Positions 1-64,000 of a stretch of 64,000 nt of DNA are shown one piece after another (positions within the stretch are counted from its first letter, which is position 1; each line of letters opens with the position of its first letter). The stretch is from an uncultured Candidatus Saccharibacteria bacterium (GTDB lineage Bacteria; Patescibacteriota; Minisyncoccia; Phycocordibacterales; UBA5272). The notes under the pieces are model-generated. The model was not told where the DNA came from and made no database searches. It worked only from the letters and a program-made list of their open reading frames with translations. Location of the stretch: positions 10,577-74,576 of the forward strand of contig CAYXKW010000003.1 of NCBI GenBank assembly GCA_964464695.1, in the 5' to 3' direction. The translations under genes and the position numbers were made by a program.

Positions 1-212
1 ATGAAAAAGGCTGGTTACATGGCAGTGAACAAATCCTGACGAACCTCGCTGAATCAACAACTACCTCATACATTGGAGGAGGTGATACAGTTACGGTTGC
101 TCACAAGCTCGGATTACTTCAAAAATTTAATTTTGTGTCTTTAGGTGGCGGAGCAATGCTTGATTTCTTGTCATCTGGTACACTACCAGGTATAGATGCT
201 GTCACAAAATAA
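1..212 (+). CDS. pgk: phosphoglycerate kinase, 3' end only (partial; starts upstream of window)
   Basis: Frame ending at TAA 210-212 translates to ...SYIGGGDTVTVAHKLGLLQKFNFVSLGGGAMLDFLSSGTLPGIDAVTK*. This matches the conserved PGK C-terminus (GGGDT...S.GGGA.LEFLEGK.LPG). Confidence 0.6.
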   Translation, partial: EKGWLHGSEQILTNLAESTTTSYIGGGDTVTVAHKLGLLQKFNFVSLGGGAMLDFLSSGTLPGIDAVTK

Positions 213-789
213 TTCCTCATCTGTTATAGTAAGTACAGGGGATCATGTAGCGTTAAAAAAGCTTATTTTACAAGCAAAGGCCGGGGACACCGATTCTTTC
301 GGAAAACTTTACCAAGCGCTCTATGTTCCCCTCTATAGATACGTCATCTCTAAATGTCATGACACGGAACTTGCTGTAGATATAAGTCAGCAGACATTTC
401 TTAAGTTTTATGAGGCACTTGCAACATATGAACCAGAAAAGTCACCACTTGCATATCTCTTTACGATTGCAAAAAGACTGCTAATTAATCACAGTGAGAA
501 GAAGACGTTTGAATCTTTTGACGAAACTCTCTTAGAGACCTACAACGATACATCTTCAACAATTCTTGATGAAGCTCATATCAAAAATCTCGCTGAAACA
601 ATAGACACATATCTTCCTTCACTAACAAGTGATGAACAAGAAGTTATACGATTATTTTTCTACTCAGAGTTAAGTTACAAGGAAATTAGTGACGTATTAG
701 AAAAAGAAGAGGCGTACATTCGAAAAATAAAAGAACGTGCGCTCAAAAAACTTCGCATTCTTACAACACATCTCCATGAAACAAACTAA
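196..789 (+). CDS. RNA polymerase sigma-70 factor, ECF subfamily
   Basis: 197-aa ORF with ECF region 2 (LILQAKAGDTDSFGKLYQALYVPLYRYV...) and region 4 HTH (ELSYKEISDVLEKEEAYIRKIKERALKKLR). The start is uncertain because it overlaps the pgk stop by 17 nt. Confidence 0.75.
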   Translation: MLSQNNSSSVIVSTGDHVALKKLILQAKAGDTDSFGKLYQALYVPLYRYVISKCHDTELAVDISQQTFLKFYEALATYEPEKSPLAYLFTIAKRLLINHSEKKTFESFDETLLETYNDTSSTILDEAHIKNLAETIDTYLPSLTSDEQEVIRLFFYSELSYKEISDVLEKEEAYIRKIKERALKKLRILTTHLHETN

Positions 790-1135
790 CTCCCAACCAC
801 AGTCACATATTGAAAAAGCCTTGTCCATGTATAAGGAGAACGTATCGCCGTCAGAAACCTATTTTCAAGCAATACTTTCTCAAATACCAGAGCAACAAAA
901 ACTTAAAGAGGGACGTGCGGTACGTTCCCCGTATAGATGGTTGGCAATTTCACAAATGGTTACCCTCACTGCTGTTATTCTTGCAGTTCTACCTACCTAC
1001 ATTACCCCAACATCAAAAGATGCAGTAGTAAATTCGAGTAATCCATATTATGAGGTAGACAAGCAGATTGAGGCTTTTGAGTCTGCGATTAATAATGAGG
1101 ACTACCAAAATCACCTTAAAGATTACTCTCTTTAA
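776..1135 (+). CDS. putative anti-sigma factor (single-pass membrane protein) co-transcribed with the ECF sigma
   Basis: Start MKQTN overlaps the sigma-factor stop, a typical sigma/anti-sigma overlap. One hydrophobic segment (WLAISQMVTLTAVILAVLP). No recognisable catalytic domain. Confidence 0.4.
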   Translation: MKQTNSQPQSHIEKALSMYKENVSPSETYFQAILSQIPEQQKLKEGRAVRSPYRWLAISQMVTLTAVILAVLPTYITPTSKDAVVNSSNPYYEVDKQIEAFESAINNEDYQNHLKDYSL

Positions 1136-1190
1136 CCTATACCTCATTATATGAGGTATACTCAATAGGACATATATCTTCCACAATTTT

Positions 1191-1841
1191 ATGAAAAAAA
1201 CGACACTCACACTCCTCCTCCTTGCTTCATGCGCACTCCCAGCTATTTCATTTGCTGAGGATGTATCACTAGCACCACAAACCTCTGGAACGGTAACCAC
1301 CTACAGTACTTCAACGGGTAAATCTTTTACGGTATACGGTACTTCCACCCTAGAAATAGAAACAACATACAGTACATCTACTGTAAAATCTTTTACTCTT
1401 TGTTCACAGGAGTCAATTGAAAAACGTGATTCTTCTATTGCTGCTTCTCGGTCAATTTATAATATTGCAATGAACAATGCGCTTACCGAAAGAAAGAACA
1501 AGGAGAAGGAAGCTGTTGCTTTAATTGATATTGATGAGAAAAATGATGCTATCAAGCTTTCTGTTGATACGTACAAACGACAAACAAAGGATGCTCAAAA
1601 TGAGCTTACCGAGGCACGAAAAATTACTTGGGCAAAGTTTGATACTGATGTAAGTACATGTCGTGATATGGAACAAAATCAGTTAACCCAAGAACAAACT
1701 CTTTCTAAAGAGTCCCCAAAAGCTGAATCAAGAATGTTAATGAGCGAACCTGCTTCAAAAGAAATGAAGGCACCAGAAGCAAAGACTTTTCGAGAAACAA
1801 TCAAAATAAAAATAGAAAGTTTTATTTCTTTATTTAATTAA
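1191..1841 (+). CDS. secreted hypothetical protein (signal peptide, short TYSTST.KSFT repeats, charged coiled-coil C-terminus)
   Basis: N-terminal signal peptide MKKTTLTLLLLASCALPAISFA. Repeated TVTTYSTSTGKSFTVYGTST / TTYSTSTVKSFTL. K/E-rich tail. Confidence 0.5.
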   Translation: MKKTTLTLLLLASCALPAISFAEDVSLAPQTSGTVTTYSTSTGKSFTVYGTSTLEIETTYSTSTVKSFTLCSQESIEKRDSSIAASRSIYNIAMNNALTERKNKEKEAVALIDIDEKNDAIKLSVDTYKRQTKDAQNELTEARKITWAKFDTDVSTCRDMEQNQLTQEQTLSKESPKAESRMLMSEPASKEMKAPEAKTFRETIKIKIESFISLFN

Positions 1842-1845
1842 AATT

Positions 1846-1881
1846 AAAATCCCTTCTGAAATAGAAGGGATTTTAATTTTT
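1846..1881. terminator. bidirectional rho-independent terminator hairpin between convergent genes
   Basis: aaaatcccttc-tgaaata-gaagggatttt perfect stem with A/T runs on both sides. Confidence 0.6.
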
Positions 1882-2647
1882 AAATGATGCACTCAACGAC
1901 AACCGGCGCATGATCACTCCCTAAGAAATCATCCATAATGGCAGCCTTTGAATACGCACCCGAAAGCGCTTTACTTACAAATATATAATCAATTCTCCAA
2001 CCAACATTTCTTGCTCGAGCTCCACTTTTTTGATCCCACCAACTGTACCTAACTTCATCTTTATGACCTGTACGAAATGTATCAATATATCCTGCTTCGA
2101 TTACTCTATCAACCCAAGCACGCTCAACAGGGAGGAAACCAATCTGCTTTGCGTTTTCTTTAGGACGAGCAATATCAATTTCACGATGTGCCACATTTAA
2201 GTCGCCGCAAAAAATAACTCTTGTGTGTTTTTTCTCCAACATCTTTACGTATGCTAAAAATTTGTCATAGTACCGAAGTTTGAATTGAAAGTGTTCTTCG
2301 TCTCGTCCTCCGTTTGGGAAATATGCAGTTACAAATGCGAAATCCTTGTAGATGAGCGTTAAGCATCTTCCTTCGCTATCATATTCATCTTCTCCTAGTC
2401 CATAATAGACTTCTTCTGGTTTTACTTTTGTGTACACAGCAACACCAGAGTATCCTTTACGCTCCTTTGAACTATCAAAATATGAAAAATATCCAGCAGG
2501 GGAAATGATTTCTTCTGTTAATTGATCAGGGGTAGATTTTGTTTCTTGAATACCGACAATATCTGCATCACACTTGAGAAGTTCTTGAAATGCGCCTTTT
2601 TTATGAGATGCTCGAATTCCATTTACATTAAAAGAGATTATTTTCAT
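1880..2647 (-). CDS. xth: exodeoxyribonuclease III (AP endonuclease family)
   Basis: MKIISFNVNGIRA...DIVGIQETK...FCGDLNVAH...WWDQ...GWRIDY...LGSDHAPV are canonical ExoIII motifs. The track ORF extends 33 codons upstream. The internal ATG at 2645-2647 gives the conserved N-terminus. Confidence 0.85.
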   Translation of the reverse strand: MKIISFNVNGIRASHKKGAFQELLKCDADIVGIQETKSTPDQLTEEIISPAGYFSYFDSSKERKGYSGVAVYTKVKPEEVYYGLGEDEYDSEGRCLTLIYKDFAFVTAYFPNGGRDEEHFQFKLRYYDKFLAYVKMLEKKHTRVIFCGDLNVAHREIDIARPKENAKQIGFLPVERAWVDRVIEAGYIDTFRTGHKDEVRYSWWDQKSGARARNVGWRIDYIFVSKALSGAYSKAAIMDDFLGSDHAPVVVECII

Positions 2648-2742
2648 ATAGTACCCAGTATAGCAAACACATAATTCAATAGTATAAAAAATAAAACCAG
2701 CTAGACATCTCTGTCTGCTGGTAAAAATGCACACCTGGTAAC

Positions 2743-3021
2743 TCAAGAAGAGTTGTCAGCTTTTGGAAGTGAAACATTCCTCCCTGGCACAACTGTCGAA
2801 ATTGCATGCTTATACACCATCTGTGTCACCTGATTTTTCAGCAACACAACGTACTGGTCAAAAGACTCAATCTGACCTTGAAGCTTGATGCCATTCGCCA
2901 AGTAAATTGAGACTGGGATGTTTTCCCTCCGCAAAGCATTCAAAAATGGATCTTGTAAAGGATTTTGTTTGTTTCCTGCTTTGCTTGCTGGTTTGTTTTC
3001 CAATGTAGCTGTAGCGGTCAT
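2743..3021 (-). CDS. hfq: RNA chaperone Hfq
   Basis: Sm1/Sm2 core [57 protein letters not shown] is near-identical to canonical Hfq, with a short N-terminal extension. Confidence 0.85.
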
Positions 3022-3161
3022 GATGACCTCCCTGTAAAAGTGCTGCTTCGGCGGACGCCTAGCTTACCATAACACTAGTACATATGGATGGATATGTCAA
3101 TACATTCAACAAAAAAGACCCATTATTCCTGGATCTTTTTCGCTACAGATTTTAGGTTTTT

Positions 3162-5228
3162 CTACTGCTCTTCGCTTGTTGTCACTCGTATTATTTTTGT
3201 CTCTTTATTCCCACCTCCACAGTCGTACGTAATATCGGTAGTGTAGGGGATAGCAAGAGTCTTCTTTCCAAGAGCTAACCAATCGGTATCAAAGTGTCCT
3301 GGTGCAACTGTCTTAATTGCAGTCATAATCAGACGGGAGGTCGCAGAATCATTATCATCGGTCTTTTGTGTTTGCAGAATTGAATTGATATTTGTCTGCG
3401 ATGCAACCTGATCAGCTGAACAAGCATTATTTGGACAAACTGACTTTGCGGAAAGTGTACAAGCGTTCGTTGGGAATTTTGTACTCCAAGTGAGTGTTAC
3501 TTTTCCGTTCTTGGCAATTGTAATCGGGGAGATTGTAAGTGAAACTTTTGCTGGAGGTGGTGTAGCATTGTAAAAGCGTACAACTTGGTCCTCCACAGAC
3601 CCATGAATACATTTAATAATATAGTTATCTTCAGTCGATATGTTATTTATAGTTATTGGACCAGAGTAGGGGGTGCTTGGCACAACCACAACACTTCCAC
3701 CACTTCGTGTCACACCATATGATGTTGCTCCGTTACACACCAAATCAATGCTTCCTGGTGGGTAGTATGGTTTTTTCACAACTGCACTTACTACTTGAGG
3801 ATTAGCACACACATTATTAACAGCGTCCCAACTTCCTGCCGTACAAGATGCAGTAACCGTTTTACTATCAAGAAGTGCTCCGTTGTTGTACAAGTAATAG
3901 GATTGTGTCGCTGGACCTCTAACGGTAAGTGATGAAGGCCCTCCTGAGTTTGCATTATATAAGATAGTATTTGCTGCAGGAATGTTAGTAGTGACAGCTG
4001 AAGTACCGCGAGGATTTGCAGTTGACCATGTTGTAGATACGGAACACGTAGTTGCTCCAACAGCTATCTGACAACTTAGCGGACTAATATTCAATGAGCC
4101 AGATGGTAGTGGCTTTGACTCTGCGCAAAGAACACTAGACCCACCACCGGAACCATTACACCACCATTCATATGCATAATAATTTGGAGCTGCACCATTT
4201 GGATAATCAGCAGTTGCTCCAACTGTTCCTGAAGAACATCCATAGTGAACGGCCTGACATGAACCATTTACTACAGGCGTTCCATTTCCACCGCTACCAT
4301 TTCCGCCGTTACCGTCAGCACTACCCCCACCAGTTCCCACATTATTACCAGATCCATCAGACACATTTCCACCAGAACCATCACCTAGATCTGGACCAGA
4401 ACTACCTCCACCTCCATCACTACCACCGCCTGATCCTCCTCCTCCAGCATCATCATCAACCCCGGCATACGCAGTATCGACTAATAGATTAAGAAGGGAT
4501 GACTTCGCACTTCCATTTATAATTTTGATTCCGTTTGCAAGATTAATCATGTTCTCGCTGGTTGCAGATCCTTTAGTGACTGGGTCACTTATGGTAACCC
4601 AATTTGTTACATCAGATTGCTTTCCAATATAGAAAATATAGTATATGGCTGTAAAAGTTTTTCCACCTTCAACGGTAATTGCACATGAAAATGCACGCGA
4701 ACTAAAGCCTGCATCTACCGTCACCGCAATACCAGTGTGATTATCACAGACTGAAGTAAACTTCTTATTTGCTCCAAAATACAAATGAACTAAGTCAGCG
4801 GCCACCTTAAGGGAGAAGGTTGTATTATCAAGATTTTTGTCTTTCCATCCAACACGAATATACGGCTTATCCTGAATGGTATTATTACAAAAACTACCAT
4901 ACACACCGCCATTTTTTGCCTCAGCTGGTGAGCGCATAAATTCTGGATAACATGTAATTCCAGTAAAATTTTCTTTAGGGATATCTAAAGAAAATCCATA
5001 CTTCTCAAATACATGAGTAAATCCAGAAACTGGTGAAGCTGGCACTGTTGTTACAGCAGGCGTGTTCATTTTATCTGCCTCCTTTTTTTGAACAACTGAC
5101 GAATACAATGTAAACACCCCTACAATTCCTGTAATAATAATCACGCCAATAAAAAATACTAAAACTTTTTTGTTTATACCAAAAAATTCCCCTTGTGTGG
5201 TGTCGTTCATAATGTACTTATTATACAC
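3162..5228 (-). CDS. large surface/secreted hypothetical protein: N-terminal TM anchor, conserved about 190-aa domain, Gly/Ser/Asp/Asn low-complexity linker, Cys-rich C-terminal region
   Basis: TM segment VLVFFIGVIIITGIVGVFTLY. Poly-Gly stretch DDDAGGGGSGGGSDGGGGSSGPDLGDGSGG... (nt about 4283-4478). Many Cys. The N-domain is paralogous to ORF 5329-5970. Confidence 0.6.
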   Translation of the reverse strand: MYNKYIMNDTTQGEFFGINKKVLVFFIGVIIITGIVGVFTLYSSVVQKKEADKMNTPAVTTVPASPVSGFTHVFEKYGFSLDIPKENFTGITCYPEFMRSPAEAKNGGVYGSFCNNTIQDKPYIRVGWKDKNLDNTTFSLKVAADLVHLYFGANKKFTSVCDNHTGIAVTVDAGFSSRAFSCAITVEGGKTFTAIYYIFYIGKQSDVTNWVTISDPVTKGSATSENMINLANGIKIINGSAKSSLLNLLVDTAYAGVDDDAGGGGSGGGSDGGGGSSGPDLGDGSGGNVSDGSGNNVGTGGGSADGNGGNGSGGNGTPVVNGSCQAVHYGCSSGTVGATADYPNGAAPNYYAYEWWCNGSGGGSSVLCAESKPLPSGSLNISPLSCQIAVGATTCSVSTTWSTANPRGTSAVTTNIPAANTILYNANSGGPSSLTVRGPATQSYYLYNNGALLDSKTVTASCTAGSWDAVNNVCANPQVVSAVVKKPYYPPGSIDLVCNGATSYGVTRSGGSVVVVPSTPYSGPITINNISTEDNYIIKCIHGSVEDQVVRFYNATPPPAKVSLTISPITIAKNGKVTLTWSTKFPTNACTLSAKSVCPNNACSADQVASQTNINSILQTQKTDDNDSATSRLIMTAIKTVAPGHFDTDWLALGKKTLAIPYTTDITYDCGGGNKETKIIRVTTSEEQ

Positions 5229-5328
5229 TCTGGTTAACAGTAAGTTTCAAGTTCTTATCCACCTCTAACATAAATAAGAAAAAGCCGAGCTACACAAGTA
5301 ACAAGGCTTTTTTTATGCTCAGATACAT

Positions 5329-5970
5329 TTAATCCTGGGCTTTTATTTTTCGTATTCCTTTTGCAATCTCTACCATTTTATCGACGGTAGCAGTACCGGG
5401 ATTATTGGAATCACTGATAGTAACCCAGTGAACGACATTTTTAGGAGTTTTGCTAATAGCAAAGAGGTAGTAGAGTATCTTAAACGACTTACCACCTTCG
5501 ACATGCACATCACACGAAAATGCTGTTGACTTAAAGTCTTGACCCTCTGGGTAAAAATGTGAGCCGACCGCAAACTCAATTCCAGTTCTGTTATTGCAAA
5601 CGAACTTGAACTTCTTTACTTCATTGTTGTAACTGATCCAAACAATGTTCCGAGTCATCCAAAGGGATAAGTCAGTATTGTTGTCAGCTCTCACACTCCA
5701 CCCTACCTGAACAAACAGATCACTATTGACCCGATTCTTACACAGGGTTCCAAAGGTCCTTGCCGCTGTTGGCTCAGGCGGTGAGTCGACGAGATTTTTT
5801 TCACAATACAAAGTTGGGACACTTGGTGCATCAAGCACGAAGTTATTTTTTGGAAATTCGTGTGTTGTTTCACCGGCTATGCTCTGTGGCACAGCAAAGA
5901 AACACCCAATCACGAAAATAATTACACTAACCATCTCCATGATTAAACTCCTGTTTAAAAGGAAACACAC
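5329..5970 (-). CDS. secreted hypothetical protein, paralog of the N-terminal domain of ORF 3162-5228
   Basis: Signal/TM N-terminus. Alignable blocks FKFVCNNRTGIEFAV..FSCDVHVEGGKSFKILYYLFAISK..VHWVTISD vs FTSVCDNHTGIAVTV..FSCAITVEGGKTFTAIYYIFYIGK..TNWVTISD. Confidence 0.55.
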   Translation of the reverse strand: MCFLLNRSLIMEMVSVIIFVIGCFFAVPQSIAGETTHEFPKNNFVLDAPSVPTLYCEKNLVDSPPEPTAARTFGTLCKNRVNSDLFVQVGWSVRADNNTDLSLWMTRNIVWISYNNEVKKFKFVCNNRTGIEFAVGSHFYPEGQDFKSTAFSCDVHVEGGKSFKILYYLFAISKTPKNVVHWVTISDSNNPGTATVDKMVEIAKGIRKIKAQD

Positions 5971-6065
5971 TGGGAACTCTGCTATTTATTATACACTATA
6001 TATTGCGTATTTGTCAAGATTTAATTTTACACAAAACTGTCGTTTTATACGCTATACTTTTATAA

Positions 6066-7286
6066 ATGTCTAAATGTATCGAGGTAAAAAAAATTACACG
6101 ATGTGCTCTTATTAAATGGAAGTATCTTGTTATAGCACTTACCTGTGTTATATTTTTTCAATTTCTAACGGAACCCAGAATTCCAGGTATTCTACTATAT
6201 CTAGTTCGACATACTCACGCAAATGGTGCATATGATTATGTGTATTATCCAAAAGACGATTTTAGTGGTTATTCCTATAATTTAATTAGGCATTCTGCAA
6301 CAACTTATGTACTAGCATCGTATCTACATGAGCACCCAATCTACACAAAACTATTCATACACCGTGTCCGGGAATCACTTACATTCCTTGATAGATATCA
6401 AGTACCTTGCGCTCCTAAAATACAAAATTCTCCAATGTGTCTCGTTATTAGCTCGGACCCTCCAACACTTGCTGCAAACGCTTTTACAATTATGGCATTC
6501 CATGCAGTTACACAGTTGCATGGAATTACCGAAGATGAAAAGAAAAGCAATCTCCAAAAAATGATCATGCTTGAAAAATATCTCTCGGCATCTTTTCAAA
6601 AAAATAAGCTCGTCTTTCCTCCACTCACAGACCCAGTTAGTAAACGATATCAGGAAGGACAAGTACTCCTTGCGTGGAGTGTTCTCTACAAAGCAACTGG
6701 TGATATATCATACTTACAAAAGGCGCAGCATCTACGAGATGATATTCTTACTCGACTTACTAATGAGCATGATTATATATTACACCATTGGTTCTGGTTA
6801 GGTTTACAAGAGTATCATCTTATAACAGGTGATTCACTTTCTCAAGAAGAGTTTGAATATCTTACTCGGGCTGCAAATCAAGCACTGTCACTGCAAATTA
6901 ATGAAAAAAACAACCTTCTCTACGGAACGTTCACTAAAGAAAATTCAAAAATAATAAGAACAGATTCATCAGATGAGACAGATGATCCATTAGATCCCTC
7001 CTCATTCTCCGTACGAATCGAAGGATTTGGAACTCTCCTTTCGTTACTTTCATTTAATTCTAATAAAACATGTGCTCCAACTGAACTATGTAGAAATCTC
7101 AAAGAGGGAATACACCTAGCGGCTAAACCATTTTATTCAGCACAAATAAACTTCTTAGATATATTACATGGTTTTTCTTTAAAATCATTTGGCGGGATTC
7201 CCGCGCGACAAAAAGATTCTATGATACAAATTGATTACCTACAACACGCACTCTCAGCATATTTAGTTATTCAAAAATATAAATGA
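6066..7286 (+). CDS. hypothetical protein with N-terminal membrane anchor
   Basis: 406-aa ORF, hydrophobic N-terminus (YLVIALTCVIFFQF). No domain I can name from sequence. Confidence 0.45.
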   Translation: MSKCIEVKKITRCALIKWKYLVIALTCVIFFQFLTEPRIPGILLYLVRHTHANGAYDYVYYPKDDFSGYSYNLIRHSATTYVLASYLHEHPIYTKLFIHRVRESLTFLDRYQVPCAPKIQNSPMCLVISSDPPTLAANAFTIMAFHAVTQLHGITEDEKKSNLQKMIMLEKYLSASFQKNKLVFPPLTDPVSKRYQEGQVLLAWSVLYKATGDISYLQKAQHLRDDILTRLTNEHDYILHHWFWLGLQEYHLITGDSLSQEEFEYLTRAANQALSLQINEKNNLLYGTFTKENSKIIRTDSSDETDDPLDPSSFSVRIEGFGTLLSLLSFNSNKTCAPTELCRNLKEGIHLAAKPFYSAQINFLDILHGFSLKSFGGIPARQKDSMIQIDYLQHALSAYLVIQKYK

Positions 7287-7296
7287 TCTCAAAAAT

Positions 7297-8256
7297 TTAC
7301 ACATCATTCTTTCCTTTCTTCCCGTGGAACTTCTCGAATTGATCACGAAGAAACTTATTCGTAACATTCGTATAAATTTGTGTAGTTGCAATTGACGCAT
7401 GTCCAAGCATAAGCTGTACAGTACGGAGGTCAGCTCCATTATACAAAAGATCTGTTGCAAATGAGTGGCGTAAAACGTGAGGCGTACATTTCTTCGCAAT
7501 TCCGGCACGTTCTGCATATTTTTGCACTACACGCTCAACAGAACGAGGAGTGAGTCTCACTGATTCTTCCTTTACCATTCGAGCATGGGCACGAGGAGAG
7601 TGGTCGATAAACATTGCTTCATCAATATCAACTCTATTTTTCAAATATTTCTGAACAGCCATAAGTGCACCACCCGAAACGAACACAACACGTATCTTGC
7701 CTCCTTTTCCACGCACAGATATTTCACCAGTTCCTAATTCTGTGTCTCTATCTAATGAACACAACTCTGACACTCGAAGTCCTGTTGAGAAAAATAACTC
7801 GAGCATCGCCTTATCACGAAGACCCGCAATTGTTGATTCGTCCGGTGCTGCCAAAAGGTTCATAAGCTCTCGCTCAGATATCAAATCAAGCTCACGTTGT
7901 TGTGTCTTTGCTAACTCAATTCTTTCTGGATCATATCCTTGGATGCCTTTTTTACGAATATATTTAAAAAATGCTCGAAGTGCAATTAAATGATAGTTTT
8001 GTGTTTTCTTGTCCAATGTTTCTTGGACCTGCCCTCGCTTTGCCTCACGCGCTGGATGACGATTAAGGAAAACACGGTACTCTCGCATCATTGGCTCATT
8101 AATATCAGTCGGGGATTCAATACCGGAATGCTTATTAGCAAAGTCTAAAAAACGCGTAAGATAGTGATCGTAATTACGAACAGTGAGAGCACTACGACCT
8201 TTTTCGATTTCAATATACTGAAGGAAATCTTGCTTGAGTGTAAAAAGGGAGGACAT
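7297..8256 (-). CDS. xerC: tyrosine site-specific recombinase, XerC/XerD family
   Basis: N-terminal core-binding domain (LTVRNYDHYLTRFLDF). C-terminal catalytic RHRY region (GLRVSEL..., HVLRHSFATDLLYNGADLRTVQLMLGHASIATTQIYTNV). The track ORF has a 136-codon spurious N-terminal extension. ATG at 8254-8256 gives a 320-aa protein. Confidence 0.8.
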   Translation of the reverse strand: MSSLFTLKQDFLQYIEIEKGRSALTVRNYDHYLTRFLDFANKHSGIESPTDINEPMMREYRVFLNRHPAREAKRGQVQETLDKKTQNYHLIALRAFFKYIRKKGIQGYDPERIELAKTQQRELDLISERELMNLLAAPDESTIAGLRDKAMLELFFSTGLRVSELCSLDRDTELGTGEISVRGKGGKIRVVFVSGGALMAVQKYLKNRVDIDEAMFIDHSPRAHARMVKEESVRLTPRSVERVVQKYAERAGIAKKCTPHVLRHSFATDLLYNGADLRTVQLMLGHASIATTQIYTNVTNKFLRDQFEKFHGKKGKNDV

Positions 8257-8383
8257 AGTGGGCAATGACGAAGGAGTAGACCTCCAGTATATACCAACGT
8301 CGTACAATATTATGTGGAGAATGACTATATATGTATAGATAGGGGATATACTACCTAATAGTAGTACTTTATAGGAGTTTGGT

Positions 8384-8770
8384 GTGCGGAAACTATTCAG
8401 GTGGATTCTTTTTTCTTGTGGGACACTCTTCACACTTATCGGAATAGTGGGGATTTTTATACCGTTACTTCCAACGGTTCCATTTATCATTCTTGCGTCA
8501 ATTTGTTTCGCAAAAAGCTCACCCAAAGCATATGAATGGCTTATAACCAATTCATACACAGGTGAAACAGTGCGACATTTTGAAAAAACGAGGCGAGTGG
8601 TGATTCCAACAAAAATAAAAATTATCGTGATCAGCTCTCTAGTCTTAAGCTCGTATGTGATCATTCAGAGGCAAAACAATGAACTTTTGATATTTTTGCT
8701 CATTTCGATACTATTTTTGGTTGGATGTTACATTCTTTCAAGACCAAATAGTGCCAAAAACCAAAAATAA
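8384..8770 (+). CDS. small inner-membrane protein, DUF454/YbaN-like
   Basis: LIGIVGIFIPLLPTVPFIILASICFAKSSPKAYEWL matches the YbaN/DUF454 pattern. Two TM helices. Confidence 0.55.
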   Translation: MRKLFRWILFSCGTLFTLIGIVGIFIPLLPTVPFIILASICFAKSSPKAYEWLITNSYTGETVRHFEKTRRVVIPTKIKIIVISSLVLSSYVIIQRQNNELLIFLLISILFLVGCYILSRPNSAKNQK

Positions 8771-8792
8771 AGAGTATTTTTTAACTTCATAA

Positions 8793-8817
8793 CCACGCCT
8801 ACAGCGTGGTTATCTTA
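8793..8817 (+). terminator. terminator hairpin after DUF454 gene
   Basis: ataaccacgc-ctaca-gcgtggttat followed by a T-containing tract. Confidence 0.5.
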
Positions 8818-8871
8818 TGTTTATCGGTTTATATACAAAAAAACCATTATACAAAGAGGTCCGGGGTGGGG

Positions 8872-8900
8872 TTGCAATTTTATAAAATGTGTGCTATACT
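8872..8900 (+). promoter_or_regulatory. candidate sigma70 promoter of rpsO (TTGCAA -35, 17-nt spacer, TGcTATACT extended -10)
   Basis: Hexamers read directly, about 30 nt upstream of the rpsO ATG. Confidence 0.4.
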
Positions 8901-8929
8901 ATGTCAATAGTTACTAAATACTACTTTAT

Positions 8930-9193
8930 ATGCTTACTCCTCGAAAAAAGGCAACAGCCATCAAAAACGTTCAAATTCATGCTACAGATACAGGATCTCC
9001 TGAGGTTCAAGTATCTATTTTAAGCAAGAAAATCACTGAACTCACTGGACATCTCAAGGTCCATGCAAAGGATAACCACTCACGACGTGGTCTTATCCAA
9101 ATGGTAGCTGATCGCCGTGTACATCTTAAGTATCTCGAAGCAACTAACAAAAAGCGATACACTGCTTTAGTTACCAAGCTCGGACTTAAGTAA
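8930..9193 (+). CDS. rpsO: 30S ribosomal protein S15
   Basis: 87 aa. ...LTGHLKVHAKDNHSRRGLIQMVADRRVHLKYL... is canonical S15. Confidence 0.9.
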   Translation: MLTPRKKATAIKNVQIHATDTGSPEVQVSILSKKITELTGHLKVHAKDNHSRRGLIQMVADRRVHLKYLEATNKKRYTALVTKLGLK

Positions 9194-9210
9194 TAAACAT
9201 TTTTTTACAA

Positions 9211-9241
9211 GATAAGCGCCACCCTACGGGTGGCGCTTATC
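9211..9241 (+). terminator. strong GC hairpin after rpsO (terminator or processing hairpin; no U-tract on the plus strand)
   Basis: gataagcgccaccc-tac-gggtggcgcttatc, a 14-bp perfect stem. Confidence 0.5.
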
Positions 9242-9395
9242 TACAGAAATAAAGCGGAGTTACATCTTTGTGCAGTATACTAACTATAGTTTTTCATTTT
9301 TAATATTTAATTAATCAATTTTGGTTATTTGTATTCACACAGCATTAAGCAATATCAGCTAGTGCCTCAGGTTACAATATACCGACTATCTATAT

Positions 9396-10037
9396 ATGAC
9401 AGTCATCAAACACAGCGACCAGCGTGTCGCAATTTTTATTGATACACAAAACTTGTATCACAGTGCAAAAAATCTTTACAATACAAAAGTAAATTTTGGC
9501 GCAATTATGGAGACCGTAACCGGTAAACGTAAACTTATTCGTGCTCTCGCATATGTTATTACAACTGAAGCAGGGGATGAAACACAATTTTTTGAAGCAC
9601 TCACAAAGCTTGGAATTGAAACAAAAACAAAAGATCTCCAAATATTTTATGGAGGTGCTAAAAAAGCCGACTGGGATGTTGGTATGGCGGTGGACGCTAT
9701 TCGTATTGCGCCAAAAGTTGATACGATAGTACTCGCAACAGGGGATGGAGATTTTGTGCCACTTGTTAATTTTCTCAAGGAACACTTTGGTGTCCAGGTG
9801 GAAGTAATTTCATTTGGTAGATCATCATCAACTAAACTTCGCGAAGCATGTGAAGATTTTATTGATATGTGTGACCAACCAGAGAAGTTCCTCATGGGGT
9901 ACAGAGTCAGGAGACCTGCACCAAAAAAGGGGAAGACTCGTGATACCAGCGTCAAAAAATCAGTCCGCAAAGAATATTCAGATGAAGACTTGGGAATTTT
10001 TAGCGGGGAAAGTCCTTCGGGAGAAACAAAGAATTAA
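9396..10037 (+). CDS. NYN-domain (LabA/DUF88-like) putative RNase with basic C-terminal tail
   Basis: RVAIFIDTQNLYHSAK...KADWDVGMAVDAI...IVLATGDGDFVPLV matches the NYN/LabA-like PIN-fold pattern. It sits where pnp usually follows rpsO. Confidence 0.6.
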   Translation: MTVIKHSDQRVAIFIDTQNLYHSAKNLYNTKVNFGAIMETVTGKRKLIRALAYVITTEAGDETQFFEALTKLGIETKTKDLQIFYGGAKKADWDVGMAVDAIRIAPKVDTIVLATGDGDFVPLVNFLKEHFGVQVEVISFGRSSSTKLREACEDFIDMCDQPEKFLMGYRVRRPAPKKGKTRDTSVKKSVRKEYSDEDLGIFSGESPSGETKN

Positions 10038-10050
10038 AAAGAAGTAGAAA

Positions 10051-10085
10051 ATACGAGCGACACCTTCGGTGTCGCTCGTATTTTC
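10051..10085 (+). terminator. rho-independent terminator
   Basis: atacgagcgacacc-ttcg-ggtgtcgctcgtat followed by TTTT. Confidence 0.65.
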
Positions 10086-10153
10086 ATAAACACCACTCTT
10101 TACATCCATAACTACATAGCATATAGCTAGATGCTGTACTATACTAGTTACAT

Positions 10154-10927
10154 ATGACCCAAAAAGTCGACACCTTCGAACATGACATTGCTGACGAGAT
10201 ACGTAGAAAAGAAGCGAGTCTCGCTGAAATTCAAGCAGTATCCAAACAAAATAGTCCATTAATTACTATTGATCCACCAAAAACATTGCCGTGGCTTACT
10301 ATTACACTTGTCGTAGGACTTATTGTTGCAGTGGTTGGGATTAGCTCTGTTGCATACTATTATTTTACTGATTCACTACTTCCTCCGTCTGCCGAACCTC
10401 AAGTCATTAATAAAAATGATATCCCAAAGGTTATGACAGATATTTCAAAACTTTCCCCAAGTTTAAGTTCGGGAATAGGGAGATTTTCTACGCTTGTTGA
10501 AAAAAAGGACACGGGATATGTTATTACTCTTAATAATTACACAGAGGTATTTGCATACATGACTCGCAACGAAGACGCATATATTCATGAGCTTGTTGGT
10601 GTCTATCCAAAAGCTGTTGCAACTAGTACACAAGAGGCGGTTCAAGAAAATACTTCTACAAGTTCCACAACCAAAATAGGTGAAAGTGGTGCGACCTCAA
10701 CTAAACCTAAAACAGCTAAAGTTGTAGTAGCTTCCTCAACTGAAATACAAGAAGATGACTCGTCACCTTTTTCATATTTTTCTGACCTAACTGTGTCAAA
10801 TCAGAATATGCGAGTTTACAAAAAAGAGGAACAAACAGTAATCTATGCGTTTGCTGGAGACAAGTACGTACTCATATCAAACACACCCGAGGGAATTCTT
10901 GCTCTAAAGAGTGCTATACTTCGCTAA
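10154..10927 (+). CDS. hypothetical single-pass membrane protein
   Basis: TM segment LPWLTITLVVGLIVAVVGISSVAYYYF, then a Ser/Thr-rich extracytoplasmic region. Stop overlaps the comM start (TAATG). Confidence 0.5.
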   Translation: MTQKVDTFEHDIADEIRRKEASLAEIQAVSKQNSPLITIDPPKTLPWLTITLVVGLIVAVVGISSVAYYYFTDSLLPPSAEPQVINKNDIPKVMTDISKLSPSLSSGIGRFSTLVEKKDTGYVITLNNYTEVFAYMTRNEDAYIHELVGVYPKAVATSTQEAVQENTSTSSTTKIGESGATSTKPKTAKVVVASSTEIQEDDSSPFSYFSDLTVSNQNMRVYKKEEQTVIYAFAGDKYVLISNTPEGILALKSAILR

Positions 10928-12483
10928 TGAGTGTTGCTATAACACATTCTGCACACATTGTTGGCCTACAAGCTTCACAGGTAACTGTCGAGGTGGACGT
11001 CTCATCTGGTTTATATTCTTTTGCAATTGTAGGCTTGCCCGATAAAGCAATTGAAGAAAGTAAAGACAGAATTATTGCAGCACTAAAAAATAGTGGGGCG
11101 AGGAACCCAAAAACAGAAAACCATAAAGTTACTGTTTCACTTTCTCCAGCGAGTGTAAAGAAAGAGGGGTCACATTTTGATGTACCAATCGCTCTTGCAT
11201 ATCTTGTTGCATCCAAACAGTTATCTCTTCCAAAAGATATCGGATGGTTCGTTGGTGAACTATCCCTCACCGGTGAAATACTTCCCATGAAAGGAGTCCT
11301 TGTCATCGCAGAATTTGCAAAAGCGTGCGGTGCTCGTGCACTCTACGTTCCGTATGCAAATAAAGAAGAAGCTGCGCTTATTGATGGACTAGTAGTATAC
11401 GGATGTACCTCACTTTCTGATATTGTAACGCACCTCGGAGGCGCGTTTGAAAATAATAATAGTATTTTTGAAATTATTCCTCAAGAAAAAACAGCAATTA
11501 TCTATTCACGTCCTGAATCATTTTTAGATTTTAAAGATATCAAAGGACAAATTTCCGCAAAACGCGCATTAGAAATTGCTGCGGCAGGAGGTCACAACAT
11601 TGCTCTCTATGGACCACCAGGAACTGGAAAGACAATGCTTGCTCGTGCATTTACAGGGATTTTACCACCACTTACTCACGATGAAACACTTGTGGTTACT
11701 CGCATTCATTCACTTATTAACAAAGACGTAACTATTATTTCTCACCCACCACTTCGGAGCCCTCATCACACATCATCACATGTTTCTCTTGTTGGAGGAG
11801 GGACAAACCCACGACCAGGAGAAATTACGCTTGCTCATCACGGTGTACTTTTTTTAGATGAGTTCCCTGAGTTTGATAAAAAAGTTATTGAATCATTACG
11901 AGAACCGCTTGAGGAGGGTCACATCACTGTTTCAAGAGCTAAGGGATCTTTTACCTTTCCTGCATCATGCACGCTTATCGCTTCCATGAATCCATGTCCC
12001 TGCGGATACATGGGAAGTAAGCTCAAACGCTGTATCTGCAAACCGTCTGATATAGATAAGTATGCGAGAAAATTATCAGGACCAATCATGGATCGTATCG
12101 ATATGTGGGTACCAGTACTTCATGTAGACTATGACACCTTATCAAAAAGTGAAGGTGGCGAGGGGAGTGAGCTCGTTCAATCAAGAGTACTACAAGCCAG
12201 GGAATTTGCTCGCTCTAGATTTAGGAATAACGGAAATACAACACTTTTAAAAAATAAAGATTTGCGTGCAAAAGATTTAGAGTTGTACATTCAACTGGAT
12301 CCGAAGTGCACTGAACTCATGAAAAAGTTATCTACTTCATCTGTGTTATCACCGCGTGCGTATCATCGAGTGCTGCGACTAGCTCGAACAATTGCAGACT
12401 ATAGGGGAGACGACAATATTACTGAAGCAGATATTTTAGAGGCATTCCAATATAGACCGAAGTTGTACCAGGATAGATTGTAG
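10927..12483 (+). CDS. comM: Mg-chelatase-like AAA+ ATPase, YifB/ComM family
   Basis: N-terminal Lon-like domain (IVGLPDKAIEESKDRI). Walker A GPPGTGKTM. LFLDEFPEF. Zinc-ribbon-like MNPCPCGY. Typical YifB C-terminus. Confidence 0.85.
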   Translation: MSVAITHSAHIVGLQASQVTVEVDVSSGLYSFAIVGLPDKAIEESKDRIIAALKNSGARNPKTENHKVTVSLSPASVKKEGSHFDVPIALAYLVASKQLSLPKDIGWFVGELSLTGEILPMKGVLVIAEFAKACGARALYVPYANKEEAALIDGLVVYGCTSLSDIVTHLGGAFENNNSIFEIIPQEKTAIIYSRPESFLDFKDIKGQISAKRALEIAAAGGHNIALYGPPGTGKTMLARAFTGILPPLTHDETLVVTRIHSLINKDVTIISHPPLRSPHHTSSHVSLVGGGTNPRPGEITLAHHGVLFLDEFPEFDKKVIESLREPLEEGHITVSRAKGSFTFPASCTLIASMNPCPCGYMGSKLKRCICKPSDIDKYARKLSGPIMDRIDMWVPVLHVDYDTLSKSEGGEGSELVQSRVLQAREFARSRFRNNGNTTLLKNKDLRAKDLELYIQLDPKCTELMKKLSTSSVLSPRAYHRVLRLARTIADYRGDDNITEADILEAFQYRPKLYQDRL

Positions 12484-12535
12484 GATAGCTAGTAGACTTT
12501 AGCCGGTGGACTGTAGCTTTTTAATACAAATACTA

Positions 12536-12571
12536 AACAGGAGAATGACCTTTGATCATTCTCCTGTTTTA
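12536..12571. terminator. bidirectional terminator hairpin between convergent comM and M23 peptidase genes
   Basis: aacaggagaatga-cctttga-tcattctcctgtt, a 13-bp perfect stem, flanked by GTCTACAGTCTG-family motifs. Confidence 0.55.
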
Positions 12572-12606
12572 GCTACAGACTAAAGTCTAATGTCTACAGT
12601 CTGTGT

Positions 12607-13629
12607 TTAGAAAGGATTTTTTGCTCCACGAACTTCGAAGTGTAGATGCGCTCCTGTAGATTTACCAGTATTCCCAACTTCTCCAATTGTTTGACCTTGT
12701 GTTACTGATTGACCTTGATTAATATAAATATCATTCAAGTGCGCATACACTGTTTGAATACCATTTGCATGAGAAATAATAATCATACTTCCATACCCTC
12801 CATTATAACCACCATTTCTTGCAGCAATAACAGTACCTGCTGCCGCTGCGAACACTGGTGTACCAATTGAGGCAGCAAGGTCAACGCCATTATGCCCATG
12901 AACACCTTGAGATCTTCTTCCTCCCGAAATAGGACGAACAAGAAAGCCTGATGGTGCAGTGTATGTGTAGGAATTAAGAACACGAGGCTGATTTGATGCT
13001 TTTGGTTTTACTGGTTGAACAACTTGAATTTCACCGTCAGGAACAATAACTGTATCACCGATTTCAAGAGATGCATTTACTGCTAAACCGTTGTAAATAG
13101 CAACATCTTGACTGTCTGCTTTATATTTCTTAGCAATAGCTGTGATTGTTTCACCTTTTTTAACAGTGTGGCGAATTCCTGTAATAGGAAGAATGATGAG
13201 CGTATCACCTTTTACAGCAGTTCTTGAGGTAAGATCATTAGCCCATACAATAGTGTTAACAGTTACTCCAAAAAGTTTAGCTATACCATTTAGTGTGTCT
13301 CCTTTTTTTACTTCATACACACTAATTTTATCACTAGCTGGGAAAACGACGTCTTCAGTTGAAATTCGAAGTGGTCCAGAAACTGCTTGGAGTGAGGTTT
13401 GGTTTACATCTTGGTTTTCTTCCGAAGACGACGAGTTACTTTCAACTACGACAGGCTTAAAAAGCACCATAGTTTGTGAGGTGGCAAGAGTTTGCTGATC
13501 TTCATCAACTGAATCTGCAACAAATATTGCTTTAAACTTTTCTGTAAGTGCGGCAAGAGTTCCCGCATTTGCTAAAAGTGGTCGAGCGACTGAAATGATG
13601 CAGAGGAGAATAAGGACACTATGTGACAC
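12607..13629 (-). CDS. LysM-domain M23 family metallopeptidase (peptidoglycan endopeptidase)
   Basis: Signal peptide. Two LysM repeats (YEVKKGDTLNGIAKLFGV..., HTVKKGETITAIAKKY...). M23 motifs HGHNGVDLAA and GNTGKSTGAHLHFE. Confidence 0.8.
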   Translation of the reverse strand: MSHSVLILLCIISVARPLLANAGTLAALTEKFKAIFVADSVDEDQQTLATSQTMVLFKPVVVESNSSSSEENQDVNQTSLQAVSGPLRISTEDVVFPASDKISVYEVKKGDTLNGIAKLFGVTVNTIVWANDLTSRTAVKGDTLIILPITGIRHTVKKGETITAIAKKYKADSQDVAIYNGLAVNASLEIGDTVIVPDGEIQVVQPVKPKASNQPRVLNSYTYTAPSGFLVRPISGGRRSQGVHGHNGVDLAASIGTPVFAAAAGTVIAARNGGYNGGYGSMIIISHANGIQTVYAHLNDIYINQGQSVTQGQTIGEVGNTGKSTGAHLHFEVRGAKNPF

Positions 13630-13868
13630 TGATTTCCAGTGTTTTTTGGTAGTTACTACGATAGGATTTCGTTTAAAAACTATAAGTCTCTAGGTGTGAT
13701 GTTTCTACACATTGACAATATAATATATATAGCGTGTCAACGTCTTCTACATGAAGTTTGTCATTCTAGCATAGCAAATATGAGAGACTAGCACAAGAAA
13801 AAGAATAGATAAAATATGTGGAGAAGTACCGTAAAAGTCTTGTAAAATAAAGTATACTGAGCGGAGCT

Positions 13869-16800
13869 ATGACGGAACCAACTAACCCAGAAAATAAAGG
13901 GGAGGGGACTTCACCAACCTCAGGTAAACCTGCTGGCACTTTTGGACCACCCAATAGAAGAGTGGACAGTATTACTCCTCCAAAGGGTGAGAAGGTTTCA
14001 ACAACCGATCTCGAAAAAATGAGAAAATTGGAAAGATTTTCTGAAAAAGTAGATTATATAATAAAATACGCCAAGAATTTACTGAGTGACGCAAAAGAAC
14101 TACTCCCCCAAGAAGGTTACGCTGAAATTGAATCTATGATTTCAGAACTAGAGAGTTTTAAAGTTGACGTAGAAAAAGATTATAATACATTCGAAAGTTG
14201 TGATGGCGAGGCTGACAAAATTGAAGAAATTTTAAGAGGTGTCCAAAAACAAATTTTTGGACTACTAAATAATGGTGAGGTGGAAGTACTGCAAGAGAAA
14301 AACCGCAATGAAAAAATCACACTACTATCTAGGCAGCAAACAAGATACTTAAAACTTCTTTCCAGTATTGAGACTATTCGAAAATCAAATATTTCAGATA
14401 CAACATTACAAGAGGATACACTTCGTACAGCAGATGAACTCAATTGGCTATCTGAATCTGAAAAAACTGAAGAATTTGCACGAGAAGCAGAATTAGAAAA
14501 ATTAGTAGAAATTAAAACCTCAGTAGACACACTCACAGAAAAATTAGAAGAGGCTCTCATGCTTCTTAAAAAAGAGAACGAAGAGAGGGAACAAACTGAG
14601 ATAGAAAATAAAGCTCAAGAAAATATAAAAACGAGAACTGCAGATATTTCAAGAAAATACCAAGAACTACGAGATGAAGTTGGAGGGTTAAAGATTATTG
14701 ATACCGCACTTCATTCACAAATAGAAGAAAAGGAGGGGGCCATAGCTAAAGTAAGAGGGAAATTAAAAGGTAAGCCTTCACAAAAAAATCTCGACGACTT
14801 TATAAAGCTCGTTACTGAGTATGAAGAGCTACTTCCTGAGTTACGAAGCGCTGTCGTTGCAACTATTACCCCTCCTTCGTTTTTAAGTAGAAGCATCTCT
14901 AATCAGGAGGATCCCGCACCAACTCCAGATAGTACACCAGCTAAAACAACAGAACAATTAACAGACAGAGCGCCTGACGATATAGGTATCTCAAATATCC
15001 GAGAAACAAAAGAATCTCTTGATAGAAATAATGACTCGAAAGAGTACGAGATACTTATTGATGGAAAAAATATACTGGTGCCGAAAGTTTTTTTGGGAAC
15101 ACTCAATAGATACACATCTGCTCTTAAAAATCCAGCACTTAGCGGTAAAGATTTTTCTCGAGCTACAAGATTAAAAGAAGAAGTACTTCATGCGATTGAG
15201 GGTGCTGAATTTGACTTTGCTGACAGAAAGGCGAGAGCATTGGGTGAAGAATTAAATATAATTGAAGGTGTGACGGCTGTAACTGATCCATCAAAAGCAC
15301 CTAACAGAAATGTGGGGGACATTACCGGTAGTTTTGAAAGTGGTTATGAAATACAAACCAAATCAGGTTTACACCCGCTAAGAAATCCAAAAGTTCCTGA
15401 AACTATAATGAAATATGAGGAAATGTCGAATGACCCAAAATATGTAGGGTATGATTTTACGTTAGCAAGTCAAAGTAAAGATGCGGTTATTGCTAAGTTA
15501 GTTGACGATGATTTCGCACAAGCAAAATTTGAAGCAATGAGACTAGGGGATGAGTTACGTAAAATAGAGCTAGCAGTTAATGATGCTGTTGCCAAAGAAA
15601 ACAGTAGGAGGGGGTTACAAAGGAGCCCTAAGGATATTAATCTACCTGAAATAAGCGAAAATAAAAAAGCTGGAAGCGAAGAGAATCGATATAAAATTAG
15701 AATTAATGGAAAATTTGAAACTGTACCTCTGTCAGCACTTCACACTCTTAATCGGTATAAGAAAATTTTTGAAAATCAAGCATTCAAAAGTGAAAACTTT
15801 ACTTCTGCAATTACACTTAAGGATGCAGTACTAGACGCAATACAAACAGGGGATTTTACTACGGCAAAAAAGAAAGCAGATTTACTTACGATTGAGCTTA
15901 ATAGAATAACCAAAGAAAATAGCAATCAAAATAGTACACAAGAAAATCAAAGTGCAAAAACTGGACAGGAACCTAGTCAACTAGAAAAAAATAAAAAATT
16001 TAATAACCCACCGGTTGGAGAAATTGTATCTCTTTTAACTAAAGATCGTTATGTTGGAAAGCAAGTAGAATACAGAGCGAAAAATAATACTTCCGCAGAG
16101 CGGGAAATAATAAATGATTTAAAAACATGGGAAAAAAAATGGCTACTAGGGGGTGCAATTGATACCTATCGTGAAAAAAATGGCAACATTAAAATTAGTG
16201 ATGCTCAAGTACGTACAACAAAATTAATTCTCCAAACATACAAGCAATTATTAGAACAAAACATTAACTCAGAAGTTAATACGGACGTGATGAGAACTGT
16301 ACCCCAAAATATTATTATATGTACACAGATACTTGCCGGAATACATAATGAAACAAAAAGTGACATCAAATACTTGGTTGAACACTACAGTGAGCGAGCT
16401 GATGATGCATTGTTGCAAAAGTTAAGAAGTTATTTTATTGCTCAACCACATGTCACACACAAACAATTATCTTCTATAGAGAATAGCAACCTTGAAAAGC
16501 GATTCTTACTACTGGGCAACACACTAAAAGATGGCGACACTGTCTTACAAACTATCCTTCCATACATAACATCTACAGAGGAGAGAAGTTCTCTACTCAA
16601 ACTTTCTAGTGAATTAAAAACACTCGAGGAAGAAATAAAAGGAAATAAAACTCTAGAATTAATCGAATCATTTAAGAAAAAATTAGACGTGTATCTCATG
16701 TATGTAACAAAAAAAGCTGCAGTGTTACAAGCTAGATATGGTGCACAAAATATCGTACCTCAGCCAACAGTGTCTCCAAAAAACATAACTGTCATGCGTA

Positions 16801-18185
16801 GTAAAAGATTACGTGGTGACGGTCCGAAAACTGAAACACTCGAAGAATATGATAAGCGCGAAAAGTTAGAGAAAGTTGTAACTGACGCTAAAAATAGTGA
16901 CGAACACCAAGAAAACCAAGATGAGCTAAGAAAGAAACATCAGGAAATGTTTGCTCGTGATCCTGACCTCTACAAACATATCTATGGAGGGGGGAATAAA
17001 GTACGTGACGATGTTACTGAGAAAATTTCATCAGAAATTCTGCCATCAAAATCTGCCCAGACTCCAAAAGAATATCTAATAGCTCTTATAAAAGAAAAAG
17101 AGGTCCTCGAAAAGAAGTGGCAAGCTATCTATGATGATATTGCCAAAGGAACTGCTGTTGGTAATCCAACTGGGGAAGCCAAAGTACTACGTGCACAAAT
17201 TGAGCTTCTTGATCTACGAATAGCAAAGTACACCAAAGTTATTCTTGATGATCAAATCCACAAACCAGAACACTCTTCATTTGTAACCAATAAAATGGTG
17301 TACAGCCCAACAGATGAAGTACAGCCCACACCAGGTGCCGTAAACATCGGTCGGGAACTTTTAACGAACAGAGAAGAAATAGAAGCACTTGGAAAAGAAC
17401 AAGTTAATGTGGCAACGAGTGTCCTTCCTCATCATCAATCAGGACTTATATCGACGCTCACTCCACAGCAAGCAGGGATAGCTGAAGGAGCTATTCACTT
17501 AGAGCCTGGAGCAATGGACAATACTGACTTAGAACGTTATAAAACAGAAAATCCTGAAGCAAAAGTTGTTAGTGTAGAAAATAAACAAGAACGCCAAACA
17601 TTTGTTCAAAAACTAGTTGACGTACTTTTTACATTTCCAAAAGTAAGAATGAATAAGTGGGGGTGGCTTGCAGCTGGATTAACAACAGCTGCGGTTGGGG
17701 GAGCTGCTGCATATACCGTAGGGACAGTCGAAAAAAATAATAGACCGAAAACTATTGCAGAACTTATAAAAAATCAACCATCATGGGAGACTTTTATAAA
17801 CGAAAATGTTCCAAAACAATTTATTCTTAATTTTAACGGACCAAAAGCATTACCCTTTGATGAATTTATTAAAGTCAGTGCTCCTTCGTTTGCAATTGGA
17901 CCAAATAATCCATCTGCAAAAGATAAGATTGCAAATTTACTTTGTAAAGATGTCTACGATGTTGAGGGTGCAAACAGTGGATTAACAGAGCTACAACAGC
18001 GTGAGAGTGCAGAGATAGTTAAAAACCTACAAGAGATTATCAAAGCAACAAAAGCACCTTCTGGTGTACTCTACGAAAAAGATGCTCGATTCTTTGGTGA
18101 TATGACTATTCGTCAACTCTATGAAGTAGCTCGTAAAATTGCTGCTGACGCTACAACAGAAAAAGCTAGACTAGGTACAAAATAA
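13869..18185 (+). CDS. giant (1438 aa) acidic coiled-coil protein with internal repeats and a single predicted TM helix near the C-terminus
   Basis: No signal peptide. Long K/E-rich coiled-coil. Internal duplication: YEILIDGKNILVPKVFLGTLNRY...FSRATRLKEEVLHAIEGAEFDFADRKARALGEELN vs YKIRINGKFETVPLSALHTLNRY...FTSAITLKDAVLDAIQTGDFTTAKKKADLLTIELN. TM WGWLAAGLTTAAVGGAAAYTVGTV at about aa 1270. Confidence 0.6.
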   Translation: MTEPTNPENKGEGTSPTSGKPAGTFGPPNRRVDSITPPKGEKVSTTDLEKMRKLERFSEKVDYIIKYAKNLLSDAKELLPQEGYAEIESMISELESFKVDVEKDYNTFESCDGEADKIEEILRGVQKQIFGLLNNGEVEVLQEKNRNEKITLLSRQQTRYLKLLSSIETIRKSNISDTTLQEDTLRTADELNWLSESEKTEEFAREAELEKLVEIKTSVDTLTEKLEEALMLLKKENEEREQTEIENKAQENIKTRTADISRKYQELRDEVGGLKIIDTALHSQIEEKEGAIAKVRGKLKGKPSQKNLDDFIKLVTEYEELLPELRSAVVATITPPSFLSRSISNQEDPAPTPDSTPAKTTEQLTDRAPDDIGISNIRETKESLDRNNDSKEYEILIDGKNILVPKVFLGTLNRYTSALKNPALSGKDFSRATRLKEEVLHAIEGAEFDFADRKARALGEELNIIEGVTAVTDPSKAPNRNVGDITGSFESGYEIQTKSGLHPLRNPKVPETIMKYEEMSNDPKYVGYDFTLASQSKDAVIAKLVDDDFAQAKFEAMRLGDELRKIELAVNDAVAKENSRRGLQRSPKDINLPEISENKKAGSEENRYKIRINGKFETVPLSALHTLNRYKKIFENQAFKSENFTSAITLKDAVLDAIQTGDFTTAKKKADLLTIELNRITKENSNQNSTQENQSAKTGQEPSQLEKNKKFNNPPVGEIVSLLTKDRYVGKQVEYRAKNNTSAEREIINDLKTWEKKWLLGGAIDTYREKNGNIKISDAQVRTTKLILQTYKQLLEQNINSEVNTDVMRTVPQNIIICTQILAGIHNETKSDIKYLVEHYSERADDALLQKLRSYFIAQPHVTHKQLSSIENSNLEKRFLLLGNTLKDGDTVLQTILPYITSTEERSSLLKLSSELKTLEEEIKGNKTLELIESFKKKLDVYLMYVTKKAAVLQARYGAQNIVPQPTVSPKNITVMRSKRLRGDGPKTETLEEYDKREKLEKVVTDAKNSDEHQENQDELRKKHQEMFARDPDLYKHIYGGGNKVRDDVTEKISSEILPSKSAQTPKEYLIALIKEKEVLEKKWQAIYDDIAKGTAVGNPTGEAKVLRAQIELLDLRIAKYTKVILDDQIHKPEHSSFVTNKMVYSPTDEVQPTPGAVNIGRELLTNREEIEALGKEQVNVATSVLPHHQSGLISTLTPQQAGIAEGAIHLEPGAMDNTDLERYKTENPEAKVVSVENKQERQTFVQKLVDVLFTFPKVRMNKWGWLAAGLTTAAVGGAAAYTVGTVEKNNRPKTIAELIKNQPSWETFINENVPKQFILNFNGPKALPFDEFIKVSAPSFAIGPNNPSAKDKIANLLCKDVYDVEGANSGLTELQQRESAEIVKNLQEIIKATKAPSGVLYEKDARFFGDMTIRQLYEVARKIAADATTEKARLGTK

Positions 18186-18191
18186 ACAATC

Positions 18192-18476
18192 ATGAACTTC
18201 GAAGAAATATACAACCAACTTATTATTGATTTTAAATTAGAAGACCTGCCAGAGGAGGACAGGGAGGAGACTCTTACTGAGATTTCAAAAACAATACAGA
18301 AACAATTTCTCATTGATATATACGATCAGATTGGAAAGAAAAATTTTGAAGCACTACAAGCATCAGCAAACATGGGAGAGGACTTCTATTTCACAACCCT
18401 TAAACATCTCGTACCCAACTATGATGAACTGTTTCACGGGGCTCGGAAAAAAATAATACAAGCATTTCATGTGTAG
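18192..18476 (+). CDS. small acidic hypothetical protein
   Basis: 94-aa ORF immediately after the giant gene, followed by a terminator. Confidence 0.4.
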   Translation: MNFEEIYNQLIIDFKLEDLPEEDREETLTEISKTIQKQFLIDIYDQIGKKNFEALQASANMGEDFYFTTLKHLVPNYDELFHGARKKIIQAFHV

Positions 18477-18480
18477 ATAA

Positions 18481-18508
18481 AAAGTGGTCGTAAGACCACT
18501 TTTTGTAT
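18481..18508 (+). terminator. rho-independent terminator
   Basis: aaagtggtc-gtaa-gaccacttt followed by TTTG. Confidence 0.6.
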
Positions 18509-18549
18509 ATAGAATTGGTATCATTTTGTAAAATTAATGACAAAGTAGC

Positions 18550-20523
18550 ATGGTACACTACACTCTTATGAATGAGCAACTAACCAGCCAAAAACCTGTT
18601 TCACTCAACAACGCACAGCAAGATGCCGTTTCTCACACCGAAGGACCTCTTCTTATTATTGCAGGAGCTGGTGCTGGTAAAACAAAAACACTCACTGAAC
18701 GTATTGTGCATATCATCAAAAAGGGCACCGATCCGAGAAATATTTTAGCGGTAACATTCACCAACAAAGCTGCCAAAGAAATGCGAGAAAGAGTTGTAGG
18801 GAGACTTGAAGAAGAACATATCATCGAAAAAGAAAACCCGTACCATCCAACTCCAGTCATTAAAACATTTCATTCTCTTGGTCTTATGATGCTATCCGAG
18901 CAAGCTCAAACTCTTGGACTGCTTCGCCATCCAACCATTTTAGATTCTGCGGATTCACTTTCTATCATTAAACGTGCAGTCGAACAACTCTCGCTTGATC
19001 CAAAAATTAATGACCCTTCAAAAATTCGCTCAATTATTAGTCGAGAGAAGAGTGATTTCGTTAGTCAGACTGACTACTTGAAAAAGGTTGCAACTGCTCA
19101 GATGGATATTGTTGCGTCAGTTTGGAGAATATATGAAGAGGAACTCAAGCGCCAAAAAGCAGTGGACTTCGATGATCTAATTGTAAAGACAGTGCATATG
19201 CTTGAGGACCACGTAGCAATCAGAGAGTTTTATCAGAAGCGTTTTACATATATGCATGTCGATGAGTACCAAGATACCAATGGTGCGCAGTATGCGTTCA
19301 TTAAGCTTCTTGTTAACCCTGAAAAAAATAATATCTGCGTTGTGGGAGATACTGATCAAAATATTTATTCATGGCGTGGAGCAAACATCCATAACATTCT
19401 TAATTTTGAAAAAGATTTTGCAGGTGCTCACGCAGTTCTTCTTGAAGAAAACTATCGCTCGACAGGCAATATCCTTAACCTTGCAAACAAAGCAATTAAA
19501 AAAAATACTGTGCGTACTGAAAAAAATCTTTTCACATCTCAAAGTGAAGGGGATAAGATAGAGGTTAGTCCATGTTGGGATGAGGGAGCTGAGGCTGAAC
19601 AAATAGCTCGTAAATGTAAAGCTCTCATCGAACAAGGAGAAGACCCTACTCAAATGGCTGTACTCTATAGAGCAAACTTCCAGTCACGAATACTAGAAGA
19701 AGGATTTATGAAAGAAAATATTATCTACAATCTTTTAGGTACAAAGTTTTTTGAACGTAAAGAAATAAAAGATGTTTTAAGCTATTTACGTGCTGCACTT
19801 AATAGAGCGTCCCAACCTGACCTACGACGTGTATTTGATAGCCCAAAGCGTGGTATTGGGAAGGTAACCATTGCTAAAATTTTTGCAGGAGAAGAACTTT
19901 CCGCAAAGGCTGCACAAAAAATTGGAGAGGTGTATGAATTTTTGGACAAGGTAATGCTAACACTTGAAACAGAACCACTCTCTCATGCTATCCAAATGAT
20001 TATTGTCGACGGTGGTATGGAAAAGGAGATGCTTGAAGGCTCATCTGAGGACAGGGAGCGTCTCGAGAATGCTCGTGAACTAGTATCTCTTACCGTACGC
20101 TACGACGACACTTCAGGGCTTGATGCCCTCACACAATTCCTTGAAGAAACATCTCTCCAATCAGATCAAGATAATGATACGAAAGAAAAGAAAGGGGTGA
20201 GACTGATGACCATCCACGCAAGTAAGGGACTTGAATTTAATCATGTCTTTGTTGTTGGTCTTGAGCAAGATTTATTCCCACATAAAAATATTGGTAACCG
20301 AAAACGAAGTAAAGAAGAGGAGGAAGAGGAAAGAAGACTTTTCTATGTTGCTGTCACACGAGCACGTAAAAATTTATACCTTAGTTATGCAGAACTCCGC
20401 ACTATCTTCGGTCAGAAACAAATTAATGCACCGAGTGAATTCCTACAAGATATAGATGACGAGATAGCACTTCATAATGATTTGTACTATAAAGAGCAAG
20501 GTGGTGGTGTGGTCTATATCTAA
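18550..20523 (+). CDS. uvrD: UvrD/PcrA/Rep-family ATP-dependent DNA helicase (short form, 657 aa)
   Basis: Walker A AGAGAGKTKTL. Motif II DEYQDTN. VGDTDQNIYSWRGA. Motifs V-VI TIHASKGLEF...RRLFYVAVTRAR. Confidence 0.85.
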   Translation: MVHYTLMNEQLTSQKPVSLNNAQQDAVSHTEGPLLIIAGAGAGKTKTLTERIVHIIKKGTDPRNILAVTFTNKAAKEMRERVVGRLEEEHIIEKENPYHPTPVIKTFHSLGLMMLSEQAQTLGLLRHPTILDSADSLSIIKRAVEQLSLDPKINDPSKIRSIISREKSDFVSQTDYLKKVATAQMDIVASVWRIYEEELKRQKAVDFDDLIVKTVHMLEDHVAIREFYQKRFTYMHVDEYQDTNGAQYAFIKLLVNPEKNNICVVGDTDQNIYSWRGANIHNILNFEKDFAGAHAVLLEENYRSTGNILNLANKAIKKNTVRTEKNLFTSQSEGDKIEVSPCWDEGAEAEQIARKCKALIEQGEDPTQMAVLYRANFQSRILEEGFMKENIIYNLLGTKFFERKEIKDVLSYLRAALNRASQPDLRRVFDSPKRGIGKVTIAKIFAGEELSAKAAQKIGEVYEFLDKVMLTLETEPLSHAIQMIIVDGGMEKEMLEGSSEDRERLENARELVSLTVRYDDTSGLDALTQFLEETSLQSDQDNDTKEKKGVRLMTIHASKGLEFNHVFVVGLEQDLFPHKNIGNRKRSKEEEEEERRLFYVAVTRARKNLYLSYAELRTIFGQKQINAPSEFLQDIDDEIALHNDLYYKEQGGGVVYI

Positions 20524-20587
20524 AATAAAAAAACGTAAAACCTTGTCTTGGAAGCTTCTGCTCCCAAATGGTTTTACGTTTTCGAAA

Positions 20588-20932
20588 CTACAAAATTGGT
20601 TTTTGTGTTATGCGTGTATGTGTCACAATTAAAGCACCAAAAAATGCCATCGCAACCACCACAGATACTACCCACCACACTTTTAAACCTTGCTCCAACT
20701 CTTGTAATGGAACCGTTCCAAAACAAAAAATTGCGATAATCGTAATCAGAACTGGCACAAGACAGCTTTGCACAACCATTGATTTTGCATCTTCTTGAAA
20801 GTTTCTTTCAAGATAACGTATCCGAAAGAAAAGAAACCATGAGCCAAAAATAGCGAGAACAACAAAGGACCACTGAAGCAACATGAATGCTTTATCATGA
20901 AGAGAAATGCTATTCATATCAAAGCCTCTCAC
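20588..20932 (-). CDS. hypothetical small membrane protein
   Basis: 114-aa ORF with 3 hydrophobic segments, on the opposite strand between uvrD and ksgA. Support is weak. Confidence 0.35.
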   Translation of the reverse strand: MRGFDMNSISLHDKAFMLLQWSFVVLAIFGSWFLFFRIRYLERNFQEDAKSMVVQSCLVPVLITIIAIFCFGTVPLQELEQGLKVWWVVSVVVAMAFFGALIVTHTRITQKPIL

Positions 20933-21032
20933 TGGTTAGATTACAAATGACTACACTCTTTCCAAAGACTACTCTTTTTAGTATATGTAGTCAATCGTAA
21001 ATTATGGTAGAGTAAGGAAACATTACATAGAT

Positions 21033-21830
21033 ATGCTTCCAAAAAAATCCCTTGGTCAAAATTTTCTTACTTCTATTCCTGCACGTATAGCTATTGTGAA
21101 AGCAGGGGAAATAGTGCCGTCTGACACTATTTTTGAAGTTGGTCCAGGGAGAGGATTCCTCACAAAAGGTTTACTCGAGACGAGAGCGTGTGTTGTTGCT
21201 CTTGAAAAAGATAGAGATCTTATCCCGGTACTCACAGAAACCTTTGCGGAAGAGATCGCAAATAAGCAGCTTATCCTAACTGAAGGGGATGTCCTTGATT
21301 TTGACCTTACTGACCAAAAGCTAATGGCTAATGGCTACAAACTGATTGCAAACATTCCATACTACATAACAGGCGCAATTCTCTCAAAGTATCTCTCTCA
21401 CACACACCAACCGAACATGATGGTGGTCTTAGTACAAAAGGAAGTGGCAGAACGAGTATGCGCACGTGATGGTAAAGAGTCTCTCCTTTCACTTTCGGTA
21501 AAAGTATACGGCGAACCAAAAGTGTACTATAGAGTATCTCGCGGGAGTTTCAACCCTGCGCCAAATGTTGACTCGGCAGTCCTTCAAATAAAAAACATCT
21601 CACGTGCTAACTTTACTAATCAATACCATGAAGCAATTTTCTTCAAACTTATTCACGCTGGATTTGCTCATAAAAGGAAATTTGCTATCTCAAATATTAA
21701 AGAAGTCTTTGCTGCATTTGATATTCCAGCTTTATTTGAAGAAGTTGGACTTTCTCCGAAGGTGCGAGCTGAGGATGTTACACTCTCCTCATGGCTGTTA
21801 CTATCCTCTCGTTTGTCTACACACTCATAA
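21033..21830 (+). CDS. rsmA: 16S rRNA (adenine1518/1519-N6)-dimethyltransferase
   Basis: KKSLGQNFL...VFEVGPGRGFLT is the KsgA SAM-binding motif. C-terminal KsgA domain. Confidence 0.85.
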   Translation: MLPKKSLGQNFLTSIPARIAIVKAGEIVPSDTIFEVGPGRGFLTKGLLETRACVVALEKDRDLIPVLTETFAEEIANKQLILTEGDVLDFDLTDQKLMANGYKLIANIPYYITGAILSKYLSHTHQPNMMVVLVQKEVAERVCARDGKESLLSLSVKVYGEPKVYYRVSRGSFNPAPNVDSAVLQIKNISRANFTNQYHEAIFFKLIHAGFAHKRKFAISNIKEVFAAFDIPALFEEVGLSPKVRAEDVTLSSWLLLSSRLSTHS

Positions 21831-23203
21831 CTGTAGGGCTTCTTTATTTTTTTCTTAATAAATCTCTTACCCGGGACTTTCCATTACGAAAAAACATACC
21901 TTGGTGGATACTCTTTGGTTTTGTTTTTAATTTTTGTAGTTTCACATGGCTCTATACCGTCTATCCACTTATTTGGATACCAACGGGAGTACTACAGATT
22001 ATTGGTATCGCAATCATTCATCTTACGGTATCTATTCTCGTAGGGCTTTGTTTTTGTATTGTAGGGTACATACTGACAAACTCTTCTTCCAAGAAGATTA
22101 CATCCATATATAGACCATTTCTATTTGCAGCCAGCCTTACACTAGCAGAAGTATTCCGGTCACTTATGTTGTCACTTATTTTTTATGGCAATGATGGGTC
22201 GATTAACTTGCACTTCACCTCAGGAACTCTTGGAAATGCACTTTCATCTACACCACTTATCGAGTTTGCATATTTTGGTGGGACGTTTGCACTCACCTTT
22301 CTACTTGGATACCTTGTCTATTCCTTCAGTTCTTACTCTCATATGAAGACCTACTGGAAACACGTTGCTATCATAGTAGCAATACTTGTTGGTATTCATG
22401 TATTTGTTCCAATATATGGTCCAACACAAAAAACAGTAGTTGGTATTGTTACTACTCATTTTAAAACACAATCAGATAATTATCTTGTAAGTTCTTTTAA
22501 AGAACAAAATATAAAAGTAGATGCAATGACACAATCTTTTTTCATATCTTCACGTGATATACCTGATATCATTGTCTATCCAGAAGACACGCGTTATATA
22601 GACCACCTCTCAAATGAAAAGGTATCACTACTTTCAACAACATTTCCAAAAACACTTTTTGTTGATGGTTCTACACGAATCATTGATGGTAAACGTGTCA
22701 ACATTTCATTTTTTTATAATTCTGAAACCAGAAAGACGTTAGGGCGTGGTAAAAGTTTTCTACTACCCTTTAATGAGTACATTCCATTATTCTTTAAACC
22801 TATATTTGGATTTTTTATTCCTAAAGAAGAGATGGGGGAGTACTCAGCTAATCACACGTATACACCAGTCTACTCAGGTAAAACAATCTTTTTTAATGGT
22901 ATGCACATTGGCACACTACTTTGTTCAGAAATTCTCTCGTTTAAAACAATAGCGGATGTAAAAAAAGAGAAACCCTCTCTTGTGTTCTTTCAATCACATT
23001 TAAATGTATTCCATGATAACTCACTGTTTAGAATGCACCTCTACTCTTTTACAAAAATAGCAGCTGCACAGTTGCGGCGTCCACTTATAAGTAGCACAAA
23101 TGGTGCACCTTCACTTATTGTTTCTCCGTATGGAGTAATCATTGAAATCATTCCTACTGGGTTTAGTACATCGACACATGTATTTTCATCTCCTTCTCAA
23201 TAA
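21791..23203 (+). CDS. lnt: apolipoprotein N-acyltransferase-like membrane protein (CN-hydrolase fold)
   Basis: Six or more N-terminal TM helices. Candidate Lnt catalytic triad context: IVYPED (E), KSFLLPFNEYIPLFF (K, close to Lnt K..LVPFGEY.P) and GTLLCSEIL (C). The start overlaps the ksgA end and is uncertain. Confidence 0.5.
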   Translation: MAVTILSFVYTLITVGLLYFFLNKSLTRDFPLRKNIPWWILFGFVFNFCSFTWLYTVYPLIWIPTGVLQIIGIAIIHLTVSILVGLCFCIVGYILTNSSSKKITSIYRPFLFAASLTLAEVFRSLMLSLIFYGNDGSINLHFTSGTLGNALSSTPLIEFAYFGGTFALTFLLGYLVYSFSSYSHMKTYWKHVAIIVAILVGIHVFVPIYGPTQKTVVGIVTTHFKTQSDNYLVSSFKEQNIKVDAMTQSFFISSRDIPDIIVYPEDTRYIDHLSNEKVSLLSTTFPKTLFVDGSTRIIDGKRVNISFFYNSETRKTLGRGKSFLLPFNEYIPLFFKPIFGFFIPKEEMGEYSANHTYTPVYSGKTIFFNGMHIGTLLCSEILSFKTIADVKKEKPSLVFFQSHLNVFHDNSLFRMHLYSFTKIAAAQLRRPLISSTNGAPSLIVSPYGVIIEIIPTGFSTSTHVFSSPSQ

Positions 23204-23326
23204 CTTTACATAAGAAGGAAATGTTTACTCAAAAATACTTCTTCATTAGAGAAATGAGCGCGTCACTAAGTTATCCTCCATTAAGTTATTGCCAGTAATT
23301 TCTATGCGCTATACTCTATATATACT

Positions 23327-24253
23327 ATGAACGAACAACAAAACATGACAACAAAGAAAGCACTCATTGTTGTTGGACTTTTTATTTTTTTACTTATGAT
23401 TACGCTTGTTGCTCCTGCAACCTGGGTCGGGGTTAAGCCAAAAAAACAAACTGGTCTTATTCTTAGAAATGCTAATGATTTCGCTGTTCTTTCAAAAGAT
23501 ACAGACAGAAATAATAACCCAGACTGGAAAGACCTTCTCATGCAGACAACAAGTGCGTCCACGACCGCTGTTGCAAATAAATATATTGTTACAGAAGCCG
23601 ACAAACAAAGACTTGATGACCCTAACAACATAACATCTTCTTTTTCTAAGAATCTCTACACAGTCTCTTCCTATGCAAAAAAGGCAGGGGACATGTCTAC
23701 ATCTGAACAAGAATCTATTGTAACAAGTCTAGTGACAAAGGAAGTACAAAAAATAGAGACTTCAGTGTATACATTTGATGACATTAAAGTATCAAGCACT
23801 GAAACCCCTACAAGTATTAGAGCGTACGGTAATCAACTTGGTACTATTTTTAAAAAGGCAACGAGTTTTAAGTTAGAGATTGTTGATGTAGACAAAATTC
23901 AAGCGTACAGTACAAATAAAGATCCTAATACTCTAGCTTCACTTGTTATTAAAAAAAATAATGCGAAGCTCATCTTAGAAGAACTTCTTAAAGTATCTGC
24001 TCCTAGATCAGCTTCGCCCTACCATCTCCTTATAGTTAACAGACTATCTGGGTATATAACTGTATTAGAAAATATGACTCAAGCTGAAAATGACCCTATG
24101 CGTGCAACGATTGCTTTTAATAACTATCTTCCAGCAATGAGATTACTCTTTTCATCACTATCAAATATGCAGCTGTATTTTAAGTTGTCTGATACCACAT
24201 TTTCTCAAAATGAACCTGGATATGTCTTAAATTCAGAGTATACTATCAAATAA
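23327..24253 (+). CDS. hypothetical bitopic membrane protein, first gene of the T4SS-like block
   Basis: N-terminal TM (ALIVVGLFIFLLMITLVAPA), then an about 280-aa extracytoplasmic domain. Confidence 0.45.
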   Translation: MNEQQNMTTKKALIVVGLFIFLLMITLVAPATWVGVKPKKQTGLILRNANDFAVLSKDTDRNNNPDWKDLLMQTTSASTTAVANKYIVTEADKQRLDDPNNITSSFSKNLYTVSSYAKKAGDMSTSEQESIVTSLVTKEVQKIETSVYTFDDIKVSSTETPTSIRAYGNQLGTIFKKATSFKLEIVDVDKIQAYSTNKDPNTLASLVIKKNNAKLILEELLKVSAPRSASPYHLLIVNRLSGYITVLENMTQAENDPMRATIAFNNYLPAMRLLFSSLSNMQLYFKLSDTTFSQNEPGYVLNSEYTIK

Positions 24254-24255
24254 CT

Positions 24256-25893
24256 ATGAAATATTTTTTCTTTCTTTTTTTCTTTCTTCTTAGCACAATT
24301 ACTCCAACGCAAGTTCATGCAGGCGCTGCAGGTGGAGGGTCTACTGAAGTTACACAGATTCTTAATAATGTTCAACTAATTCCTATAAACTACTCTGATG
24401 CAATTACAGCCTTTGCAACCAAAGGAACGTTTGTTAAAGAAGTTATTCTTAATCCAATAGCAAATGCTCTTATTTCCTCAGCTCTTGAAGGAGTTAGTAA
24501 TGATATTCTTTCATGGGTAAGTGGCGGTTTTGGGGGATCAGCACCACTTGTGATTGGTGACCCCGAGAGTTACATTAGAAACGCTGGTCTCGAAGCTGTT
24601 CGCGATAGTCTTTCTGGAATTCCAACTGATAGTGTTTTTGGGGACAGTATTTTTAATTCAATTCTTAACCAGTACAAAAACACAGACGACGTAACTGCTA
24701 CACTAAAAAATCTAAGCAAGTCTGATATTCCCTCTATTCTTCAGAATAATTTATGTACCGATGAGAAGTTGACGTCACTTTCTGTTGATGCGATAGCGGA
24801 CCAAAATGGTAACTATAACCAAGCAGATCTTACTGCCAAAAAAACAGAGCTGTGGAATTATGCATGTGCCGGAGATCCAGAGTCTAATCCACAAGTTGCA
24901 GCAAGGTTACAGGATCTTAATGATCAGAATCCATCAATTGGTGGCTGGGATACATATCTTGCTACAACAGGAGGAGACAATGCTTACACAAAAGGTGCAT
25001 TAGCAAAAAACGTCGTGAAAGAAGCCGACGAAATAAAAAAATCACTTGCTTCAAAAGAATTGTTTGATGGCGCAGGACCAGTGAGCGAGAAAGAATGTCT
25101 AAAGTTTGATGGAAATGTTAGTGAAGGTCAGATTGCAAAATGTTTACAATGGTTAACTACAACTCCAGGGGAACAAGTAGGGGATACTCTTACTGAGGCT
25201 CTCACCGCAGGAACTAAAAGACTAGAAAACATCATGGGGGACGGTTCATTAACTAACATGCTACAAGGTTTTGCTGTTTCTGCTATTACATCAGGCATAA
25301 AAAAGGCACTTAATTCATCTAGTGGTGGCTCACTCAATATTCCCATAGCCCTCCCTTCTAGTCGCCCAATAGTTCAAGACCTACTAAATGACCCACTTAA
25401 GAAAACTCAAAACTTACAGCCAATGGACAAGCAACTGGCATATTTCTCAACCTCACTAAACAACCTTGCGTCAATTGATAGTAGTTACATGACAGACCTT
25501 TTGTCTTATGAAGCGAAAATTGCCACCTTAAGTACTTGCGCCCTCGCATCCTCATACTACAGTAACAGAATGAGTAGAATCACTACTGCAAAAAGCTCAA
25601 TTATAGCAGAACAAGCAAAAATTGCTGAAGCAAAACTTCTTGTAACCGAAACCCAAACTAAGCTAAATGCTTCTGATTCATCCCAGGAACAAAGTACGAT
25701 TTTTAACGCCTATTTAACTGCTGTAGATGACAGAGGCCTTCCAACTTACCAAACAGAAGCAACTCGAGAAGCTGAGTACACCATCAACAAATTCAATGTT
25801 AGCCATGATACAGAATTGGGAACTTACCAGACACAGTGTGCTCAACAGCAGCAACAGCAGCAACCCAATCAAATATACGAAGGTAGCGGATAG
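24256..25893 (+). CDS. secreted hypothetical protein (545 aa)
   Basis: Signal peptide MKYFFFLFFFLLSTITPTQVHA. Q-rich C-terminus (QQQQQQQPNQ). Confidence 0.5.
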   Translation: MKYFFFLFFFLLSTITPTQVHAGAAGGGSTEVTQILNNVQLIPINYSDAITAFATKGTFVKEVILNPIANALISSALEGVSNDILSWVSGGFGGSAPLVIGDPESYIRNAGLEAVRDSLSGIPTDSVFGDSIFNSILNQYKNTDDVTATLKNLSKSDIPSILQNNLCTDEKLTSLSVDAIADQNGNYNQADLTAKKTELWNYACAGDPESNPQVAARLQDLNDQNPSIGGWDTYLATTGGDNAYTKGALAKNVVKEADEIKKSLASKELFDGAGPVSEKECLKFDGNVSEGQIAKCLQWLTTTPGEQVGDTLTEALTAGTKRLENIMGDGSLTNMLQGFAVSAITSGIKKALNSSSGGSLNIPIALPSSRPIVQDLLNDPLKKTQNLQPMDKQLAYFSTSLNNLASIDSSYMTDLLSYEAKIATLSTCALASSYYSNRMSRITTAKSSIIAEQAKIAEAKLLVTETQTKLNASDSSQEQSTIFNAYLTAVDDRGLPTYQTEATREAEYTINKFNVSHDTELGTYQTQCAQQQQQQQPNQIYEGSG

Positions 25894-25917
25894 TAACTTA
25901 CTTCTTTAGAAAATACT

Positions 25918-25947
25918 AAAAGTCACAAACAATTGTTTGTGACTTTT
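25918..25947. terminator. perfect 30-bp palindrome / terminator hairpin
   Basis: aaaagtcacaaacaattgtttgtgactttt. Confidence 0.5.
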
Positions 25948-26007
25948 AGTATTTTCTAATAACAACCAAACCCTTTCCTAACCTAACTATATGATACACT
26001 ACACATC

Positions 26008-28896
26008 ATGAAAAGACTTGTTGTACTGGTCTCTGTTATGGTATTTGCTGTAAGTATTTTCGGCTCTTTCCCTGTATTAAAAGTACACGCTCAAGCTGCA
26101 GCAGCAGAAGCAACTGTTACAAAACAAGACTTGTTAAATAGTGGTAATGCTGTGTTTAATACTTTTCTTGCGGAACTAGCACAAAGACAAGCTAATCCTC
26201 GACAAATCCCATCATTAACAACTGCTACAGACCAAGTAGTTGCCAACTATGTCTTAGGGGTATCAAAGTTAATTCCAGCGATCGTGGCTGCTCAAGGTAC
26301 TTTTGTTCAATTACTTAACACTCCTGCGGCTGCCTCTACAAATATCTTTGCTGATTACACTGCTGCACTAAACGCAGCACACTCGAGCATTAATCTAGCT
26401 CAATCAAATACTTTTGAAATAAGAACTGTTTCTCAAGTTCGTACAGAAGTAACCACAATTTCTACTAGAATTAGACTTGAATCTCAAAATCAACAGAGTG
26501 CTTTAATTAATAGCGGCCAGGGGAACGCTGCACTTGCTATACAAAGTGCAGTTGGAACACAAAGAACCCAGCAAGTTGTAAATGAACTAGAGAGTACCTG
26601 TAGCTTACTGAACATAATCTCATGCCTTGACCAGGCAACAAACTGGATTATAAAAAATATTCTTCTGGAGATTGCTGGATTTTTAGTTTGGGTGACTGCA
26701 AACATCTTTAATTATTCCGTCCAAATAGGAATTCTTAATTTTTCTAAGTGGGCACCTGATGCACTCTACCCGATATGGATCATCATTCGACAAATTATTT
26801 CTCTTCTTATCGTATTCATTGGTCTCTATCTTGGGTTCATGTACATTTTGGGTAAAGATGAGAAGTTTGCAAAGTACGTTCCATGGGTTATCGCATTTGC
26901 ACTATTTGTTAATTTCTCCTACCCACTTGTGAGGACTGCAATTGATCTTTCAAATATTGTCTCGTTAAAAGTGTATGTGAGCGCCATTGGTCCAGGAGCA
27001 TTGGATGCGAGCTTTTCATCAGAAAAAACAGCAGGGGCAATCATACGTGACAAGCTTGGTCTGCAAAGCTTGGCAGCTAACACAACAGCAACAGGAGCAA
27101 ATTCAAACAGTATCAGAACTGGACTAACTAGTACTCCAGCGTCGCTTATGGCACTATTTTTCACACTCTATGCTGCATACATTTTCTTTATGGTTTCCAT
27201 AATTATGGTCACTAGAACAGCTGCTCTTGTATTCTTAATTGTCGCTTCACCTCTACTGTTTGTAGACAGCGTTTTACCGATGCTTGGTGATAAAGCAATG
27301 ATGTTACGTAAAATATTTTTTGAGCAACTTGCAGTTGGTCCGATATTTATGATAATGCTTGCACTCACACTTAAATTTTTAGATGTCTTTCAAGTATCTG
27401 GCGCTTTTACCGGATTAAGTTCTGGAGACCAAACCATAAAAACATTCTTTAACCTTCTCATGATGCTTGTCATGTTACACATCATGATGACAGTAACTAA
27501 GAAAACAGCAGGTGCTGTTGGTGAGTTCGGAACCAAAGCAATGGGAACTGTTGGGGGATTTGCTCTAGGTGCTGCAGCTGGTGGCACAGGGCTACTTGCA
27601 CGAAAGGGTATTGGAGGGTTGGCTGCAAAAGCACGAGATAGCAAATGGGTAACCAACAATCAAGACTCATTCATTGGACGTCGTGCATATAATCTTTCCA
27701 ACTCTGTAGCAAATAGTACGTTTGATCTTCGTAACACTGCAGTTGCAGGCAAAATGGCAGGCATCGGCATGGGGATGGGGATGGGAGCAAAGCTTGGGTA
27801 CAGTGAAGAAACTAAAGCAAAAATGGAAGCACGAACAAAGGAAGCTCTTGCAAAAAGTGCAAGAATAAAAACTCATTATGAGAGAGACATGGTTAAAGAT
27901 AAGATTGGAGAGGACGGGAAAGTTGTCTATGAAGAAGTTGATGACGGTAAAGGAGGAAAAGTAAAAAGAAAAGTCCAAGAAGTAGTTCACAGAAAAGGGG
28001 ACGTGGATGCAGATGCTTGGAAGGCAAAAGACAGACTCATTACTGCGGCAGGGGGAGGTACTTTGTTTATGACCAAGAAACAAAAACAAGATCTGCGAGA
28101 CACACTTGGGAAAACACAAAATGAGGAAGCTTCAAAAAGAATTGCAGAAAATGAAGCAAACAGTACGAAAGATGCTCAAATATATAAGAGTATTAATGAA
28201 GAAGAAAGACTTCCTGATGGTAAAATCCTAACCATAAAGCAATCTAAGGCAAGATTCCTTGCAGGGCTTGAAAATGAACTTAAAACACTAGAAAAAACAG
28301 ACCCTACACTTCAAGGCAATCAAGCTCAGTCACTTATGAAAAGTATTCAGTCTATCAAAAAAACTGAAGCTGCTGAAAATGCTGCTTTTGACAAGCAAGT
28401 TAAAGATGTCTTCTTTAGTTATAACAATAAAATTGGAGCTGAGAGAGAGAACTATCTATCTAATCAATCAAAGGAAATTTTTGACGCAGTACACGCACTG
28501 AAAGATGAGGCGTTGGCAATAGATAAAGCAAGAGATGAGGCTCTGGATCTTGATTTAACCGGTACACCTGAGGAACGAAGAGTCTCTGGCATAGCTGCTG
28601 CTGCTAATCTTCGTGGACAAGTAGAATCAATACTTGCTGAGAAGGATCAAAATGGGGCAGTTCCAATTTATTCTTCTGCAGTCGATATTCCATTTGACGT
28701 GTCCACTCAGAGTTTTGCAGAAAAAGTAGCAGCTACACGTAAAGCAAAATTAAAACTAGCAACACAAGCAGCGGACGCCTATGTTCCTCCTCAGGTAACC
28801 CAACCTGATCCAGCAACTCCAATTCCTTCTGCTACCGCTCAGGCACCTTCAACCCCAGCCGCAAATGACTCCAAAAGTAACACAGCAACCGCATAA
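26008..28896 (+). CDS. TrbL/VirB6-like polytopic membrane protein with secreted N-domain and long Ala/Lys/Glu-rich C-terminal extension (962 aa)
   Basis: Signal peptide. About 7 TM helices between aa about 210-520 (IAGFLVWVTANIF..., IISLLIVFIGLYLGFMYIL..., VPWVIAFALFVNF..., SLMALFFTLYAAYIFFMVSIIMV..., FLIVASPLLF..., VGPIFMIMLALTL..., LLMMLVMLHIMMTV). Gly-rich GMGMGMGMG. C-terminal coiled-coil and P/A/T-rich tail. The topology and gene context resemble VirB6/TrbL. The assignment rests on pattern only. Confidence 0.45.
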   Translation: MKRLVVLVSVMVFAVSIFGSFPVLKVHAQAAAAEATVTKQDLLNSGNAVFNTFLAELAQRQANPRQIPSLTTATDQVVANYVLGVSKLIPAIVAAQGTFVQLLNTPAAASTNIFADYTAALNAAHSSINLAQSNTFEIRTVSQVRTEVTTISTRIRLESQNQQSALINSGQGNAALAIQSAVGTQRTQQVVNELESTCSLLNIISCLDQATNWIIKNILLEIAGFLVWVTANIFNYSVQIGILNFSKWAPDALYPIWIIIRQIISLLIVFIGLYLGFMYILGKDEKFAKYVPWVIAFALFVNFSYPLVRTAIDLSNIVSLKVYVSAIGPGALDASFSSEKTAGAIIRDKLGLQSLAANTTATGANSNSIRTGLTSTPASLMALFFTLYAAYIFFMVSIIMVTRTAALVFLIVASPLLFVDSVLPMLGDKAMMLRKIFFEQLAVGPIFMIMLALTLKFLDVFQVSGAFTGLSSGDQTIKTFFNLLMMLVMLHIMMTVTKKTAGAVGEFGTKAMGTVGGFALGAAAGGTGLLARKGIGGLAAKARDSKWVTNNQDSFIGRRAYNLSNSVANSTFDLRNTAVAGKMAGIGMGMGMGAKLGYSEETKAKMEARTKEALAKSARIKTHYERDMVKDKIGEDGKVVYEEVDDGKGGKVKRKVQEVVHRKGDVDADAWKAKDRLITAAGGGTLFMTKKQKQDLRDTLGKTQNEEASKRIAENEANSTKDAQIYKSINEEERLPDGKILTIKQSKARFLAGLENELKTLEKTDPTLQGNQAQSLMKSIQSIKKTEAAENAAFDKQVKDVFFSYNNKIGAERENYLSNQSKEIFDAVHALKDEALAIDKARDEALDLDLTGTPEERRVSGIAAAANLRGQVESILAEKDQNGAVPIYSSAVDIPFDVSTQSFAEKVAATRKAKLKLATQAADAYVPPQVTQPDPATPIPSATAQAPSTPAANDSKSNTATA

Positions 28897-28899
28897 CAT

Positions 28900-29643
28900 A
28901 TGAGTACACCATCTTACATCGCAACAAACCCAGATGAGCTCTTCGAAAAAGCTTCTGTAGAAATACAAGACTTAATTGCTGGTGGAGAAATTGATACTGA
29001 GATTAAATCTCTTAGTACTAAATATAAAATCCCTGAAGAATTCCAAACGCCTCTCTCTAACATTATTTCCTTTATTTTAATTGGGGCGATTGATACAGAT
29101 GATGTTGTTCAAGCACTTCAAGATCTTGTAAACATTAGTCTTGATGATGCAATTCGCATCGCAACTGACCTAGAACATGGCGTCCTCGAGAAGGCTCATA
29201 TATCTCTTCTTAAAAAATCTGACGACACTATTGCCACACTTGAATTCCAAGGAGAGAAATCTAAGACTGAGCTCAGGAAAGATATATTAGATACAACCAA
29301 AAGGGAATCTGCACTTGCTAAAAATCCGGTTCCAGTTGCAACAGCTCCAAAAAAACCAGCCACTATCTTAAAGCCTGGCTCTCGTTCACAACTTCTTGAA
29401 CAACTCCAGGTTCTAGGTACAATACCAAATGAAGAAGAGATAGCGACAAGAATTTCTCATATTCAAGAACAAATTACATCACTAAAAAAAGAGGAAGAGG
29501 ACAGTAGCCTTACCTCTAACATAGCACTTAAGAGTTTCATGTTTGGGGAAAAAGGAAAGGACATTGCGGATCAAACCATAAAAACAACCTACAGTGTTCC
29601 TCCAACACGATACACCGTTGATCCATACAGGGAAGTAGATTAA
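28900..29643 (+). CDS. hypothetical soluble acidic protein within T4SS-like block
   Basis: 247-aa ORF, no TM segment. The start ATG is 4 nt after the upstream stop. Confidence 0.45.
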   Translation: MSTPSYIATNPDELFEKASVEIQDLIAGGEIDTEIKSLSTKYKIPEEFQTPLSNIISFILIGAIDTDDVVQALQDLVNISLDDAIRIATDLEHGVLEKAHISLLKKSDDTIATLEFQGEKSKTELRKDILDTTKRESALAKNPVPVATAPKKPATILKPGSRSQLLEQLQVLGTIPNEEEIATRISHIQEQITSLKKEEEDSSLTSNIALKSFMFGEKGKDIADQTIKTTYSVPPTRYTVDPYREVD

Positions 29644-29846
29644 AACCCCGAAAGACACCAGATGTCGGACCGCTTTGCTAACAGACAGTCAGAAAAAATA
29701 CTACGTCACTATTATTTAATTCTAGTTTTATAGCCAGAAGTCTGACAGTCTGTTTGTCGGACGTCTGAATGTACTTGTGCCCACCAAACAAAACATGTGA
29801 GCTAAAGGCTACCGGCTAAAAGCTAAAAGCTGTATACTATATACAT

Positions 29847-30278
29847 ATGCAATTTCGAGTACCACAATTCATTGACCTAGAAGACAAAGTGTTTGGTCCT
29901 TTTACACTTAAGCAATTTGGATATCTTGTTGGAGCTGGAGGTCTTGCTTTTATCATTTGGACACTTATTCCAGTTAAGTTTATTGCAATGCTTATCATCG
30001 CACCCGTTGTTGGATTGTTCCTTTCTCTTGCCTTTGTTAAATTTAACAATAGATCATTTGGAGAAATTCTCCAGAGTGCTTTTAATTACTACACGGGTTC
30101 AAAAGTATTCACATGGCAACAACCTGCACCAAAAAAGAATGAGACGTCCGTTGACAGGGTGGTAGCAGACACTCAGAAAGAAATTATTATCCAGAAAACA
30201 AATAGGGATAAAATTCATGATATTGCTTTAGGGCTTGATGTGTACGAACATGCCAAGAACAAAGAAGAGGATAATTAA
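29847..30278 (+). CDS. PrgI/VirB3-like small membrane protein
   Basis: VPQFIDLEDKVFGPFTLKQFGYLVGAGGLAFIIWTLIP...IAPVVGLFLSLAFV matches the PrgI-family pattern (vPkdl..edK.l.G.lt.rQ...l..g...). It sits immediately upstream of the VirB4-type ATPase, as in Gram-positive-type T4SS. Confidence 0.55.
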   Translation: MQFRVPQFIDLEDKVFGPFTLKQFGYLVGAGGLAFIIWTLIPVKFIAMLIIAPVVGLFLSLAFVKFNNRSFGEILQSAFNYYTGSKVFTWQQPAPKKNETSVDRVVADTQKEIIIQKTNRDKIHDIALGLDVYEHAKNKEEDN

Positions 30279-30359
30279 ATTTATTGTTATAGCCTAAAAA
30301 ATATAAATTGTTAAGTACTGCACAGTTTTGAAGTACATTCTCATGTATACTGTACGTAT

Positions 30360-31001
30360 ATGGCAAAAGGGCAAGCAACACAGGAATTTGTACCAATCGA
30401 AAGAGTGCGTGATGGAATCGTAATCCTTAAGACAGGTGAAATTCGTTCTATCTTAATCACAAATTCACTGAACCTTGGACTTAAGAGTGAGGATGAGCAA
30501 CAAGCTGTACTTTCTCAATTCCAAAATTTTCTTAATTCTCTTGATTTTCCAGTACAATTTTTTGTTGAATCACGAAAGCTCAATATAAAACCTTATATGA
30601 CACTCCTTCAAGAGAGAAGCACACTTGTCAAAGAAGACCTTCTTAAAATTCAGATCCATGAATACATGGGGTTTATAACAAAGTTCACGGAAGAGAGTAA
30701 TATTATGACGAAACACTTCTTTGTAACGGTTCCATATTTTAACCAGAGTACTCAGACCATATCTACCAATTCGCTTATTAATTTAGCAGGGGCAAGTAGT
30801 AGTCAGCCAAAAAATATAGAAGACACCTTTGAAATGTCACGTATCCAACTCGACCAGCGTATTGCAACTGTTATTCAAGGGCTTTCACGATTTGGTCTGC
30901 GTGCACAACGACTTGGAACAGAGGAGGTTGTGGAACTTTTTTATAAACTATTTAACCCAGGAGAAGGAGACCGTACAGCTCCTAAGGCAGGACAACAATA
31001 A
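30360..31001 (+). CDS. VirB4/TraC/PrgJ-type ATPase, N-terminal domain, encoded as a separate ORF (213 aa)
   Basis: EFVPIERVRDGIVILKTGEIRSILITNSLNLGLKSEDEQQAVLSQFQNFLNSLDFPVQFFVESRKLNI is the conserved N-domain pattern of VirB4-family proteins. It ends at TAA 30999-31001. The downstream ATPase ORF starts 6 nt later in another frame. Confidence 0.6.
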   Translation: MAKGQATQEFVPIERVRDGIVILKTGEIRSILITNSLNLGLKSEDEQQAVLSQFQNFLNSLDFPVQFFVESRKLNIKPYMTLLQERSTLVKEDLLKIQIHEYMGFITKFTEESNIMTKHFFVTVPYFNQSTQTISTNSLINLAGASSSQPKNIEDTFEMSRIQLDQRIATVIQGLSRFGLRAQRLGTEEVVELFYKLFNPGEGDRTAPKAGQQ

Positions 31002-31006
31002 CAACT

Positions 31007-32836
31007 ATGGGACTATTTGATTTTTTAAACAAAAAGAAGGAAGAGCCGTCAGGTGGCTCACTTATCACACCCGTTCTTCCAGACCAGGTCTACAAAGTTG
31101 CGGAAATGCAGCTCAAAGATATCATCGCACCGAGCGCTCTTGAGATACAACCAAAGGCACTTAACCTTGGGACAACAATTGTGCGTTCATTTTTTGTTAT
31201 CTCATATCCTAGATACCTTACTGATAATTGGCTCAGTCCGATTATTAACTTAGACAAGGTGTTTGATATTGCAATTCACGTTGTTCCACTTAACACTGGC
31301 GAAATCATGAAAACATTCCAACGTAAAGTTGCGGAAGTGGAAAGTCAGATTATGATTCGTGATGAAAAGGGGCTCGTACGAGATCCAACACTTGACGTTG
31401 CCTACCAAGACTTAGAAGACCTCCGTGACGGACTTACTCAGGCTCAGGAAAAAATGTTTGAGGTCTCCCTCTACATCACACTCTACGGATATACAAATGA
31501 GGAACTTGATAAATCAGAAAATGAAATCAAAAATATTCTTGAAAGTAAGCTTGTCTACGTAAAACCAGCACTCTTTCAACAAGACACTGGTTTTGTTTCT
31601 ACTATTCCTGTAGGACAAGATCTTCTTCAAATAAAAAACAAACTAAACACTTCTCCTCTTTCATCTTTTTTCCCGTTTGTATCATTTGATCTTTCGTCAG
31701 ACAAAGGTATTTTATATGGACTCAATCGTCATAATGGAAGTCTCATTCTTTTTGATAGATATTCACTTGAAAACTACAACTCTATTGTTTTTGCAAAATC
31801 TGGTTCTGGAAAAAGTTATTTCACAAAACTAGAAATTTTAAGAACACTCATGTTTGAAACAGAAGTTATTATCATCGACCCAGAACGAGAATACGAATTC
31901 TTAGCTGAATCTGTTGGGGGAAGGTACTTTGATATTTCTCTTGTTGGGAATCACCACATCAATCCATTTGACCTCCCTCATCCAACACAAGATGAATCAC
32001 CGTCTGAAGTGCTTCGCTCGAACATTGTTAACCTCGTTGGGCTTTTCCGTGTAATGCTTGGAGGTCTTACTCCGGAAGAAGACGCAATTATCGACCAAGC
32101 TATTACAGAAACATATGCACTTAAAGATATTAATGGGGAAAATGACTTTACACGACTTGAACCACCACTTCTTTCAGACTTCGAAACAGTGCTTGAGGGG
32201 ATAGACGGGTCAGAAAGTTTATTACAAAGACTTTCTAAATATACACGTGGGACATGGTCTGGATTTATTAATCAACCATCTAATGTTGATATTAATAAAA
32301 AACTTGTTTGTTTCTCTATTCGAGATATGGAGGAAGAGCTCAAACCAGTTGCGATGTATATCATTACACACTTCATTTGGAATGCGGTACGAAAGCACCT
32401 TAAGAAGAGACTCCTTGTTGTGGATGAAGCGTGGATTATGATGAAAAATGATGACACTGCATCATTCCTTTTTAGTCTTGCGAAACGTGGAAGAAAATAT
32501 TATCTTGGACTTGCCACAATCACTCAAGACGTTGGGGACTTCCTCAAGTCACCGTACGGTCTACCTATTATTACCAACTCCTCGATTCAGATTCTCCTTA
32601 AACAATCTCCTTCATCAATTGATATCGTTCAAAAAACATTTAACCTTACCAATGAAGAAAAATATCTACTCCTGGAGTCCGGTGTCGGAGAGGGCATATT
32701 CTTTGCAGGACTAAAGCATGTGGCCATAAAAGTGGTAGCTTCATATACTGAGGACCAAATTATTACTAGTGACCCTTCTCAACTTCTTAAAATCCAGAAG
32801 ATGAAAGAAGAAGTTTCAGAATCAAAAGGTGTATGA
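31007..32836 (+). CDS. VirB4/TraC/PrgJ-type type IV secretion ATPase, ATPase domain (609 aa)
   Basis: Walker A FAKSGSGKSYFT. Walker B LLVVDEAWIMM. Conserved LATITQDVGDF and IFFAG motifs of VirB4-family ATPases. Confidence 0.8.
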   Translation: MGLFDFLNKKKEEPSGGSLITPVLPDQVYKVAEMQLKDIIAPSALEIQPKALNLGTTIVRSFFVISYPRYLTDNWLSPIINLDKVFDIAIHVVPLNTGEIMKTFQRKVAEVESQIMIRDEKGLVRDPTLDVAYQDLEDLRDGLTQAQEKMFEVSLYITLYGYTNEELDKSENEIKNILESKLVYVKPALFQQDTGFVSTIPVGQDLLQIKNKLNTSPLSSFFPFVSFDLSSDKGILYGLNRHNGSLILFDRYSLENYNSIVFAKSGSGKSYFTKLEILRTLMFETEVIIIDPEREYEFLAESVGGRYFDISLVGNHHINPFDLPHPTQDESPSEVLRSNIVNLVGLFRVMLGGLTPEEDAIIDQAITETYALKDINGENDFTRLEPPLLSDFETVLEGIDGSESLLQRLSKYTRGTWSGFINQPSNVDINKKLVCFSIRDMEEELKPVAMYIITHFIWNAVRKHLKKRLLVVDEAWIMMKNDDTASFLFSLAKRGRKYYLGLATITQDVGDFLKSPYGLPIITNSSIQILLKQSPSSIDIVQKTFNLTNEEKYLLLESGVGEGIFFAGLKHVAIKVVASYTEDQIITSDPSQLLKIQKMKEEVSESKGV

Positions 32837-33804
32837 AAAAAATAATCACCTCATTTCTTTTTTTTGGAGCTGCATTAGTATGTTCTTTATCACTAACACA
32901 TGCTCAAGTTTCTGCCACAATTGAGCTGTACCCAAAAAACCCAGAACCAAAAAGTGATGTAACACTTACCTTTAAAAGTTATTCATTTGATGCAAATACA
33001 GCTTCTCTTGTTTGGACAGTAAATGGTAAAAAGGTTCTTGAAGGGGAAGGGGAAACAAAACTAATAGTAAGAACAGGGGAGGTTGGCGACGCTATAACTG
33101 TTACCGTCAGAGCATCCACGCAGGGCGGGTTTACTACTGCTCAGTCAATAACTGTTACCCCAGCATCAGTTATGATAATGTATGAATCACCAAAAAGTTA
33201 TGTTCCACTTCTGTATGAAGGTAAATCTCTTCCAGGTGAGGGGGCTTTAATCCGAGTATCAGCATTTCCTTCTATCGGAGATAGCGGAGGAATAACACCT
33301 CCTTCAAAACTTTCATATACATGGTACATCAATGACACTCTTTTTAAAGATGTCTCGGGCGCCGGTAAACAGTCTGCTCTTATTAGATTGGACTATCTTC
33401 AGTCAAAAAATACCATAAAAGTTATAGTACGTAGCCCATCAGGTGCTTCTGCAGAAAAAACTATCACTATCTATCCCCATGCGGTCATGCCACTTTTGTA
33501 TACCTTTGACAGTGTTCTTGGGGTAAATTACACAAAATTAATTGATAAACGTTTTGAGACAGTGAATGAATTTATTGTCTCACTTGAGCCATTTTATGTT
33601 TCTGATGAAGAAACAAAGAGGGCATCATTTGTTTGGTATTTGGATGGTTTTCCTTCTACTCCACTTGGAGGAAGAATCCTTGCTCTTCAACCAAAAGAAA
33701 ATAGTTACGGCACAAAAATGCTCAGTATTGATGTCTATGGAACTGACAAAAGACTTCAAAAAGCATCAATAAAAACTGAGCTTATTTTTGATACTAGAAA
33801 ATAA
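32833..33804 (+). CDS. secreted protein with three tandem about 95-aa Ig-like repeats
   Basis: Signal peptide MKKIITSFLFFGAALVCSLSLTHA. Three repeats each with the pattern ...Y.W.VNG/INDT...G..K...IRL......I.V.VRS..G..A...I.IYP..VMPLLY. Start overlaps the VirB4 stop (ATGA). Confidence 0.5.
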   Translation: MKKIITSFLFFGAALVCSLSLTHAQVSATIELYPKNPEPKSDVTLTFKSYSFDANTASLVWTVNGKKVLEGEGETKLIVRTGEVGDAITVTVRASTQGGFTTAQSITVTPASVMIMYESPKSYVPLLYEGKSLPGEGALIRVSAFPSIGDSGGITPPSKLSYTWYINDTLFKDVSGAGKQSALIRLDYLQSKNTIKVIVRSPSGASAEKTITIYPHAVMPLLYTFDSVLGVNYTKLIDKRFETVNEFIVSLEPFYVSDEETKRASFVWYLDGFPSTPLGGRILALQPKENSYGTKMLSIDVYGTDKRLQKASIKTELIFDTRK

Positions 33805-33857
33805 AAACCATACACCTTCTTTGAAGATGGGTATTTGTTGATATACTACACACAAAC

Positions 33858-34718
33858 ATGGCCTCATATACGCAACTCGAACCTGCTGCATTTCAATCAT
33901 TGGGAATAACTACTAACACTTCCTTTAATGGCGCAGATGTTTCATTCTTCACCACAACCTCCTTTCTCTATACCTTATGTTTTATTGCAATAGTAGGAGC
34001 TGCATTTTATAGATATGTACTTGTAGGGGTATACAGAATGGAAGCGTCCGAGAGTGGAATACGAAAGAGTAATGAGACATTTAAAAAGACGACTCTTGGA
34101 TTACTTGGGGTGTTCGCACTTTTTTTGATTATTGCGACGTTGAATAGTCAGTTGTTGACGGGGAATGTGGGATTAGAGGAACTTCAATCAAAACCTGCAG
34201 CCCCTGCAGCACCAGTTACTCAGTCATCCGGAGGAACGACAGGAACAAATCCCATTGCACAAGCTCCTTCTGGAGTAACAAATCCTACAATTCCAACTAA
34301 CAATAATGACCCCGTAGGTTGGGGGGCAATTAGTGCTGATCCAGTTGTAAGAACCCAGTTAAGATCATTGCCAAATGGTGGAATAACCGTAAACAAGAAT
34401 GTTTGCCAAGCTCCAACCCTAACCCAATGCACAACAGTTGGTGGTTGGCCAGCAGAAACTCCTTCAATGTTGGCTACATTAAGACAGACTTGTGGTGGTA
34501 ATATTGAAGTTACAGGAGGGACTGAAGCTGGACACTCATCACACGGACCTGGTAGAACAGCCGTTGATCTTTCGTTAAATGACTCAACTCTCGAAGCTTG
34601 TATTAGATCTTTTCCTGTTGGACCTCAAAAAAGTTTCTGTAGGGTCACCTATATTAAATTTGGTTATCTTTTTTGTGATGAGTTAGGTGTTAGACATTGG
34701 CACGTTTACCAACAGTAG
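33858..34718 (+). CDS. membrane protein: two-helix (pilin-like) N-terminal module fused to M15-like (LAS-type) zinc peptidase domain
   Basis: Two TM helices separated by loop RMEASESGIRKSNETFKKTT. The C-domain has SSHGPGRTAVDL (close to the LAS/M15 S.H..G.A.D motif) and a terminal HWH (H.H). The N-module is nucleotide-identical to the paralog at 36091-37077. Confidence 0.5.
   Translation: MASYTQLEPAAFQSLGITTNTSFNGADVSFFTTTSFLYTLCFIAIVGAAFYRYVLVGVYRMEASESGIRKSNETFKKTTLGLLGVFALFLIIATLNSQLLTGNVGLEELQSKPAAPAAPVTQSSGGTTGTNPIAQAPSGVTNPTIPTNNNDPVGWGAISADPVVRTQLRSLPNGGITVNKNVCQAPTLTQCTTVGGWPAETPSMLATLRQTCGGNIEVTGGTEAGHSSHGPGRTAVDLSLNDSTLEACIRSFPVGPQKSFCRVTYIKFGYLFCDELGVRHWHVYQQ
33935..34172 (+). repeat. 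238-bp segment, 100% identical to 36165-36402 (direct repeat inside two paralogous genes)
   Basis: Read directly. gatgtttcattcttcaccacaacc...gggaatgtggga is identical in both copies. Flanks diverge immediately. Confidence 0.9.
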
Positions 34719-34792
34719 AATCAGACAGCTGCCACTATGCTCTATAGCTAGAGTTCTCTCAGTTCTGTTATAATCTCTGCTATACTTCTCAT

Positions 34793-36088
34793 ATGGAAAA
34801 TAATAGTAATCGTCGAATACTTTTTGCAGTTGGGTTCGTTATGTTTTTTTCGGTGATTATTATTATTTGGTACTTTTTTTATGCTAAACCAATAATTGCC
34901 CCAACACTTTCTGAGACAAATAATCCTTTTCCTGTTAAACAACTTCCTCCACGATTTCAATTTCTTAACTGGGGAGGGGAAGCTTCCACTTCAACAACAG
35001 AAGTAACTGATCCACTTTCTGTACCACTTGTGAGAATTTGGGATAAGCCAGCAACAGGTCAAACATTTATTACTCAAAATATACTACAAGAAATTACTTC
35101 AACAAGCACAGAGGGGACAACAACTATACAAGTAAAGAAAACAGTTCGTGCCACTTCAACGGTTGTTTTATTCGTTGACAGAACTACCGGATACATATAC
35201 GGATATCCAGTAGAAACAGGAAAACCTTACCAGATAAGTAACACAATTCTACCTGGAATACATGATGCTTACTTTTTTGAAAATGGTAAAAAAGTAATCA
35301 TGAGATATCTTGACCAAGATAAGAATAGGATAGTCGGAGTAATTGGCACACTCCCAAATGTTAAAGATAACGAAATGGCTTTACCTCTTACAAATATTCA
35401 ATACCTATCATCTCAAGTGACCAGTATTGCAACTAACGAAAAGAAAGATACAATTTCTTATATTGTTGCAAATGACAATGGAAGTGCTATATACACAATC
35501 GGAACTAAAGGCCCTGTTCTTGTAACCTCATCACCATTTAAAGAATGGGAGCTCTCCTACGGAGGGGATTCTCTCTACGTAACGACAAAACCTTCAGCAT
35601 ATAGTAACGGTGTAACCTTATCAGTTCCGTCATTTCAGCCTGAAATAACTGAGAAGACAGGTCTACTAAGTACCCCGACTTCTGGAAAAGTAATGTTACA
35701 CAGCATGTGGGGGTCTCAAGGACTTGCAACATTTATATCAGATGTATCTGGTATAAAGATACTCAATATAAAAACACTGGCGTCCAAATGTTCATGGGGT
35801 GAGAGAAAATTTTTAGTGTGTGCTGTTCCACGAATACTCCCTCGAGCAGTTGAAGGGTTACCTGATGACTGGTACCAAGGGAGGGTTTCATTTACTGATG
35901 ATCTCTTTATTATTGAGCAAACAACGGGTGAAAAATATCCATTATACAATTTTAAAGATGATGATGATGGGGTTTTTGATGTTACAAATATTTCTTTTTC
36001 TACTGCTAACACGTATTTTAGTTTTAATAACAAAAAAGATGCAAGTTTGTGGATGATTAATACTTCACTTCTTGGTGGAGATCAATAG
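34793..36088 (+). CDS. hypothetical bitopic membrane protein with large extracytoplasmic domain (431 aa)
   Basis: N-terminal TM ILFAVGFVMFFSVIIIIWYFFYA. The rest is hydrophilic with many Ser/Thr. Confidence 0.5.
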   Translation: MENNSNRRILFAVGFVMFFSVIIIIWYFFYAKPIIAPTLSETNNPFPVKQLPPRFQFLNWGGEASTSTTEVTDPLSVPLVRIWDKPATGQTFITQNILQEITSTSTEGTTTIQVKKTVRATSTVVLFVDRTTGYIYGYPVETGKPYQISNTILPGIHDAYFFENGKKVIMRYLDQDKNRIVGVIGTLPNVKDNEMALPLTNIQYLSSQVTSIATNEKKDTISYIVANDNGSAIYTIGTKGPVLVTSSPFKEWELSYGGDSLYVTTKPSAYSNGVTLSVPSFQPEITEKTGLLSTPTSGKVMLHSMWGSQGLATFISDVSGIKILNIKTLASKCSWGERKFLVCAVPRILPRAVEGLPDDWYQGRVSFTDDLFIIEQTTGEKYPLYNFKDDDDGVFDVTNISFSTANTYFSFNNKKDASLWMINTSLLGGDQ

Positions 36089-36090
36089 GT

Positions 36091-37077
36091 ATGGTACAGT
36101 ATCAACCTCTCGAACCCTCCTCATTCCAGTCATTAGGAATTACTTCTCCTTCCTTCAACGGAGAAGATGTTTCATTCTTCACCACAACCTCCTTTCTCTA
36201 TACCTTATGTTTTATTGCAATAGTAGGAGCTGCATTTTATAGATATGTACTTGTAGGGGTATACAGAATGGAAGCGTCCGAGAGTGGAATACGAAAGAGT
36301 AATGAGACATTTAAAAAGACGACTCTTGGATTACTTGGGGTGTTCGCACTTTTTTTGATTATTGCGACGTTGAATAGTCAGTTGTTGACGGGGAATGTGG
36401 GACTGTCTGATCTTACTGTGAACGGTGTTAGATCTGGTGCAGCAGTAACCAATCCAATAAATACTCAAGTAAACACAGGCTCAGGGAGTGGTAGTAGCTC
36501 GCGATCGTGTGAAACAACCGAAGCAACAATCACTAAACTTACTTCCACTGGTGGTATTTGTGGTGGGACAGCATGTACTATTTTATCCGGTTGTAACTAC
36601 CAACAGTACTCGTCAATTATAGATCAAGAAGTTGCAGGTAATACTGATCTTAGAAAGATGATAATTGTAACTATGTGCAAAGAGTCTCGAGCGCAGGTAA
36701 ATGCTGCAGGAAATAATCCAAATGGAACGTTTGATTGTGGGCTAATGCAAATCAATCAACCAACTCCATGTGACGCAACTATTTTAAACCCTGCAGAAAA
36801 TATTCGTCGAGGAGTAGCACTTATGAAAGAAAAAATAAGACTTACTTCTCAAACATATCAAAATATACCTGCAGAAACTGGACCTTTTTCATCGTACAAT
36901 TGCTGTGCAAACGGCACTGTTCCAAATGCTCCAAGTGCTGATTGTACTACCGCTAATGGCTTTCCTTTTGCGATCCCTAAATGGGCATGTCCAATCAACC
37001 CAGGAGAGAGTTCTTCAAATATGTGTACTGTAAAAAATTACGCTTGTGAGCTGAGTGTCTGTATGAAGCAACTATAA
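36091..37077 (+). CDS. membrane protein: the same two-helix N-terminal module fused to a lytic transglycosylase (SLT) domain, VirB1-like function
   Basis: SLT signature MCKESRAQVNAAGNNPNGTFDCGLMQINQ...AENIRRGVALM (catalytic E-S, GLMQ). N-terminal 80 aa identical to ORF 33858-34718. Confidence 0.6.
   Translation: MVQYQPLEPSSFQSLGITSPSFNGEDVSFFTTTSFLYTLCFIAIVGAAFYRYVLVGVYRMEASESGIRKSNETFKKTTLGLLGVFALFLIIATLNSQLLTGNVGLSDLTVNGVRSGAAVTNPINTQVNTGSGSGSSSRSCETTEATITKLTSTGGICGGTACTILSGCNYQQYSSIIDQEVAGNTDLRKMIIVTMCKESRAQVNAAGNNPNGTFDCGLMQINQPTPCDATILNPAENIRRGVALMKEKIRLTSQTYQNIPAETGPFSSYNCCANGTVPNAPSADCTTANGFPFAIPKWACPINPGESSSNMCTVKNYACELSVCMKQL
36165..36402 (+). repeat. second copy of 238-bp identical direct repeat
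   Basis: See 33935-34172. Confidence 0.9.
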
Positions 37078-37159
37078 ATATATAAATAAAAAATTATCAC
37101 AGCAATCTGATGAGGTGCTTGAATACTTCACCTCACTTCTCCCGCTCTACAACACAAAC

Positions 37160-37186
37160 AAAAAACTACCTCGAGGTAGTTTTTTA
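37160..37186. terminator. bidirectional terminator hairpin between SLT-fusion gene and yidC
   Basis: aaaaactacctc-gaggtagtttttt, a perfect 11-bp stem with A/T tracts on both sides. Confidence 0.6.
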
Positions 37187-37218
37187 TATTACATTTAGAA
37201 ATTATCTGTAAAAAAACT

Positions 37219-38082
37219 TTATCTATGTTTTTTGTATTTCTTATTTCTCTTATCCTTTTTACCAGATGAGTGAATTTCTTCTTTAACTTCTTTAACAATT
37301 TCTAGCCCTTCTTCTTCAACTTCCTTAATAACATCAAATGCTTCACCTCTAATGAGAGGAGGGGCAAGGTGGGCCAATTTTCGCTTCATATGAACATCTA
37401 GAGCGTAACTTGCTGTGTTACTGATGAACCAGTAGAGGCCAAGGGCAGAGGGAAGAGCCATCGCTGAAACTGCGATAATAATTGGAAGAACATACAATAA
37501 CTGTATCTTCATAGACTTCATAAAATGAGCCTGGAAAGATTCTTTATCTTTATTATTCTGAGAGCCACTCATATCCATAGTTTGTGTCTGACGACGAGCC
37601 AAGAAATAGGAAGAAATGCCTGCAAGAAGTGCAATTACTATATTCTTTTCTGTTACGTCAAAAACACCAAAGGCTACAGTATGTAGAGATTCTGGGAAAG
37701 TCACAAATGAATAAATAGACTTTGGATCATCAATCAATCCTTTAGAGAAAACGATATAGAGTGCAATAAATATTGGAATCTGTAATATCATCGCAAACAA
37801 AGAAGAAAAAGGATTTATTTTCTGTGTTCTATAAAGTGCAACCATCTGCTTAGACGCACCTTGTGGGTCTGTTTTCTGCATTTCCTTAATCTTATTCATT
37901 TCAGGTTCAATCTTCTTCATCATGTACTGCGTACGAAGAGCAGACATGTTAAATGGAAGTAAAATTGCCTTTACAATAAGGGTTACAATAACAATTGCTG
38001 CTCCAATATCATGAAGAGGGACAAAAGTAAGTACTATAACAAGGAGGTTATAGACTGGTTCGTAAAATAGTGTGTGGAACAT
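37219..38082 (-). CDS. yidC: membrane protein insertase YidC (short form) with Lys-rich C-terminal tail
   Basis: LLPFNMSALRTQYMMKKIEPEMNKIKEMQKTDPQGASKQMVALYRTQKINPFSSLF is the canonical YidC/Oxa1 core. C-terminal KKDKRNKKYKKHR ribosome-binding-type tail. Confidence 0.85.
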   Translation of the reverse strand: MFHTLFYEPVYNLLVIVLTFVPLHDIGAAIVIVTLIVKAILLPFNMSALRTQYMMKKIEPEMNKIKEMQKTDPQGASKQMVALYRTQKINPFSSLFAMILQIPIFIALYIVFSKGLIDDPKSIYSFVTFPESLHTVAFGVFDVTEKNIVIALLAGISSYFLARRQTQTMDMSGSQNNKDKESFQAHFMKSMKIQLLYVLPIIIAVSAMALPSALGLYWFISNTASYALDVHMKRKLAHLAPPLIRGEAFDVIKEVEEEGLEIVKEVKEEIHSSGKKDKRNKKYKKHR

Positions 38083-38084
38083 AA

Positions 38085-38399
38085 TTAATGTAGTGTATCA
38101 AATGCTTTCTGTATTTCCTCCTGCAATAACCTAAAAGGGGCCGTTTGACTATTCTTTTTAGGATAAAAAATAAATGAGTAAGGAGAAGGAGGTTTGATTG
38201 TGATAAGTATACTAAATATCCTTCTTTTTATAAGATTCCTGTCTACTGCACGTTTTAAGGTTTTTTTTGAAGTCACACAGGCAACCTTTTGTGTTTGAAG
38301 GGTTACACCTGCAACATCAAATAATTCACCACGAAAAAAGACTTTTGGTCTTTTTTCGTTAAAATCTTCTTTAGTGAGTCGCTTCGACTTTGGAAGCAT
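38085..38399 (-). CDS. rnpA: ribonuclease P protein component
   Basis: LPKSKRLTKEDFNEKRPKVFFRGELFDV...KRAVDRNLIKRRI is the RnpA RNR-like motif. Position between rpmH and yidC. Confidence 0.8.
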   Translation of the reverse strand: MLPKSKRLTKEDFNEKRPKVFFRGELFDVAGVTLQTQKVACVTSKKTLKRAVDRNLIKRRIFSILITIKPPSPYSFIFYPKKNSQTAPFRLLQEEIQKAFDTLH

Positions 38400-38422
38400 A
38401 TTTAAAAATCAGATAAGAAAGC

Positions 38423-38557
38423 TTAAACAGAAAGCTTTTTACGTCCAATACTTCGACGACGAGCAAGGACTTTACGTCCTCCTTTTGAAGCCATACGTAC
38501 GAGAAAACCGTGTGTTGTTGCTCGCTTCTTTTTCTTAGGTTGGTATGTGATTGACAT
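38423..38557 (-). CDS. rpmH: 50S ribosomal protein L34
   Basis: Not in the ORF track (44 aa). Minus-strand translation is [44 protein letters not shown], canonical L34. Confidence 0.9.
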
Positions 38558-38749
38558 GGCGGTATTCTACAGGAATATTGATAATAAATCAACTAAGTGT
38601 AGATTCTAGAAAATAGAATGTAGAATACAGATACAATATATATTTCTATATTTTTAAAAAGTTTTTCTATATTCTATACTCTAATATCTAGACTCTATCT
38701 ATACGTCAAGTTGTGACAAATTTTCACACGTGTATACTAACAGGTAACT
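38558..38749. other. candidate oriC region (rpmH-dnaA intergenic, AT-rich, short TAGAAT / TCTATA-type repeats)
   Basis: Conserved gene order rpmH-rnpA-yidC / dnaA-dnaN. The 192-bp spacer is very AT-rich with repeated tagaat, tctata and ctatac units. No perfect TTATCCACA boxes seen. Confidence 0.4.
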
Positions 38750-40087
38750 ATGGATTATCTACAACTTTGGAATAGCGCTTTATCCCAGATTGAGATAGAA
38801 CTTTCTCGAGTTAACTTTAATACGTGGTTCAAAAATACTCGTATTATTGATTACAAAGATGGAGAGGTTACAATTGGTGTTCCTAATGAGTTCGTTAAAG
38901 ATTGGCTCAATCAGAAATATCATAAGTTTATTTTAAGAATTCTAAGAACTATTCATGAAGGGGTTCGTTCTGTTGTCTTTACGGTTGTAAAACCAGAGGC
39001 TCTTCAAAAGAAGGCTCAACATATTACAATTACTGGTCAAACACTCCCACTTCAGGATTTATATATCAATAAAGATGATGGTCTTAATCCACGATATACC
39101 TTTGATACTTTTATCGTTGGTTCTTTTAATGAAGTAGCATATGCTTGCTCTCAAGCAGTTATTAATGGTTTAGGAATTGTTTATAATCCTTTGTTTATTT
39201 ACGGCAGTACAGGGCTTGGAAAGACACACCTCATGCAAGCAATGGGGAATACCATTAAGAAAAAGTATCCAGATAGAAAAGTTTTTTATACATCCATTGA
39301 AAAATTCTACATGGACTATGTAAGTGCAACGAATTTGAATAAAATAAATAGTTTTAAAGAAAAATATAGAAAATTTGATGTCTTTATTATGGATGATATT
39401 CAATTCATTAATGGGAAAGAACGTACTCAGGATGAACTTTTCCATCTATTTAATGCTTTATATGAAATGAATAAACAAATTATTTTTTCATCAGATAAAC
39501 ATCCTAATTTAATTACAGGGTTAGAAGATAGATTACGTTCACGTTTTAATCATGGAATGATTGTTGATGTTAATATTCCATCAGTAGAATCAAGACTTGC
39601 GATCTTGCAATCAAAAACAAAAGATCATCGAGAAAAAATTCCGCATGAGGTTCTTCAATATATTGCAGATACAATTCAAGGTAATATTCGTGAACTAGAA
39701 GGGGTTATGACTTTAATTCTTGGACATATTCAAATTAAACAGCAAGCAATTTCACTTCTTGATGTTAAAAATCTCCTTAAAAATAGTGTACGAGCGAAAA
39801 AAAGTATATCTATTCCAGAAATAGTAAAAATAATTTCAGAATACTATCATATTCCTGATGTTTATATTTATAACAAGACTCGTAGAAAAGATGTTGTAAA
39901 ACCTCGTCAAATTGTTATGTATATTTTACGAGAAGATTTTGATATTTCTTATCCAATGATTGGTGATAGATTAGGAGGTCGTGATCACACTACCGTAATT
40001 CACTCGTATGAAAAAATAAAAGGATTACTTAAAGATAATCCTCAACTTTCCAGAGAAATTGAAGACATTCGAGCAATGTTAGTCTAA
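38750..40087 (+). CDS. dnaA: chromosomal replication initiator DnaA
   Basis: AAA+ Walker A GSTGLGKTHLMQA. Walker B FIMDDIQF. Sensor and box VII regions. C-terminal DNA-binding domain (VMYILRE...GGRDHTTVIHS). Confidence 0.95.
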   Translation: MDYLQLWNSALSQIEIELSRVNFNTWFKNTRIIDYKDGEVTIGVPNEFVKDWLNQKYHKFILRILRTIHEGVRSVVFTVVKPEALQKKAQHITITGQTLPLQDLYINKDDGLNPRYTFDTFIVGSFNEVAYACSQAVINGLGIVYNPLFIYGSTGLGKTHLMQAMGNTIKKKYPDRKVFYTSIEKFYMDYVSATNLNKINSFKEKYRKFDVFIMDDIQFINGKERTQDELFHLFNALYEMNKQIIFSSDKHPNLITGLEDRLRSRFNHGMIVDVNIPSVESRLAILQSKTKDHREKIPHEVLQYIADTIQGNIRELEGVMTLILGHIQIKQQAISLLDVKNLLKNSVRAKKSISIPEIVKIISEYYHIPDVYIYNKTRRKDVVKPRQIVMYILREDFDISYPMIGDRLGGRDHTTVIHSYEKIKGLLKDNPQLSREIEDIRAMLV

Positions 40088-40353
40088 ATATCTACTCAAT
40101 TGAGTAGATATTTTAATTTAATTTTGGAACTGTGGAAATCTCTGTGTATAACCAATCAACAACATAGTAATAACCTACTTAGTTATCCTTTTAATAATTA
40201 TAGAATTCATAGTTTTACACACATTTTGAATTCTGTATCTAATTACTAAAGATAATTGATTTCTAAATTATTATTATTTTATAAAGGTTTTATCTTTATC
40301 AACATCATCCCCAGACCTATACTTAGTATTATATTTTATATATACTAATACCT
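40088..40353. other. dnaA-dnaN intergenic region: terminator-like palindrome plus AT-rich region with degenerate DnaA-box-like 9-mers (second oriC candidate)
   Basis: Palindrome atatctactcaattgagtagatat at 40089-40112. TGTGGAAAT (about 40131) is 2 mismatches from TGTGGATAA. Also TTATCCTTT and TTATCTTTA. Confidence 0.35.
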
Positions 40354-41445
40354 ATGAAATTCGAATGTAAAGGAGAAGTGTTTATTCAAGCAGTTCAACA
40401 AGTGTCTCGAGCTAAGAGTAAAACTCAATCACAACAATCACTACAAGATATTCATATTGAGGTAATTAATCATCTTCTAACATTACGTGCTACTAACTTA
40501 GAATTATTCTGTGAGAAGAGTATTCCTGTAAAAGGAATTGTTAATGGTGCATGTTTACTACAAGGAGAAACACTTCTTAGAATTATTTCTACATTTAATT
40601 CAAAAGATATAACTCTTACCTGTGAAATTATTGATGGAGTTTTTACTATTACAACAGAAAAGGGGGTTATTGAAATAAAAACAACACCATATGAAGATTT
40701 TCCAACACTACCTTCTCAAGGTGAACAGATAGGAATTCTTCCAAAAGAATCTATTGATATGTTATTACGTGAAGTTTCTTTTTGTTCAGCAACAACAGAT
40801 ATAAAACCAGAAATATCTTCTGTGTATATTTATACAAAAGATAGTTCTATTTATGCTGTTGCAACAGATTCTTATCGCCTTGCAGAAAAAACAATTCCTA
40901 ATAATAATGATTTAGATTTTTCATTTCTTATTCCTCAAAAACACATTGGTGAAATTCTTCAAATTTTAAATGAAGAAGAAGGGGATATTATGATTTCTCG
41001 TAATCAGAATATTGTTACCTTTTCAGGAACAACTTTAACACTTTCTATCCATACTGTTACTGGTCATTTCCCTGATTACAGACAACTTTTTCCAAAAGAA
41101 TTTACTACAAATGTGCTTGTTTCAAAAAGTGAATTACAAAAAGCTCTTTTACTAACAACATTTTTTAATGAACAATATTCTCAAGTTGAATGTATTTTTA
41201 CAGAAAATAAATGTACTGTTCATAGTAAAAGTGAAAGAGTTGGACAAGTAACTCATACAATAGAAGTAAAAAAAGAAGGGGAAGATATCGAAGTAAAATA
41301 TAATAATAAATTCTTCTTAGAAGTTCTCCCTCATATTGAAGGTGGTCTTGTTACGTGTATGTTCACAACACCTAATAAACCACTATTTATTCAAAGCAAG
41401 CAAGATATTAGTTTTACGTATCTTTTGATGCCACTAAACAGATAA
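40354..41445 (+). CDS. dnaN: DNA polymerase III beta sliding clamp
   Basis: 363 aa. Three-domain clamp pattern. Position directly after dnaA. Confidence 0.85.
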   Translation: MKFECKGEVFIQAVQQVSRAKSKTQSQQSLQDIHIEVINHLLTLRATNLELFCEKSIPVKGIVNGACLLQGETLLRIISTFNSKDITLTCEIIDGVFTITTEKGVIEIKTTPYEDFPTLPSQGEQIGILPKESIDMLLREVSFCSATTDIKPEISSVYIYTKDSSIYAVATDSYRLAEKTIPNNNDLDFSFLIPQKHIGEILQILNEEEGDIMISRNQNIVTFSGTTLTLSIHTVTGHFPDYRQLFPKEFTTNVLVSKSELQKALLLTTFFNEQYSQVECIFTENKCTVHSKSERVGQVTHTIEVKKEGEDIEVKYNNKFFLEVLPHIEGGLVTCMFTTPNKPLFIQSKQDISFTYLLMPLNR

Positions 41446-41448
41446 TGT

Positions 41449-41682
41449 ATGAATGAAGGGCTTTTTGAAAAGTATTCAAAAGTACTTAAAGAGAAAAAAT
41501 CAGAAAAAGAAGAGCTTATAGGTATATTACAAGAAATAACTGGAATTATGTTTACACCTCAAGAATTGAGTATTACAAAGAAGTGTATTTCATTTCAAAC
41601 AAGCTCTGTTAAAAAAAGTATTGTACGTCAAAAACGAATTGAGGACGCGTTACAACAAAAAGGGTATAGTATTAAAATATAA
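41449..41682 (+). CDS. small hypothetical protein downstream of dnaN (77 aa)
   Basis: Start 4 nt after the dnaN stop. Basic and acidic mix. No motif I can name. Confidence 0.4.
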   Translation: MNEGLFEKYSKVLKEKKSEKEELIGILQEITGIMFTPQELSITKKCISFQTSSVKKSIVRQKRIEDALQQKGYSIKI

Positions 41683-41687
41683 GATAT

Positions 41688-41720
41688 AAAAAAACGTAGT
41701 ACTTGGTACTACGTTTTTTT
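41688..41720. terminator. bidirectional terminator between the dnaN operon and convergent PBP gene
   Basis: aaaaacgtagtac-ttg-gtactacgttttttt. Confidence 0.6.
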
Positions 41721-43933
41721 TATTGAACTGTTGTGGTCGCTATTTGAACAGGGTAGATAGGGTTTGTTTGTGTTGGATCAAATGATGTACTTCCGTTGTT
41801 TTGTACTGGTGGTTGGTATCCGCAAGCAAGAGGATGAGTAGATAACCAATTCTGGAGAGATGTCTCCCATAACCAGTACTGAGAATCGGAAGTTGGGTTG
41901 AATGGATATTCTCCTCCAGGATTACTTTTTACAACAGATGCAAGGATAGTATGAATACCATTGCTTCCACAGTACTGACCGCGTAATATTGGCTTAGACG
42001 AGGTGTTAGGAAGTGGATCAGGGAAATACTCAACTGGAGTGTTTTCTACTGCTGCATCCATAGCTTTTCGCCAAACAGGGGCAAGTACGAATCCAGCTGT
42101 CCTTTTATCAATTGGTGTATTATCATTATTACCTGCCCACATACCAACAACAACTGAAGGAGTGTATCCAACCACCCACACATCCTTGTAGTCATTCGTT
42201 GTTCCTGTTTTTACAGCTACTGGTCGGTTTTTAAAATACAAAGAAGAATTTGCTCCATAACTTGGAGTTCGTGCTACGTTATCAGAAAGCATGCTTGAAA
42301 TGAGAGTGGTAACTTCTTCAGGAAGAACTTCTGTTTGAGAAAGTGAAAATTTTTCCAAAATACTATCATCTCTGTCGCGCACTTCTAGTATTCCTTGTTG
42401 TTTATGATAGACGCCATTATTTGCAAATACTCCATAAGCATTAGTAAGTTCAAGTAAAGTAACTTCACCACCACCAAGTACAAGTGATAATCCATATCGA
42501 GAAGCATCCACAATAGTAGATAATCCCATTGCTTGAGCAAGTGAAACTGCATTATTTAGCCCTGTAAGATACAACAATTTAACAGCAGGAACGTTAAGTG
42601 ATTGAGCTAGAGCCTCACGTAATGAAACTGGTCCTCTAAATAGTCCGTCATAATTATCAGGCATATAACAGACAGATGGATTTGTTCCAGAATTAATTGG
42701 TTTTCCATAAGCATCACATAATGTACTAAATTGTGTAGGAGTATCAAATAAAACTGTTTCAGGGGTGTATCCAACTTTCATAGCGGCCGCGTATACAATT
42801 GGCTTAAAAGAAGATCCAGGCTGACGAAATGCTGTAGTTATATTAAACTGCCCTGGGATTTCTTTATCAAAAAAATCTCGTGAACCAACCATCGACAATA
42901 TTTGTCCTGTTTTTGGATCAATTGCAATTAGTGCTGAATTATCCGCTTTATATTTTTTAGCATTTTCAAGAGCTCCTTCTTTTACTATTTTCTCCGCTTG
43001 CTCTTGTAGAGGATAATCAATTGTTGTAATTACCTTTAATCCACCATTTAAAACAGTATCAATACCATATTTTTCTTCAAGATATTCTCTGATATACATT
43101 ACAAAGTGAAGCGCTTTCCCACTATTAGATAAATCTTTTTCAAAGGTAACAGATTCTTTTTGTGAGAAGTTTTTTTGTTCAAGTGTAATATGTCCAAGTT
43201 CATACATTCGCTGGAGCACTAAGTTTTTTCTTTTCTCTAAGTCATCTCGATGTTTTCCATATGGAGAATAATATGTTGGGGCTTGTGGTAGAGCTGCTAA
43301 ATACGCTGCTTCTGTTAAGGTAACATCCTTTGCTTTTTTATTGAAAAAAGTAAGAGAGGCTTCTTCAACCCCATACATAGTTCCACCATATGGACTTTCA
43401 TTTAAATATATTTGTAAAATAGTATCTTTCGGAAGTTCTCTGTCTAATTTAATCGATAGAATTATCTCTTTTAGTTTACGAGAAATAGTTTTTTCACGTG
43501 TTAAGAGAGCATTTTTAACAACTTGTTGATTAATGGTTGACCCACCTTGTGCATATCCACCGGAAGTAACATTTGCGAGAGCTGCACGAATAAAAGATGT
43601 TGGTCTGAATCCATAATGTTCATAAAAATGAGCATCTTCAATAGAAATAGTTGCTTTTTGGATATATGGACTAATGTCTTTAATATCAATTGCAGTACGA
43701 CGAACATTATCATGGATGTTATACAGAACTATTTTCCCAGTTCTGTCATAAATTTTTGTAGAATTAATAATATTTCTATTTTCAAAGTTATTAAAATCTG
43801 GTAATTGAATAGTAGAAAGCCACGCAACTACAAGAGCTGAGGCAACAACACCTAAAGAAAGGGTAATTAAAAATAATTCCTTTAAAAACTTACCCTTTAC
43901 GCGCTTTTTTCTAAATACATGAGAATCTGACAT
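41720..43933 (-). CDS. mrcA: bifunctional class A penicillin-binding protein (GT51 glycosyltransferase + transpeptidase)
   Basis: N-terminal TM. GT51 motif SIEDAHFYEHYGF. Transpeptidase motifs SSFKP, SLN and KTGTT. Confidence 0.85.
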   Translation of the reverse strand: MSDSHVFRKKRVKGKFLKELFLITLSLGVVASALVVAWLSTIQLPDFNNFENRNIINSTKIYDRTGKIVLYNIHDNVRRTAIDIKDISPYIQKATISIEDAHFYEHYGFRPTSFIRAALANVTSGGYAQGGSTINQQVVKNALLTREKTISRKLKEIILSIKLDRELPKDTILQIYLNESPYGGTMYGVEEASLTFFNKKAKDVTLTEAAYLAALPQAPTYYSPYGKHRDDLEKRKNLVLQRMYELGHITLEQKNFSQKESVTFEKDLSNSGKALHFVMYIREYLEEKYGIDTVLNGGLKVITTIDYPLQEQAEKIVKEGALENAKKYKADNSALIAIDPKTGQILSMVGSRDFFDKEIPGQFNITTAFRQPGSSFKPIVYAAAMKVGYTPETVLFDTPTQFSTLCDAYGKPINSGTNPSVCYMPDNYDGLFRGPVSLREALAQSLNVPAVKLLYLTGLNNAVSLAQAMGLSTIVDASRYGLSLVLGGGEVTLLELTNAYGVFANNGVYHKQQGILEVRDRDDSILEKFSLSQTEVLPEEVTTLISSMLSDNVARTPSYGANSSLYFKNRPVAVKTGTTNDYKDVWVVGYTPSVVVGMWAGNNDNTPIDKRTAGFVLAPVWRKAMDAAVENTPVEYFPDPLPNTSSKPILRGQYCGSNGIHTILASVVKSNPGGEYPFNPTSDSQYWLWETSLQNWLSTHPLACGYQPPVQNNGSTSFDPTQTNPIYPVQIATTTVQ

Positions 43934-43990
43934 CTGTCCATAGTATCACACTGCTTAAAGAAAAGTAGTGCATATGTTAGTATAAAGTCC

Positions 43991-45187
43991 ATGGATAAAG
44001 TAATTATCGACGAAAAAAAGATTGACGAAATTCTTAACAGAGGTGTGGAAGATATTATTGTTCTAGAAGAATTACGTGCAAAACTTCTGTCCGGTAAGTC
44101 ACTTCGTATTAAACTTGGGATTGATCCAACTGGACCAAAAATCCATTTAGGAAGAGCTATCCCACTTAGAAAGTTACGTGAATTTCAAAAACTTGGTCAC
44201 CAGGTAGTACTTATTGTTGGAGATTTTACAGCACAAGTTGGAGATGCGTCAGATAAAAGTGAAAAGCGTCCAATGTTAACTCGAGCCGATATTGATAATA
44301 ATCTTAAAGATTATAAGAGTCAGATTTCGAAGATTCTTGATCTTTCAAAAACAGAATTCGTTTACAATAATGATTGGCTTTCTAAACTTTCTTTTGAAGA
44401 GGTTACAAAACTCGCAGAATGCTTCTCTGTTCAACAAATGCTCGCACGTCGTAACTTTAAGGACAGATATGAAGCAGGGACTGAAATCTCTCTCCGTGAG
44501 TTTTTATATCCAATGATGCAAGGTTATGATTCTGTTGCCGTAAAGGCTGACGTTGAGTTGGGTGGCTTTGATCAGCTTTTTAATCTAAAAGCTGGAAGAA
44601 TTATGCAGGAATACTTTGGACAACCAAAACAGAGTATTGTTACCTGCCAGATGCTCGAGGGAACAGACGGGAGGAAGATGTCGAGCTCATGGACAAATAT
44701 TATTTCCATTGTTGATGACCCAGAGACAATGTTTGGAAAGGTTATGGCACTTCATGATGATTTAATAATTAAATATTTTATATTGTGTACCGACTTACCT
44801 CTTGAAGAAATTCAAAACATTGAACTCGATATTAAAAATGGAGGAAATCCAAAAGATAGTAAGATGCGACTTGCTTCAGAAATTGTGAGACTCTACCATA
44901 AAGAAAAGGACGCACTCTTTGCACGAGATTCATGGGTAAAGGCATTTGAACAAGGGGGTGTGCCAGAAACTGTTCCTGAGATTATTACAACAAAAGACAG
45001 AGATCTTGCTTCTGTGCTTGTAGAAGCAGAGATTGTAACTTCCAAAACTGACTGGAGGCGTCTTGTTGAAGAAAATGCAGTTACTGATACAGAAAAAGGT
45101 GAAGTTCTCACTGACCCTAAAATACTTTGTTATAACGGAATCTTTAAAATAGGGAAGAAGAGGTTCGTGAGAATAACAATACAGTAA
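43991..45187 (+). CDS. tyrS: tyrosyl-tRNA synthetase with C-terminal S4-like domain
   Basis: Class I HIGH-type motif GIDPTGPKIHLGRAIPL. KMSKS-type motif KMSSS. C-terminal S4-like segment LASVLVEAEIVTSKTDWRRLVEENAV. Confidence 0.75.
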   Translation: MDKVIIDEKKIDEILNRGVEDIIVLEELRAKLLSGKSLRIKLGIDPTGPKIHLGRAIPLRKLREFQKLGHQVVLIVGDFTAQVGDASDKSEKRPMLTRADIDNNLKDYKSQISKILDLSKTEFVYNNDWLSKLSFEEVTKLAECFSVQQMLARRNFKDRYEAGTEISLREFLYPMMQGYDSVAVKADVELGGFDQLFNLKAGRIMQEYFGQPKQSIVTCQMLEGTDGRKMSSSWTNIISIVDDPETMFGKVMALHDDLIIKYFILCTDLPLEEIQNIELDIKNGGNPKDSKMRLASEIVRLYHKEKDALFARDSWVKAFEQGGVPETVPEIITTKDRDLASVLVEAEIVTSKTDWRRLVEENAVTDTEKGEVLTDPKILCYNGIFKIGKKRFVRITIQ

Positions 45188-45241
45188 TCAGACTGTCAGA
45201 CCACTTCGTTGACAGACATCAGACAAATTAAAACACACAAT

Positions 45242-45279
45242 AAAATACAGGGACAACCGAAGGTTGTCCCTGTATTTTT
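45242..45279. terminator. bidirectional rho-independent terminator
   Basis: aaaatacagggacaacc-gaa-ggttgtccctgtatttt, a 16-bp perfect stem. Confidence 0.65.
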
Positions 45280-45320
45280 AGTCAGTAGTCGCACTGTCTG
45301 GCGGTCTGTTTGTCTTCTAC

Positions 45321-45500
45321 CTACCAGTATCCTTCATCATTTGCAGCAAACGCGATATCAATCTCATCTGCCTCCTCATCATCTTCTACTTTAAAAATAA
45401 CCACCTCTTCGTCTACCACAATGTCACCCTCGAACACCTCTTCTAAGGCATCAGGGTTTATATCTCCAACCGGTTTTGTTTCTTCTTCTTCAATAAGCAT
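45321..45500 (-). CDS. small highly acidic protein (59 aa), downstream of ruvC on the minus strand
   Basis: Not in track (<60 aa). Minus-strand translation MLIEEEETKPVGDINPDALEEVFEGDIVVDEEVVIFKVEDDEEADEIDIAFAANDEGYW*. Clean ATG..TAG ORF ending just before the terminator. Confidence 0.3.
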   Translation of the reverse strand: MLIEEEETKPVGDINPDALEEVFEGDIVVDEEVVIFKVEDDEEADEIDIAFAANDEGYW

Positions 45501-45576
45501 ACTAGAAAATCTTTTTAATTAATGTATTGAAAAGATACCACCTAATAAAGATACATGCAAGTCCTTTTATAAACAA

Positions 45577-46086
45577 CTATTTTATTCCTTGTAGAATAAG
45601 GCTATTTCGTCTATTCGCACTATGGGTTAAAGCGATAGCAATTGCGTCTATTTCGTCATCCAACGAATCTATTCGAAGTGGTTGTTTAAGAATTTTTGGA
45701 ACCATGTGAGAGATGTCTTCTTTTGTTGCTTTTCCGTGTCCTGCGATAGCTAGTTTTATTTGCGGAGGAGAATATTCGAATAATTTAACTTCATGAATGT
45801 GTGCAAGATAGATACACACGCCACGAACTTCAGCTACCGTAATAATTGTCTTTTGGTTATTAGTAAAAAAAATAGTTTCAATAGCAAGCTCGTGAGGGTT
45901 ATGAGTGATAATAATATGCTCTACTTCTTTTCCAATAGCGGCAAGCCTCTTTTCAAATGAATCTTTTTTATTTGTCGTAATACATGTCGAAAAAACAAGG
46001 GTTTCTTTTGTTCCTTCTTTATCTACAACACAGATACCCAACCTATCAAACCCAGGGTCAATTCCTAAAATACGAATAGTGCTCAT
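45577..46086 (-). CDS. ruvC: crossover junction endodeoxyribonuclease RuvC
   Basis: ILGIDPGFDRLGICVV...ETIFF...IAGHGKATKEDI are the RuvC catalytic acidic residues and fold pattern. Confidence 0.85.
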   Translation of the reverse strand: MSTIRILGIDPGFDRLGICVVDKEGTKETLVFSTCITTNKKDSFEKRLAAIGKEVEHIIITHNPHELAIETIFFTNNQKTIITVAEVRGVCIYLAHIHEVKLFEYSPPQIKLAIAGHGKATKEDISHMVPKILKQPLRIDSLDDEIDAIAIALTHSANRRNSLILQGIK

Positions 46087-46169
46087 AGTGGTAAGTATCT
46101 CAAAGTTTGGTAAAAATAGGAACTTGTCACCAAAAACTGGTGTGCTAGTATCAAATCAGTTGTATTTTA

Positions 46170-46709
46170 TTGAAAGGGAATTGTATGCAACCAACTCGTG
46201 TGGAAGAAAAACTAATACGTTTTCTTTCAAAAATTACTCAGGAATTTCACAACAGTTGTAAGCTTGGCGTTATCAGCGCATCTTTTGTTGTCAACGCACT
46301 GTTCGTGCTCCTCTTTTCGAGTGTAGTAAATATTTCAAGTACAGTATTGTTTAACGGTGAATTTCATCTTGGCTGGGAATTAACGCTTGGAATATATTCT
46401 GCTTTGATTGTCTGGGCGTCTATTACACTCGCGACGATACTGACAGGCGCTTTGATTGTGGAGGTGATTTTCGGGAAGCTCTCAAAGAATTTTCTTACAA
46501 ACACGCAAGAAGTGAATAATCCAAATAAGTTCACATGGTGGTTAGTTTTTTGCCGAATGAGCTTCCCAGTTATTGCACTTGTCCTTGTGGCAATGAATGA
46601 CAAGGTAGATGCCATTCTTTTCTTGTTGATACTTGGACACATTGGACAAACACTTGCTCTGTATTCATTATGTGTAAATATACCAGTTACCAAAAAGAGT
46701 AAAGAGTAA
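46170..46709 (+). CDS. hypothetical polytopic membrane protein (179 aa)
   Basis: 4 hydrophobic segments. Lies between ruvC and ruvB on the opposite strand. Confidence 0.45.
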   Translation: MKGNCMQPTRVEEKLIRFLSKITQEFHNSCKLGVISASFVVNALFVLLFSSVVNISSTVLFNGEFHLGWELTLGIYSALIVWASITLATILTGALIVEVIFGKLSKNFLTNTQEVNNPNKFTWWLVFCRMSFPVIALVLVAMNDKVDAILFLLILGHIGQTLALYSLCVNIPVTKKSKE

Positions 46710-46762
46710 ATGAAAATTTTGGTTTCAAGTTTACACAATACAACAGCACCAATTGGTGCTGT

Positions 46763-47746
46763 TTATTTTTTAAAATGTTTCAGTGCCTTTTCTGTGGCCT
46801 TTCTTCCTCGTGGAGTTCTTTCTATCATTCCAATTTGTAATAGATATGGTTCGGTCACGTCCGCAATAGTTGCTTCTTCTTCACCTGTCGCCGCAGCAAG
46901 GGTATTTACACCAACTGGGCCACCATTAAAGACGTTCACCAGACACTCAAGAATTATTCTTTCTGATGTTCCTATTCCGAACTCGTCAATTTCAAGTAAA
47001 GAAAGAGAAATATCAACAACATCTTTATCGATAACTGCTTTATGGACTTGCGCGTAATCTCTTGCACGTTTTAAATAATAGTTTGCTATTCGAGGTGTGA
47101 ATCGTGAACGCTTTGCTATTTCCATAGCTGCATCATGTGGAAGAACTGTCCCTAAAATATCAGCACTATGAGTCACAATCGTTGCAATCTCATCTTCTGT
47201 ATAATACTGCAGTCGATATACTCCACCTGAGAATCGTGATCGAAGGGGAGCAGATAAAAGTGAGATACGCGTAGTAGCACCGATGAGCGTAAAAGGCGGA
47301 AGGTCTAATTGAATAGTTCTAGCAGACGGACCTTTACCAATGACAATATCAAGCTTCCCTGATTCCATGGCAGGATAGAGAACTTCTTCAATTAATTTAT
47401 TTAAACGATGGATTTCATCAATAAAAAGAACGTCTCCTGGTGTGAGGTTAGTTAAAATAGCTGCCAAGTCTCCAACTTTCATGATTGCTGGACCGCTTGA
47501 TAACCGAAGATTACTTCCAAGCTCTTTTGCAATCAAGTGCGCAAGGGTTGTTTTTCCAAGTCCTGGTGGACCGTATAAAAGAATGTGCTCAGGTGGAGTA
47601 TTACGCTCTTTTGCAGCAGTTAAAAGTATATGTAAATTCTTTTTTATGACTTCCTGACCAATGTAATCTGAGAATTTCTCAGGCCGAAGAGTACTGTCTA
47701 AATGCCGTGTCTCTTCTAGTTCTATTACAGGTGTTGGTGTTGTCAT
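46763..47746 (-). CDS. ruvB: Holliday junction branch-migration helicase RuvB
   Basis: EHILLYGPPGLGKTTLAHLIA, DVLFIDEIHRL. RuvB C-terminal winged-helix. Confidence 0.95.
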   Translation of the reverse strand: MTTPTPVIELEETRHLDSTLRPEKFSDYIGQEVIKKNLHILLTAAKERNTPPEHILLYGPPGLGKTTLAHLIAKELGSNLRLSSGPAIMKVGDLAAILTNLTPGDVLFIDEIHRLNKLIEEVLYPAMESGKLDIVIGKGPSARTIQLDLPPFTLIGATTRISLLSAPLRSRFSGGVYRLQYYTEDEIATIVTHSADILGTVLPHDAAMEIAKRSRFTPRIANYYLKRARDYAQVHKAVIDKDVVDISLSLLEIDEFGIGTSERIILECLVNVFNGGPVGVNTLAAATGEEEATIADVTEPYLLQIGMIERTPRGRKATEKALKHFKK

Positions 47747-48033
47747 AAATAGGGGGTTTGGTCAAGATTTGACAAAAGTTTTATATATGCTATAATAGAC
47801 ACATCACTACGGAATTAATGGTAATTACGGACATGATTGTGTGACTTTGTCAGAACCTATATATCTCTAAACAATCGGGGTTTTACCCCATCTTCTAATT
47901 CGAAGGACGATCTGGTTGCACTTGTTGCCTCTGTGTCTATCCTTATGAAGGAATTTTCTTCACCAAGGGGTTGCTTAGAGGTATATATGCTGTGGCAGTG
48001 TAAAGTTCATAAAGTAAAAAGTTTATAAAGTGA

Positions 48034-48072
48034 ACACAAGAAGGAGTGGCCGAAGGCCACTCCTTCTTGTGT
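48034..48072. terminator. strong terminator hairpin downstream of pilB (minus strand)
   Basis: acacaagaaggagtggcc-gaa-ggccactccttcttgtgt, an 18-bp perfect stem. Confidence 0.6.
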
Positions 48073-48119
48073 TTGCTTCTACTTTTAACTTTACAAACTT
48101 TCTAACTTTCAACTACTCA

Positions 48120-49823
48120 CTATTCCGGCGTATACAAATCAACCGTCTTCGCTACTTCATCATATGAAGTAAGCCCTTCCAACATCTTTATTATAGCATC
48201 CTCTCGTAGTGAGGGGATTTTTTGGCCTTTTGCAGCCACATGCACTTCTCGTTCACTTGGGTTTCCAAGTAAAACTGTTTCAATCTCTGGGGTCATGATA
48301 ATTGCTTCGAAGATTCCAATTCTTCCTTTGTATCCAGTTCCTGAACACTCTTCACAACCGGAAGCATGGTAGAGCGTATACGATGGCGATGCTATGTGTC
48401 CTGCCATTGAATCTGTTTTACTAGTTGTTATCATATCTCCTAAGATATTCGTGATGGCGCGTGATTCTTTTTCATTTGATTCATAGGCTTTCTTACAATT
48501 CTCACAGATCTTTCGTACAAGACGTTGAGCAAGTGAAATAGAAAGTGCTCCTGCGATTATTTTTCCGTTTACTCCAAGATCAATAAGACGTGGAATAGTT
48601 CCGGCTGCATTATTGGTGTGAAGTGTGGAGAATACTAAGTGCCCAGTGAGAGCTGCGTTGATTGCAACTTTTGCAGTGTCGGTATCACGGATTTCTCCAA
48701 CCATGATTACATCAGGGTCCTGTCTGAGAGCGGCACGTAATCCTGCTACGAAGGTATATCCTTTTTCTTCTTCTACTTGTGTTTGCGTGAGACCTTCTAG
48801 ATGGTACTCGATCGGGTCTTCAATGGTAATGATTTTTACTTCTTCATTATAGACATGGTGAAGGAATGCATAGAGTGTTGTTGTTTTTCCAGATCCTGTT
48901 GGTCCTGTTGTTAAAATAATTCCATGCGGTTTAGTAAGAGCATGCATGATTGCTTCACGAAGTACATCAGGGAAGGCGATTTTATCAAGCCCTGAAACGG
49001 TATTTCGAGGATCGAGGATTCTCATTACAAAACTCTCTCCATAATTACCTGGAATAACTGACACACGTATATCCACCTCAACATCACCTAAGTCGATACT
49101 AAATCTTCCATCTTGAGCTCCTTTTGTATTTGAGAGTTTAAGACCGGCAAGTAATTTGAGTCGACTCGTTATATTTTTAAGAAGAGCATAGTCAAAAAAA
49201 GAAATATCCTCAAGCACTCCATTAACACGATATCGCAATCTTACCTTTCCTTCTTCTGGCTCAATGTGTACATCGCTTGCACCGAATTTAAGTGCACCCG
49301 CCATCACAAGTTCAAGTATGCGCGTTGTTTTATAGAGCATCTGAGAATGAGACATTTCATCAAAAAAAGTATGCAACTCATCGCGAGTTTCAAAGTGACT
49401 CATCAAATCCTCCATTCTTTCGTGAGTTAGGTCGAACATTCCAGAGTCTACTTTCTCACCATGTTGTAACTCGGCATATCTGGACAGTACGTGCTCAAGA
49501 GACGCATGAGAACACATAAAAAGCAGAAGTTCAGTTCCTTTGTCTTCAATTGGACGAAGCAAGTGTTCAAGTTTTTCGCTCGTTGGAGAAATCGCCGCAA
49601 GATAGAGTTTTTGACCAACTAATTTAAAGGGAACAACGCCCGCTTCGCGGGCTTCTTCCTCATGAAGATAATTCATGGCGTCCGGTTCTGGTGCAATACC
49701 ACGAAGATCAATATAAGGAAGATTGTATTTATCAGAAAGAATTTTCACGAGCTCCTCCTCCTCAGATTTATGAAGTTCCGAAAGTTCCGTATTTTGTTTT
49801 ACATCGTCAAAGACTGTTGTCAT
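48120..49823 (-). CDS. pilB: type IV pilus / type II secretion assembly ATPase (PilB/GspE family)
   Basis: Walker A TGPTGSGKTTTL. Asp box and His box. Tetracysteine CENCKK...CEECSGTGYKGR. The track ORF has 54 extra N-terminal codons. ATG at 49821-49823 gives the typical N-terminus MTTVFDDV...LPYIDL. Confidence 0.85.
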   Translation of the reverse strand: MTTVFDDVKQNTELSELHKSEEEELVKILSDKYNLPYIDLRGIAPEPDAMNYLHEEEAREAGVVPFKLVGQKLYLAAISPTSEKLEHLLRPIEDKGTELLLFMCSHASLEHVLSRYAELQHGEKVDSGMFDLTHERMEDLMSHFETRDELHTFFDEMSHSQMLYKTTRILELVMAGALKFGASDVHIEPEEGKVRLRYRVNGVLEDISFFDYALLKNITSRLKLLAGLKLSNTKGAQDGRFSIDLGDVEVDIRVSVIPGNYGESFVMRILDPRNTVSGLDKIAFPDVLREAIMHALTKPHGIILTTGPTGSGKTTTLYAFLHHVYNEEVKIITIEDPIEYHLEGLTQTQVEEEKGYTFVAGLRAALRQDPDVIMVGEIRDTDTAKVAINAALTGHLVFSTLHTNNAAGTIPRLIDLGVNGKIIAGALSISLAQRLVRKICENCKKAYESNEKESRAITNILGDMITTSKTDSMAGHIASPSYTLYHASGCEECSGTGYKGRIGIFEAIIMTPEIETVLLGNPSEREVHVAAKGQKIPSLREDAIIKMLEGLTSYDEVAKTVDLYTPE

Positions 49824-50154
49824 GTAATTAGTATACAAGATATGTCGAATGTCCGAGCCATAAATCTGTTGATGTAGCAGGGAACAGCTCATAGACTGTA
49901 GATCGAGACGGCTTGGCCCAAGACATGAATTTGCTAGTTCATCCGCGAAGATGCGAATTACCAAATTCTGAATTACCAAATTCACATCTCGGATGAAAGC
50001 TTGGCCATAAATAAGTAGCCGGCGAAGGGAACTGTAGACTGTAGTTTTATAATATTAAGACACATTTTTGATCACAGGTACATTAATAAAATATCGACAT
50101 TTTGCACCAAGACTACAGTTTACAAGCTGAAGTCTACAGTCTGAATTTTTTCGC

Positions 50155-50182
50155 TTGACAAAAGTCCATTTTCGTGTATAAT
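50155..50182 (+). promoter_or_regulatory. consensus sigma70 promoter (TTGACA-16-TATAAT) of GC-rich island gene 1
   Basis: cTTGACAaaagtccattttcgtgTATAATat read directly, about 80 nt upstream of ATG 50265. Confidence 0.5.
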
Positions 50183-50264
50183 ATATACAGAGTTTTGAGG
50201 CTTCCGGAATCCTCCGGAGATCAATAAAGACCAACCGCACATTCACTTTTCTAGGAGTTTCGAC

Positions 50265-50939
50265 ATGAAAACCTTTGCTAAAATGGCTTTCGTACTTGCT
50301 TTGGCCTTTGGTTCGCAGTTCGCTTCGGCGGTCTGCTTCCAGAATCCGAGCCCAATTCCGTACGGAACTGGCCCACTTCACCCTGTAAACGGCCTCTGGT
50401 GTACCGAAAGGCCCATCCAGAACCAAGGCTTTGGACAACAACAAGTCATTGTTCAACAGCAAGTCGCTGTACCACAGCAGGTGCAGCTCGTGCCTGTCCA
50501 AGGAGTCCCGAACCAATTTACTTCCGGCGGCAATGTCTACAACTGCTCCACACTGAGAAGTGTGGTTGGTGGTGTGCTGGGCGCTGTTGGAGGGCATTTG
50601 GTTGGTAAGAACATTACCACACGAGGTCACAACCTCGGCGGTCTTGGTGCAATTGGAGGAGCTGTCGCAGGTAGTCAAATTGCTTGCGAATTGGCAGGTC
50701 CTCAGTCTGTCCAGCAAATAAATGTTGTAAGACAAGGAGTTTCTGGCGTTTCTGGAGTTCCTTCGACAACAGTTGTTGCAGGCCGTCAAAAACCTCCTCC
50801 TCCACCTGCTGGCAATTGGACTTGCAACTTTTCGCAGAATGGTCAAATCACCGAAACGGTGATGACGACAGATGATGCGACTTGCAGGGACTGGACGAAG
50901 GCAGTGGCGGTCTACAAAGGTCTGATCGCAGCGAATTAA
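50265..50939 (+). CDS. secreted Q-rich glycine-zipper protein with C-terminal Cys-bracketed motif (224 aa)
   Basis: Signal peptide MKTFAKMAFVLALAFGSQFASA. Q-rich segment. Glycine zipper VVGGVLGAVGGHLVG...LGGLGAIGGAVAGS. PPPPP. C-terminal NWTCNFSQNGQITETVMTTDDATCRDWT shared with ORF 51125-52120. Confidence 0.6.
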   Translation: MKTFAKMAFVLALAFGSQFASAVCFQNPSPIPYGTGPLHPVNGLWCTERPIQNQGFGQQQVIVQQQVAVPQQVQLVPVQGVPNQFTSGGNVYNCSTLRSVVGGVLGAVGGHLVGKNITTRGHNLGGLGAIGGAVAGSQIACELAGPQSVQQINVVRQGVSGVSGVPSTTVVAGRQKPPPPPAGNWTCNFSQNGQITETVMTTDDATCRDWTKAVAVYKGLIAAN

Positions 50940-50972
50940 TTTCGCCACCCATAAGCAGGTGTAAAATGCCTC

Positions 50973-51004
50973 AACCCCCGTCATTTCGATGGGGGTTTTT
51001 CTTA
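50973..51004 (+). terminator. rho-independent terminator after island gene 1
   Basis: aacccccgtc-atttc-gatgggggtt followed by TTTTTCTT. Confidence 0.6.
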
Positions 51005-51025
51005 TATATACAGGAGAAATTTGAC

Positions 51026-51053
51026 TTGACAAAAGTAGAATTTCATGTATACT
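51026..51053 (+). promoter_or_regulatory. consensus-like sigma70 promoter (TTGACA-16-TGtATACT) of island gene 2
   Basis: gacTTGACAaaagtagaatttcaTGTATACTgta shares the cTTGACAaaagt core with the promoter at 50155. Confidence 0.5.
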
Positions 51054-51124
51054 GTAATCATGTTTGTGTGGTATTAAAAACCCACGAGCACCGATGTTCT
51101 TTCCAAATCAACCAATGACCAGCA

Positions 51125-52120
51125 ATGGTCACAGCGTCTAAGGAGGCGCTACAAATGACAAATCCAAAAACCGTCCCCGCGACCCCTGCACCCCGCGCCT
51201 CGCGTGCAAAACCTGCACAAGTGGCTGCACCTGGAGCAGTCGTTCAGCAGAAGACGAGCATGACCGCATGGGTGGCCTTGGCTGCTGTGGTGATGCTTGC
51301 CATCATCATTGCCGCCTGGAAGTTTGGACCGATTGGTTCTGACAATCCTGCACTCGGTTCTTCGGAACCGAGCAAGGCTGTAGCAGTGAGCCAGTCTGCC
51401 GTCGTTGCTCCCGTGGATCATGTTGCAAAAGCTTCGGCTGTGGCGACAGTGGTTTGCGACAAGGACAACACTCAAACCGCGAAAGCGATTGGGAAGACAG
51501 CCTCTGCGGTGGCAACGTGTGGAAACACGAAGCCTGCTGTGCGGGTGGCAAAAGCTCCTGCAAAAGCTCCTGCAAAAGCAAGTGTTGCTCACGCAGCACC
51601 TGCCGGTATGAGCGCCGAAACCGTCCGCCGCATGGCTGACGAAAACATCGCTCGCCGGATCGCATCGGGGGTGAAAACCACCTCCGCAGCCGCTTCTTCA
51701 GGAATTTCGGGTATCCCGCGTTTTCCTGAAGAAGGGAAGGTCTACTCTGATGCCGAAGGTAACACCTTCGAACGTCATACTGGAGGCTCACGGTTGTGCA
51801 AGTTCTTCGTGAACGGTGAATTGGTCAGTCGTAAGTTTGTCCAAGATCCGGACCCACGGAAGAGCAAGGCGCAATGCGACCTTCTGGCCGCTGAGTTCAT
51901 CGCTGGACTCACTCCGACGACACCTGAAGCTATCGTAGCTGCGGCACCGCAAGTTGCACAAGCGCCACAAGCCGTGGTTGCAAGTGCTGGTTCAGGAAAC
52001 CATACTTGCAATCTGACCTTTGATGGCAAGATCGTGGAAACGGTCACAACCATCGATGACGCTGCTTGCAAGGTCTGGACCCGAAGCCGAGGTAAGGAAA
52101 AAGGCTGGATTCCGAAGTAA
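51125..52120 (+). CDS. Ala/Pro-rich single-pass membrane protein with two copies of the Cys-bracketed motif (331 aa), paralog of island gene 1
   Basis: TM WVALAAVVMLAIIIAAW. AKAPAKAPAKA. Motif copies LCKFFVNGELVSRKFVQDPDPRKSKAQCD and HTCNLTFDGKIVETVTTIDDAACKVWT. Confidence 0.55.
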   Translation: MVTASKEALQMTNPKTVPATPAPRASRAKPAQVAAPGAVVQQKTSMTAWVALAAVVMLAIIIAAWKFGPIGSDNPALGSSEPSKAVAVSQSAVVAPVDHVAKASAVATVVCDKDNTQTAKAIGKTASAVATCGNTKPAVRVAKAPAKAPAKASVAHAAPAGMSAETVRRMADENIARRIASGVKTTSAAASSGISGIPRFPEEGKVYSDAEGNTFERHTGGSRLCKFFVNGELVSRKFVQDPDPRKSKAQCDLLAAEFIAGLTPTTPEAIVAAAPQVAQAPQAVVASAGSGNHTCNLTFDGKIVETVTTIDDAACKVWTRSRGKEKGWIPK

Positions 52121-52156
52121 TTTCGGCGGTACCTCAGATTCCGTAATATCTGATAC

Positions 52157-52187
52157 AACCCCACCAAATTGGTGGGGTTCTTTTTTT
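52157..52187 (+). terminator. rho-independent terminator after island gene 2
   Basis: aaccccacc-aaatt-ggtggggtt followed by CTTTTTTT. Confidence 0.7.
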
Positions 52188-52234
52188 GGTAATTCGTAAA
52201 TATCCTGTATTTAAAGAAAGTCAACTACACCCCT

Positions 52235-52263
52235 TGACAAATGGTGTATATGTGTAGTATAAT
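52235..52263 (+). promoter_or_regulatory. perfect consensus sigma70 promoter (TTGACA-17-TATAAT) of repeat surface protein gene
   Basis: ccTTGACAaatggtgtatatgtgtagTATAATat read directly, 40 nt upstream of ATG 52304. Confidence 0.55.
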
Positions 52264-52303
52264 ATATGGACTATTTATCTGAGAAGTAATAGTATAAACA
52301 ATT

Positions 52304-54661
52304 ATGAAAAACAAAATTACAACATTAGCAGTCGCACTTTCTATGGTTATAGGTGTATTTCCTGTGCAACTTTTTGCACAATATGATTACACATCATCGT
52401 ATTACTACGATACATCAGTAACTTCAAGTTATGATTACACTTCTCCAACAGTGTCATCTTATAACTACACAAGTCCAACAGTGAGTTCGTATGATTATGT
52501 ATCACCAACTGTTAGTTCATACAACTATACGTCACCAACCGTATCTAGTTACAACTACACAAGTCCAACAGTAAGTTCATATGATTACACTTCCCCAACA
52601 GTAAGTTCATATGATTACACTTCCCCAACAGTATCATCTTATAACTATACTTCTCCAACAGTAAGTTCATATGATTACACTTCCCCAACAGTGTCATCTT
52701 ATAACTACACATCACCTACAGTAAGTTCATATAATTACACAAGTCCGACAGTATCGTCATATAACTATACTTCTCCAACAGTAAGTTCATATGATTACAC
52801 TTCTCCAACAGTGTCTAATTACAACTACACTTCACCAGTAGGGACAGGTTACACAACTGGCTCAGGTAACACAAATACAAGTCCAACAGTATATAGTTAT
52901 GACTATACTTCAGCACCTACAGTATATAGTTATGATTACACGAACCCAGCAGGCTCTACATATGATTACACAGGCTCAACATATAATTATAATAGTCCAA
53001 CTGGTTCAACATATAATTACAACAACCCTGGGTACACTACTGGAGTTATTCAGACAACACAAACAGTTGCTCCAAGTTACAATTCATACCCAACAACATA
53101 TTCAACAGGTGTAACAGGAACTACATACACAACTATCCCTACAACAAATACTACTATTTGTTCAGACGGATATGCTCCAACAAATGGTTCATGTATAAGA
53201 ACTACAACGATCACAACTACTAACACTACTGTATGTTCAGATGGTTACGCTCCTACAAATGGATCATGCGTACGTACAAACACTATTCCAACTTCAAATG
53301 TAACAGTTTGTTCAGATGGATATGCCCCAACTAATGGCTCATGTATTCGTACAAGTACTATTCCTACAACAAATACAACTATCTGTTCTGATGGATTCGC
53401 TCCAACAAACGGAACATGTATTCGTACAAACACTATCCCAACTGTTAATCAGACTATCTGCTCAGATGGACGTGCACCAGTCAATGGATCATGTATTCGA
53501 ATCGTTTCAGTACCGACTGTTACGTACCAATCATGTTGGGATGGATCAGTTATTCCTACAACATCAGTGTGTGCTGCACAGTACAAAGTATGTGCTAACG
53601 GAACAAGTATTCCAGTTAACCAAGCATGTTATGTAGCATCTACTCCTGTGTATATCGCTCCACAAATTGTGAAATTCAACAACGTTGTAACAAGTGTTGT
53701 AACAGAAATTTCAAAGACAAGTGGAAGATGTAATGGAATTGGTCTTATTGCAAACAACGCTCCATCTACTGGATGGTTCGAATACGGTGAGACTTCTAAT
53801 CTTGGAAGAACAACTGCAACTGCAAATATTGGATCTGCAAACACCGCACCATTCTCAAATGTACTTACTAATCTTAAGCCTTCAACAAAGTACTACTGCC
53901 GCGCAGTGATGCAAAATCAGTATGGACTTGTGAAAGGGGAGATCGTTGGATTCGTAACTAAAGCAACGGTTGTAACTTATGTTAAGCCGGTTATTGTGAA
54001 GACACCAGTGAAGACTCCTGTAAAGACAAATATCATTACATGTTCAGATGGATCTACTGTTTCAACAAAGAGTACATCTTCTGCGACACTTCTAAGTCAA
54101 GGTGAAAAGTTAATGGCGGTACAGATTGAGAAGATTAATGGTAATCTCGTAAGTTCTGAAGAAGTTCGTTACAAGGTAACCTACAAGAACCTTGCTGATA
54201 CAAAACTCTCGGGTGTGTTACTTAAAGTAACGCTTCCACAAGAAGTAGTATTTGCAGGAGCAACTGCAGGAAACTATGATGTAACAACACGTACACTTAC
54301 TCTTAACCAAGATACTGTTGATCCATACACAGAAGGTGTTATCGTTATTACTGCAAATGTACAGAAGGATGCACCAATTGGAAAAACAATTGTAGCGAAT
54401 GTATACGCAGCCTACACAGTACCTGGTACTGCTACACAAGATGAAGTAACTGCATATGTTGTTGGGTCTATCATGCCATCAACTGCATACGCTAATCAAG
54501 ACACTGGTGCGAAGAAAGTTATCGGCGCACCAAGTGATAGAGGATTCATGCCAAATAGTTTAATCGAATGGCTTGCACTCCTTGCTATCCTCTTTATCAT
54601 CTTCATTCTAGGACGTAGTGTCTATGCATCATACAAAGATGATGAAAGTCACAAGCACTAA
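52304..54661 (+). CDS. tandem-repeat cell-surface protein (785 aa): signal peptide, about 18x 10-aa Y(D/N)YTSPTVSS repeats, about 6x 20-aa CSDGYAPTNGSCIRT repeats, globular region, C-terminal TM anchor
   Basis: Signal peptide MKNKITTLAVALSMVIGVFPVQLFA. Repeats read directly from translation. C-terminal hydrophobic anchor LIEWLALLAILFIIFILG followed by charged tail. Confidence 0.7.
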   Translation: MKNKITTLAVALSMVIGVFPVQLFAQYDYTSSYYYDTSVTSSYDYTSPTVSSYNYTSPTVSSYDYVSPTVSSYNYTSPTVSSYNYTSPTVSSYDYTSPTVSSYDYTSPTVSSYNYTSPTVSSYDYTSPTVSSYNYTSPTVSSYNYTSPTVSSYNYTSPTVSSYDYTSPTVSNYNYTSPVGTGYTTGSGNTNTSPTVYSYDYTSAPTVYSYDYTNPAGSTYDYTGSTYNYNSPTGSTYNYNNPGYTTGVIQTTQTVAPSYNSYPTTYSTGVTGTTYTTIPTTNTTICSDGYAPTNGSCIRTTTITTTNTTVCSDGYAPTNGSCVRTNTIPTSNVTVCSDGYAPTNGSCIRTSTIPTTNTTICSDGFAPTNGTCIRTNTIPTVNQTICSDGRAPVNGSCIRIVSVPTVTYQSCWDGSVIPTTSVCAAQYKVCANGTSIPVNQACYVASTPVYIAPQIVKFNNVVTSVVTEISKTSGRCNGIGLIANNAPSTGWFEYGETSNLGRTTATANIGSANTAPFSNVLTNLKPSTKYYCRAVMQNQYGLVKGEIVGFVTKATVVTYVKPVIVKTPVKTPVKTNIITCSDGSTVSTKSTSSATLLSQGEKLMAVQIEKINGNLVSSEEVRYKVTYKNLADTKLSGVLLKVTLPQEVVFAGATAGNYDVTTRTLTLNQDTVDPYTEGVIVITANVQKDAPIGKTIVANVYAAYTVPGTATQDEVTAYVVGSIMPSTAYANQDTGAKKVIGAPSDRGFMPNSLIEWLALLAILFIIFILGRSVYASYKDDESHKH
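52430..52860 (+). repeat. 30-nt tandem repeat array (encodes the Y(D/N)YTSPTVSS decapeptide, about 14 near-perfect plus several degenerate units)
   Basis: Period-30 nucleotide repetition with synonymous drift (e.g. tatgattacacttccccaacagtaagttca / tataactatacttctccaacagtaagttca). Confidence 0.85.
53138..53515 (+). repeat. 60-nt tandem repeat array (6 units encoding TNTTICSDGYAPTNGSCIRT-type 20-mers with paired Cys)
   Basis: Period-60 repetition read from sequence and translation. Confidence 0.85.
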
Positions 54662-54706
54662 AGTACGCTCATAAAGTTAATGCCTTATGTGAGCCGAAAG
54701 GTTAGA

Positions 54707-54736
54707 AAAGCGCGACCCGAAAGGGTCGCGCTTTTC
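54707..54736 (+). terminator. rho-independent terminator after surface protein gene
   Basis: aaagcgcgaccc-gaaa-gggtcgcgcttt followed by TC. Confidence 0.7.
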
Positions 54737-54847
54737 GCATGCGGCTACTAGCTAACAGCTAAAAAGTCCCTTCGCCTGTTGGCTTCGGACATCTTCGCGG
54801 CCGAGCCGTCTCGAGCTACCGACTATCTTCTGTGGTATTATTGACCT

Positions 54848-55396
54848 ATGAAAGAGCCATTTATGGTAACTGAACAAGACCTAGCAGACATTGCTAAAAA
54901 GGTGGTAGACACGCTCGCTGCTTCGTATTCTACACAAGCTAAGGTGCTTTTTTTAGAAGGAGATTTAGGTGCTGGTAAAACAACATTCACAAAAGAGTTA
55001 GCGAGTGTGCTCGGCATCACCAAAGAAGATGTTCATAGTCCAACATTTATTTTAAAGAAAGAATATAAAGGCGACCATTCTTTTTTTAAAAAACTCATTC
55101 ATATTGATGCGTACCGTTTCGAGTCGCCGGACGAAGTGAAGGTTCTTAAATTAACAAATGATATCGAGAAGCATGACACACTAATTGTTATAGAATGGCC
55201 ATCTAAAATGGCAGGGACGGTGAACGAGGACATGACGATTTCCTTTTCTGTTATTGATGATGATACACGAGAGGTGATGATAAATTATACCAACAGTCAC
55301 ATTGGTAATCCTTCTAACGTCTCAAAACATGAAGTGCCAGAAACGATTATAACCGACCCTACAACATCCTCCATCTCCTCACTCTTTCGAACATGA
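54848..55396 (+). CDS. tsaE: tRNA threonylcarbamoyladenosine biosynthesis ATPase TsaE (YjeE)
   Basis: FLEGDLGAGKTTFTKELASVLGI...VHSPTFIL...IHIDAYRF...LIVIEWP matches TsaE motifs. Confidence 0.8.
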   Translation: MKEPFMVTEQDLADIAKKVVDTLAASYSTQAKVLFLEGDLGAGKTTFTKELASVLGITKEDVHSPTFILKKEYKGDHSFFKKLIHIDAYRFESPDEVKVLKLTNDIEKHDTLIVIEWPSKMAGTVNEDMTISFSVIDDDTREVMINYTNSHIGNPSNVSKHEVPETIITDPTTSSISSLFRT

Positions 55397-57735
55397 TAAA
55401 AAGTAAATTAAAAACAGTTGTATTATTAGATGCTCATGCGATTTTACATCGTGGGTATCATGCTATGCAGGGATTCGCCACTCGTGACGGCAAACCAACA
55501 GGAGCCCTCTATGGATTTATTACTATGGTGCTTCGTATTTATGAAGACATACAGCCAGATTATATTGCGGCATGTTTTGATTTACCAAAGCCTACATTTC
55601 GTCATATTAGTTATGATGGTTACAAAGCAGGGAGAGCAAAGACTGACGATGCACTCGTAACCCAGATACAAGAAGCCTACGCACTGTGCGATGCGCTGTG
55701 CATTCCGATATATAAAGAAGAGGGGTTTGAGGCGGATGACTTACTGGGAACATTAAGTGAACAACTAAAAAAGCAACCGAATACTCGTGTGATTATTGCA
55801 AGTGGCGATATGGACACATTCCAGCTTATTGATGATGATATTGTGACAGTCTACACACTTAAGAAAGCAAATGTCGCTGCGCTTTTTAATGCTGACTCTA
55901 TTATGGAACGTTTTGGATTTGGTCCAGAGCATATTCCGGATTATAAAGGTCTTTCAGGTGATCCATCGGATAATATTATTGGCATCAAAGGAATCGGAGA
56001 TAAGACCGCTACTGAACTCATTAAGAAGTATGGAACAATCGAGCAGATGTATGAAGTTATAAAAAAAGATAGGCAAACACTTCTTGATGCTGGGTTCAAA
56101 GAACGAATCGTGAAGCTCTTAGAAGAAGGGGAAGAAGATGCATTATTTTCAAAAACACTCGCAACAATTAGACGTGATGCAACATCTGTGTATGTTGAGC
56201 CGGAGAAACCTTGGAAAGAAATTCTTGATATCGATAAATATCAGGAGATGTGTGATCTCTATGAGTTCAGGTCACTTCGTAACAGATTACACCTTGTAAA
56301 AGGTGAGAACAAAGAAGCAGAAAAGGAACCAGAAGTGTCGGTTGCATTTCATGACCTAGAAGAAATGAGGGTAATGGTGAACTTGCTTCACAGTGAAATG
56401 ACGAACGCACATTTTATTGATATCCAAAATGTCGCACAAAAGTCAGATGTTGCAGAAGTAAAACAAGTACTCACTGAAATGCTTACTAAGGAAGGTCTCA
56501 TGGAGCTATTCCTAACCGTAGAAAAACCGATCATTACAATTTTGGAAGAGATGCAAAAAGTAGGGATAACGCTTGATGTCAAAAAACTAAGTGACATGAG
56601 CAAGGAGTTACATGCCCAAGTAAAAGTTCTTGAGAAAAAAATTCATACACTTGCTGGAGTTGAGTTTAATATCGCCTCTCCGAAACAATTAGGAGACGTA
56701 CTGTACGACACCCTTAATCTCGGAAGTAAAATTAAGAAAACAAAGACCGGACAAAAAAGTACTAATGTCTCTGAGCTTGAGAAGATTCGGGAAGAGCATG
56801 AAATTGTACCGCTTATTTTAGAATATAGAGAACTGACAAAACTTCTATCAACGTATGTTGATTCGATTCCAACATTTGTAAAAGATGATGGTAAAATCCA
56901 CGCGCATTATATTCAAACAGGTGCAGGAACAGGAAGGTTTGCATGTGAAGACCCGAACCTTCAAAATCTACCAGTTAAAAGTGAGCTTGGCCAAAAGGTG
57001 CGAGGCGCATTTGTTGCAAGTAAGGGTAAAGTATTGTTGTCGTGTGACTATGCGCAGATTGACTTGCGCGCAGCTGCAATTTTATCAGGGGATGAAAACC
57101 TCGTAGAAATTTTTAAGAATAACATTGATGTGCACACAGGAACTGCGGCGAGAGTTTTTGGTGTAAAAGAAGAAGATGTAACTCCTGAGATGCGACGTAA
57201 AGCAAAAGCAATTAACTTTGGCATCTTATACGGCATGGGGGTTACAGCGCTTAAAGAGGGGATGAAAGTTGAACGAAAAGAAGCACAAGATTTCTTTGAT
57301 CAGTACAAAGCAACGTTTGTGAGATTGATGGCCTTCCTTGAGGAAGTAAAAGCCGATGCGTGGAAGAAAGGATATACAACGACATTACTTGGACGCAGAT
57401 GTGAAGTTCCACTACTTAAAAGCCCGCTCCCTTTTCTTCGAGCTCAAGGGGAGAGAATTGCCATGAATGCACCAATTCAAGGAACGAGTGCAGATATCGT
57501 GAAGCTTGCGATGATTGACGCAACAGCGTATTTTGCTGCAAAGAAATTAGAAGGCAAAGCCAGTCTTTTACTTCAGATACATGATGAATTAATATTTGAA
57601 ATTGATGAAGACCTTGCAGAAGATGTTGCTAAGGATCTTGTAAAGATATTGGAAAATGTACTTGCAACTAGAAACCTAACTGATATTCCACTTGTCGTTT
57701 CTAAGAGTTTGGGGGAGAATTTGGAAGTTATATAA
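55393..57735 (+). CDS. polA: DNA polymerase I (5'-3' exonuclease domain + family A polymerase domain; short, 780 aa)
   Basis: N-terminal FEN-like domain (LLDAHAILHRGYHA..., GIKGIGDKTA). Pol A motifs DYAQIDLRAAAILSGD (motif A region), RRKAKAINFGILYGMG (motif B), QIHDELIFE (motif C). Start overlaps the tsaE stop. Confidence 0.9.
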   Translation: MIKSKLKTVVLLDAHAILHRGYHAMQGFATRDGKPTGALYGFITMVLRIYEDIQPDYIAACFDLPKPTFRHISYDGYKAGRAKTDDALVTQIQEAYALCDALCIPIYKEEGFEADDLLGTLSEQLKKQPNTRVIIASGDMDTFQLIDDDIVTVYTLKKANVAALFNADSIMERFGFGPEHIPDYKGLSGDPSDNIIGIKGIGDKTATELIKKYGTIEQMYEVIKKDRQTLLDAGFKERIVKLLEEGEEDALFSKTLATIRRDATSVYVEPEKPWKEILDIDKYQEMCDLYEFRSLRNRLHLVKGENKEAEKEPEVSVAFHDLEEMRVMVNLLHSEMTNAHFIDIQNVAQKSDVAEVKQVLTEMLTKEGLMELFLTVEKPIITILEEMQKVGITLDVKKLSDMSKELHAQVKVLEKKIHTLAGVEFNIASPKQLGDVLYDTLNLGSKIKKTKTGQKSTNVSELEKIREEHEIVPLILEYRELTKLLSTYVDSIPTFVKDDGKIHAHYIQTGAGTGRFACEDPNLQNLPVKSELGQKVRGAFVASKGKVLLSCDYAQIDLRAAAILSGDENLVEIFKNNIDVHTGTAARVFGVKEEDVTPEMRRKAKAINFGILYGMGVTALKEGMKVERKEAQDFFDQYKATFVRLMAFLEEVKADAWKKGYTTTLLGRRCEVPLLKSPLPFLRAQGERIAMNAPIQGTSADIVKLAMIDATAYFAAKKLEGKASLLLQIHDELIFEIDEDLAEDVAKDLVKILENVLATRNLTDIPLVVSKSLGENLEVI

Positions 57736-57739
57736 GCGT

Positions 57740-58369
57740 ATGATTTATTCTATTGTAGGCACTCACATACACATACGAGAAAAGGGTCATCAAGAACTTT
57801 TAAAAATGGGCGTCGTTACTCATCATGTATATGGTGAACATGTCGAAGAACTGGAGCAGTTGGTTGATGCAAGTAGTTTATTTGGAGATCCTGTCATTGT
57901 GTTGTGTATTCAGTTAGGTGATAACACTCACGCAAAAGATGAATTAAAGAGACTTCTCGACAGGATGCAAGAGTCATCAAATATATTTGTTATCGATGAG
58001 CCATTTGCTGATGTGCATCTTTTTAATAGGTTAACTAAAGTTTCAAAAAAAGTATTTGATGCACGAGAGGAGAAAATAAAAGACATGAGTGTTTTTGCAC
58101 TATGTGATGCCTTCATTTCTCGTGACAAAAAACAAGCATGGATACTTTTTCAAGATTTAAAAAAAGATGGAAGTGGAGAAGCAATTCAAGGAGCTCTCTG
58201 GTGGAAGTTCCAAACAGAATGGAGTAAGGTACGTGAAGGCAAGAGATCACTTTTTACACAGAGTGACTGCGAAAGAATAGGGGGAGAACTTTTGCGATCG
58301 AGTATTTTGGCGCACCGAGGAGAAAAAGATTTACTCCTTGATTTAGAGAGAATTATTTTAACAGTATAG
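57740..58369 (+). CDS. hypothetical protein, possibly DNA polymerase III delta-subunit-like (weak)
   Basis: 209-aa ORF starting 5 nt after the polA stop (the track ORF has 16 extra codons overlapping polA). Helical pattern loosely like a HolA C-domain. Not diagnostic. Confidence 0.35.
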   Translation: MIYSIVGTHIHIREKGHQELLKMGVVTHHVYGEHVEELEQLVDASSLFGDPVIVLCIQLGDNTHAKDELKRLLDRMQESSNIFVIDEPFADVHLFNRLTKVSKKVFDAREEKIKDMSVFALCDAFISRDKKQAWILFQDLKKDGSGEAIQGALWWKFQTEWSKVREGKRSLFTQSDCERIGGELLRSSILAHRGEKDLLLDLERIILTV

Positions 58370-58385
58370 TATCTGTACAAGAACT

Positions 58386-59426
58386 CTATCCTCCAATACC
58401 ATCTTGTGGTGTTGACGTAGCTTCATATTGTAAGCGACAGTCTTTCTCCTCATTCTCTGCTCTGTAATAGAGGGTTGGCGAAATAATGTAGCGTCGTAAT
58501 CCATTTTCTAATTTTGTAACATCGAGGTACCATGTTTGCTCTGGCTCACTCCAGGTACCTTCACAGGTTGTTCCTGTTCCAACAGTGTGAGATTTTAGGA
58601 TGAGCTTTTCTCCTTCTGTTGCGAGAAGATAAAGTTCACTTGTGCATGACCGTGCAATAGCGCTACCCGCTGTTGAGTTATTTTCTTCGTACATGAGAAT
58701 TTTTTCTCCTGTTTTTGTGTCGAGAATATATACTTTATTAGAAAATTCACACGCCTCGATATTGCCGAGGGAGTTTTCACTAATATAAAATTGCCCTGGC
58801 TGACCAATGATAGGAATACTATTAATAATTGCAGTAACTGAGTTAGTTGGAACTACGTTTACAATATGTGTTGTCCAACCATCAGCTGTGGTTGAACTTG
58901 GTGGAAATGTATAGATAACAGTTCCATTTTGATCAACAATTGTGCCGTTTATAACGGTGTATCTCGTCTCATTAAATACTGCATTTTTTTCTGATGTTGG
59001 AGCTTGGGTATTTTGAGTATTCGTTTGATTAATTTGAGTAGTTACAACAACGTTTGGCTTGTCAGTTAATCCAAGTGATTCTGTAACTTTTTGCACAACT
59101 TCTACTACAGAGTCTACAACTGTCTTAACGACTGATTTAGGAGCATTTGATTTACTCGTAGAAGTATTTGTTGTCGATGCTACAGGAGTTGTGCTTGCAA
59201 CTTCTTCAGGTAATGGTTCCATGTAACTTGGTAGCTCTTGTTTGCAAATAGCAAACTCACAATTTGGTCCAGTTCTTCCAACTGAAGTTCCATCAGGGCA
59301 CATCATGGCATCCGCTGGGCACGCTGTAACAACAGGGGTTTGGTGTTTATTTTTATAGAGCACTACTCCAAACACAACACTCAGTATAAAGATGATAACA
59401 CCAAGAATGATGTGTAATTTATTCAT
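58386..59426 (-). CDS. secreted/anchored hypothetical protein (346 aa), Thr/Ser/Val-rich linker, Cys-containing C-domain
   Basis: N-terminal TM/signal MNKLHIILGVIIFILSVVFGVVLY. Confidence 0.5.
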   Translation of the reverse strand: MNKLHIILGVIIFILSVVFGVVLYKNKHQTPVVTACPADAMMCPDGTSVGRTGPNCEFAICKQELPSYMEPLPEEVASTTPVASTTNTSTSKSNAPKSVVKTVVDSVVEVVQKVTESLGLTDKPNVVVTTQINQTNTQNTQAPTSEKNAVFNETRYTVINGTIVDQNGTVIYTFPPSSTTADGWTTHIVNVVPTNSVTAIINSIPIIGQPGQFYISENSLGNIEACEFSNKVYILDTKTGEKILMYEENNSTAGSAIARSCTSELYLLATEGEKLILKSHTVGTGTTCEGTWSEPEQTWYLDVTKLENGLRRYIISPTLYYRAENEEKDCRLQYEATSTPQDGIGG

Positions 59427-59483
59427 AGCTAAAGTATAGCAACAAAAGAAACAGAAATAGGAATGTTGTTCCCAAGAAGGGTC

Positions 59484-59526
59484 GGTCGCGAATCTACTTC
59501 GAGCAACGCGAAGTAGATTCGCGACC
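59484..59526. repeat. perfect 18-bp-stem hairpin (ggtcgcgaatctacttcg-agcaacg-cgaagtagattcgcgacc) in module Y1
   Basis: Read directly. Confidence 0.8.
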
Positions 59527-59629
59527 GTGTATTCGATTCCTTACGATGGTGACGCAGCTTACTTCTACAACAAAACACACCTGGACTACCAAGTGTGTTT
59601 TGTTGTATCGTGGTGCCCCCACAAGGGAT

Positions 59630-59782
59630 CTCTCCGACTCGTCGGATTATCAACTCGCTGGACTGCGATTTTTGCAGACTGAGTACAGTCTAAAAAATCG
59701 GGAGCCTTCGGTTCGACTCAAGTTCTGTAGAACTGTGAAATAATAAACACCCCTTTATTAAAAGAGGTGTTTATTATTTCAA
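59630..59782 (+). repeat. 153-bp module X, copy 1 (near-identical to 63029-63182)
   Basis: ctctccgactcgtcggat...aataaacacccctttattaaaagaggtgtttattatttcaa. Two substitutions and one 1-nt indel versus copy 2. Contains the palindrome ccgactcgtcgg and a terminator-like hairpin aataaacacc...ggtgtttatt. Confidence 0.85.
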
Positions 59783-59882
59783 GTGCCCCGAAACGTGACA
59801 CGACCTCCAGGGTTCATTACCCCACAAGGTCCGTTTGGTAATTTTTAGTATATCAGTTCGACCCTTCTCGTGCGTCTATGAA
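59783..59882 (+). repeat. 100-bp module Z, copy 1 (about 95% identical to 61215-61314); overlaps the 3' end of ORF 59853-61007
   Basis: gtgccccgaaacgtgacacgacctcc...cagttcgacccttctcgtgcg(t/c)ctatgaa. Confidence 0.85.
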
Positions 59883-61007
59883 TTTATCAGCTTTGACTAA
59901 TAAAGTATCAATAGCAGCATGTAAGTTTTTACATGTATCTATCTGACTGCGTTTCCAGCTTTCTATTCTTTCTCTTAAATTTTTTCTAAAAGAAGGATCG
60001 ATAATATTCCCATCTGTATCGATTTGACCAGGCTCTAAGTCTTTCCATAAAAATAACTCAAGTCCACTAATACTTATATTGTCCAAATTATCTTTATAAG
60101 TATCTATATGGGATTTTATTTTTAAATTAATATTGTTCACTATACCATCTGTCGAAAGTATTCCACCTTGTATTTGAAGTTCTTGTACTGAAAAGCTAAT
60201 AAAATCAACAACTGCTTTCATCTGTTCTTCTTCCATATCTTCAAAAGATTGAGCAATCTTTTGAATTGTAGGCTCAATAACATACAGGTCCAAATACTCA
60301 TGTATCTTATTTCTGTTTAACTCGTATTGTTTAGCAAGCAGTTCGGCGTCAAAGCCTTCTTCTCGTGGAGTTTGTTCAGGTGCAACATATTTATCTAGAA
60401 AAAGTATTTCAAGTTCCGGTACAAGAATTTTTACACCACCTAAGTCAACCGTTTCAAAGGTCTTACTAAGCAAGTCCGGAGGTAAATTAACTAAGCCTTT
60501 TGTCCTTCTAGACTCCGAACTAAAACTCTCCTCTCCCGGAAATACTTCCTCAAAGAGATTGCTGTTGCTTCTATCATTTACTCCGTACAATTCAAAATCA
60601 GCATGTGATCTGTATGGAAAATCTATAGACTTCTTTTTTCTTCCTAACACCTTGCCTCTTAAAGCAACTTCTACACCAATACCTTTGCCGAGCAAATATG
60701 TGGTACCCATTGCATCACTTTGATGCCACAAAGAAACAGCCAGTAATACTTTTTTATAAAAATCATCTATTGTATCCATCTGAACTCCGGAGTCTACAGT
60801 TGTGGATTCATGCCACCTCTTAAGCTCTGTTATCTGTGCTTGGTTTAAATTTTGAGAAATAAAACCGTTACTTTCAACTAGTAAACCCTTACTTTCGAAA
60901 AAAGCTTGTGCGTCTTTTACAGCCTCAATATTTGGAGTTATTTTTTCTTGACTAACTAGTATTTCTTGGTTTAAAGATTCGGCAGATTGTCCAAAAGGAA
61001 TATTCAT
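59853..61007 (-). CDS. hypothetical protein (384 aa), cargo of the tRNA-Lys-linked region; possible nucleotidyltransferase-like fold (very weak)
   Basis: Clean ORF. GKGIGVEVALRGK...DFEL and VKILVPELEILFLDKY segments are loosely like NTase-fold proteins but not diagnostic. The last 10 codons lie inside repeat module Z. Confidence 0.5.
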   Translation of the reverse strand: MNIPFGQSAESLNQEILVSQEKITPNIEAVKDAQAFFESKGLLVESNGFISQNLNQAQITELKRWHESTTVDSGVQMDTIDDFYKKVLLAVSLWHQSDAMGTTYLLGKGIGVEVALRGKVLGRKKKSIDFPYRSHADFELYGVNDRSNSNLFEEVFPGEESFSSESRRTKGLVNLPPDLLSKTFETVDLGGVKILVPELEILFLDKYVAPEQTPREEGFDAELLAKQYELNRNKIHEYLDLYVIEPTIQKIAQSFEDMEEEQMKAVVDFISFSVQELQIQGGILSTDGIVNNINLKIKSHIDTYKDNLDNISISGLELFLWKDLEPGQIDTDGNIIDPSFRKNLRERIESWKRSQIDTCKNLHAAIDTLLVKADKFIDAREGSN

Positions 61008-61163
61008 ACCCTAATAGTAACATTTATAGGAAAGAGAATCTTTCTCGTGCTGGTATGTTTTGGGATCAGAAGGGATCGGTCACAAATCTGCCTCGCTGCG
61101 CTCGAAGCAGATTCCCGACCCGTATTCGATCCCTTACGAAAGTGACGCAGGTCACTTTCTCTG

Positions 61164-61221
61164 GGGGCACAGAAATACAAAAGCCACATCTTAAGATGTG
61201 GCTTTTGTATTTCTGTGCCCC
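61164..61221. repeat. perfect 58-bp palindrome (29-bp arms, centre cttaag)
   Basis: ggggcacagaaatacaaaagccacatctt | aagatgtggcttttgtatttctgtgcccc read directly. The 3' arm overlaps the start of module Z2. Confidence 0.9.
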
Positions 61222-61314
61222 GAAACGTGACACGACCTCCTAGCTTCATTACCCCACAAGGTCGGTTTGGTAATTTTTAGTATATCAGTTCGACCCTTCT
61301 CGTGCGCCTATGAA
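61215..61314 (+). repeat. 100-bp module Z, copy 2
   Basis: See 59783-59882. Confidence 0.85.
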
Positions 61315-61367
61315 ATAGTGACAAAAGTGACACATCTTAGACTACGAATAGTTACAGCTATATGTAA

Positions 61368-62417
61368 CTATTCGTAGTATCCTCCAAGGCTTAGGTTGAA
61401 TTTACCATCCGCACGTAGCTCCTGAATAAGGTATCTTCCTGACTGATAATTTTGACCATTTGCACTTTTATAAAGTAGAACAAGTTTTAGGTTTGTCAGC
61501 TGTCTGTCGGCAAGAGCAGAAGAGCTGTATATTGCCGTTGTGTAATGTCTCGTTGTATCTCCAGCAGTAAGAAGATGCATTAGATTTTGGAGTGAATCCC
61601 CGAAGAAGTCATCTGCGATAAACTGAAACTTCATATCCATAGCACTTTCATTGCCAATATTTATAACCTTAAAACTCATCTCCTGACCGTTAGGTCCGCC
61701 AGAAGTAAGAAACTCTGATATATCCAGACGCGGTCTCGATGGGTTGTTATTTGGTATTTCTTCCAACGTCTCTCTTGTTGCTCGTACTTTCTTTCCGCTA
61801 TTAAGAGTAATAATTGTTTCGAAGTGTTTAGCTGTATCAGTAGGTTCTCCTCGATTATCTTCCACTCTCTGTTCTCCTGTCTTTCCGTCCACAATCATAT
61901 GAGCTTTTTCACTTCTCCCAGTTCTGTTTCCAATAAGAATGTGATGATCTTCATCTCCTTCTTGAGAACGAGATTCAATAAATACTTCATCTGTCTTGAA
62001 ACCATTCTTGGTGGTCTTTCCTCTTTGCTTACGCTCTTCAATAGGTAAACCACAAAATTCATACAACGTATCTCGTGAAGCAATCTTAATAAAATATCTA
62101 ACTTCGGTGAATTTGTCAGGAAGTCCCATTTGCCAATTCCAACTAGTTAGTAATCGCTCCTTTGTGTCTGATTTTTTAGGCACAGGCATGAAATGAAAAT
62201 CATATCTCCTTGTCACGACAGAAGATAGTTTGTGCTTATTCATGGCGTTAAGAAAAAACTGAGTATCATCGTATGAAAACTTTGCTTTCTTCAGTTGTGG
62301 CTCAGTAATGACCACAGTATCATCATCAATATAAAAAAGCTGATCTGTGATCAGTGCAAGAAACTTCCTCAAATTTTTAGGCACAGGGGCCTCTTTTACC
62401 TTGTTCATTTGGCACAA
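61368..62417 (-). CDS. hypothetical protein (349 aa), cargo gene immediately downstream of the excisionase-like gene
   Basis: Clean ORF. Basic/acidic mixed. No motif I can name. Real start may be MNKVKEAPV (62408). Confidence 0.5.
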   Translation of the reverse strand: MCQMNKVKEAPVPKNLRKFLALITDQLFYIDDDTVVITEPQLKKAKFSYDDTQFFLNAMNKHKLSSVVTRRYDFHFMPVPKKSDTKERLLTSWNWQMGLPDKFTEVRYFIKIASRDTLYEFCGLPIEERKQRGKTTKNGFKTDEVFIESRSQEGDEDHHILIGNRTGRSEKAHMIVDGKTGEQRVEDNRGEPTDTAKHFETIITLNSGKKVRATRETLEEIPNNNPSRPRLDISEFLTSGGPNGQEMSFKVINIGNESAMDMKFQFIADDFFGDSLQNLMHLLTAGDTTRHYTTAIYSSSALADRQLTNLKLVLLYKSANGQNYQSGRYLIQELRADGKFNLSLGGYYE

Positions 62418-62440
62418 TTATAGCATTTTTAAAAGTTTCG

Positions 62441-62980
62441 CTACACTTCCTTCTTTTCGTCAACTTCTGTGAACTTTAAGTAGTTCATAATCTTGTACTT
62501 CTCTACTTTCTTACGAAGATCTGCATAACAATACCACTCGTAAGACCTGTGCCAGGTCTTTCCATCTTTTTCATAGCTACTGCTTCTTGATTTTGTGAAT
62601 TCTTTAGGAGGAAGAAAATCCTTATTATCTTTAATAAGGTAAATGTAAGCTTGTACTCCTTTACCATAACGACTAATGGTACGAGGTTTGATAATTCCTT
62701 CTTTTATCCACTTTCGCAGTGTTGGAGTTTTTAAATTAAACCTGTCTTTAATCTCCCACTCGGAGTACCAACTTTCTTTAAACTTAAGTAATGAGCCAGG
62801 TATTTCTTTTCTATCTATTGCTTTCTGACACGCAAGACACTTAGAACCCCACTTGTCATACCAGTATTCTATATCCTGCCCGTAATCATACTGACCACAG
62901 AGAGGGCATGACCCACCGTTTCGTTTGATGGCAAATCCCTCAGGATGTTCTTTCAGCCTTTCCTCCCGTTCCTGTTCTTC
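62441..62980 (-). CDS. excisionase/AlpA-like HTH DNA-binding protein with N-terminal C4 zinc ribbon; no in-frame ATG (alternative start or decayed gene)
   Basis: Stop-to-stop minus-strand frame (179 codons) is absent from the ATG-based track. It translates to ...GSCPLCGQYDYGQDIEYWYDKWGSKCLACQKAIDRKE...EIKDRFNLKTPTLRKWIKEGIIKPRTISRYGKGVQAYIYLIKDNKDF... The TLRKWIKEG-IKP segment matches the AlpA/excisionase HTH pattern (T.YR.IKEG.FP.P). The only ATG is near the C-terminus. Confidence 0.35.
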   Translation of the reverse strand, partial: EEQEREERLKEHPEGFAIKRNGGSCPLCGQYDYGQDIEYWYDKWGSKCLACQKAIDRKEIPGSLLKFKESWYSEWEIKDRFNLKTPTLRKWIKEGIIKPRTISRYGKGVQAYIYLIKDNKDFLPPKEFTKSRSSSYEKDGKTWHRSYEWYCYADLRKKVEKYKIMNYLKFTEVDEKKEV

Positions 62981-63028
62981 TTACTTATGCTTCTCGTACT
63001 AGCACGTTTGGGTGCCCCCAGAAGGGAT

Positions 63029-63182
63029 CTCTCCGACTCGTCGGATGACCAACTCGCTGGACTGCGATTTTTGCAGACTGAGTACAGTCTAAAAAATCGG
63101 GAGCCTTCGGTTCGACTCAAGTTCTGTAGAACTGTGAAATAATAAACACCCCTTTATTAAAAGAGGTGTTTATTATTTCAAG
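63029..63182 (+). repeat. 153/154-bp module X, copy 2, directly abutting the tRNA-Lys 3' end
   Basis: See 59630-59782. Confidence 0.85.
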
Positions 63183-63183
63183 T

Positions 63184-63256
63184 GCCCCCAGAAGGGATTG
63201 AACCTTCGACCGTCTGCTTAAAAGGCAGCTGCTCTACCAACTGAGCTATAGGGACA
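63184..63256 (-). tRNA. tRNA-Lys (anticodon UUU), CCA not encoded
   Basis: Minus-strand sequence GTCCCTATAGCTCAGTTGGTAGAGCAGCTGCCTTTTAAGCAGACGGTCGAAGGTTCAATCCCTTCTGGGGGCA folds as a cloverleaf. Acceptor 7 bp (2 G-U). D-stem GCTC/GAGC. Anticodon loop CTTTTAA (U33, anticodon TTT, A37). T-stem GAAGG/CCTTC. T-loop TTCAATC. Confidence 0.8.
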
Positions 63257-63325
63257 TGTGTTTAGAAATCCTATCATAAAACACAACATATTTCCAGTAG
63301 TGACAAATAGTAAAAAAGAAGTCTC

Positions 63326-63483
63326 TATTTTTTTGTACTAGTCCCGACAGGAGAAGTGGTGCCATCTTGGTTGTACTGAACAAACAACGTAGTACCATCA
63401 TTTCTGAGTGGTCCACCAGTTAAGTACCAAGCAATCCAAATTGCCCAGAATACTGCAAAAATTTTTAAGAGAAGTCCTCCCAT
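63326..63483 (-). CDS. small hydrophobic protein (52 aa), speculative
   Basis: Minus-strand ORF MGGLLLKIFAVFWAIWIAWYLTGGPLRNDGTTLFVQYNQDGTTSPVGTSTKK*. Below track size cutoff. Confidence 0.25.
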
Positions 63484-63590
63484 GTAAAGATAGTATAATA
63501 CAGCAGGTAGCTCTTAGCTATTAGAAACTTACAGTCTTTGCATTCCGTCTGCTAGTTTAGTAGAATCGAATAAACTTCAAGGAGATTGTC

Positions 63591-64000
63591 ATGGGTTCTT
63601 TATTTTTTAGCATTCTTGTTCCTCCAATTCTGTTAAGTTTGATTGTGTGGGCGTATTATTTCAGACATTACCACATTGGATACGGAATGGTGCTTATACG
63701 AAGAAAAAGTGATGGCACGGTTTGGGTGGTTTCAAGGCTGCTTAATTCTCCAGCAGAAAAAGCTGGGATACAAAATCGCATCCAAGTAGAGTCAGTTAAC
63801 GGAGAGTCGATGATTTTTCCAATTGAAACAAGTTTCCGTTACTGGGCGCATCAATCTAAACCAAAAATTGGTCAAAAGGAAATGTGGACTTTTACCAATG
63901 GTTTACGAGTCACTTTGGAACCATCGATTGTAAGACAAAAAATTCCAATATATTGGAATCCAAATGCTACACAGGTTGGCGAAAAAAGTTTTAATCAGGA
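63591..64000 (+). CDS. membrane-anchored PDZ-domain protein, 5' part (continues beyond window)
   Basis: AAGGAG RBS 7-12 nt upstream of ATG 63591. N-terminal TM ILVPPILLSLIVWAYYF. PDZ-like VVSRLLNSPAEKAGIQNRIQVESVNGES. Confidence 0.5.
   Translation, partial: MGSLFFSILVPPILLSLIVWAYYFRHYHIGYGMVLIRRKSDGTVWVVSRLLNSPAEKAGIQNRIQVESVNGESMIFPIETSFRYWAHQSKPKIGQKEMWTFTNGLRVTLEPSIVRQKIPIYWNPNATQVGEKSFNQ

Follow-up and report, generated by a model that had tools for sequence, protein, structure and literature searches.

What is the short sequence that recurs beside genes in this genome, and what does it do there? Within the window (the whole 64 kb stretch of DNA that was analysed), a first-pass annotation had singled out a dispersed intergenic motif, GTCT(G)ACAGTCTG, at four places. 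It had offered three identities for it: a REP/MITE-like repeat, a DNA-uptake-like sequence or the binding site of a regulator. The motif is the complementary-strand reading of two neighbouring short-tandem-repeat units. The repeat measures 7 nt (sometimes 8 nt) and, in this genome, has the opposite-strand sequence YAGACNN; the reported 12/13-mer is no unit in itself and spans two adjoining copies of it. The annotation missed both this true unit (a 7-8-nt period with a YAG core) and its generality across a clade of uncultured Patescibacteria. In what follows we argue that the sites probably belong to a lineage-specific family of intergenic heptameric simple-sequence repeats, arranged as inverted arrays that bracket intergenic centres, a judgement that concerns mainly their identity and architecture. 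A function in cis, with the arrays acting as an extended palindrome, is put forward more tentatively.

The DNA examined comprised 64 kb from this genome, whose sequence is present in the runs SRR12762274 and SRR12762275, and, for each relative, about 20 kb. Exact copies of the 12- and 13-mers were sought in 1.41 Mb of relatives, and periodicity was analysed over 2.48 Mb of related loci. Window counts were compared with expectation and with 100 shuffles, and the z-scores of arm duplexes were derived from 300 shuffles.

The repeat unit and its arrays in the window

The reported copies are largely real. GTCTACAGTCTG occurs exactly at 12592-12603 and 50132-50143, as annotated; with one mismatch allowed, the window holds 2 matches against 0.24 expected, and at least two were reached in 6 of 100 shuffles. 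The variant GTCTGACAGTCTG is found as described at 45189-45201 (- strand), and its second copy, claimed at 29747-29759, lies 7 nt away at 29740-29752 (+ strand). Its expectation in the window is 0.08, and two copies were reached in none of 100 shuffles. GTCTGTTTGTC is present at both of these sites, at 29748-29758 and 45304-45314 rather than from 29757 and 45300 (the coordinate errors amount to 4-9 nt). The partner copies were also recovered, with GACTGTAG at 12509 and 50037 and CTGTAGAC at 50032. The spaced pentamer GTCTR-N2-3-GTCTR gives 8 matches in the window against 0.63 expected, a number reached in none of 100 shuffles, and 7 of the 8 fall inside the four sites. This bears out the description of a dispersed, intergenic, non-random family with inverted partners.

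Same-strand GTCTR spacings in the window are 7 nt (three times) and 8 nt (three times). Arrays consist of 2-6 units, are intergenic, and point to a centre from both sides: 5'-(YAG N4)n - centre - (N4 CTR)n-3'. TAG and CAG units are mixed in the window, with sites 2 and 3 using CAG. At least five YAGA-type sites are present in the 64 kb. Among the series of at least three units, 8 of 10 are intergenic, counting one at 23302-23318 that the scan had flagged as genic and that we reassigned, given its position just upstream of a start at 23327. Three CAGAC pentamers also cluster inside a coding region at 23502-23543, a chance-like occurrence.

Site 1 lies between the convergent comM (+) and M23/LysM peptidase (-) genes. 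Its left arm (12474..12517, + strand) starts in the last comM codons and runs toward the hairpin as TAG-core heptads, TAGATTG TAG.. TAGACTT TAGCCGG TGGACTG TAG; the comM stop TAG itself (12481-12483) is a member of the series. The centre (12535..12569, unstranded) is a strong intrinsic-terminator hairpin with 16 pairs by scan. The right arm (12571..12603, + strand) reads in reverse complement as four clean heptads, ACTGTAG ACATTAG ACTTTAG TCTGTAG, includes the first copy of GTCTACAGTCTG and finishes 3 nt short of the M23 stop codon. The two arms pair at -34.5 kcal/mol (z -6.5).

Site 2 is flanked by a pair of co-directional genes. Its left arm (29664..29693, + strand) reads GTCGGAC-CGCTTTGCTAA-CAGAC-AGT-CAGA and carries a conserved composite motif, YAGAC-CGCTTYGCT-NA-YAGA; its right arm (29740..29767, + strand) reads GTCTGACA GTCTGTTT GTCGGAC GTCTG, with a period of 8, 8 and 7 nt. 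Between them is an AT-rich centre of 46 nt with no predicted terminator, and the arm duplex reaches -30.3 kcal/mol (z -4.9). The same intergenic region holds a second heptad array (29801..29844, + strand; GCTAAAG GCTACCG GCTAAAA GCTAAAA GCTGTAT), which differs from the site 2 arms and runs into a TATACT box 7 nt before the start of a PrgI-family ORF at 29847.

Site 3 separates the convergent tyrS (+) from a conserved 59-aa acidic ORF (45321-45500, -). The left arm (45189..45224, + strand; CAGACTGT CAGAC-CACTTCGTTGA-CAGACAT CAGAC) begins 1 nt past the tyrS stop and contains the composite motif as well as the annotated 13-mer in reverse complement. A perfect 17-bp terminator hairpin (45242..45278, unstranded) forms the centre, and the right arm (45296..45314, + strand) reads GTCTGGCG GTCTGTTT GTC, giving an arm duplex with z -3.4.

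Site 4 occupies a divergent region bounded by pilB (true start about 49823) and by a + strand gene at 50265. The left arm (50031..50044, + strand) is ACTGTAG ACTGTAG; the right arm (50110..50143, + strand), in reverse complement CAGACTGTAG ACTTCAG CTTGTAA ACTGTAG TCT, includes the second copy of GTCTACAGTCTG. The site ends 11 nt before a 12/12 sigma70-type consensus promoter at 50155-50182; no terminator was found at this site, and its arm duplex has z -3.7.

Two of the four sites have a strong bidirectional intrinsic terminator as their centre, and the others an AT-rich spacer. The earlier statement that all four are 3' regions next to terminator hairpins applies to sites 1 and 3, and fails for sites 2 and 4. 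The arms are complementary because the arrays are inverted, and together they extend a hairpin of 14-17 bp to an imperfect palindrome roughly 100-130 nt long. Equally good duplexes arose in only 0-1 of 300 shuffles at the four sites. Some arms are also related in sequence: sites 2 and 3 are about 85% identical over a 35-nt left arm and match at 17 of 19 positions in the right arm, and sites 1 and 4 have TAGCCGG..ACTGTAG in common in their left arms and GTCTACAGTCTG in their right arms.

Further arrays lie elsewhere in the window. An inverted heptad pair upstream of dnaA (38600..38699, + strand), absent from the first-pass annotation, flanks an AT-rich centre with the arms TAGATTC TAGAAAA TAGAATG TAGAATA (38600-38627) and CTATATT CTATACT CTAATAT CTAGACT CTA (38667-38699). 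A one-sided CTA-heptad series (54745..54763, + strand; CTACTAG CTAACAG CTA) stands directly 3' of a hairpin at 54704-54736. In an Rfam scan of the 64-kb window only tRNA-Lys reached its gathering score, and no family was assigned to the repeats.

The same design in related Patescibacteria

The 12-mer and the 13-mer have no copies in the 1.41 Mb of relatives, and their only matches are two contigs of the same organism. Since the exact motif had no matches there, orthologous regions were inspected directly. Inverted arrays of other units surround the terminator in the 3' regions of comM (loci L003-L006, L011, L020, L026 and L067) and of tyrS (L083, L089, L090, L093, L095 and L125). Simple counts hardly register this: over all loci, the pentamer taken by itself formed 41 clusters where 40 were expected (no overall enrichment), and in 5-mer enrichment around hairpins CAGAC rose only 1.9-fold. 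The signal emerged once periodicity was measured. Across the 2.48 Mb, 95 segments show a period of 7 nt; lags 4-6, 8, 9 and 12 yielded 2-19 segments each, and lags 10-11 none. Nearly half of the period-7 segments (44 of 95) fall in non-coding DNA, taken as the ~7% of sequence free of ORFs of at least 80 aa. Of 88 units, 46 contain TAG or CTA, where 21.6 would be expected (z 6.3), and the unit consensus of the clade is about TAGAYWK (profile TAG A/C C/T A/T T/G).

The arrays are also oriented. When hairpin flanks are read inward, lag 7 yields 125 TAG self-pairs and lags 5, 6, 8 and 9 an average of 18; for CTA in the same flanks the corresponding figures are 14 and 7.5. Inward TAG-7 pairs are evenly split between the left (62) and right (63) flanks, and the outward counts are 4 and 9, which is ~10:1 in favour of pointing toward the hairpin. 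In the flanks of hairpins with z<-2, consecutive TAGs are spaced by exactly 7 nt in 56 of 126 cases, with the next peak at 14; spacings of 7 nt make up about 85% of those of 6-8 nt. The median distance from the last TAG to the foot of the hairpin is 21 nt.

This signature has a bounded phylogenetic range. Lag-7 pairs of TAG/CTA occur at 77 per 100 kb in the window and 68 in close relatives, against 34 and 17 in the more distant tiers, and inward arrays accompany 38 of 221 hairpins in the close tier as opposed to 4 of 151 in the middle tier. It marks a clade at roughly ≥62% ComM/TyrRS identity and fades in more distant relatives. We found no description of such repeats in Patescibacteria in the literature.

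Within the clade, position is kept while the units change. Orthologous sites differ between species in the number and sequence of units, and units are partly genome-specific: distant arrays that share at least 6/7 unit positions make up 21% of pairs within one locus versus 5% between loci. The two arms of a site, in turn, share identical stretches of 18-20 nt, with variant units in the same order and spacer positions included. Based on these stretches, runs of units appear to have been copied between arms across the hairpin. Slippage during replication probably adds and removes individual units, as has been proposed for the general excess of heptamer repeats among prokaryotes. No polymorphism in unit number was seen between near-identical contigs of the same population from different samples, including L112-L114 and the L160/L162 pairs.

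One element recurs in a more fixed form. Seven genomes carry the composite YAGAC-CGCTTCGCT-NA-YAGA, and exact 13-mers number 4 where 0.07 would be expected; an nhmmer profile of it retrieved no members beyond the nine used to build it.

Such recurrence raises the possibility that each site is one copy of a small mobile element, non-autonomous and of the MITE, foldback or REP/BIME type, whose inverted ends consist of subterminal repeats. Inward subterminal repeats around variable cargo are the layout of many transposon ends, and the sites reproduce it; the arms of sites 2 and 3 are about 85-90% identical, sites 1 and 4 share arm sequences on both sides, the composite recurs across genomes, and a unit type is shared within a genome. 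Yet neither target-site duplications nor defined termini are seen at the sites, and what looks like a GTCGGAC direct repeat at site 2 can be aligned to one of the CAGAC units in site 3. The centres show no relationship to one another, either in sequence or in length. The same orthologous intergenic regions are occupied across species with different units, which points to turnover in situ rather than to insertion. Among about 50 window ORFs scanned against Pfam there is no Y1/RAYT or other transposase. A MITE was rejected on the combination of related arms (2/3 and 1/4) with unrelated centres and no flanking duplication. As for REPs, these are imperfect palindromes of 20-40 nt that begin with a GTAG/GTGG head and are accompanied by a cognate RAYT gene, whereas the arms here have no palindrome of their own and no constant head (GTAG is found in sites 1 and 4, and is absent from 2 and 3). 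Membership of a REP/MITE family, as first suggested, is not supported, and we consider a mobile origin very improbable.

The other identity initially proposed was a DNA-uptake sequence, read by the competence/type IV pilus machinery encoded nearby. Uptake sequences are fixed 9-12-mers that occur about once per kb, also inside genes, and inverted pairs at terminators are typical of the Neisseria DUS and the Haemophilus USS. Inverted pairs at terminators are seen here as well, the window encodes comM and a pilB-like ATPase, GTCTGAA stands at two sites as it does in the Neisseria DUS, and reports on Saccharibacteria describe natural competence (PMC10187176, PMC10633639). No constant 9-12-mer can be drawn from the arrays, however, and their conserved part is 3-5 nt long. 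A tandem 7-nt periodicity with genome-specific units is foreign to uptake sequences. The two 12-mers and two 13-mers mark four places in 64 kb, far from one per kb, all of them intergenic, and the exact sequences are absent from the 1.41 Mb of relatives. This identity was accordingly rejected, and we give it almost no weight. More generally, the arrays share with REP/BIME and DUS/USS an extragenic position, often between convergent genes, inverted pairs around or as terminators, and species-specific sequences; neither of those classes is built of 7-nt tandem units.

Pairing, orientation and stop codons

What do inverted heptad arrays do? For the simple-sequence repeat family that we favour, the product of slippage and copying may work in cis as an extended palindrome. 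It could form a longer RNA stem on read-through transcripts or, alternatively, an extrudable DNA cruciform that would reinforce or insulate gene boundaries. In a scan of the 45-nt flanks of 428 hairpins, 12.6% had complementary flanks at z < -2 and 6.3% at z < -3. Under the strict TAG-7 criterion, though, 29 of 45 array-bearing hairpins are one-sided, so that arm pairing cannot be the whole story. Sites 2 and 4, which have no terminator, likewise mean that a role as an accessory to terminators fits only part of the family.

Some sequence-specific constraint also acts on the arrays, as three features show: the YAG core is conserved, the inward orientation is fixed, and one unit is common to different sites of a genome. 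If pairing were the only requirement, TAG could just as well face away from the centre, since arms in the reverse orientation would be equally complementary; pairing also leaves the clade-wide unit consensus unexplained.

One reading of the orientation is that the arrays supply stop codons in three frames ahead of the terminator, or arise when the last 7 nt of a gene are duplicated, stop included. Stops would appear in all three frames because 7 and 8 are not multiples of 3, and the orientation agrees with this, as translation arriving on either strand would meet TAG. TAG is the stop codon of 17 of the 28 genes that precede an array, compared with 26% genome-wide; part of this enrichment is ascertainment, since pairs are more readily counted when the stop is TAG. 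The stop is in phase with the TAG series in 12 of 28, five of these being long (e.g. 0, 7, 14, 21, 28). The comM stop belongs to such a series at site 1, and ACTGTAG is the last 7 nt of comM in relatives. The TAACTGA repeats of marine Beggiatoaceae have the same property, their unit containing stop codons and so being unable to extend far into genes (PMC4679880). Against this, TAA is the main stop (63%) and shows no lag-7 periodicity (49 pairs vs 44 at other lags), and the CAG units of sites 2 and 3 carry no stop. Arrays are also equally common where no gene ends, as downstream of hairpins between co-directional genes, at divergent promoters and upstream of dnaA. The missing TAA periodicity and the CAG units weaken this candidate, which retains only a slim chance.

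A second reading places the recognition in RNA. The arrays would then be XAG operators of a ring-shaped attenuation protein (of the HutP or TRAP type) that would modulate termination by binding (YAG N4)n immediately 5' of the hairpin. In the hut terminator of Bacillus subtilis, HutP sites with XAG at 7-nt spacing (U498, U505, U512; model RNA (UUUAGUU)3) flank the terminator stem, and A and G are the recognised bases (PMC2425495). Three XAG motifs at 7-nt spacing stand on each side of that G+C-rich stem, and the arrays here combine a YAG core, unconserved spacers and 2-6 units with the 21-nt median distance to the hairpin foot. The mix of TAG and CAG units in the window also fits the XAG rule. 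But both HutP clusters lie on one RNA strand, that of a 5' leader, while here the arrays are reverse complements that occur in every type of intergenic region, and the downstream array reads CUR on that strand. We examined gene direction around hairpins using stop-to-stop ORFs, which are crude gene calls. By these calls, co-directional pairs carry arrays downstream as often as upstream (24 vs 27 pairs), and one-sided arrays show no preference for the sense-upstream side (9 vs 10). Arrays also stand upstream of promoters and start codons, where the sense strand reads CTA. The symmetry in the gene-orientation test speaks against a sense-RNA operator, and we would rate the idea as quite unlikely.

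Heptamer families and heptad-binding proteins

Heptamers are the most abundant class of long simple-sequence repeats in most prokaryotic genomes, and slippage tied to the 7-nt footprint of the polymerase has been proposed as their origin (Mrazek 2007, as cited in PMC4679880 and PMC4692102). Their function has been unexplained for decades. It is the heptamer-repeat families of Xanthomonas and cyanobacteria, rather than DNA-uptake signals, that the arrays described here seem to resemble most closely. The Xanthomonas GGGAATC repeats form 70-75 inverted pairs per genome that are capable of stem-loop or cruciform formation (Rehm et al. 2015, PMC4692102); 83% of them keep their gene context between species while their length varies (PMC4692102). 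Arrays of GGGAATC, and of GGGGA(C/T)T in Nostoc, have 2 to more than 20 units, and share with ours a 7-nt unit, a mostly intergenic and dispersed distribution and a position kept in gene context (PMC4692102). Unlike them, the present units have a YAG core and no G-tract, whereas GGGAATC and GGGGA(C/T)T are G-rich and form G-quadruplexes. An orientation rule about a central terminator hairpin is not described for those two families, and here several unit variants coexist that differ between close genomes.

The cyanobacterial STRR sequences (Mazel 1990, as cited in PMC4692102 and PMC4679880) are likewise tandem non-coding heptanucleotides with few unit types per genome. STRR arrays are mostly long and one-sided; ours come from a different phylum, with genomes of roughly 1 Mb. 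Neither a link to terminators nor a common trinucleotide core across genomes is known to have been reported for STRR or for prokaryotic heptamer repeats in general. The TAACTGA repeats form 169 intergenic sets of 2-6 copies, for which a regulatory, protein-binding role was proposed (MacGregor 2015, PMC4679880). They are almost all direct repeats (one is indirect) just upstream of start codons, in contrast to the paired, inverted arrays centred on hairpins or AT-rich spacers that we describe. The clade is an unusually clean case of a widespread phenomenon, with small genomes, a shared trinucleotide core, a strict inward rule and a sharply bounded phylogenetic range. For annotation, it also warns against taking such motifs in Patescibacteria for uptake signals or mobile elements.

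The sequence constraint itself could have a protein behind it, and a heptad-binding protein is a possible partner of the arrays. Such a protein would be clade-specific and oligomeric, contacting one YAG(A) core per 7 nt and polymerising along the array. It would load on both sides of a terminator, promoter or AT-rich centre, converging on it as a roadblock, insulator or organiser. Precedents for binding of this type exist. On double-stranded DNA, the omega repressor of pSM19035 recognises heptads of 7 bp that are arrayed either directly or inverted, and MetJ binds tandem 8-bp AGACGTCT metboxes; in both cases one ribbon-helix-helix dimer occupies each unit cooperatively. The arrays resemble these operators in having tandem 7-bp (omega) or 8-bp (MetJ) units in direct and inverted arrangement, and GGACGTCT at site 2 is a 7/8 match to the metbox palindrome. 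They differ in that omega and MetJ operators sit at specific promoters with 5-8 conserved bp per unit, as opposed to 3-5 conserved positions here and sites spread over terminators, promoters and the dnaA region.

Several features suit such a protein: the core is conserved while the other four positions vary, 56 of 126 TAG-TAG spacings in the hairpin flanks are exactly 7 nt, several sites of a genome share one unit type, and the signature is confined to one clade, as expected of a lineage-specific factor. The orientation rule, moreover, is independent of gene direction and extends over convergent, co-directional and divergent regions, including those upstream of pilB and dnaA. Others do not. 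A core of 3-4 bp offers little specificity for a DNA binder, the mixed 7-/8-nt spacing in the window would dephase a rigid filament, and binding does not need identical 18-20-nt stretches in both arms. No ribbon-helix-helix gene is found among the window ORFs of at least 80 aa, and no candidate emerged. For the initial idea of a regulator site the signs are mixed: inward orientation and a conserved core are compatible with a heptad-binding protein, but the arrays have no tie to promoters, and in the comparison of the region upstream of pilB (site 4) an array beside the orthologous promoter was not conserved in relatives. On balance, that the YAG-heptad arrays are chromosomal sites of a lineage-specific protein polymerising on 7-nt units is rather unlikely, though better placed than the operator or stop-codon readings. 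If it were true, the arrays would constitute a genome-wide system of boundaries, termination or organisation in a clade of Patescibacteria, without a described counterpart on bacterial chromosomes, and the composite motif, with its mini-hairpin of the GCGAAGC type, would be its nucleation site.

Anatomy of the four sites

The motif that the first-pass annotation picked out in four intergenic regions consists of two neighbouring repeat units and is therefore, given the YAGAC/GTCTR layout and its 7-8-nt spacing, no independent element. On the opposite strand, the shared pentamer reads YAGAC. At all four sites (site 1, comM 3′ end, ~12474-12603; site 2, ~29664-29767; site 3, tyrS 3′ end, ~45189-45314; site 4, pilB divergent region, ~50031-50143), YAGAC units lie left of a centre and GTCTR units right of it, spaced by 7 or 8 nt. 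The left arm of site 1 reads TAGACTT TAGCCGG TGGACTG TAG and is preceded by the end of comM, whose final codons and TAG stop keep the same register; its right arm, in reverse complement, reads ACTGTAG ACATTAG ACTTTAG TCTGTAG. At sites 2 and 3, CAG replaces TAG and the spacing is mostly 8 nt. The inverted orientation of the arrays lets the arms pair, with duplex energies of -34.5, -30.3, -24.8 and -24.6 kcal/mol at sites 1-4 (z of -6.5, -4.9, -3.4 and -3.7), and intergenic regions 1 and 3 are each predicted to fold entire as a single long hairpin around the terminator. The repeat structure, its statistics and this complementarity are direct observations.

Both 12-mers and both 13-mers are present in the window and the partner octamers lie where they had been placed; three of the annotated coordinates are displaced by 4-9 nt. 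The pair of 13-mers is non-random (0.08 expected; none of 100 shuffles reaches two), while the 12-mer pair alone is just suggestive (six of 100 shuffles reach two). The form truly common to the sites is GTCTR-N2-3-GTCTR, with eight matches in the window against 0.63 expected, seven of them inside the four sites. A position 3′ of genes and beside terminators, assigned to every site, applies to sites 1 and 3, where convergent genes and strong hairpins are found. Site 2 is flanked by co-directional genes and has no terminator, and site 4 occupies a divergent region, ending 11 nt ahead of a perfect TTGACA-16-TATAAT promoter.

Two of the identities first proposed are not supported. An uptake sequence is a fixed 9-12-mer found about once per kb, within genes too, and common to relatives; none of these features is seen here, and no exact copy of the 12- or 13-mers occurs in 1.41 Mb from relatives. 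A REP forms a palindrome on its own, has an invariant head and comes with a RAYT gene; a MITE is marked by definite termini, a duplicated target site and an interior homologous among copies. Neither description fits the sites, and a Pfam scan of about 50 window ORFs shows no Y1/RAYT transposase.

Further arrays and a composite motif

The window holds additional arrays absent from the earlier list. Upstream of dnaA, in the rpmH/rnpA-dnaA intergenic region (38600-38699), an inverted pair of TAGA-type heptads (left, TAGATTC TAGAAAA TAGAATG TAGAATA; right, CTATATT CTATACT CTAATAT CTAGACT) encloses a 39-nt AT-rich centre, with a TATACT box and then the dnaA start (38750) just downstream. The window contains rnpA-yidC and dnaA-dnaN and so covers the origin region; the inverted pair could bear on the function of the origin or of the dnaA promoter. 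Another array, GCTAAAG GCTACCG GCTAAAA GCTAAAA (29801-29844), meets a TATACT box 7 nt ahead of the ATG of a PrgI-family ORF. TATACT(A) boxes also occur near the starts of pilB, dnaA and the genes at 9396, 10154 and 23327, suggesting that leaders may be very short or mRNAs leaderless. Further window genes include a PrgI/VirB4-type secretion cluster, pilB, ruvABC genes and, in this Patescibacteria genome, Hfq (2743-3021, minus strand; Pfam E 4e-29).

The left arms of sites 2 and 3 are ~85% identical across 35 nt and share a composite, YAGAC-CGCTTCGCT-NA-YAGA (29664-29693 and 45197-45224). It also appears beside terminators in seven instances at six other loci from different MAGs, making seven genomes with that of the window: L007:19871-19907, L011:2982-3020, L012:11570-11597, L020:3343-3381, L020:11013-11046, L038:7841-7879 and L084:892-929. 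Exact 13-mers of the composite number four against 0.07 expected, and it is restricted to one arm per site. Its insert can form a mini-hairpin of the GCGAAGC/GCTTCGC type, a potential kept by the window variants ACTTCGT and GCTTTGC.

Period, core and orientation in relatives

The closest relatives by ComM and TyrRS are metagenome-assembled Patescibacteria (identity up to 81-86%) labelled Paceibacterota, Nomurabacteria or 'uncultured Saccharibacteria'; the data cover 64 kb of this genome and ~20 kb per relative. Their orthologous comM-3′ and tyrS-3′ regions often hold a terminator between inverted short-repeat arrays. TAGAC/CAGAC units are reused in L003, L005, L006, L020, L026, L067 and L125, and other relatives use differing units (ATAGAG, GGTAGGT, GTTAGG, ATTGGCT, AGGGTGA, GAAGAAAG and AGTTTC). 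Within a single locus, an identical unit is repeated at separate terminators, and at least 6/7 unit positions agree between distant arrays in 21% of pairs from one locus, versus 5% between loci. Far longer perfect heptamer arrays occur at L011:7329-7419 ((GGTAGGT)9-10), L041:8140-8249 ((GGCTACT)~14) and L161:13684-13769 ((GGTGAAA)~11); the family is therefore expandable well past the 2-6 units of the window.

Across 2.48 Mb of loci, 95 tandem-periodic segments fall at lag 7, compared with 3, 2, 12, 19, 16 and 13 at lags 4, 5, 6, 8, 9 and 12 and none at lags 10-11, and close to half of those at lag 7 fall within the few percent of the sequence that has no long ORF. The 45-nt flanks of 428 perfect hairpins are complementary at z < -2 in 12.6% and at z < -3 in 6.3%. 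Among trinucleotides, TAG/CTA shows the greatest excess in the units (46 of 88 versus 21.6 expected). When hairpin flanks are read toward the hairpin, TAG self-pairs number 125 at lag 7 versus 18 at neighbouring lags, by far the strongest such signal among all 64 trinucleotides; CAG follows in a second tier (26 versus 9) and CTA is near background. Inward-pointing TAG pairs at lag 7 exceed outward ones by 125 to 13, equally on both sides, and the inward excess is seen in convergent, co-directional and divergent contexts, as assigned by crude gene calls. TAG-aligned units have the consensus TAG-A/C-C/T-A/T-T/G, so TAGACTT and TAGACAT of the window are near the clade consensus. Within the window itself, TAG/CTA pairs number 49 at lag 7 versus 14-21 at other lags. 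Both the window and relatives at or above ~62% ComM/TyrRS identity show a strong signature, which fades past that limit.

HutP recognises XAG at 7-nt spacing on either side of a terminator stem (PMC2425495). An operator of this type, read in the sense-strand RNA, is tempting but unlikely: the second array complements the first and gene direction is ignored. If the arrays served to place stops in every frame, this would account for their period and orientation and for how often they are phased with TAG stop codons: a TAG stop is in phase in 12/28 cases, and 17 of the 28 preceding genes end in TAG versus 26% overall. Yet TAA, the main stop codon, has no periodicity, CAG arrays contain no stops, and arrays are equally common where no gene terminates, so this reading too is unlikely.

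Identity, precedent and neighbouring features

The YAG-core arrays are most likely a lineage-specific family of intergenic heptameric simple-sequence repeats. Mrazek 2007, as relayed in PMC4679880 and PMC4692102, finds heptamers to be, in most prokaryotic genomes, the commonest class of long SSR and proposes an origin by slippage tied to the polymerase footprint. The nearest described case is the GGGAATC repeat of Xanthomonas, with ~185 sites per genome, 70-75 of them opposite-strand paired arrays capable of forming stem-loops; their position is conserved and their length variable between species, and their function is unknown (PMC4692102). No account of such repeats in Patescibacteria turned up in our literature search. 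This kind of repeat is already known; its new features are the YAG core, the rule of orientation around terminators and a sharply bounded clade.

Slippage would make the arrays grow. Runs of units would also be copied between arms, as suggested by 18-20-nt stretches that match exactly, down to the variant units, between the two arms at L083, L125 and L035. The extended palindrome would act in cis at gene boundaries, as a stem in RNA or a cruciform in DNA. The conserved core, inward orientation and genome-wide unit sharing are not explained by pairing or slippage and point to an additional sequence-specific agent. The omega protein binds plasmid heptads, one unit per 7 nt, and by analogy a protein binding in this way is the most attractive candidate.

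Several other features of the window were recorded. A 187-nt direct repeat with 96% identity (59612-59798 and 63011-63197), whose second copy adjoins tRNA-Lys (63182-63255, minus strand), encloses ~3.4 kb with ORFs lacking a Pfam match (59853-61007, 61368-62417), and looks like an att-type duplication through integration at a tRNA gene. A second repeat, of 100 nt, lies at 59783 and 61215. Two loopless perfect palindromes, unusual for terminators, occupy 61164-61221 (29-nt arms) and 25906-25959 (27-nt arms), the latter preceded by a TAGcggaTAG pair at the upstream gene's stop. Next to pilB, an island of 51% G+C (50155-52120) in a 38% G+C genome holds ORFs 50265-50939, with a signal-peptide-like N-terminus, and 51125-52120, both without a Pfam match; they follow a 12/12 consensus promoter and structured leader, and the -35 region TTGACAAAAGT of this promoter is conserved in L084, L090, L094 and L095. 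Finally, a very acidic 59-aa ORF (45321-45500, minus strand; C-terminal NDEGYW), outside the ORF list (at least 80 aa), is kept downstream of tyrS in most relatives.

Follow-up and report, generated by a model that had tools for sequence, protein, structure and literature searches.

A fast-evolving, predicted all-helical modular protein family of one Saccharibacteria lineage, tentatively read as a membrane-tethered scaffold

Sequence comparison indicates that a 1438-aa protein encoded in the analysed window, a 64-kb stretch of a Candidatus Saccharibacteria chromosome close to oriC, is a member of a fast-evolving modular family, all-helical and not described before, that is confined to one lineage of the Saccharibacteria, which are tiny parasitic bacteria. 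We tentatively read this large protein as a cytoplasmic scaffold that is tethered to the membrane and has a small ectodomain, and give this reading a probability of roughly 0.35. It builds on what was observed here of the anatomy, the pattern of conservation, the operon and the synteny, and extends this to a presumed topology, a presumed binding of partners and a presumed role in the envelope or in cell organisation.

Results

The large gene and its family

The coding sequence lies at 13869..18185 on the plus strand (ORF list and translation; ATG to stop, stop codon included), as do all features described below unless otherwise stated, and is the longest ORF of the window, the runner-up having 962 aa; the sequence-only reading that preceded this work had likewise named it the largest gene. 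The N-terminus MTEPT.P..G is common to the protein and its orthologues, which supports the ATG at 13869 as the start and, judged by these comparisons, the ORF as a real one. The suspicion that frameshifts might split it into several smaller genes was not borne out, since full-length orthologues with an identical order of parts occur at the same chromosomal position in independent assemblies, and the gene is therefore not an assembly or frameshift artefact. With 10.5% E, 9.9% K and a pI of 5.7, the protein previously called acidic is so only mildly. No paralogue was found within the 64-kb window.

An exhaustive HMMER search of 1.84 billion representatives recovered ~60 relatives, all from one Saccharibacteria lineage. 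These relatives had no Pfam, NCBIfam, PHROG, PADLOC, PDB-sequence or significant Foldseek match, and constitute a genuine orphan family. The earlier statement that there is no enzymatic motif held, as Pfam and NCBIfam returned no enzymatic domain, and AF2 predicted confident all-helical bundles with no catalytic-looking domain; PADLOC gave no anti-phage defence match for the large protein or for the partner described below. Across the family, the length ranges from 557 to 1595 aa and the number of modules from 1 to 5, and the large gene is the most divergent of its neighbourhood (25-36% identity vs 45-96%). Constraint is uneven: the C-terminal domain, the hydrophobic helix, the linker motifs and the N-terminal peptide are conserved, while the helical and module regions drift and vary in copy number, which is the pattern of spacer or scaffold proteins.

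Architecture of the large protein

The N-terminal peptide (aa 1-44, 13869..14000) is Pro/Gly/Thr-rich and predicted to be disordered (AF2 pLDDT 38-43), and carries the conserved motif M-T-x-P-T-x-P-x-x-G ... G-x-F-x-P in the consensus of 15 sequences. No signal peptide was found, in agreement with the sequence-only reading, the first 45 residues being polar and Pro/Gly-rich with a longest hydrophobic run of 1 residue, and a sequence check found no LPXTG motif. The following K/E-rich alpha-helical region (aa 45-330, 14001..14858) was modelled by AF2 with pLDDT mostly >90 as helices of 20-64 aa each, from H45-74 through H322-328. It holds the only heptad-like stretches of the protein, as a scan with its threshold at the 99th percentile of shuffles flagged aa 81-114, 210-239 and 247-287, ~105 aa in total. 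The region had been described as hundreds of residues of K/E-rich coiled coil; its K/E-rich helical nature stands, whereas the coiled coil was overstated, the helices being interrupted by breaks. The models are consistent with helical bundles rather than one long rod. A coiled-coil rod of the crescentin or FilP/Scy type, for which an almost unbroken heptad or hendecad rod several hundred residues long would be expected, was accordingly rejected on the short heptad total and the lack of a continuous rod in the AF2 models.

Behind a Pro-rich, largely disordered linker (aa 331-391, 14859..15041; AF2 pLDDT <50 over aa 339-363) follow three copies of a ~75-aa module, predicted as a beta-hairpin and then three helices. 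Copy 1 (aa 392-466, 15042..15266; module HMM E 8e-26) comprises the AF2 elements E392-397, E400-405, H406-420, H430-444 and H448-466. Copy 2 (aa 494-567, 15348..15569; E 3e-18; AF2 helices 508-581) has diverged, with a degenerate hairpin part, and is partly deleted in the orthologue P0002. Copy 3 (aa 607-681, 15687..15911; E 2e-26) comprises E608-612, E615-618, H621-635, H645-660 and H663-690. Copies 1 and 3 share 44% identity (E 3e-16), and copy 2 shares ~30% with each of them (E 2-3e-7), so that the repeat is real and far above chance, with three copies where a duplication had been reported.

The helical 'domain X' (aa 714-857, 16008..16439; AF2 pLDDT ~90-97) carries the motifs W-E-K-x-W, ID-x-(Y/F)-R-x-K-N-G-N-I and ILAGIH. 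It occurs in some orthologues only and is the sole detectable similarity in many distant family members, the corresponding profile positions 384-490 matching ~25 other proteins. Next comes a helical core (aa 869-1130, 16473..17258; AF2 pLDDT >90 at model residues 10-90 and ~120-260) that is conserved across the 14 full-length members and consists of three long helices (aa 869-957), which in the model read as a bundle, and a further helical region. The linker behind it (aa 1131-1235, 17259..17573) is predicted to be disordered (pLDDT 40-55), and is 78% identical to that of the closest relative vs 55% over the whole protein. Its two consensus motifs, K-(Q/M)-V-Y-S-P (aa 1142-1147) and P-(N/H)-H-x-x-G-(M/L) (aa 1187-1193), are both kept in the 668-aa orthologue of locus L010. 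A conserved amphipathic helix, E-R-x-x-F-V-x-K-L-x-x-x-L in the family alignment (aa 1236-1256, 17574..17636; AF2 helix at model residues 371-390), directly precedes the hydrophobic helix. The all-alpha C-terminal domain of ~145 aa (aa 1295-1438, 17751..18182; alignments, AF2 pLDDT ~88-95) is the best-conserved part, with invariants that include P1339, F1341, N1347, G1371, Q1376, Q1377, E1379, F1409, T1413 and Y1418; it had no PDB sequence match and no Foldseek match.

The hydrophobic helix and the proposed topology

The candidate membrane anchor is an Ala/Gly/Thr-rich helix, WGWLAAGLTTAAVGGAAAYTVGT (aa 1264-1286, 17658..17726), located by Kyte-Doolittle and Hessa scales and the family alignment. 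It lies 152-175 aa from the C-terminus, with ~155 aa following, where a TM helix ~170 aa before the end had been called; the position was right, and the helix is only weakly hydrophobic. A bitopic protein needs a segment of ~19-23 residues that is hydrophobic enough for translocon-mediated insertion. Here the Kyte-Doolittle maximum is 1.24 and the summed Hessa dG is +3.8 kcal/mol (family median +4.0, best +1.1), compared with -1 to -3 for genuine TM anchors in the same window (PBP1a, an Lnt-like protein and anchors of the T4SS region). Of 27 relatives, 24 keep the helix in this position and the other three have lost it. This weakness relative to real anchors, together with the losses, makes insertion into the cell's own membrane uncertain. 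One subgroup of the family has a clearly more hydrophobic helix (+1.1 to +2.1), and AF2 gave an isolated helix with pLDDT 34-49.

Trp and Tyr bracket the helix ~20 residues apart, and among the relatives compared the net charge is +2 to +4 on the N-side and ~0 on the C-side, although the difference in K+R count between the flanks is short of significance (p = 0.11). This aromatic belt and the basic N-flank fit a membrane helix, and with the lack of a signal peptide they fit an N-in, C-out orientation, which is the topology proposed for the large protein.

The partner gene and the conserved locus

Six nt after the stop codon starts a gene for a 94-aa acidic protein (18192..18476, pI 4.7), followed by an intrinsic terminator (18478..18509) with the stem AAAAAGUGGUC / GACCACUUUUU and a U-run, identified from sequence and fold (dG -24.8 kcal/mol, z -3.9; 0/200 shuffles fold as well). 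Both the small acidic ORF and the terminator had been noticed before, and the terminator closes a two-gene unit of large gene and partner. A partner of ~95 aa follows the large gene in the window and in all 13 loci fetched, a sample drawn from at least 11 other genomes, and the partner is represented by 444 clusters that match at ≥60% identity. Its identity of 63-96% is at the level of core housekeeping proteins and well above the 25-68% of nearby ORFs of the T4SS region, which argues that the partner binds something conserved inside the cell. No Pfam family matched it in a scan that admitted E up to 10. In size, acidity and the N-terminal 'L-x-L-x-D-L-P-E-E-D/E-R-E-E' followed by '...P-N-Y-x-E-L', it resembles the small helical 'LGL..LPEE' Patescibacteria proteins of Pfam DUF5663, although the same scan gave no support for membership. 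Assignment to the WXG100/T7SS proteins, which are helical hairpins of ~100 aa around a central W-x-G motif, was rejected, as neither this motif nor a Pfam match was found.

The large gene is flanked in the window by ComM, NlpD, UvrD and KsgA (Pfam). The NlpD-like gene (12607..13629, minus strand; signal peptide, LysM and M23 peptidase by Pfam) is divergent, and such a LysM-M23 gene lies upstream in eight of the nine loci with contigs that reach that far, being placed identically in L002, L003, L005, L007, L008 and L010 (Pfam) and in L011 (tblastn, 70% over 326 aa). In the window and the 13 fetched loci, UvrD follows the partner wherever the contig extends. Neither mobile-element features at the loci examined nor phage genes near the large gene were seen, and the housekeeping synteny is conserved. 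As judged from these sequences, the orthology of the large gene is vertical and positional, with a single copy. The adjacency to secretion genes that had been proposed as a check does exist: a T4SS-like cluster, with a VirB4-like gene at 31007-32836, begins ~5 kb downstream, both in the window and in related loci. It carries little weight, however, because the whole region is syntenic, housekeeping and near the origin, and the terminator, uvrD and ksgA lie between the two-gene unit and the cluster. In S. epibionticum, no pair of a large gene and a 94-aa gene was found upstream of uvrD.

Comparison with known systems

HubP/FimV of Vibrio and Pseudomonas are very large, acidic polar hubs with a single membrane helix, repeated short cytoplasmic modules and a small domain across the membrane. 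Their size and their number of repeats differ from species to species, and HubP carries a LysM domain outside at its N-terminus and a FimV motif at its C-terminus. The large protein resembles them by architecture only, as far as this analogy of size, repeats, single candidate helix and small far-side domain goes, but its proposed orientation is opposite to that of HubP, and neither its sequence nor its fold is similar. When the whole protein and five segments of it were scanned against Pfam and NCBIfam, no LysM or FimV match was obtained. MapZ/LocZ and RodZ, bitopic proteins that serve as landmarks or cytoskeleton adaptors, are like the proposed topology in having a cytoplasmic N-part with an interaction region, one TM helix and a conserved small outer C-domain, but differ in being four to ten times smaller and in their strongly hydrophobic anchors. 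RodZ is recognised by one TM helix that has an XRE-type HTH (PF13413) on its N-terminal side and DUF4115 on its C-terminal side; the only RodZ-type trace was an insignificant alignment of HTH_25 to module 1 (E 0.093, 13 bits vs a cutoff of 24.6), and no DUF4115 was found.

Antiparallel helical bundles on flexible linkers, as predicted for the large protein, are also found in vinculin, alpha-catenin, talin and the spectrin-like EzrA. Vinculin was the top Foldseek PDB match for aa 1-870, which was not significant (E 0.099, probability 0.12, TM 0.09); vinculin-type adaptors are eukaryotic, and no homology is implied. Phage tape-measure proteins are likewise long and alpha-helical, with Gly/Ala-rich, weakly hydrophobic segments toward the C-terminus, but the large protein had no PHROG match, its BFVD Foldseek matches had E ≥0.019 and TM ~0.1, and its context is chromosomal and housekeeping rather than a tail-gene module. 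A Sec-exported or sortase-anchored surface protein, which would show a signal peptide at the N-terminus and, near the C-terminus, LPXTG ahead of a hydrophobic stretch and a basic tail, was not indicated either, given the lack of an N-terminal hydrophobic run and of LPXTG, and the ~155 aa past the helix.

Discussion

In the scaffold reading, the gene would encode, in expanded form, a single-copy structural protein that is specific to one Saccharibacteria clade. The ~1260 N-terminal residues of the protein would form a long modular platform in the cytoplasm that combines helical bundles with one to five beta-hairpin/three-helix modules and with disordered linkers; on this platform, the conserved N-terminal peptide and the two linker motifs may be docking sites and the co-transcribed 94-aa acidic protein may be one docking partner. 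The weakly hydrophobic helix at aa 1264-1286 would tether the protein to its own membrane with N inside and C outside, and the 145-aa C-terminal domain would then lie on the wall side, where it may contact the envelope and possibly act together with the divergently encoded LysM-M23 hydrolase. The overall role would be that of an envelope-linked scaffold or landmark, akin to HubP/FimV, TipN or MapZ without homology to them, and the gene neighbourhood is the sole pointer to a possible part in division, polarity or the wall. No scaffold family is backed by a match in fold or sequence, and the fastest evolution in the region also fits a host-interaction protein, which counts against the scaffold reading.

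A cytoskeletal protein, a tether and a large effector had been offered before as options. The observations agree with a helical scaffold or tether and not with the rod-like cytoskeletal type, and an exported effector is also compatible with them. The large protein might thus be a host-directed effector or translocator that probably leaves through the neighbouring T4SS with the 94-aa protein as chaperone or adaptor, its Gly/Ala-rich helix being kept from the producer membrane to insert in that of the host and its variable N-terminal modules engaging the host; we consider this main rival unlikely. Reduced hydrophobicity is a described property of type III and IV secretion substrates with a TMD, and the segment is below the insertion range of the organism's own anchors in a protein with no Sec signal. 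By analogy, the tightly coupled small acidic helical neighbour, the marginal helix and the rapid evolution with module gain and loss recall type III/IV effector-chaperone pairs such as VirE2-VirE1, and the conserved C-terminal domain could hold an export signal. The nearby T4SS-like cluster also fits, as do the weak, non-significant top BFVD matches to phage tape-measure proteins, which are likewise ejected, membrane-active and helical. The T4SS of Saccharibacteria, mostly without relaxases, is essential for epibiotic growth, and no substrates of it were identified in the two studies concerned (PMC10633639; 10.1101/2025.01.22.634366). S. epibionticum, however, has this essential T4SS and lacks the gene pair at uvrD, and the partner, unlike in effector-chaperone pairs, is far more conserved than the nearby secretion proteins needed for docking. 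What defines type IV substrates is their T4SS- or coupling-protein-dependent translocation, together with a signal or domain, for example XVIPCD or a basic tail at the C-terminus; in the large protein, Pfam revealed no known translocation signal or domain, and the gene is single-copy, strictly vertical and part of no dedicated secretion operon.

That the protein is instead soluble, an unanchored scaffold or adaptor in the cytoplasm whose helix is a small-xxx-small oligomerisation element and whose C-terminal domain is a cytoplasmic interaction domain, seems to us quite improbable. It would accommodate the marginal hydrophobicity, the three members without the helix, the flank difference short of significance and the isolated low-confidence AF2 helix, as for a segment needing a partner, but the Trp/Tyr belt with its basic N-flank is typical of a membrane helix and one subgroup is clearly more hydrophobic. 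Large, modular and fast-evolving proteins include many adhesins, and adhesins are required for epibiotic growth (PMC10633639); a surface adhesin or tether with its large N-terminal part outside and a C-terminal anchor is nevertheless very unlikely, as the protein has neither signal peptide nor LPXTG motif, its basic flank is on the N-side, its K/E-rich helical-bundle composition is typical of cytoplasmic proteins, and a conserved globular domain follows the helix, unlike a sortase or tail anchor. Least credible is that a phage tape-measure or tail-lysin gene was domesticated and survives here as a remnant, to which the adjoining M23 peptidase gene and the top BFVD matches (tape-measure proteins and lysins, E 0.02-0.2) would point; these matches are not significant (probability ≤0.41, TM ~0.1, rmsd >30), and the missing PHROG match and the phage-free, conserved housekeeping surroundings speak against it. 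Four points go beyond the sequence-only reading: the module has a third copy, a conserved domain forms the C-terminus, the small partner is extremely conserved, and the TM call is weak.

The large gene is followed by a small acidic partner gene and a terminator

An ATG-to-stop ORF on the forward strand at 13869-18185 encodes a protein of 1438 aa; no longer ORF occurs in the 64 kb, the runner-up having 962 aa, and the sequence-only reading had rightly named it the largest gene in the window. A frameshift or assembly artefact as the source of this ORF was rejected. The encoded protein is rich in Lys and Glu (E 10.5%, K 9.9%), as had been described, but the acidity ascribed to it is mild (pI 5.7). 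Its first 45 residues are polar, Pro/Gly-rich and free of any hydrophobic run, and therefore a Sec-type signal peptide is absent, as had been claimed. The partner ORF (18192-18476; 94 aa, pI 4.7) starts 6 nt past the stop codon of the large gene, and 3′ of it, at ~18478-18509, lies a terminator with a strong hairpin and a U-run (dG -24.8 kcal/mol, z -3.9) that was overlooked by a simple consensus scan, so that the predicted arrangement of a small acidic ORF and then a terminator was borne out.

Gene order is fixed and the large protein is the most divergent product

The genes around the large gene are of housekeeping type: upstream lie those for an NYN-domain protein and ComM and a divergent LysM-M23 (NlpD-like) gene, and downstream uvrD, ksgA and the gene for an Lnt-like protein. 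Next comes a series of ORFs that lack Pfam matches, among them one for a VirB4-like ATPase; beyond it, dnaA and dnaN occupy a stretch of low GC and are followed by genes for a class A PBP, a PilB-like ATPase and PolA. A type IV secretion system (T4SS) close to dnaA and ksgA is a layout described for Patescibacteria (10.1101/2025.01.22.634366), and the window agrees with it.

Beyond the window's own genome (L001), 13 loci, L002-L014, were compared. They represent no fewer than 11 other genomes (L012 and L013 may share one organism) and span close relatives to members with a single shared domain. A homologue of the partner of ~95 aa lay directly 3′ of the large gene in all 13, and UvrD came next wherever the contig reached downstream. 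The LysM-M23 gene was found upstream on the opposite strand in eight of the nine loci whose contigs reached that far; the exception was L009, with a gene of 381 aa on the same strand, and L006 carried only a truncated fragment, matched to NlpD by tblastn. Given this fixed gene order, the large genes are positional orthologues, and their products range from 557 to 1595 aa. L010 (ENA ERZ27249449, 254-kb contig, 6993-9288) is fully syntenic with Saccharibacteria, and the NCBI record of its partner says 'Candidatus Paceibacterota bacterium'; the alternatives are a mistaken label and a pair that reaches beyond the clade as now named.

At every locus compared, the large protein was the most divergent product; its identity to the window copy was 25-36% at loci with 77-92% for UvrD, 69-82% for ComM, 66-77% for KsgA, 55-72% for NlpD and 63-82% for the partner. 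Even in the closest relative, where the partner and UvrD are each 96% identical, the large protein reached only 55-59%; dN/dS for this comparison is unreliable because dS exceeds 1. Constraint within the large protein was uneven, with 74-85% identity in the linker motifs, the hydrophobic helix and the C-terminal domain and 20-31% in aa 470-860. The partner was represented by 444 clusters at ≥60% identity, without annotation.

The large protein and its partner belong to undescribed families

A word-indexed search of 5.8 billion proteins with the full-length query returned the protein itself and one relative (32% identity), and likewise when a 15-sequence alignment was used. When 1.84 billion representatives were searched exhaustively by HMMER with aa 380-1438 as the query, 60 proteins passed E ≤ 0.001 and 18 of these E ≤ 1e-30, so that for this K/E-rich helical query the two methods gave 60 versus 2 matches; helical queries of low complexity appear to fill the 8000-candidate limit of the word-indexed search. 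About 15 of the HMMER relatives have the full architecture; the others share only the C-terminal domain (aa 1295-1438) or only a helical domain, here called domain X (aa 714-857). Scanning the GTDB species representatives with a five-sequence C-terminal alignment yielded one Saccharibacteria locus; a two-sequence alignment, for which the patterns chosen were poor and of low complexity, gave no match.

Pfam held no informative domain among the 53 relatives scanned, and Pfam, NCBIfam, PHROG and PADLOC together gave no meaningful match for the large protein, five segments of it or those relatives. Sequence-profile searches of the PDB with aa 380-1438, the C-terminal domain, the partner and the repeated module returned nothing significant, and a literature search found no paper describing the large protein, its domains or its partner. 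No catalytic domain was found in the large protein, in line with the initial impression that it lacks a recognisable enzymatic motif. The large protein, its three domain types and the partner are undescribed; these types (domain X, the module and the C-terminal domain, for which the model is good) represent new families suitable for entry in domain databases.

Predicted structure consists of helical bundles, three modules and a C-terminal domain

Two AlphaFold2 models built with family alignments cover aa 1-870 (mean pLDDT 82) and aa 866-1438 (mean pLDDT 76). In these models aa 1-44 are disordered, and aa 45-330 form helices predicted with confidence, 20-64 aa long and separated by breaks, which we read as bundles and not as one rod; the coiled coil proposed earlier was right as to helicity in this region, but corresponds mostly to such bundles. 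A disordered Pro-rich stretch (aa 339-363) precedes three modules (aa 392-466, 508-581 and 595-690), each a beta-hairpin with three helices, and domain X. A presumed bundle of three long helices (aa 869-957), additional helices (aa ~985-1130) and a low-confidence linker (aa 1131-1235) with the conserved motifs K-Q/M-V-Y-S-P and P-N/H-H-x-x-G-M/L are followed by an amphipathic helix (aa 1236-1255), a low-confidence hydrophobic helix (aa 1264-1282) and the confident, all-alpha C-terminal domain. The 668-aa version at L010 retains the GTF of the N-terminal motif, both linker motifs, the hydrophobic helix and the C-terminal domain. Foldseek gave no match at E ≤ 0.001, whether against the PDB, for both models, or against BFVD.

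The duplicated ~75-aa module noted from sequence is a real repeat, well above chance, but has three copies rather than two: aa 392-466 and 607-681 share 44% identity (E 3e-16), and the more diverged aa 494-567 shares ~30% with both (E 2-3e-7). A module HMM detected 49 copies across 21 family proteins, at one to five copies each.

The conserved hydrophobic segment is a likely but weak membrane helix

The hydrophobic segment (aa 1264-1286, WGWLAAGLTTAAVGGAAAYTVGT) lies 152-175 aa from the C-terminus and keeps its position in 24 of 27 relatives, three lacking it. A Trp/Tyr belt extends across ~20 residues, and the N-side flank has a net charge of +2 to +4 and the C-side flank is about neutral, although the K+R counts of the two flanks did not differ significantly (p = 0.11). 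Its best 19-mer had a summed Hessa dG of +3.8 kcal/mol (in the family, the median is +4.0 and the best value +1.1), compared with -1 to -3 kcal/mol for the anchors of PBP1a, the Lnt-like protein and T4SS-region proteins in the window. The conserved position, the Trp/Tyr belt and the basic N-flank favour a membrane helix; the Hessa value, the loss in three relatives and the flank statistics disfavour it. On balance, the segment is a likely candidate for a membrane helix, and, should it span the membrane, the charge pattern favours N-in, C-out. The C-proximal TM helix of the sequence-only reading therefore survives as a conserved hydrophobic segment whose predicted insertion is weak.

A lineage-specific scaffold is the leading, tentative interpretation

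We tentatively favour, at a probability of roughly 35%, a lineage-specific structural scaffold. In the cytoplasm the protein would form a long platform built from helical bundles, modules for binding and linear motifs, with the weak helix as a tether and the conserved small domain outside, and would act together with the highly conserved cytoplasmic 94-aa partner. Strictly vertical, single-copy orthology, conservation of the partner at housekeeping level, a spacer-like constraint pattern and the lack of a catalytic domain all support this reading. A soluble scaffold in which the helix drives oligomerisation is rather unlikely, a surface adhesin improbable and a tape-measure remnant very improbable. 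A chlamydial Inc-type effector, a first impression from context, was ruled out, the organism being a Saccharibacterium.

We know of no identified substrate of the Saccharibacteria T4SS. This system is essential in S. epibionticum (PMC10633639), and no substrate of it was identified in that study or in 10.1101/2025.01.22.634366. Unlikely, though the main rival, is that the large protein is exported and host-directed with a chaperone-like partner: the missing Sec signal, the nearby T4SS, the sub-threshold hydrophobicity of the helix and a rapid evolution in which modules turn over speak for it, but the partner is more conserved than T4SS-region proteins. The adjacency to secretion genes holds as such, but it reflects whole-region synteny, with the terminator, uvrD and ksgA intervening. 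Furthermore, S. epibionticum has no such pair upstream of uvrD: in strain ML1 (SEML1_0666-0669; PMC10633639 Table S1, Tn-seq) the gene directly upstream is SEML1_0669, a non-essential 492-aa hypothetical, and no ~94-aa gene lies between it and uvrD. SEML1_0669 could be a degenerate positional analogue of the large gene. It is unlikely that the pair constitutes the first identifiable substrate and chaperone of the Saccharibacteria T4SS, in which case export would carry the large protein onto or into the host bacterium, its marginally hydrophobic Gly/Ala helix would insert in the host membrane, and its hypervariable modules would keep pace with targets on the surface or in the cytoplasm of the host, which would explain epibiont host specificity.

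The large protein would fit a general type already known, that of large modular membrane-linked helical proteins with a small partner. Its closest analogues, in architecture only, are HubP/FimV, MapZ/RodZ-type bitopic landmarks and vinculin/talin-like helical-bundle adaptors, and effector-chaperone couples are nearest by gene pairing and hydrophobicity; apart from the generic class of bitopic membrane proteins, for which the helix gives mixed signals, the testable defining features of known families were found in neither the large protein nor the partner. Saccharibacteria, ultrasmall bacteria that live as obligate epibionts, have a little-characterised cell biology and host-interaction machinery, and more than half of their genes lack annotation; large hypothetical proteins are common in Patescibacteria. 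Here, one clade has a fixed chromosomal two-gene unit in which a hypervariable modular protein, at most ~1600 aa long, is paired with a housekeeping-conserved partner, and it is the combination of fixed synteny, hypervariability and ultra-conservation that makes it a worthwhile target. As a scaffold, the large protein would represent a lineage-specific way for a budding epibiont to organise its envelope or polarity, and as an exported protein a first candidate cargo of a secretion system essential to a parasitic lifestyle.

Other features of the window

The forward-strand ORF run at 23327-37077, mostly without Pfam matches, is probably the Saccharibacteria T4SS cluster, just upstream of dnaA; it includes a weakly matched TrbJ-like ORF (24256-25893, forward), a VirB4-like ATPase (31007-32836, forward; PF19044 TraG P-loop) and, also on the forward strand, the 962-aa protein, which has a strong TM segment. 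The end of ksgA and the Lnt-like ORF (21791-23203) share 40 nt. Both dnaA (38750-40087) and dnaN (40354-41445) lie in the lowest-GC part of the window (0.30-0.32; 38000-42000), likely the replication origin region. A local GC peak at 50055-52120 (0.51 versus ~0.38) is at least partly due to an Ala/Pro/Val-rich 331-aa membrane protein (51125-52120) without a Pfam match; a 325-aa minus-strand ORF over 50055-51032 looks spurious, and a 224-aa forward ORF lies at 50265-50939. In PolA (55393-57735), Pfam matched the 5'-3' exonuclease and polymerase domains and no 3'-5' exonuclease domain. A 455-aa tyrosine recombinase (7297-8664, minus strand; phage integrase family), which has a long extension at its N-terminus, is probably Xer-type rather than a prophage marker, because L010 carries a 317-aa integrase at a similar position.

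Follow-up and report, generated by a model that had tools for sequence, protein, structure and literature searches.

Eleven co-oriented genes at positions 23327-37077 of the window (the whole 64,000-nucleotide stretch of DNA analysed here) raise the question of what a T4SS does when the usual conjugation genes are missing from its side. The original prediction, made from the DNA sequence, had called the block a Gram-positive-type T4SS more likely to act in DNA uptake, adhesion or as a pilus than in conjugation. The type and the doubt about conjugation stand, the system being of the MPF_FATA type with no local relaxase or coupling protein, and the three other roles are candidates. Very probably it is a vertically inherited, origin-proximal T4SS of Patescibacteria (Paceibacteria type), descended from monoderm MPF_FATA conjugation machinery, whose conjugation role has been lost.

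The observation is correct but not new, the block being a system of the ultra-small Patescibacteria (CPR bacteria) already described in papers of 2023-2025. The same system in the same context is the Patescibacteria-clade T4SS of Quinonero-Coronel et al. 2025 (PMC12102498), a T4SS (SEML1_0006-0019) is essential in the Saccharibacterium Southlakia epibionticum (Wang et al. 2023, PMC10633639), and the T4SS of Patescibacteria have been reviewed (PMC12857230). The structural reading in the original prediction holds, although this published status escaped it, together with the nature of a 213-aa ORF and a 54-nt palindrome considered below.

Layout and inheritance of the block

All eleven plus-strand ORFs, here named A308 to K328, are present across 23327-37077 as predicted. 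They are less tightly packed than first thought: spacers of 0-60 nt with several overlaps had been claimed, while the actual values from A308 to K328 are 2, 114, 3, 203, 81, 5, -4, 53, 74 and 2 nt, so that only one gene pair overlaps (by 4 nt). The block is flanked by ksgA on one side and by yidC-rnpA-dnaA-dnaN on the other, in a Paceibacteria-type CPR genome. Elsewhere in the window, a PilB/T2SSE ATPase is encoded at 48120-49985 on the minus strand with no pilus genes adjoining, and is thus the lone pilB previously pointed out.

For comparison, 80 genome loci were assembled in which VirB4 is 68-95% identical (Paceibacterota, Nomurabacteria, Zambryskibacteria or similar). The arrangement of the block is far beyond chance, because most of these 80 related species genomes show the same gene order. 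The order ksgA-...-yidC-rnpA-dnaA-dnaN is constant in dozens of species genomes, and among genomes with VirB4 identities of 70% to 97% the eleven gene families follow one another unchanged. In GC content the block does not differ from its flanks and, in the same loci, median identity is 77% for VirB4 as against 63% for DnaA. It is scarcely credible that these are unrelated operons co-oriented by accident: the block is indeed divided by around six boxes resembling promoters and by gaps, the longest of 203 nt, but its components are functionally coherent and the constant order, as revealed by the synteny comparison suggested with the original prediction, refutes such an origin.

Core components and the question of conjugation

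The core membrane components are PrgI/VirB3, a polytopic protein of predicted VirB6 fold and a VirB4 split into a motor and a TrsD-like N-domain protein. The motor part, G609 (31007-32836, +), covers positions 183-733 of the CD1110-type VirB4 profile of NCBIfam and scores 376 bits against a cutoff of 325, bearing out the VirB4 family assignment and its Walker motifs, GSGKSY and LLVVDEAW, which are readable in the translation. It also matches Pfam P-loop_TraG (1.4e-25), AAA_10 and DUF87 and, in the PDB, VirB4 (4AG5, at 1e-37) and TrwK (3e-8); its resemblance to CedB is generic ATPase similarity only. Its relatives are 68-100% identical, with more than 100 proteins at 87-100%, and the few that carry a source name come from Parcubacteria or Pacebacteria MAGs. 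In contrast, identity to any plasmid VirB4 does not exceed 36%, the best such matches (28-36%) being CD1110 family proteins of Actinobacteria and Firmicutes.

The 213-aa ORF whose nature the original prediction missed, F213 (30360-31001, +; 78 of 80 loci), is a TrsD-like protein corresponding to a detached VirB4 N-terminal domain. The NCBIfam models concerned, each matched below its curated cutoff, are VirB4_plasma (1e-9, profile positions 102-239), TrsD (1.6e-7, positions 13-200 of 201) and CD1110 VirB4 (2.2e-5, positions 2-137 of 752). Its placement directly upstream of virB4 is that expected for a Patescibacteria-clade or MPF_FATA-derived T4SS. The PrgI/VirB3-like protein, E143 (29847-30278, +; 76 of 80 loci), was rightly recognised at the outset, matching PF12666 with an E-value of 5.1e-10 and 40.2 bits, above the gathering cutoff of 27.

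The assignment of C962 (26008-28896, +) as TrbL/VirB6-like fared differently. The protein comprises a signal peptide, a helical external domain of ~170 aa, 6-7 TM helices and a charged C-terminal tail of ~420 aa, and its predicted fold is that of VirB6/DotA, held in common with TrwI/VirB6. No match to the TrbL/VirB6 families (PF04610; CD1112 type) was obtained with Pfam at E-values up to 10 or NCBIfam up to 1, nor did any of 120 relatives match these HMMs, and hhalign against two annotated VirB6 proteins gave a probability below 1%. A VirB6-like identity is thus supported by predicted fold, topology and gene position, not by membership of a sequence family.

These parts can be set against known systems. 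MPF_FATA systems (pGO1/pSK41 trs, pIP501 tra, pCF10 prg and the CTn2/CD11xx type, for example Clostridium botulinum pCDC3875) and the block have in common a CD1110-type VirB4, PrgI and a TrsD-like protein, as well as an SLT-type hydrolase that is anchored in the membrane and encoded 3' of virB4; they also share the order VirB6-VirB3-VirB4-hydrolase. pCDC3875 is collinear with the block (VirB6-PrgI-x-VirB4-x-SLT) but has VirD4 besides. The block differs from these systems in having no VirD4, relaxase or oriT, in its split VirB4 and pilin-like modules, in the lack of sequence similarity between C962 and the CD1112 type, and in a chromosomal, origin-proximal and vertically inherited locus. With Gram-negative MPF_T/P systems (R388 Trw, Ti VirB, RP4 Trb) it shares the predicted TrwI/VirB6 fold of C962 and VirB2-like hairpins; here, however, VirB11 is absent, as is the outer-membrane core (VirB7/9/10), the envelope is monoderm and the hairpins bear enzyme domains. 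Closest is the Patescibacteria-clade T4SS, similarly composed of VirB4, TrsD, PrgI/VirB3, VirB6, VirB2-like and VirB1-like proteins, chromosomal and widespread, lying beside dnaA, dnaN, rnpA and ksgA with no relaxase or T4CP nearby. Its VirB1 is tied to virB4 specifically in Paceibacteria, and an SLT-like protein is found here too.

As originally stated, relaxase, VirD4/T4CP and VirB11 are not seen: no family match was found among the Pfam-scanned ORFs of the 64-kb window, a scan complemented by inspection by eye of ORFs 57692-58369, 58386-59426, 59853-61007 and 61368-62417, and not extending to several of 115-182 aa. Since no relaxase or coupling protein was detected locally, this Gram-positive (MPF_FATA)-type T4SS is unlikely to serve conjugation, which is the published conclusion for Patescibacteria T4SS (PMC12102498; PMC10633639). 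The gene for a coupling protein may lie in another part of the genome; in many Patescibacteria, VirD4 homologues are reported at a great distance from virB4 (PMC12102498).

Those distant homologues, and the descent of the core genes from monoderm conjugation systems, would suit an integrated element whose T4SS is conjugative or mobilising and still transfers DNA, its relaxase, oriT and coupling protein lying outside the block or window. We consider this very unlikely. A tyrosine recombinase is indeed encoded at 7297-8664, but it is 15 kb off with housekeeping genes between, and the unchanging place of the block between ksgA and yidC/dnaA across dozens of species, the GC content matching the flanks and the lack of a detected relaxase or T4CP in 64 kb (four ORFs by eye only) all speak against it, as does the presence of relaxases in only ~100 Patescibacteria genomes (PMC12102498). 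The perfect palindrome (27+27 nt) at 25906-25959, between B545 and C962, might likewise recall a mobile element. However, its sequence is not conserved, and a strong stem is present in some relatives only, resembling RNA hairpins: around ten have perfect stems of 11-20 bp, unrelated in sequence, some 30-250 nt before the point where the homologous gene is estimated to start. As RNA, the palindrome has a dG of -34.8 kcal/mol (z -10.4), with no T-run after it.

Lineage-specific proteins and transcription

The five lineage-specific proteins are A308, B545, D247, H323 and J431, four of them secreted or membrane-anchored. The bitopic character of the first and the secretion of the second, both predicted, are visible in their sequences. 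A308 (23327-24253, +) has an N-terminal TM helix and an external domain of ~270 aa, and its homologues in 31 loci all lie just downstream of ksgA/u470 and, where one is detected, upstream of a B545-type gene; profiles of Pfam, NCBIfam and the PDB give no match. J431 (34793-36088, +; 56 loci) is also bitopic, with a large external domain, a conserved LPDDWYQG and two invariant Cys residues, and matches no Pfam or NCBIfam family or PDB entry. Sequence comparison of A308 and J431 with a VirB8/TrbF protein shows no similarity, and no VirB8-like subunit is recognised by sequence in the block. D247 (28900-29643, +) is a conserved soluble protein lacking TM helices (35 loci, median 52% identity) in which a C-terminal motif, P..Y..DPY.E, is invariant, again with no match in Pfam, NCBIfam or the PDB. 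H323 (32833-33804, +; 77 of 80 loci) is the secreted triple-Ig protein anticipated, its three Ig/PKD-like repeats of ~103 aa each containing an invariant Trp (W61, W164 and W268); it matches PKD_6 weakly, and its family profile matches phage Hoc Ig domains at 3e-4.

B545 (24256-25893, +) has a signal peptide and lies directly upstream of the VirB6-like gene. Its family comprises 275 representative clusters among 1.84e9 proteins. Six Cys residues are invariant among 27 close relatives; across 53 diverse members two are invariant and four nearly so. TrbJ models of NCBIfam match 6, 3 and 1 of these 53 members and DUF4141 matches four; in P0507, residues 15-54 score above the cutoff for DUF4141, and TrbJ is matched too, while B545 itself matches TrbJ at 6e-4 over 30 residues. 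The family profile finds no match in the PDB, and profile comparisons for a link to VirB5 were negative. An N-terminal motif of ~30 residues, in a minority of members, thus hints that B545 might be VirB5/TrbJ-like. Should it be so, its position just upstream of C962 would match the virB5-virB6 and trbJ-trbL order of Gram-negative MPF_T/P systems, and such a secreted protein would be a difference from the Patescibacteria-clade T4SS.

The genes are preceded by a series of -10-like boxes, TA[TC]ACT being present at -17 to -12 in at least 16 of 44 genes as against 0.2 expected. A308 has a TATACT 17 nt before its start (23310-23315, +) and a second copy at -6, and a TACACT (TGATACACT) at 25995-26000 (+) lies 13 nt upstream of C962. 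The intergenic region between D247 and E143 contains a conserved element whose core, GCTAACAGACA (29677-29687, +), occurs in that region of the window and of 4 of the closest loci (L004 having it as an inverted pair) and at no other place in the 83 loci. It ends with an extended box, TGTATACT (29831-29838, +), 14 nt upstream of prgI, and a TGnTATACT-type box closes almost every corresponding region in ~30 related loci. Further boxes are a TATACT (TGTATACT) at 30346-30351 (+), 14 nt upstream of F213, and the extended TGATATACT (33839-33847, +) and TGCTATACT (34778-34786, +) upstream of I286 and J431, respectively. Because of these TGnTATACT boxes the cluster is probably transcribed as around six short-leader units: A308-B545, C962-D247, E143, F213-G609-H323, I286 and J431-K328. 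The stable hairpin 3' of B545 could raise the levels of A308-B545 relative to the downstream genes. Between the convergent K328 and yidC, a hairpin with a 13-bp stem, an A-run and a T-run (37158-37187) resembles a bidirectional terminator.

Pilin-anchored hydrolases and the possible role of the machine

Two peptidoglycan hydrolase fusions, M15-like and SLT, had been predicted. Their enzymatic domains are supported, while the VirB2-like hairpin (PF18895) at the N-terminus of both had gone unnoticed. In I286 (33858-34718, +) the hairpin occupies residues ~30-95, followed by a disordered linker and, at 150-286, a probable LAS-type (M15/hedgehog-fold) metallopeptidase domain with a conserved His/Asp/His set. 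In K328 (36091-37077, +) the hairpin (pilin-module HMM, 1e-41) is fused to a probable SLT-type lytic transglycosylase, which matches PF01464 with an E-value of 3.9e-4 and 20.4 bits, just under the Pfam cutoff of 21.3; many close relatives are annotated PF01464/PF18896.

At the DNA level the two modules form a 265-nt direct repeat (33908-34172 and 36138-36402, both +), the copies being 97% identical, and concerted evolution is seen in 18 of 18 genomes. Within each genome the I286 and K328 modules are 80-97% identical, whereas the best orthologue in another genome reaches at most 37-72%, a pattern that indicates gene conversion between them. In neither PMC12102498 nor PMC10633639 did we find such hairpins on both hydrolases, homogenised per genome, the weak TrbJ/DUF4141 N-terminal motif of the B545 family, the recurring hairpins after the B545 gene or the TGnTATACT boxes. 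No free pilin gene is present in the 64-kb window, VirB2-like modules occurring solely as N-terminal parts of the hydrolases. This distinguishes the block from the Patescibacteria-clade T4SS, with its free pilins or pilin arrays, and from the S. epibionticum cluster, which has free pilin arrays and belongs to the Saccharimonadia, where alone essentiality is known. The pilin modules of this clade have no signal peptide, and those of I286 and K328 may be mere membrane anchors.

In Gram-negative systems, VirB4 and VirB6 act together on VirB2. Likewise, VirB4 docked on VirB3 and VirB6 would here use ATP to pull the pilin-like hairpins out of the membrane, to be positioned or polymerised at the VirB6 platform. 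Enzymes cutting peptides and glycans would thereby be placed where the apparatus crosses the cell wall, its own and possibly that of a host. B545 (possibly VirB5-like), H323, J431 and A308 would form the extracellular, host-contacting part, and the whole would be a contact-dependent conduit between epibiont and host. For its task, import of host macromolecules or effector export seems to us likelier than DNA conjugation.

The same parts might instead constitute no translocon at all, VirB4 powering the assembly of a surface fibre or adhesin with local wall remodelling, for instance in epibiont attachment or division. The sole recognisable VirB4 'substrates' are indeed the two pilin-anchored hydrolases, several proteins are secreted or Ig-like, and no coupling protein was found among the ORFs scanned in the window. 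We nevertheless judge this distinctly improbable: a VirB6-fold channel-platform protein and VirB3 are kept and highly conserved, and adhesion and motility are already provided by separate type IV pili in cultivated relatives (PMC10633639), a PilB being encoded here too (48120-49985).

A little less improbable, but still unlikely, is a dedicated importer bringing in host or environmental DNA as a nucleotide supply, analogous to Helicobacter pylori ComB or archaeal Ced. Both operate without a relaxase, as would the present system, and the parts of Ced include VirB2-like pilins alongside an ATPase resembling VirB4 and a VirB6-like protein; nothing in the block, however, points to DNA handling. 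In the Saccharibacterium the T4SS is essential and comEC-dependent DNA uptake is not (PMC10633639; PMC12857230). These data speak against an essential role in ComEC-dependent competence, while ComEC-independent import is compatible with them.

We tentatively suggest, as a possibility more doubtful than probable, that in the Paceibacteria-type T4SS the VirB2-like 'pilin' is no free subunit of a fibre but a common assembly handle on the LAS peptidase and the SLT transglycosylase, kept near-identical by recurrent gene conversion for extraction by VirB4 into one stalk or short polymer with VirB6 and the VirB5-like B545. If true, the T4SS fibre would be decorated with enzymes and drill through the wall, and a monoderm T4SS would possess a complete VirB2/VirB5/VirB6 stalk.

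Gene order and setting of the block

The eleven plus-strand ORFs, named A308 to K328 by order and length in amino acids, occupy 23327-37077 as originally predicted. The claimed spacing of 0-60 nt with several overlaps is wrong, since the measured spacers from A to K are 2, 114, 3, 203, 81, 5, -4, 53, 74 and 2 nt (range -4 to 203 nt). The window is low in GC (around 38%) and contains the replication-origin gene set, namely rnpA (38085-38399, -), yidC (37219-38082, -), dnaA (38750-40087, +) and dnaN (40354-41445, +). Upstream neighbours of the block are uvrD, ksgA and u470, the last encoding a polytopic membrane protein of 470 aa for which Pfam gave no significant match. No relaxase, type IV coupling protein (T4CP), VirB11 or integrase gene lies beside the block (ORFs at 57692-62417 were judged by eye only), bearing out the originally noted absence of VirD4, relaxase and VirB11.

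More than 100 relatives of the VirB4 protein G609 (31007-32836, +) are present in public metagenomes at 87-100% identity, and the few with a source name all derive from MAGs of Parcubacteria or Pacebacteria. Species-representative genomes, when scanned, yielded a comparison set of 80 loci with 68-95% VirB4 identity, labelled Paceibacterota, Nomurabacteria, Zambryskibacteria, 'Patescibacteria group' and similar. By these relatives, the window belongs to a Paceibacteria-type genome of the CPR/Patescibacteria. When all window proteins were compared with these by tblastn, one gene order recurred, confirming the synteny of the eleven genes: ksgA, (u470), A, B, C, D, PrgI, TrsD-like, VirB4, H, I, J, K, yidC(-), rnpA(-), dnaA, dnaN. 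Genomes with VirB4 identity as low as 70% still have the core of C, PrgI, F, VirB4, H and J; detection of A, B, D and K is chiefly in closer genomes. A308, D247 and J431 are conserved proteins with no match in Pfam or NCBIfam. Median identities in the same loci are 77% for VirB4, 63% for DnaA, 62% for KsgA and 36% for DnaN, the gap between VirB4 and DnaA or KsgA being possibly inflated by the choice of loci on VirB4 similarity. [quoted passage not shown]

Several other features of the window were recorded. Between an M23/LysM peptidase gene and uvrD lies a gene (13869-18185) whose 1438-aa product is coiled coil for the most part and bears a TM segment at its C-terminus; Pfam gave no credible match for it, and tblastn gave none in the 80 loci, most of which barely extend upstream of uvrD. 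A tyrosine recombinase (7297-8664, -) adjoins three ORFs without family matches (3162-5228, 5329-5970 and 6066-7286), and the region 3162-8664 is possibly an integrated element of small size; housekeeping genes lie between it and the T4SS block. The lone pilB ATPase of the original prediction was recovered as a PilB/GspE-type protein (48120-49985, -; T2SSE 1.8e-113 plus an MshEN domain), standing between ruvB and a GC-rich island with no other pilus genes adjacent. That island (50200-52200; 50-58% GC vs 38%) carries two genes on the plus strand, whose products, of 224 aa (50265-50939) and 331 aa (51125-52120), are secreted or membrane proteins and have in common the C-terminal motif TCN..G.I.ETV.T.DDA.C..WT. 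Neither the 331-aa ORF nor the minus-strand ORF 50055-51032 that overlaps the 224-aa ORF matches Pfam, the many overlapping ORFs on both strands here being a side effect of the high GC; the sole Rfam match in 49900-52400 is weak and sub-threshold (52127-52186). The 785-aa ORF at 52304-54661, also with no Pfam match, has a strongly negative GC skew (-0.26 to -0.46) that extends across the first ~700 nt at least (52400-52999).

Proteins of the apparatus

The two predicted peptidoglycan hydrolases, I286 and K328, have in common a 265-nt stretch (33908-34172 and 36138-36402), 97% identical, that codes for a two-helix membrane hairpin. Pfam T4SS_pilin (PF18895) is matched by 6 of the 31 positional orthologues in the I286 alignment, three of them above cutoff, and independent hhalign comparison links window-type modules to these members with a probability of 96.5% (E 8e-10). 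A module HMM finds just the I286 and K328 copies, so that the window holds no free pilin gene. In most related loci too, the module is followed by a C-terminal extension of 160-235 aa. The two modules of one genome are 80-97% identical in all 18 genomes having both genes, whereas the best orthologue of each in another genome reaches only 37-72% identity. This combination is the signature of recurrent gene conversion, and the sequences thus point to concerted evolution of the I- and K-type modules. In eight distant relatives (L041, L042, L044, L046, L047, L057, L072 and L080) the module lies mid-frame in ORFs 3' of virB4; these are stop-to-stop open reading frames of ~490-710 codons, with an N-terminal extension of ~220-370 residues and an enzyme-sized C-terminal extension. 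Loci L050, L056, L077 and L079 may have short free pilin genes.

The AF2 model of I286 (pLDDT 86) places the hairpin at residues 30-95; a disordered linker joins it to a C-terminal domain that is compact (pLDDT >95). Foldseek returned no match to this model. Residues H226, H229, D237, H280 and H282 show little or no variation. Peptidase_M15 of Pfam is not matched even at permissive E-values, but with these conserved His and Asp residues the predicted 'M15-like' label is reasonable at the level of the superfamily (LAS). For K328, the proposed SLT domain scores just below cutoff (20.4 vs 21.3 bits), but its relatives carry PF01464/PF18896 annotation.

Among the remaining components, the calls of PrgI/VirB3 and of a VirB4-family ATPase were both upheld, E143 scoring above the PF12666 cutoff and G609 matching Pfam P-loop_TraG, AAA_10 and DUF87, the NCBIfam CD1110-type VirB4 model (376 bits; cutoff 325) and, in the PDB, 4AG5 at 1e-37 as well as R388 TrwK. 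G609 covers only positions 183-733 of the CD1110-type profile. F213, encoded directly 5' of it, matches TrsD across its full length and, in two VirB4 profiles, 130-140 N-terminal positions. VirB4 therefore consists of two proteins here, one for the N-domain and one for the motor. What looked like a TrsD-VirB4 fusion in locus L068 proved to be an artefact caused by a run of masked Ns. H323 carries a signal peptide together with three ~103-aa repeats in which W61, W164 and W268 are invariant; a weak PKD_6 match, and a family profile that matches the Ig domains of phage Hoc, agree with the triple-Ig secreted protein expected here.

C962 combines a signal peptide and a helical external domain with 6-7 TM helices and a hydrophilic tail of some length. 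Pfam and NCBIfam searches found no domain in it or in 120 relatives, Pfam TrbL is not matched even at permissive E-values, and profile-sequence hhalign of the family against two annotated VirB6 proteins was negative. Of the proposed TrbL/VirB6-like identity, we accept VirB6-like by predicted fold, not by sequence family, because of fold, topology and gene position upstream of prgI, a position common with C. botulinum pCDC3875. Sequence and profile searches of the PDB gave nothing significant for C962, B545, A308, D247 or J431, and neither A308 nor J431 gave a positive result when compared by hhalign with a VirB8/TrbF protein.

B545 is a secreted protein whose six Cys are invariant in 27 close relatives; among 53 diverse family members two are still invariant and four nearly so. 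The family comprises 275 representative clusters in 1.84 billion proteins. Three separate NCBIfam models of TrbJ (VirB5-type) are matched by 6, 3 and 1 of the 53 members, respectively, and Pfam DUF4141 by four. Member P0507 exceeds the DUF4141 cutoff at residues 15-54 and matches TrbJ in the same stretch; in P0508 the match is placed after the signal peptide. In conjugative transposons of Bacteroides, DUF4141 proteins are listed beside traJ and traG (PMC10434189). The mature N-terminus has motifs such as VVIDPTNLIQN in distant members and TEVTQILNN in the window clade. The gene lies directly 5' of the VirB6-like gene, which is the virB5-virB6 order. Whole-profile comparisons of the family, including those with the PDB, were negative, as was hhalign against the VirB5-position protein of a Granulicella plasmid, and tblastn of a B545 relative against plasmids gave a single weak match (E 0.3). 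The motif LFGVGDIVFDP did not hold up as the start of RP4 TrbJ: members with it do not match the TrbJ models. B545 is a candidate VirB5-like partner of VirB6, which we regard as a lead, not a result.

Expression signals and spacer elements

A generic sigma-70 promoter scan was uninformative, giving fewer matches than in shuffled sequence, and analysis of a TGnTATACT box was used in its place. A TA[TC]ACT box, usually after TG, lies 12-17 nt 5' of the start codons of A (23310-23315), C (25995-26000), E (29831-29838), F (30346-30351), I (33839-33847) and J (34778-34786). It also precedes yidC, dnaA, dnaN and others, in total at least 16 of 44 window genes against 0.2 expected by chance, and it closes nearly every D-prgI spacer in ~30 related loci. 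The position of the box suggests transcripts with very short leaders and about six transcription units in the block, which ends in a terminator-like hairpin (37158-37187). By the same sequence evidence, leaderless or very short-leader mRNAs would be a common mode of expression in the source genome.

Between B and C lies a perfect 27+27-nt palindrome (25906-25959), with a predicted RNA fold of -34.8 kcal/mol (z -10.4) and no T-run. Perfect stems, of 11-20 bp and unrelated in sequence, also occur in around ten relatives, ~30-250 nt 5' of where the homologous gene is estimated to start. A reading as oriT was rejected, because the sequence is not conserved, no relaxase was detected in the window ORFs examined and the RNA hairpin is very stable. 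The D247-prgI spacer (29644-29846) contains a conserved element, ...CCGCTT(T/C)GCTAACAGACA... (core 29677-29687), confined to this spacer in the window and its closest relatives L002, L003, L004 and L007; in L004 it forms an inverted pair around a variable insert. It could serve as an operator, or it could be a repeat element of miniature type. Some relatives have short tandem repeats, GACAACA and GACTTGAA, in this spacer.

Proposed working and relation to described systems

The block is a member of the already described Patescibacteria T4SS and no new kind of system. Quinonero-Coronel et al. (2025) defined a Patescibacteria VirB4 clade, related to MPF_FATA, whose virB4 neighbourhood holds TrsD, PrgI/VirB3, VirB6 and VirB2-like proteins, with VirB1 associated in Paceibacteria; relaxases are nearly absent, T4CP genes lie far from virB4, and dnaA, dnaN, rnpA and ksgA are frequent neighbours (PMC12102498). 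According to Wang et al. (2023), the Saccharibacterial T4SS is essential and has no recognisable coupling and relaxase proteins (PMC10633639), and a pilus or conduit role is discussed as possible in a 2025 review (PMC12857230). The original interpretation was therefore largely right but already published. Fusion of module to hydrolase and gene conversion were not found in the published descriptions of the Patescibacteria T4SS (PMC12102498; PMC10633639).

We propose that VirB4 and its detached N-domain would dock on PrgI and the VirB6-like platform. VirB4 would then likely extract both pilin-handle hydrolases from the membrane, to be positioned or polymerised at that platform, where their peptide- and glycan-cleaving activities could open the wall at the crossing point of the apparatus. 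The external part that faces the host would consist of B545, H323, J431 and A308. Conjugation is an unlikely role for the block, and ComEC-dependent competence is disfavoured as the essential role by Saccharibacterial genetics.

In a huge bacterial radiation that is mostly uncultured, the Patescibacteria T4SS is one of a small number of conserved envelope machines; it is also the first T4SS shown to be indispensable to the cell that has it. The present block gives testable leads on how it is built in Paceibacteria, the largest class: pilin-handle hydrolases that apparently evolve in concert, a possible VirB5-like subunit to pair with VirB6, and a map of the probable transcription units.
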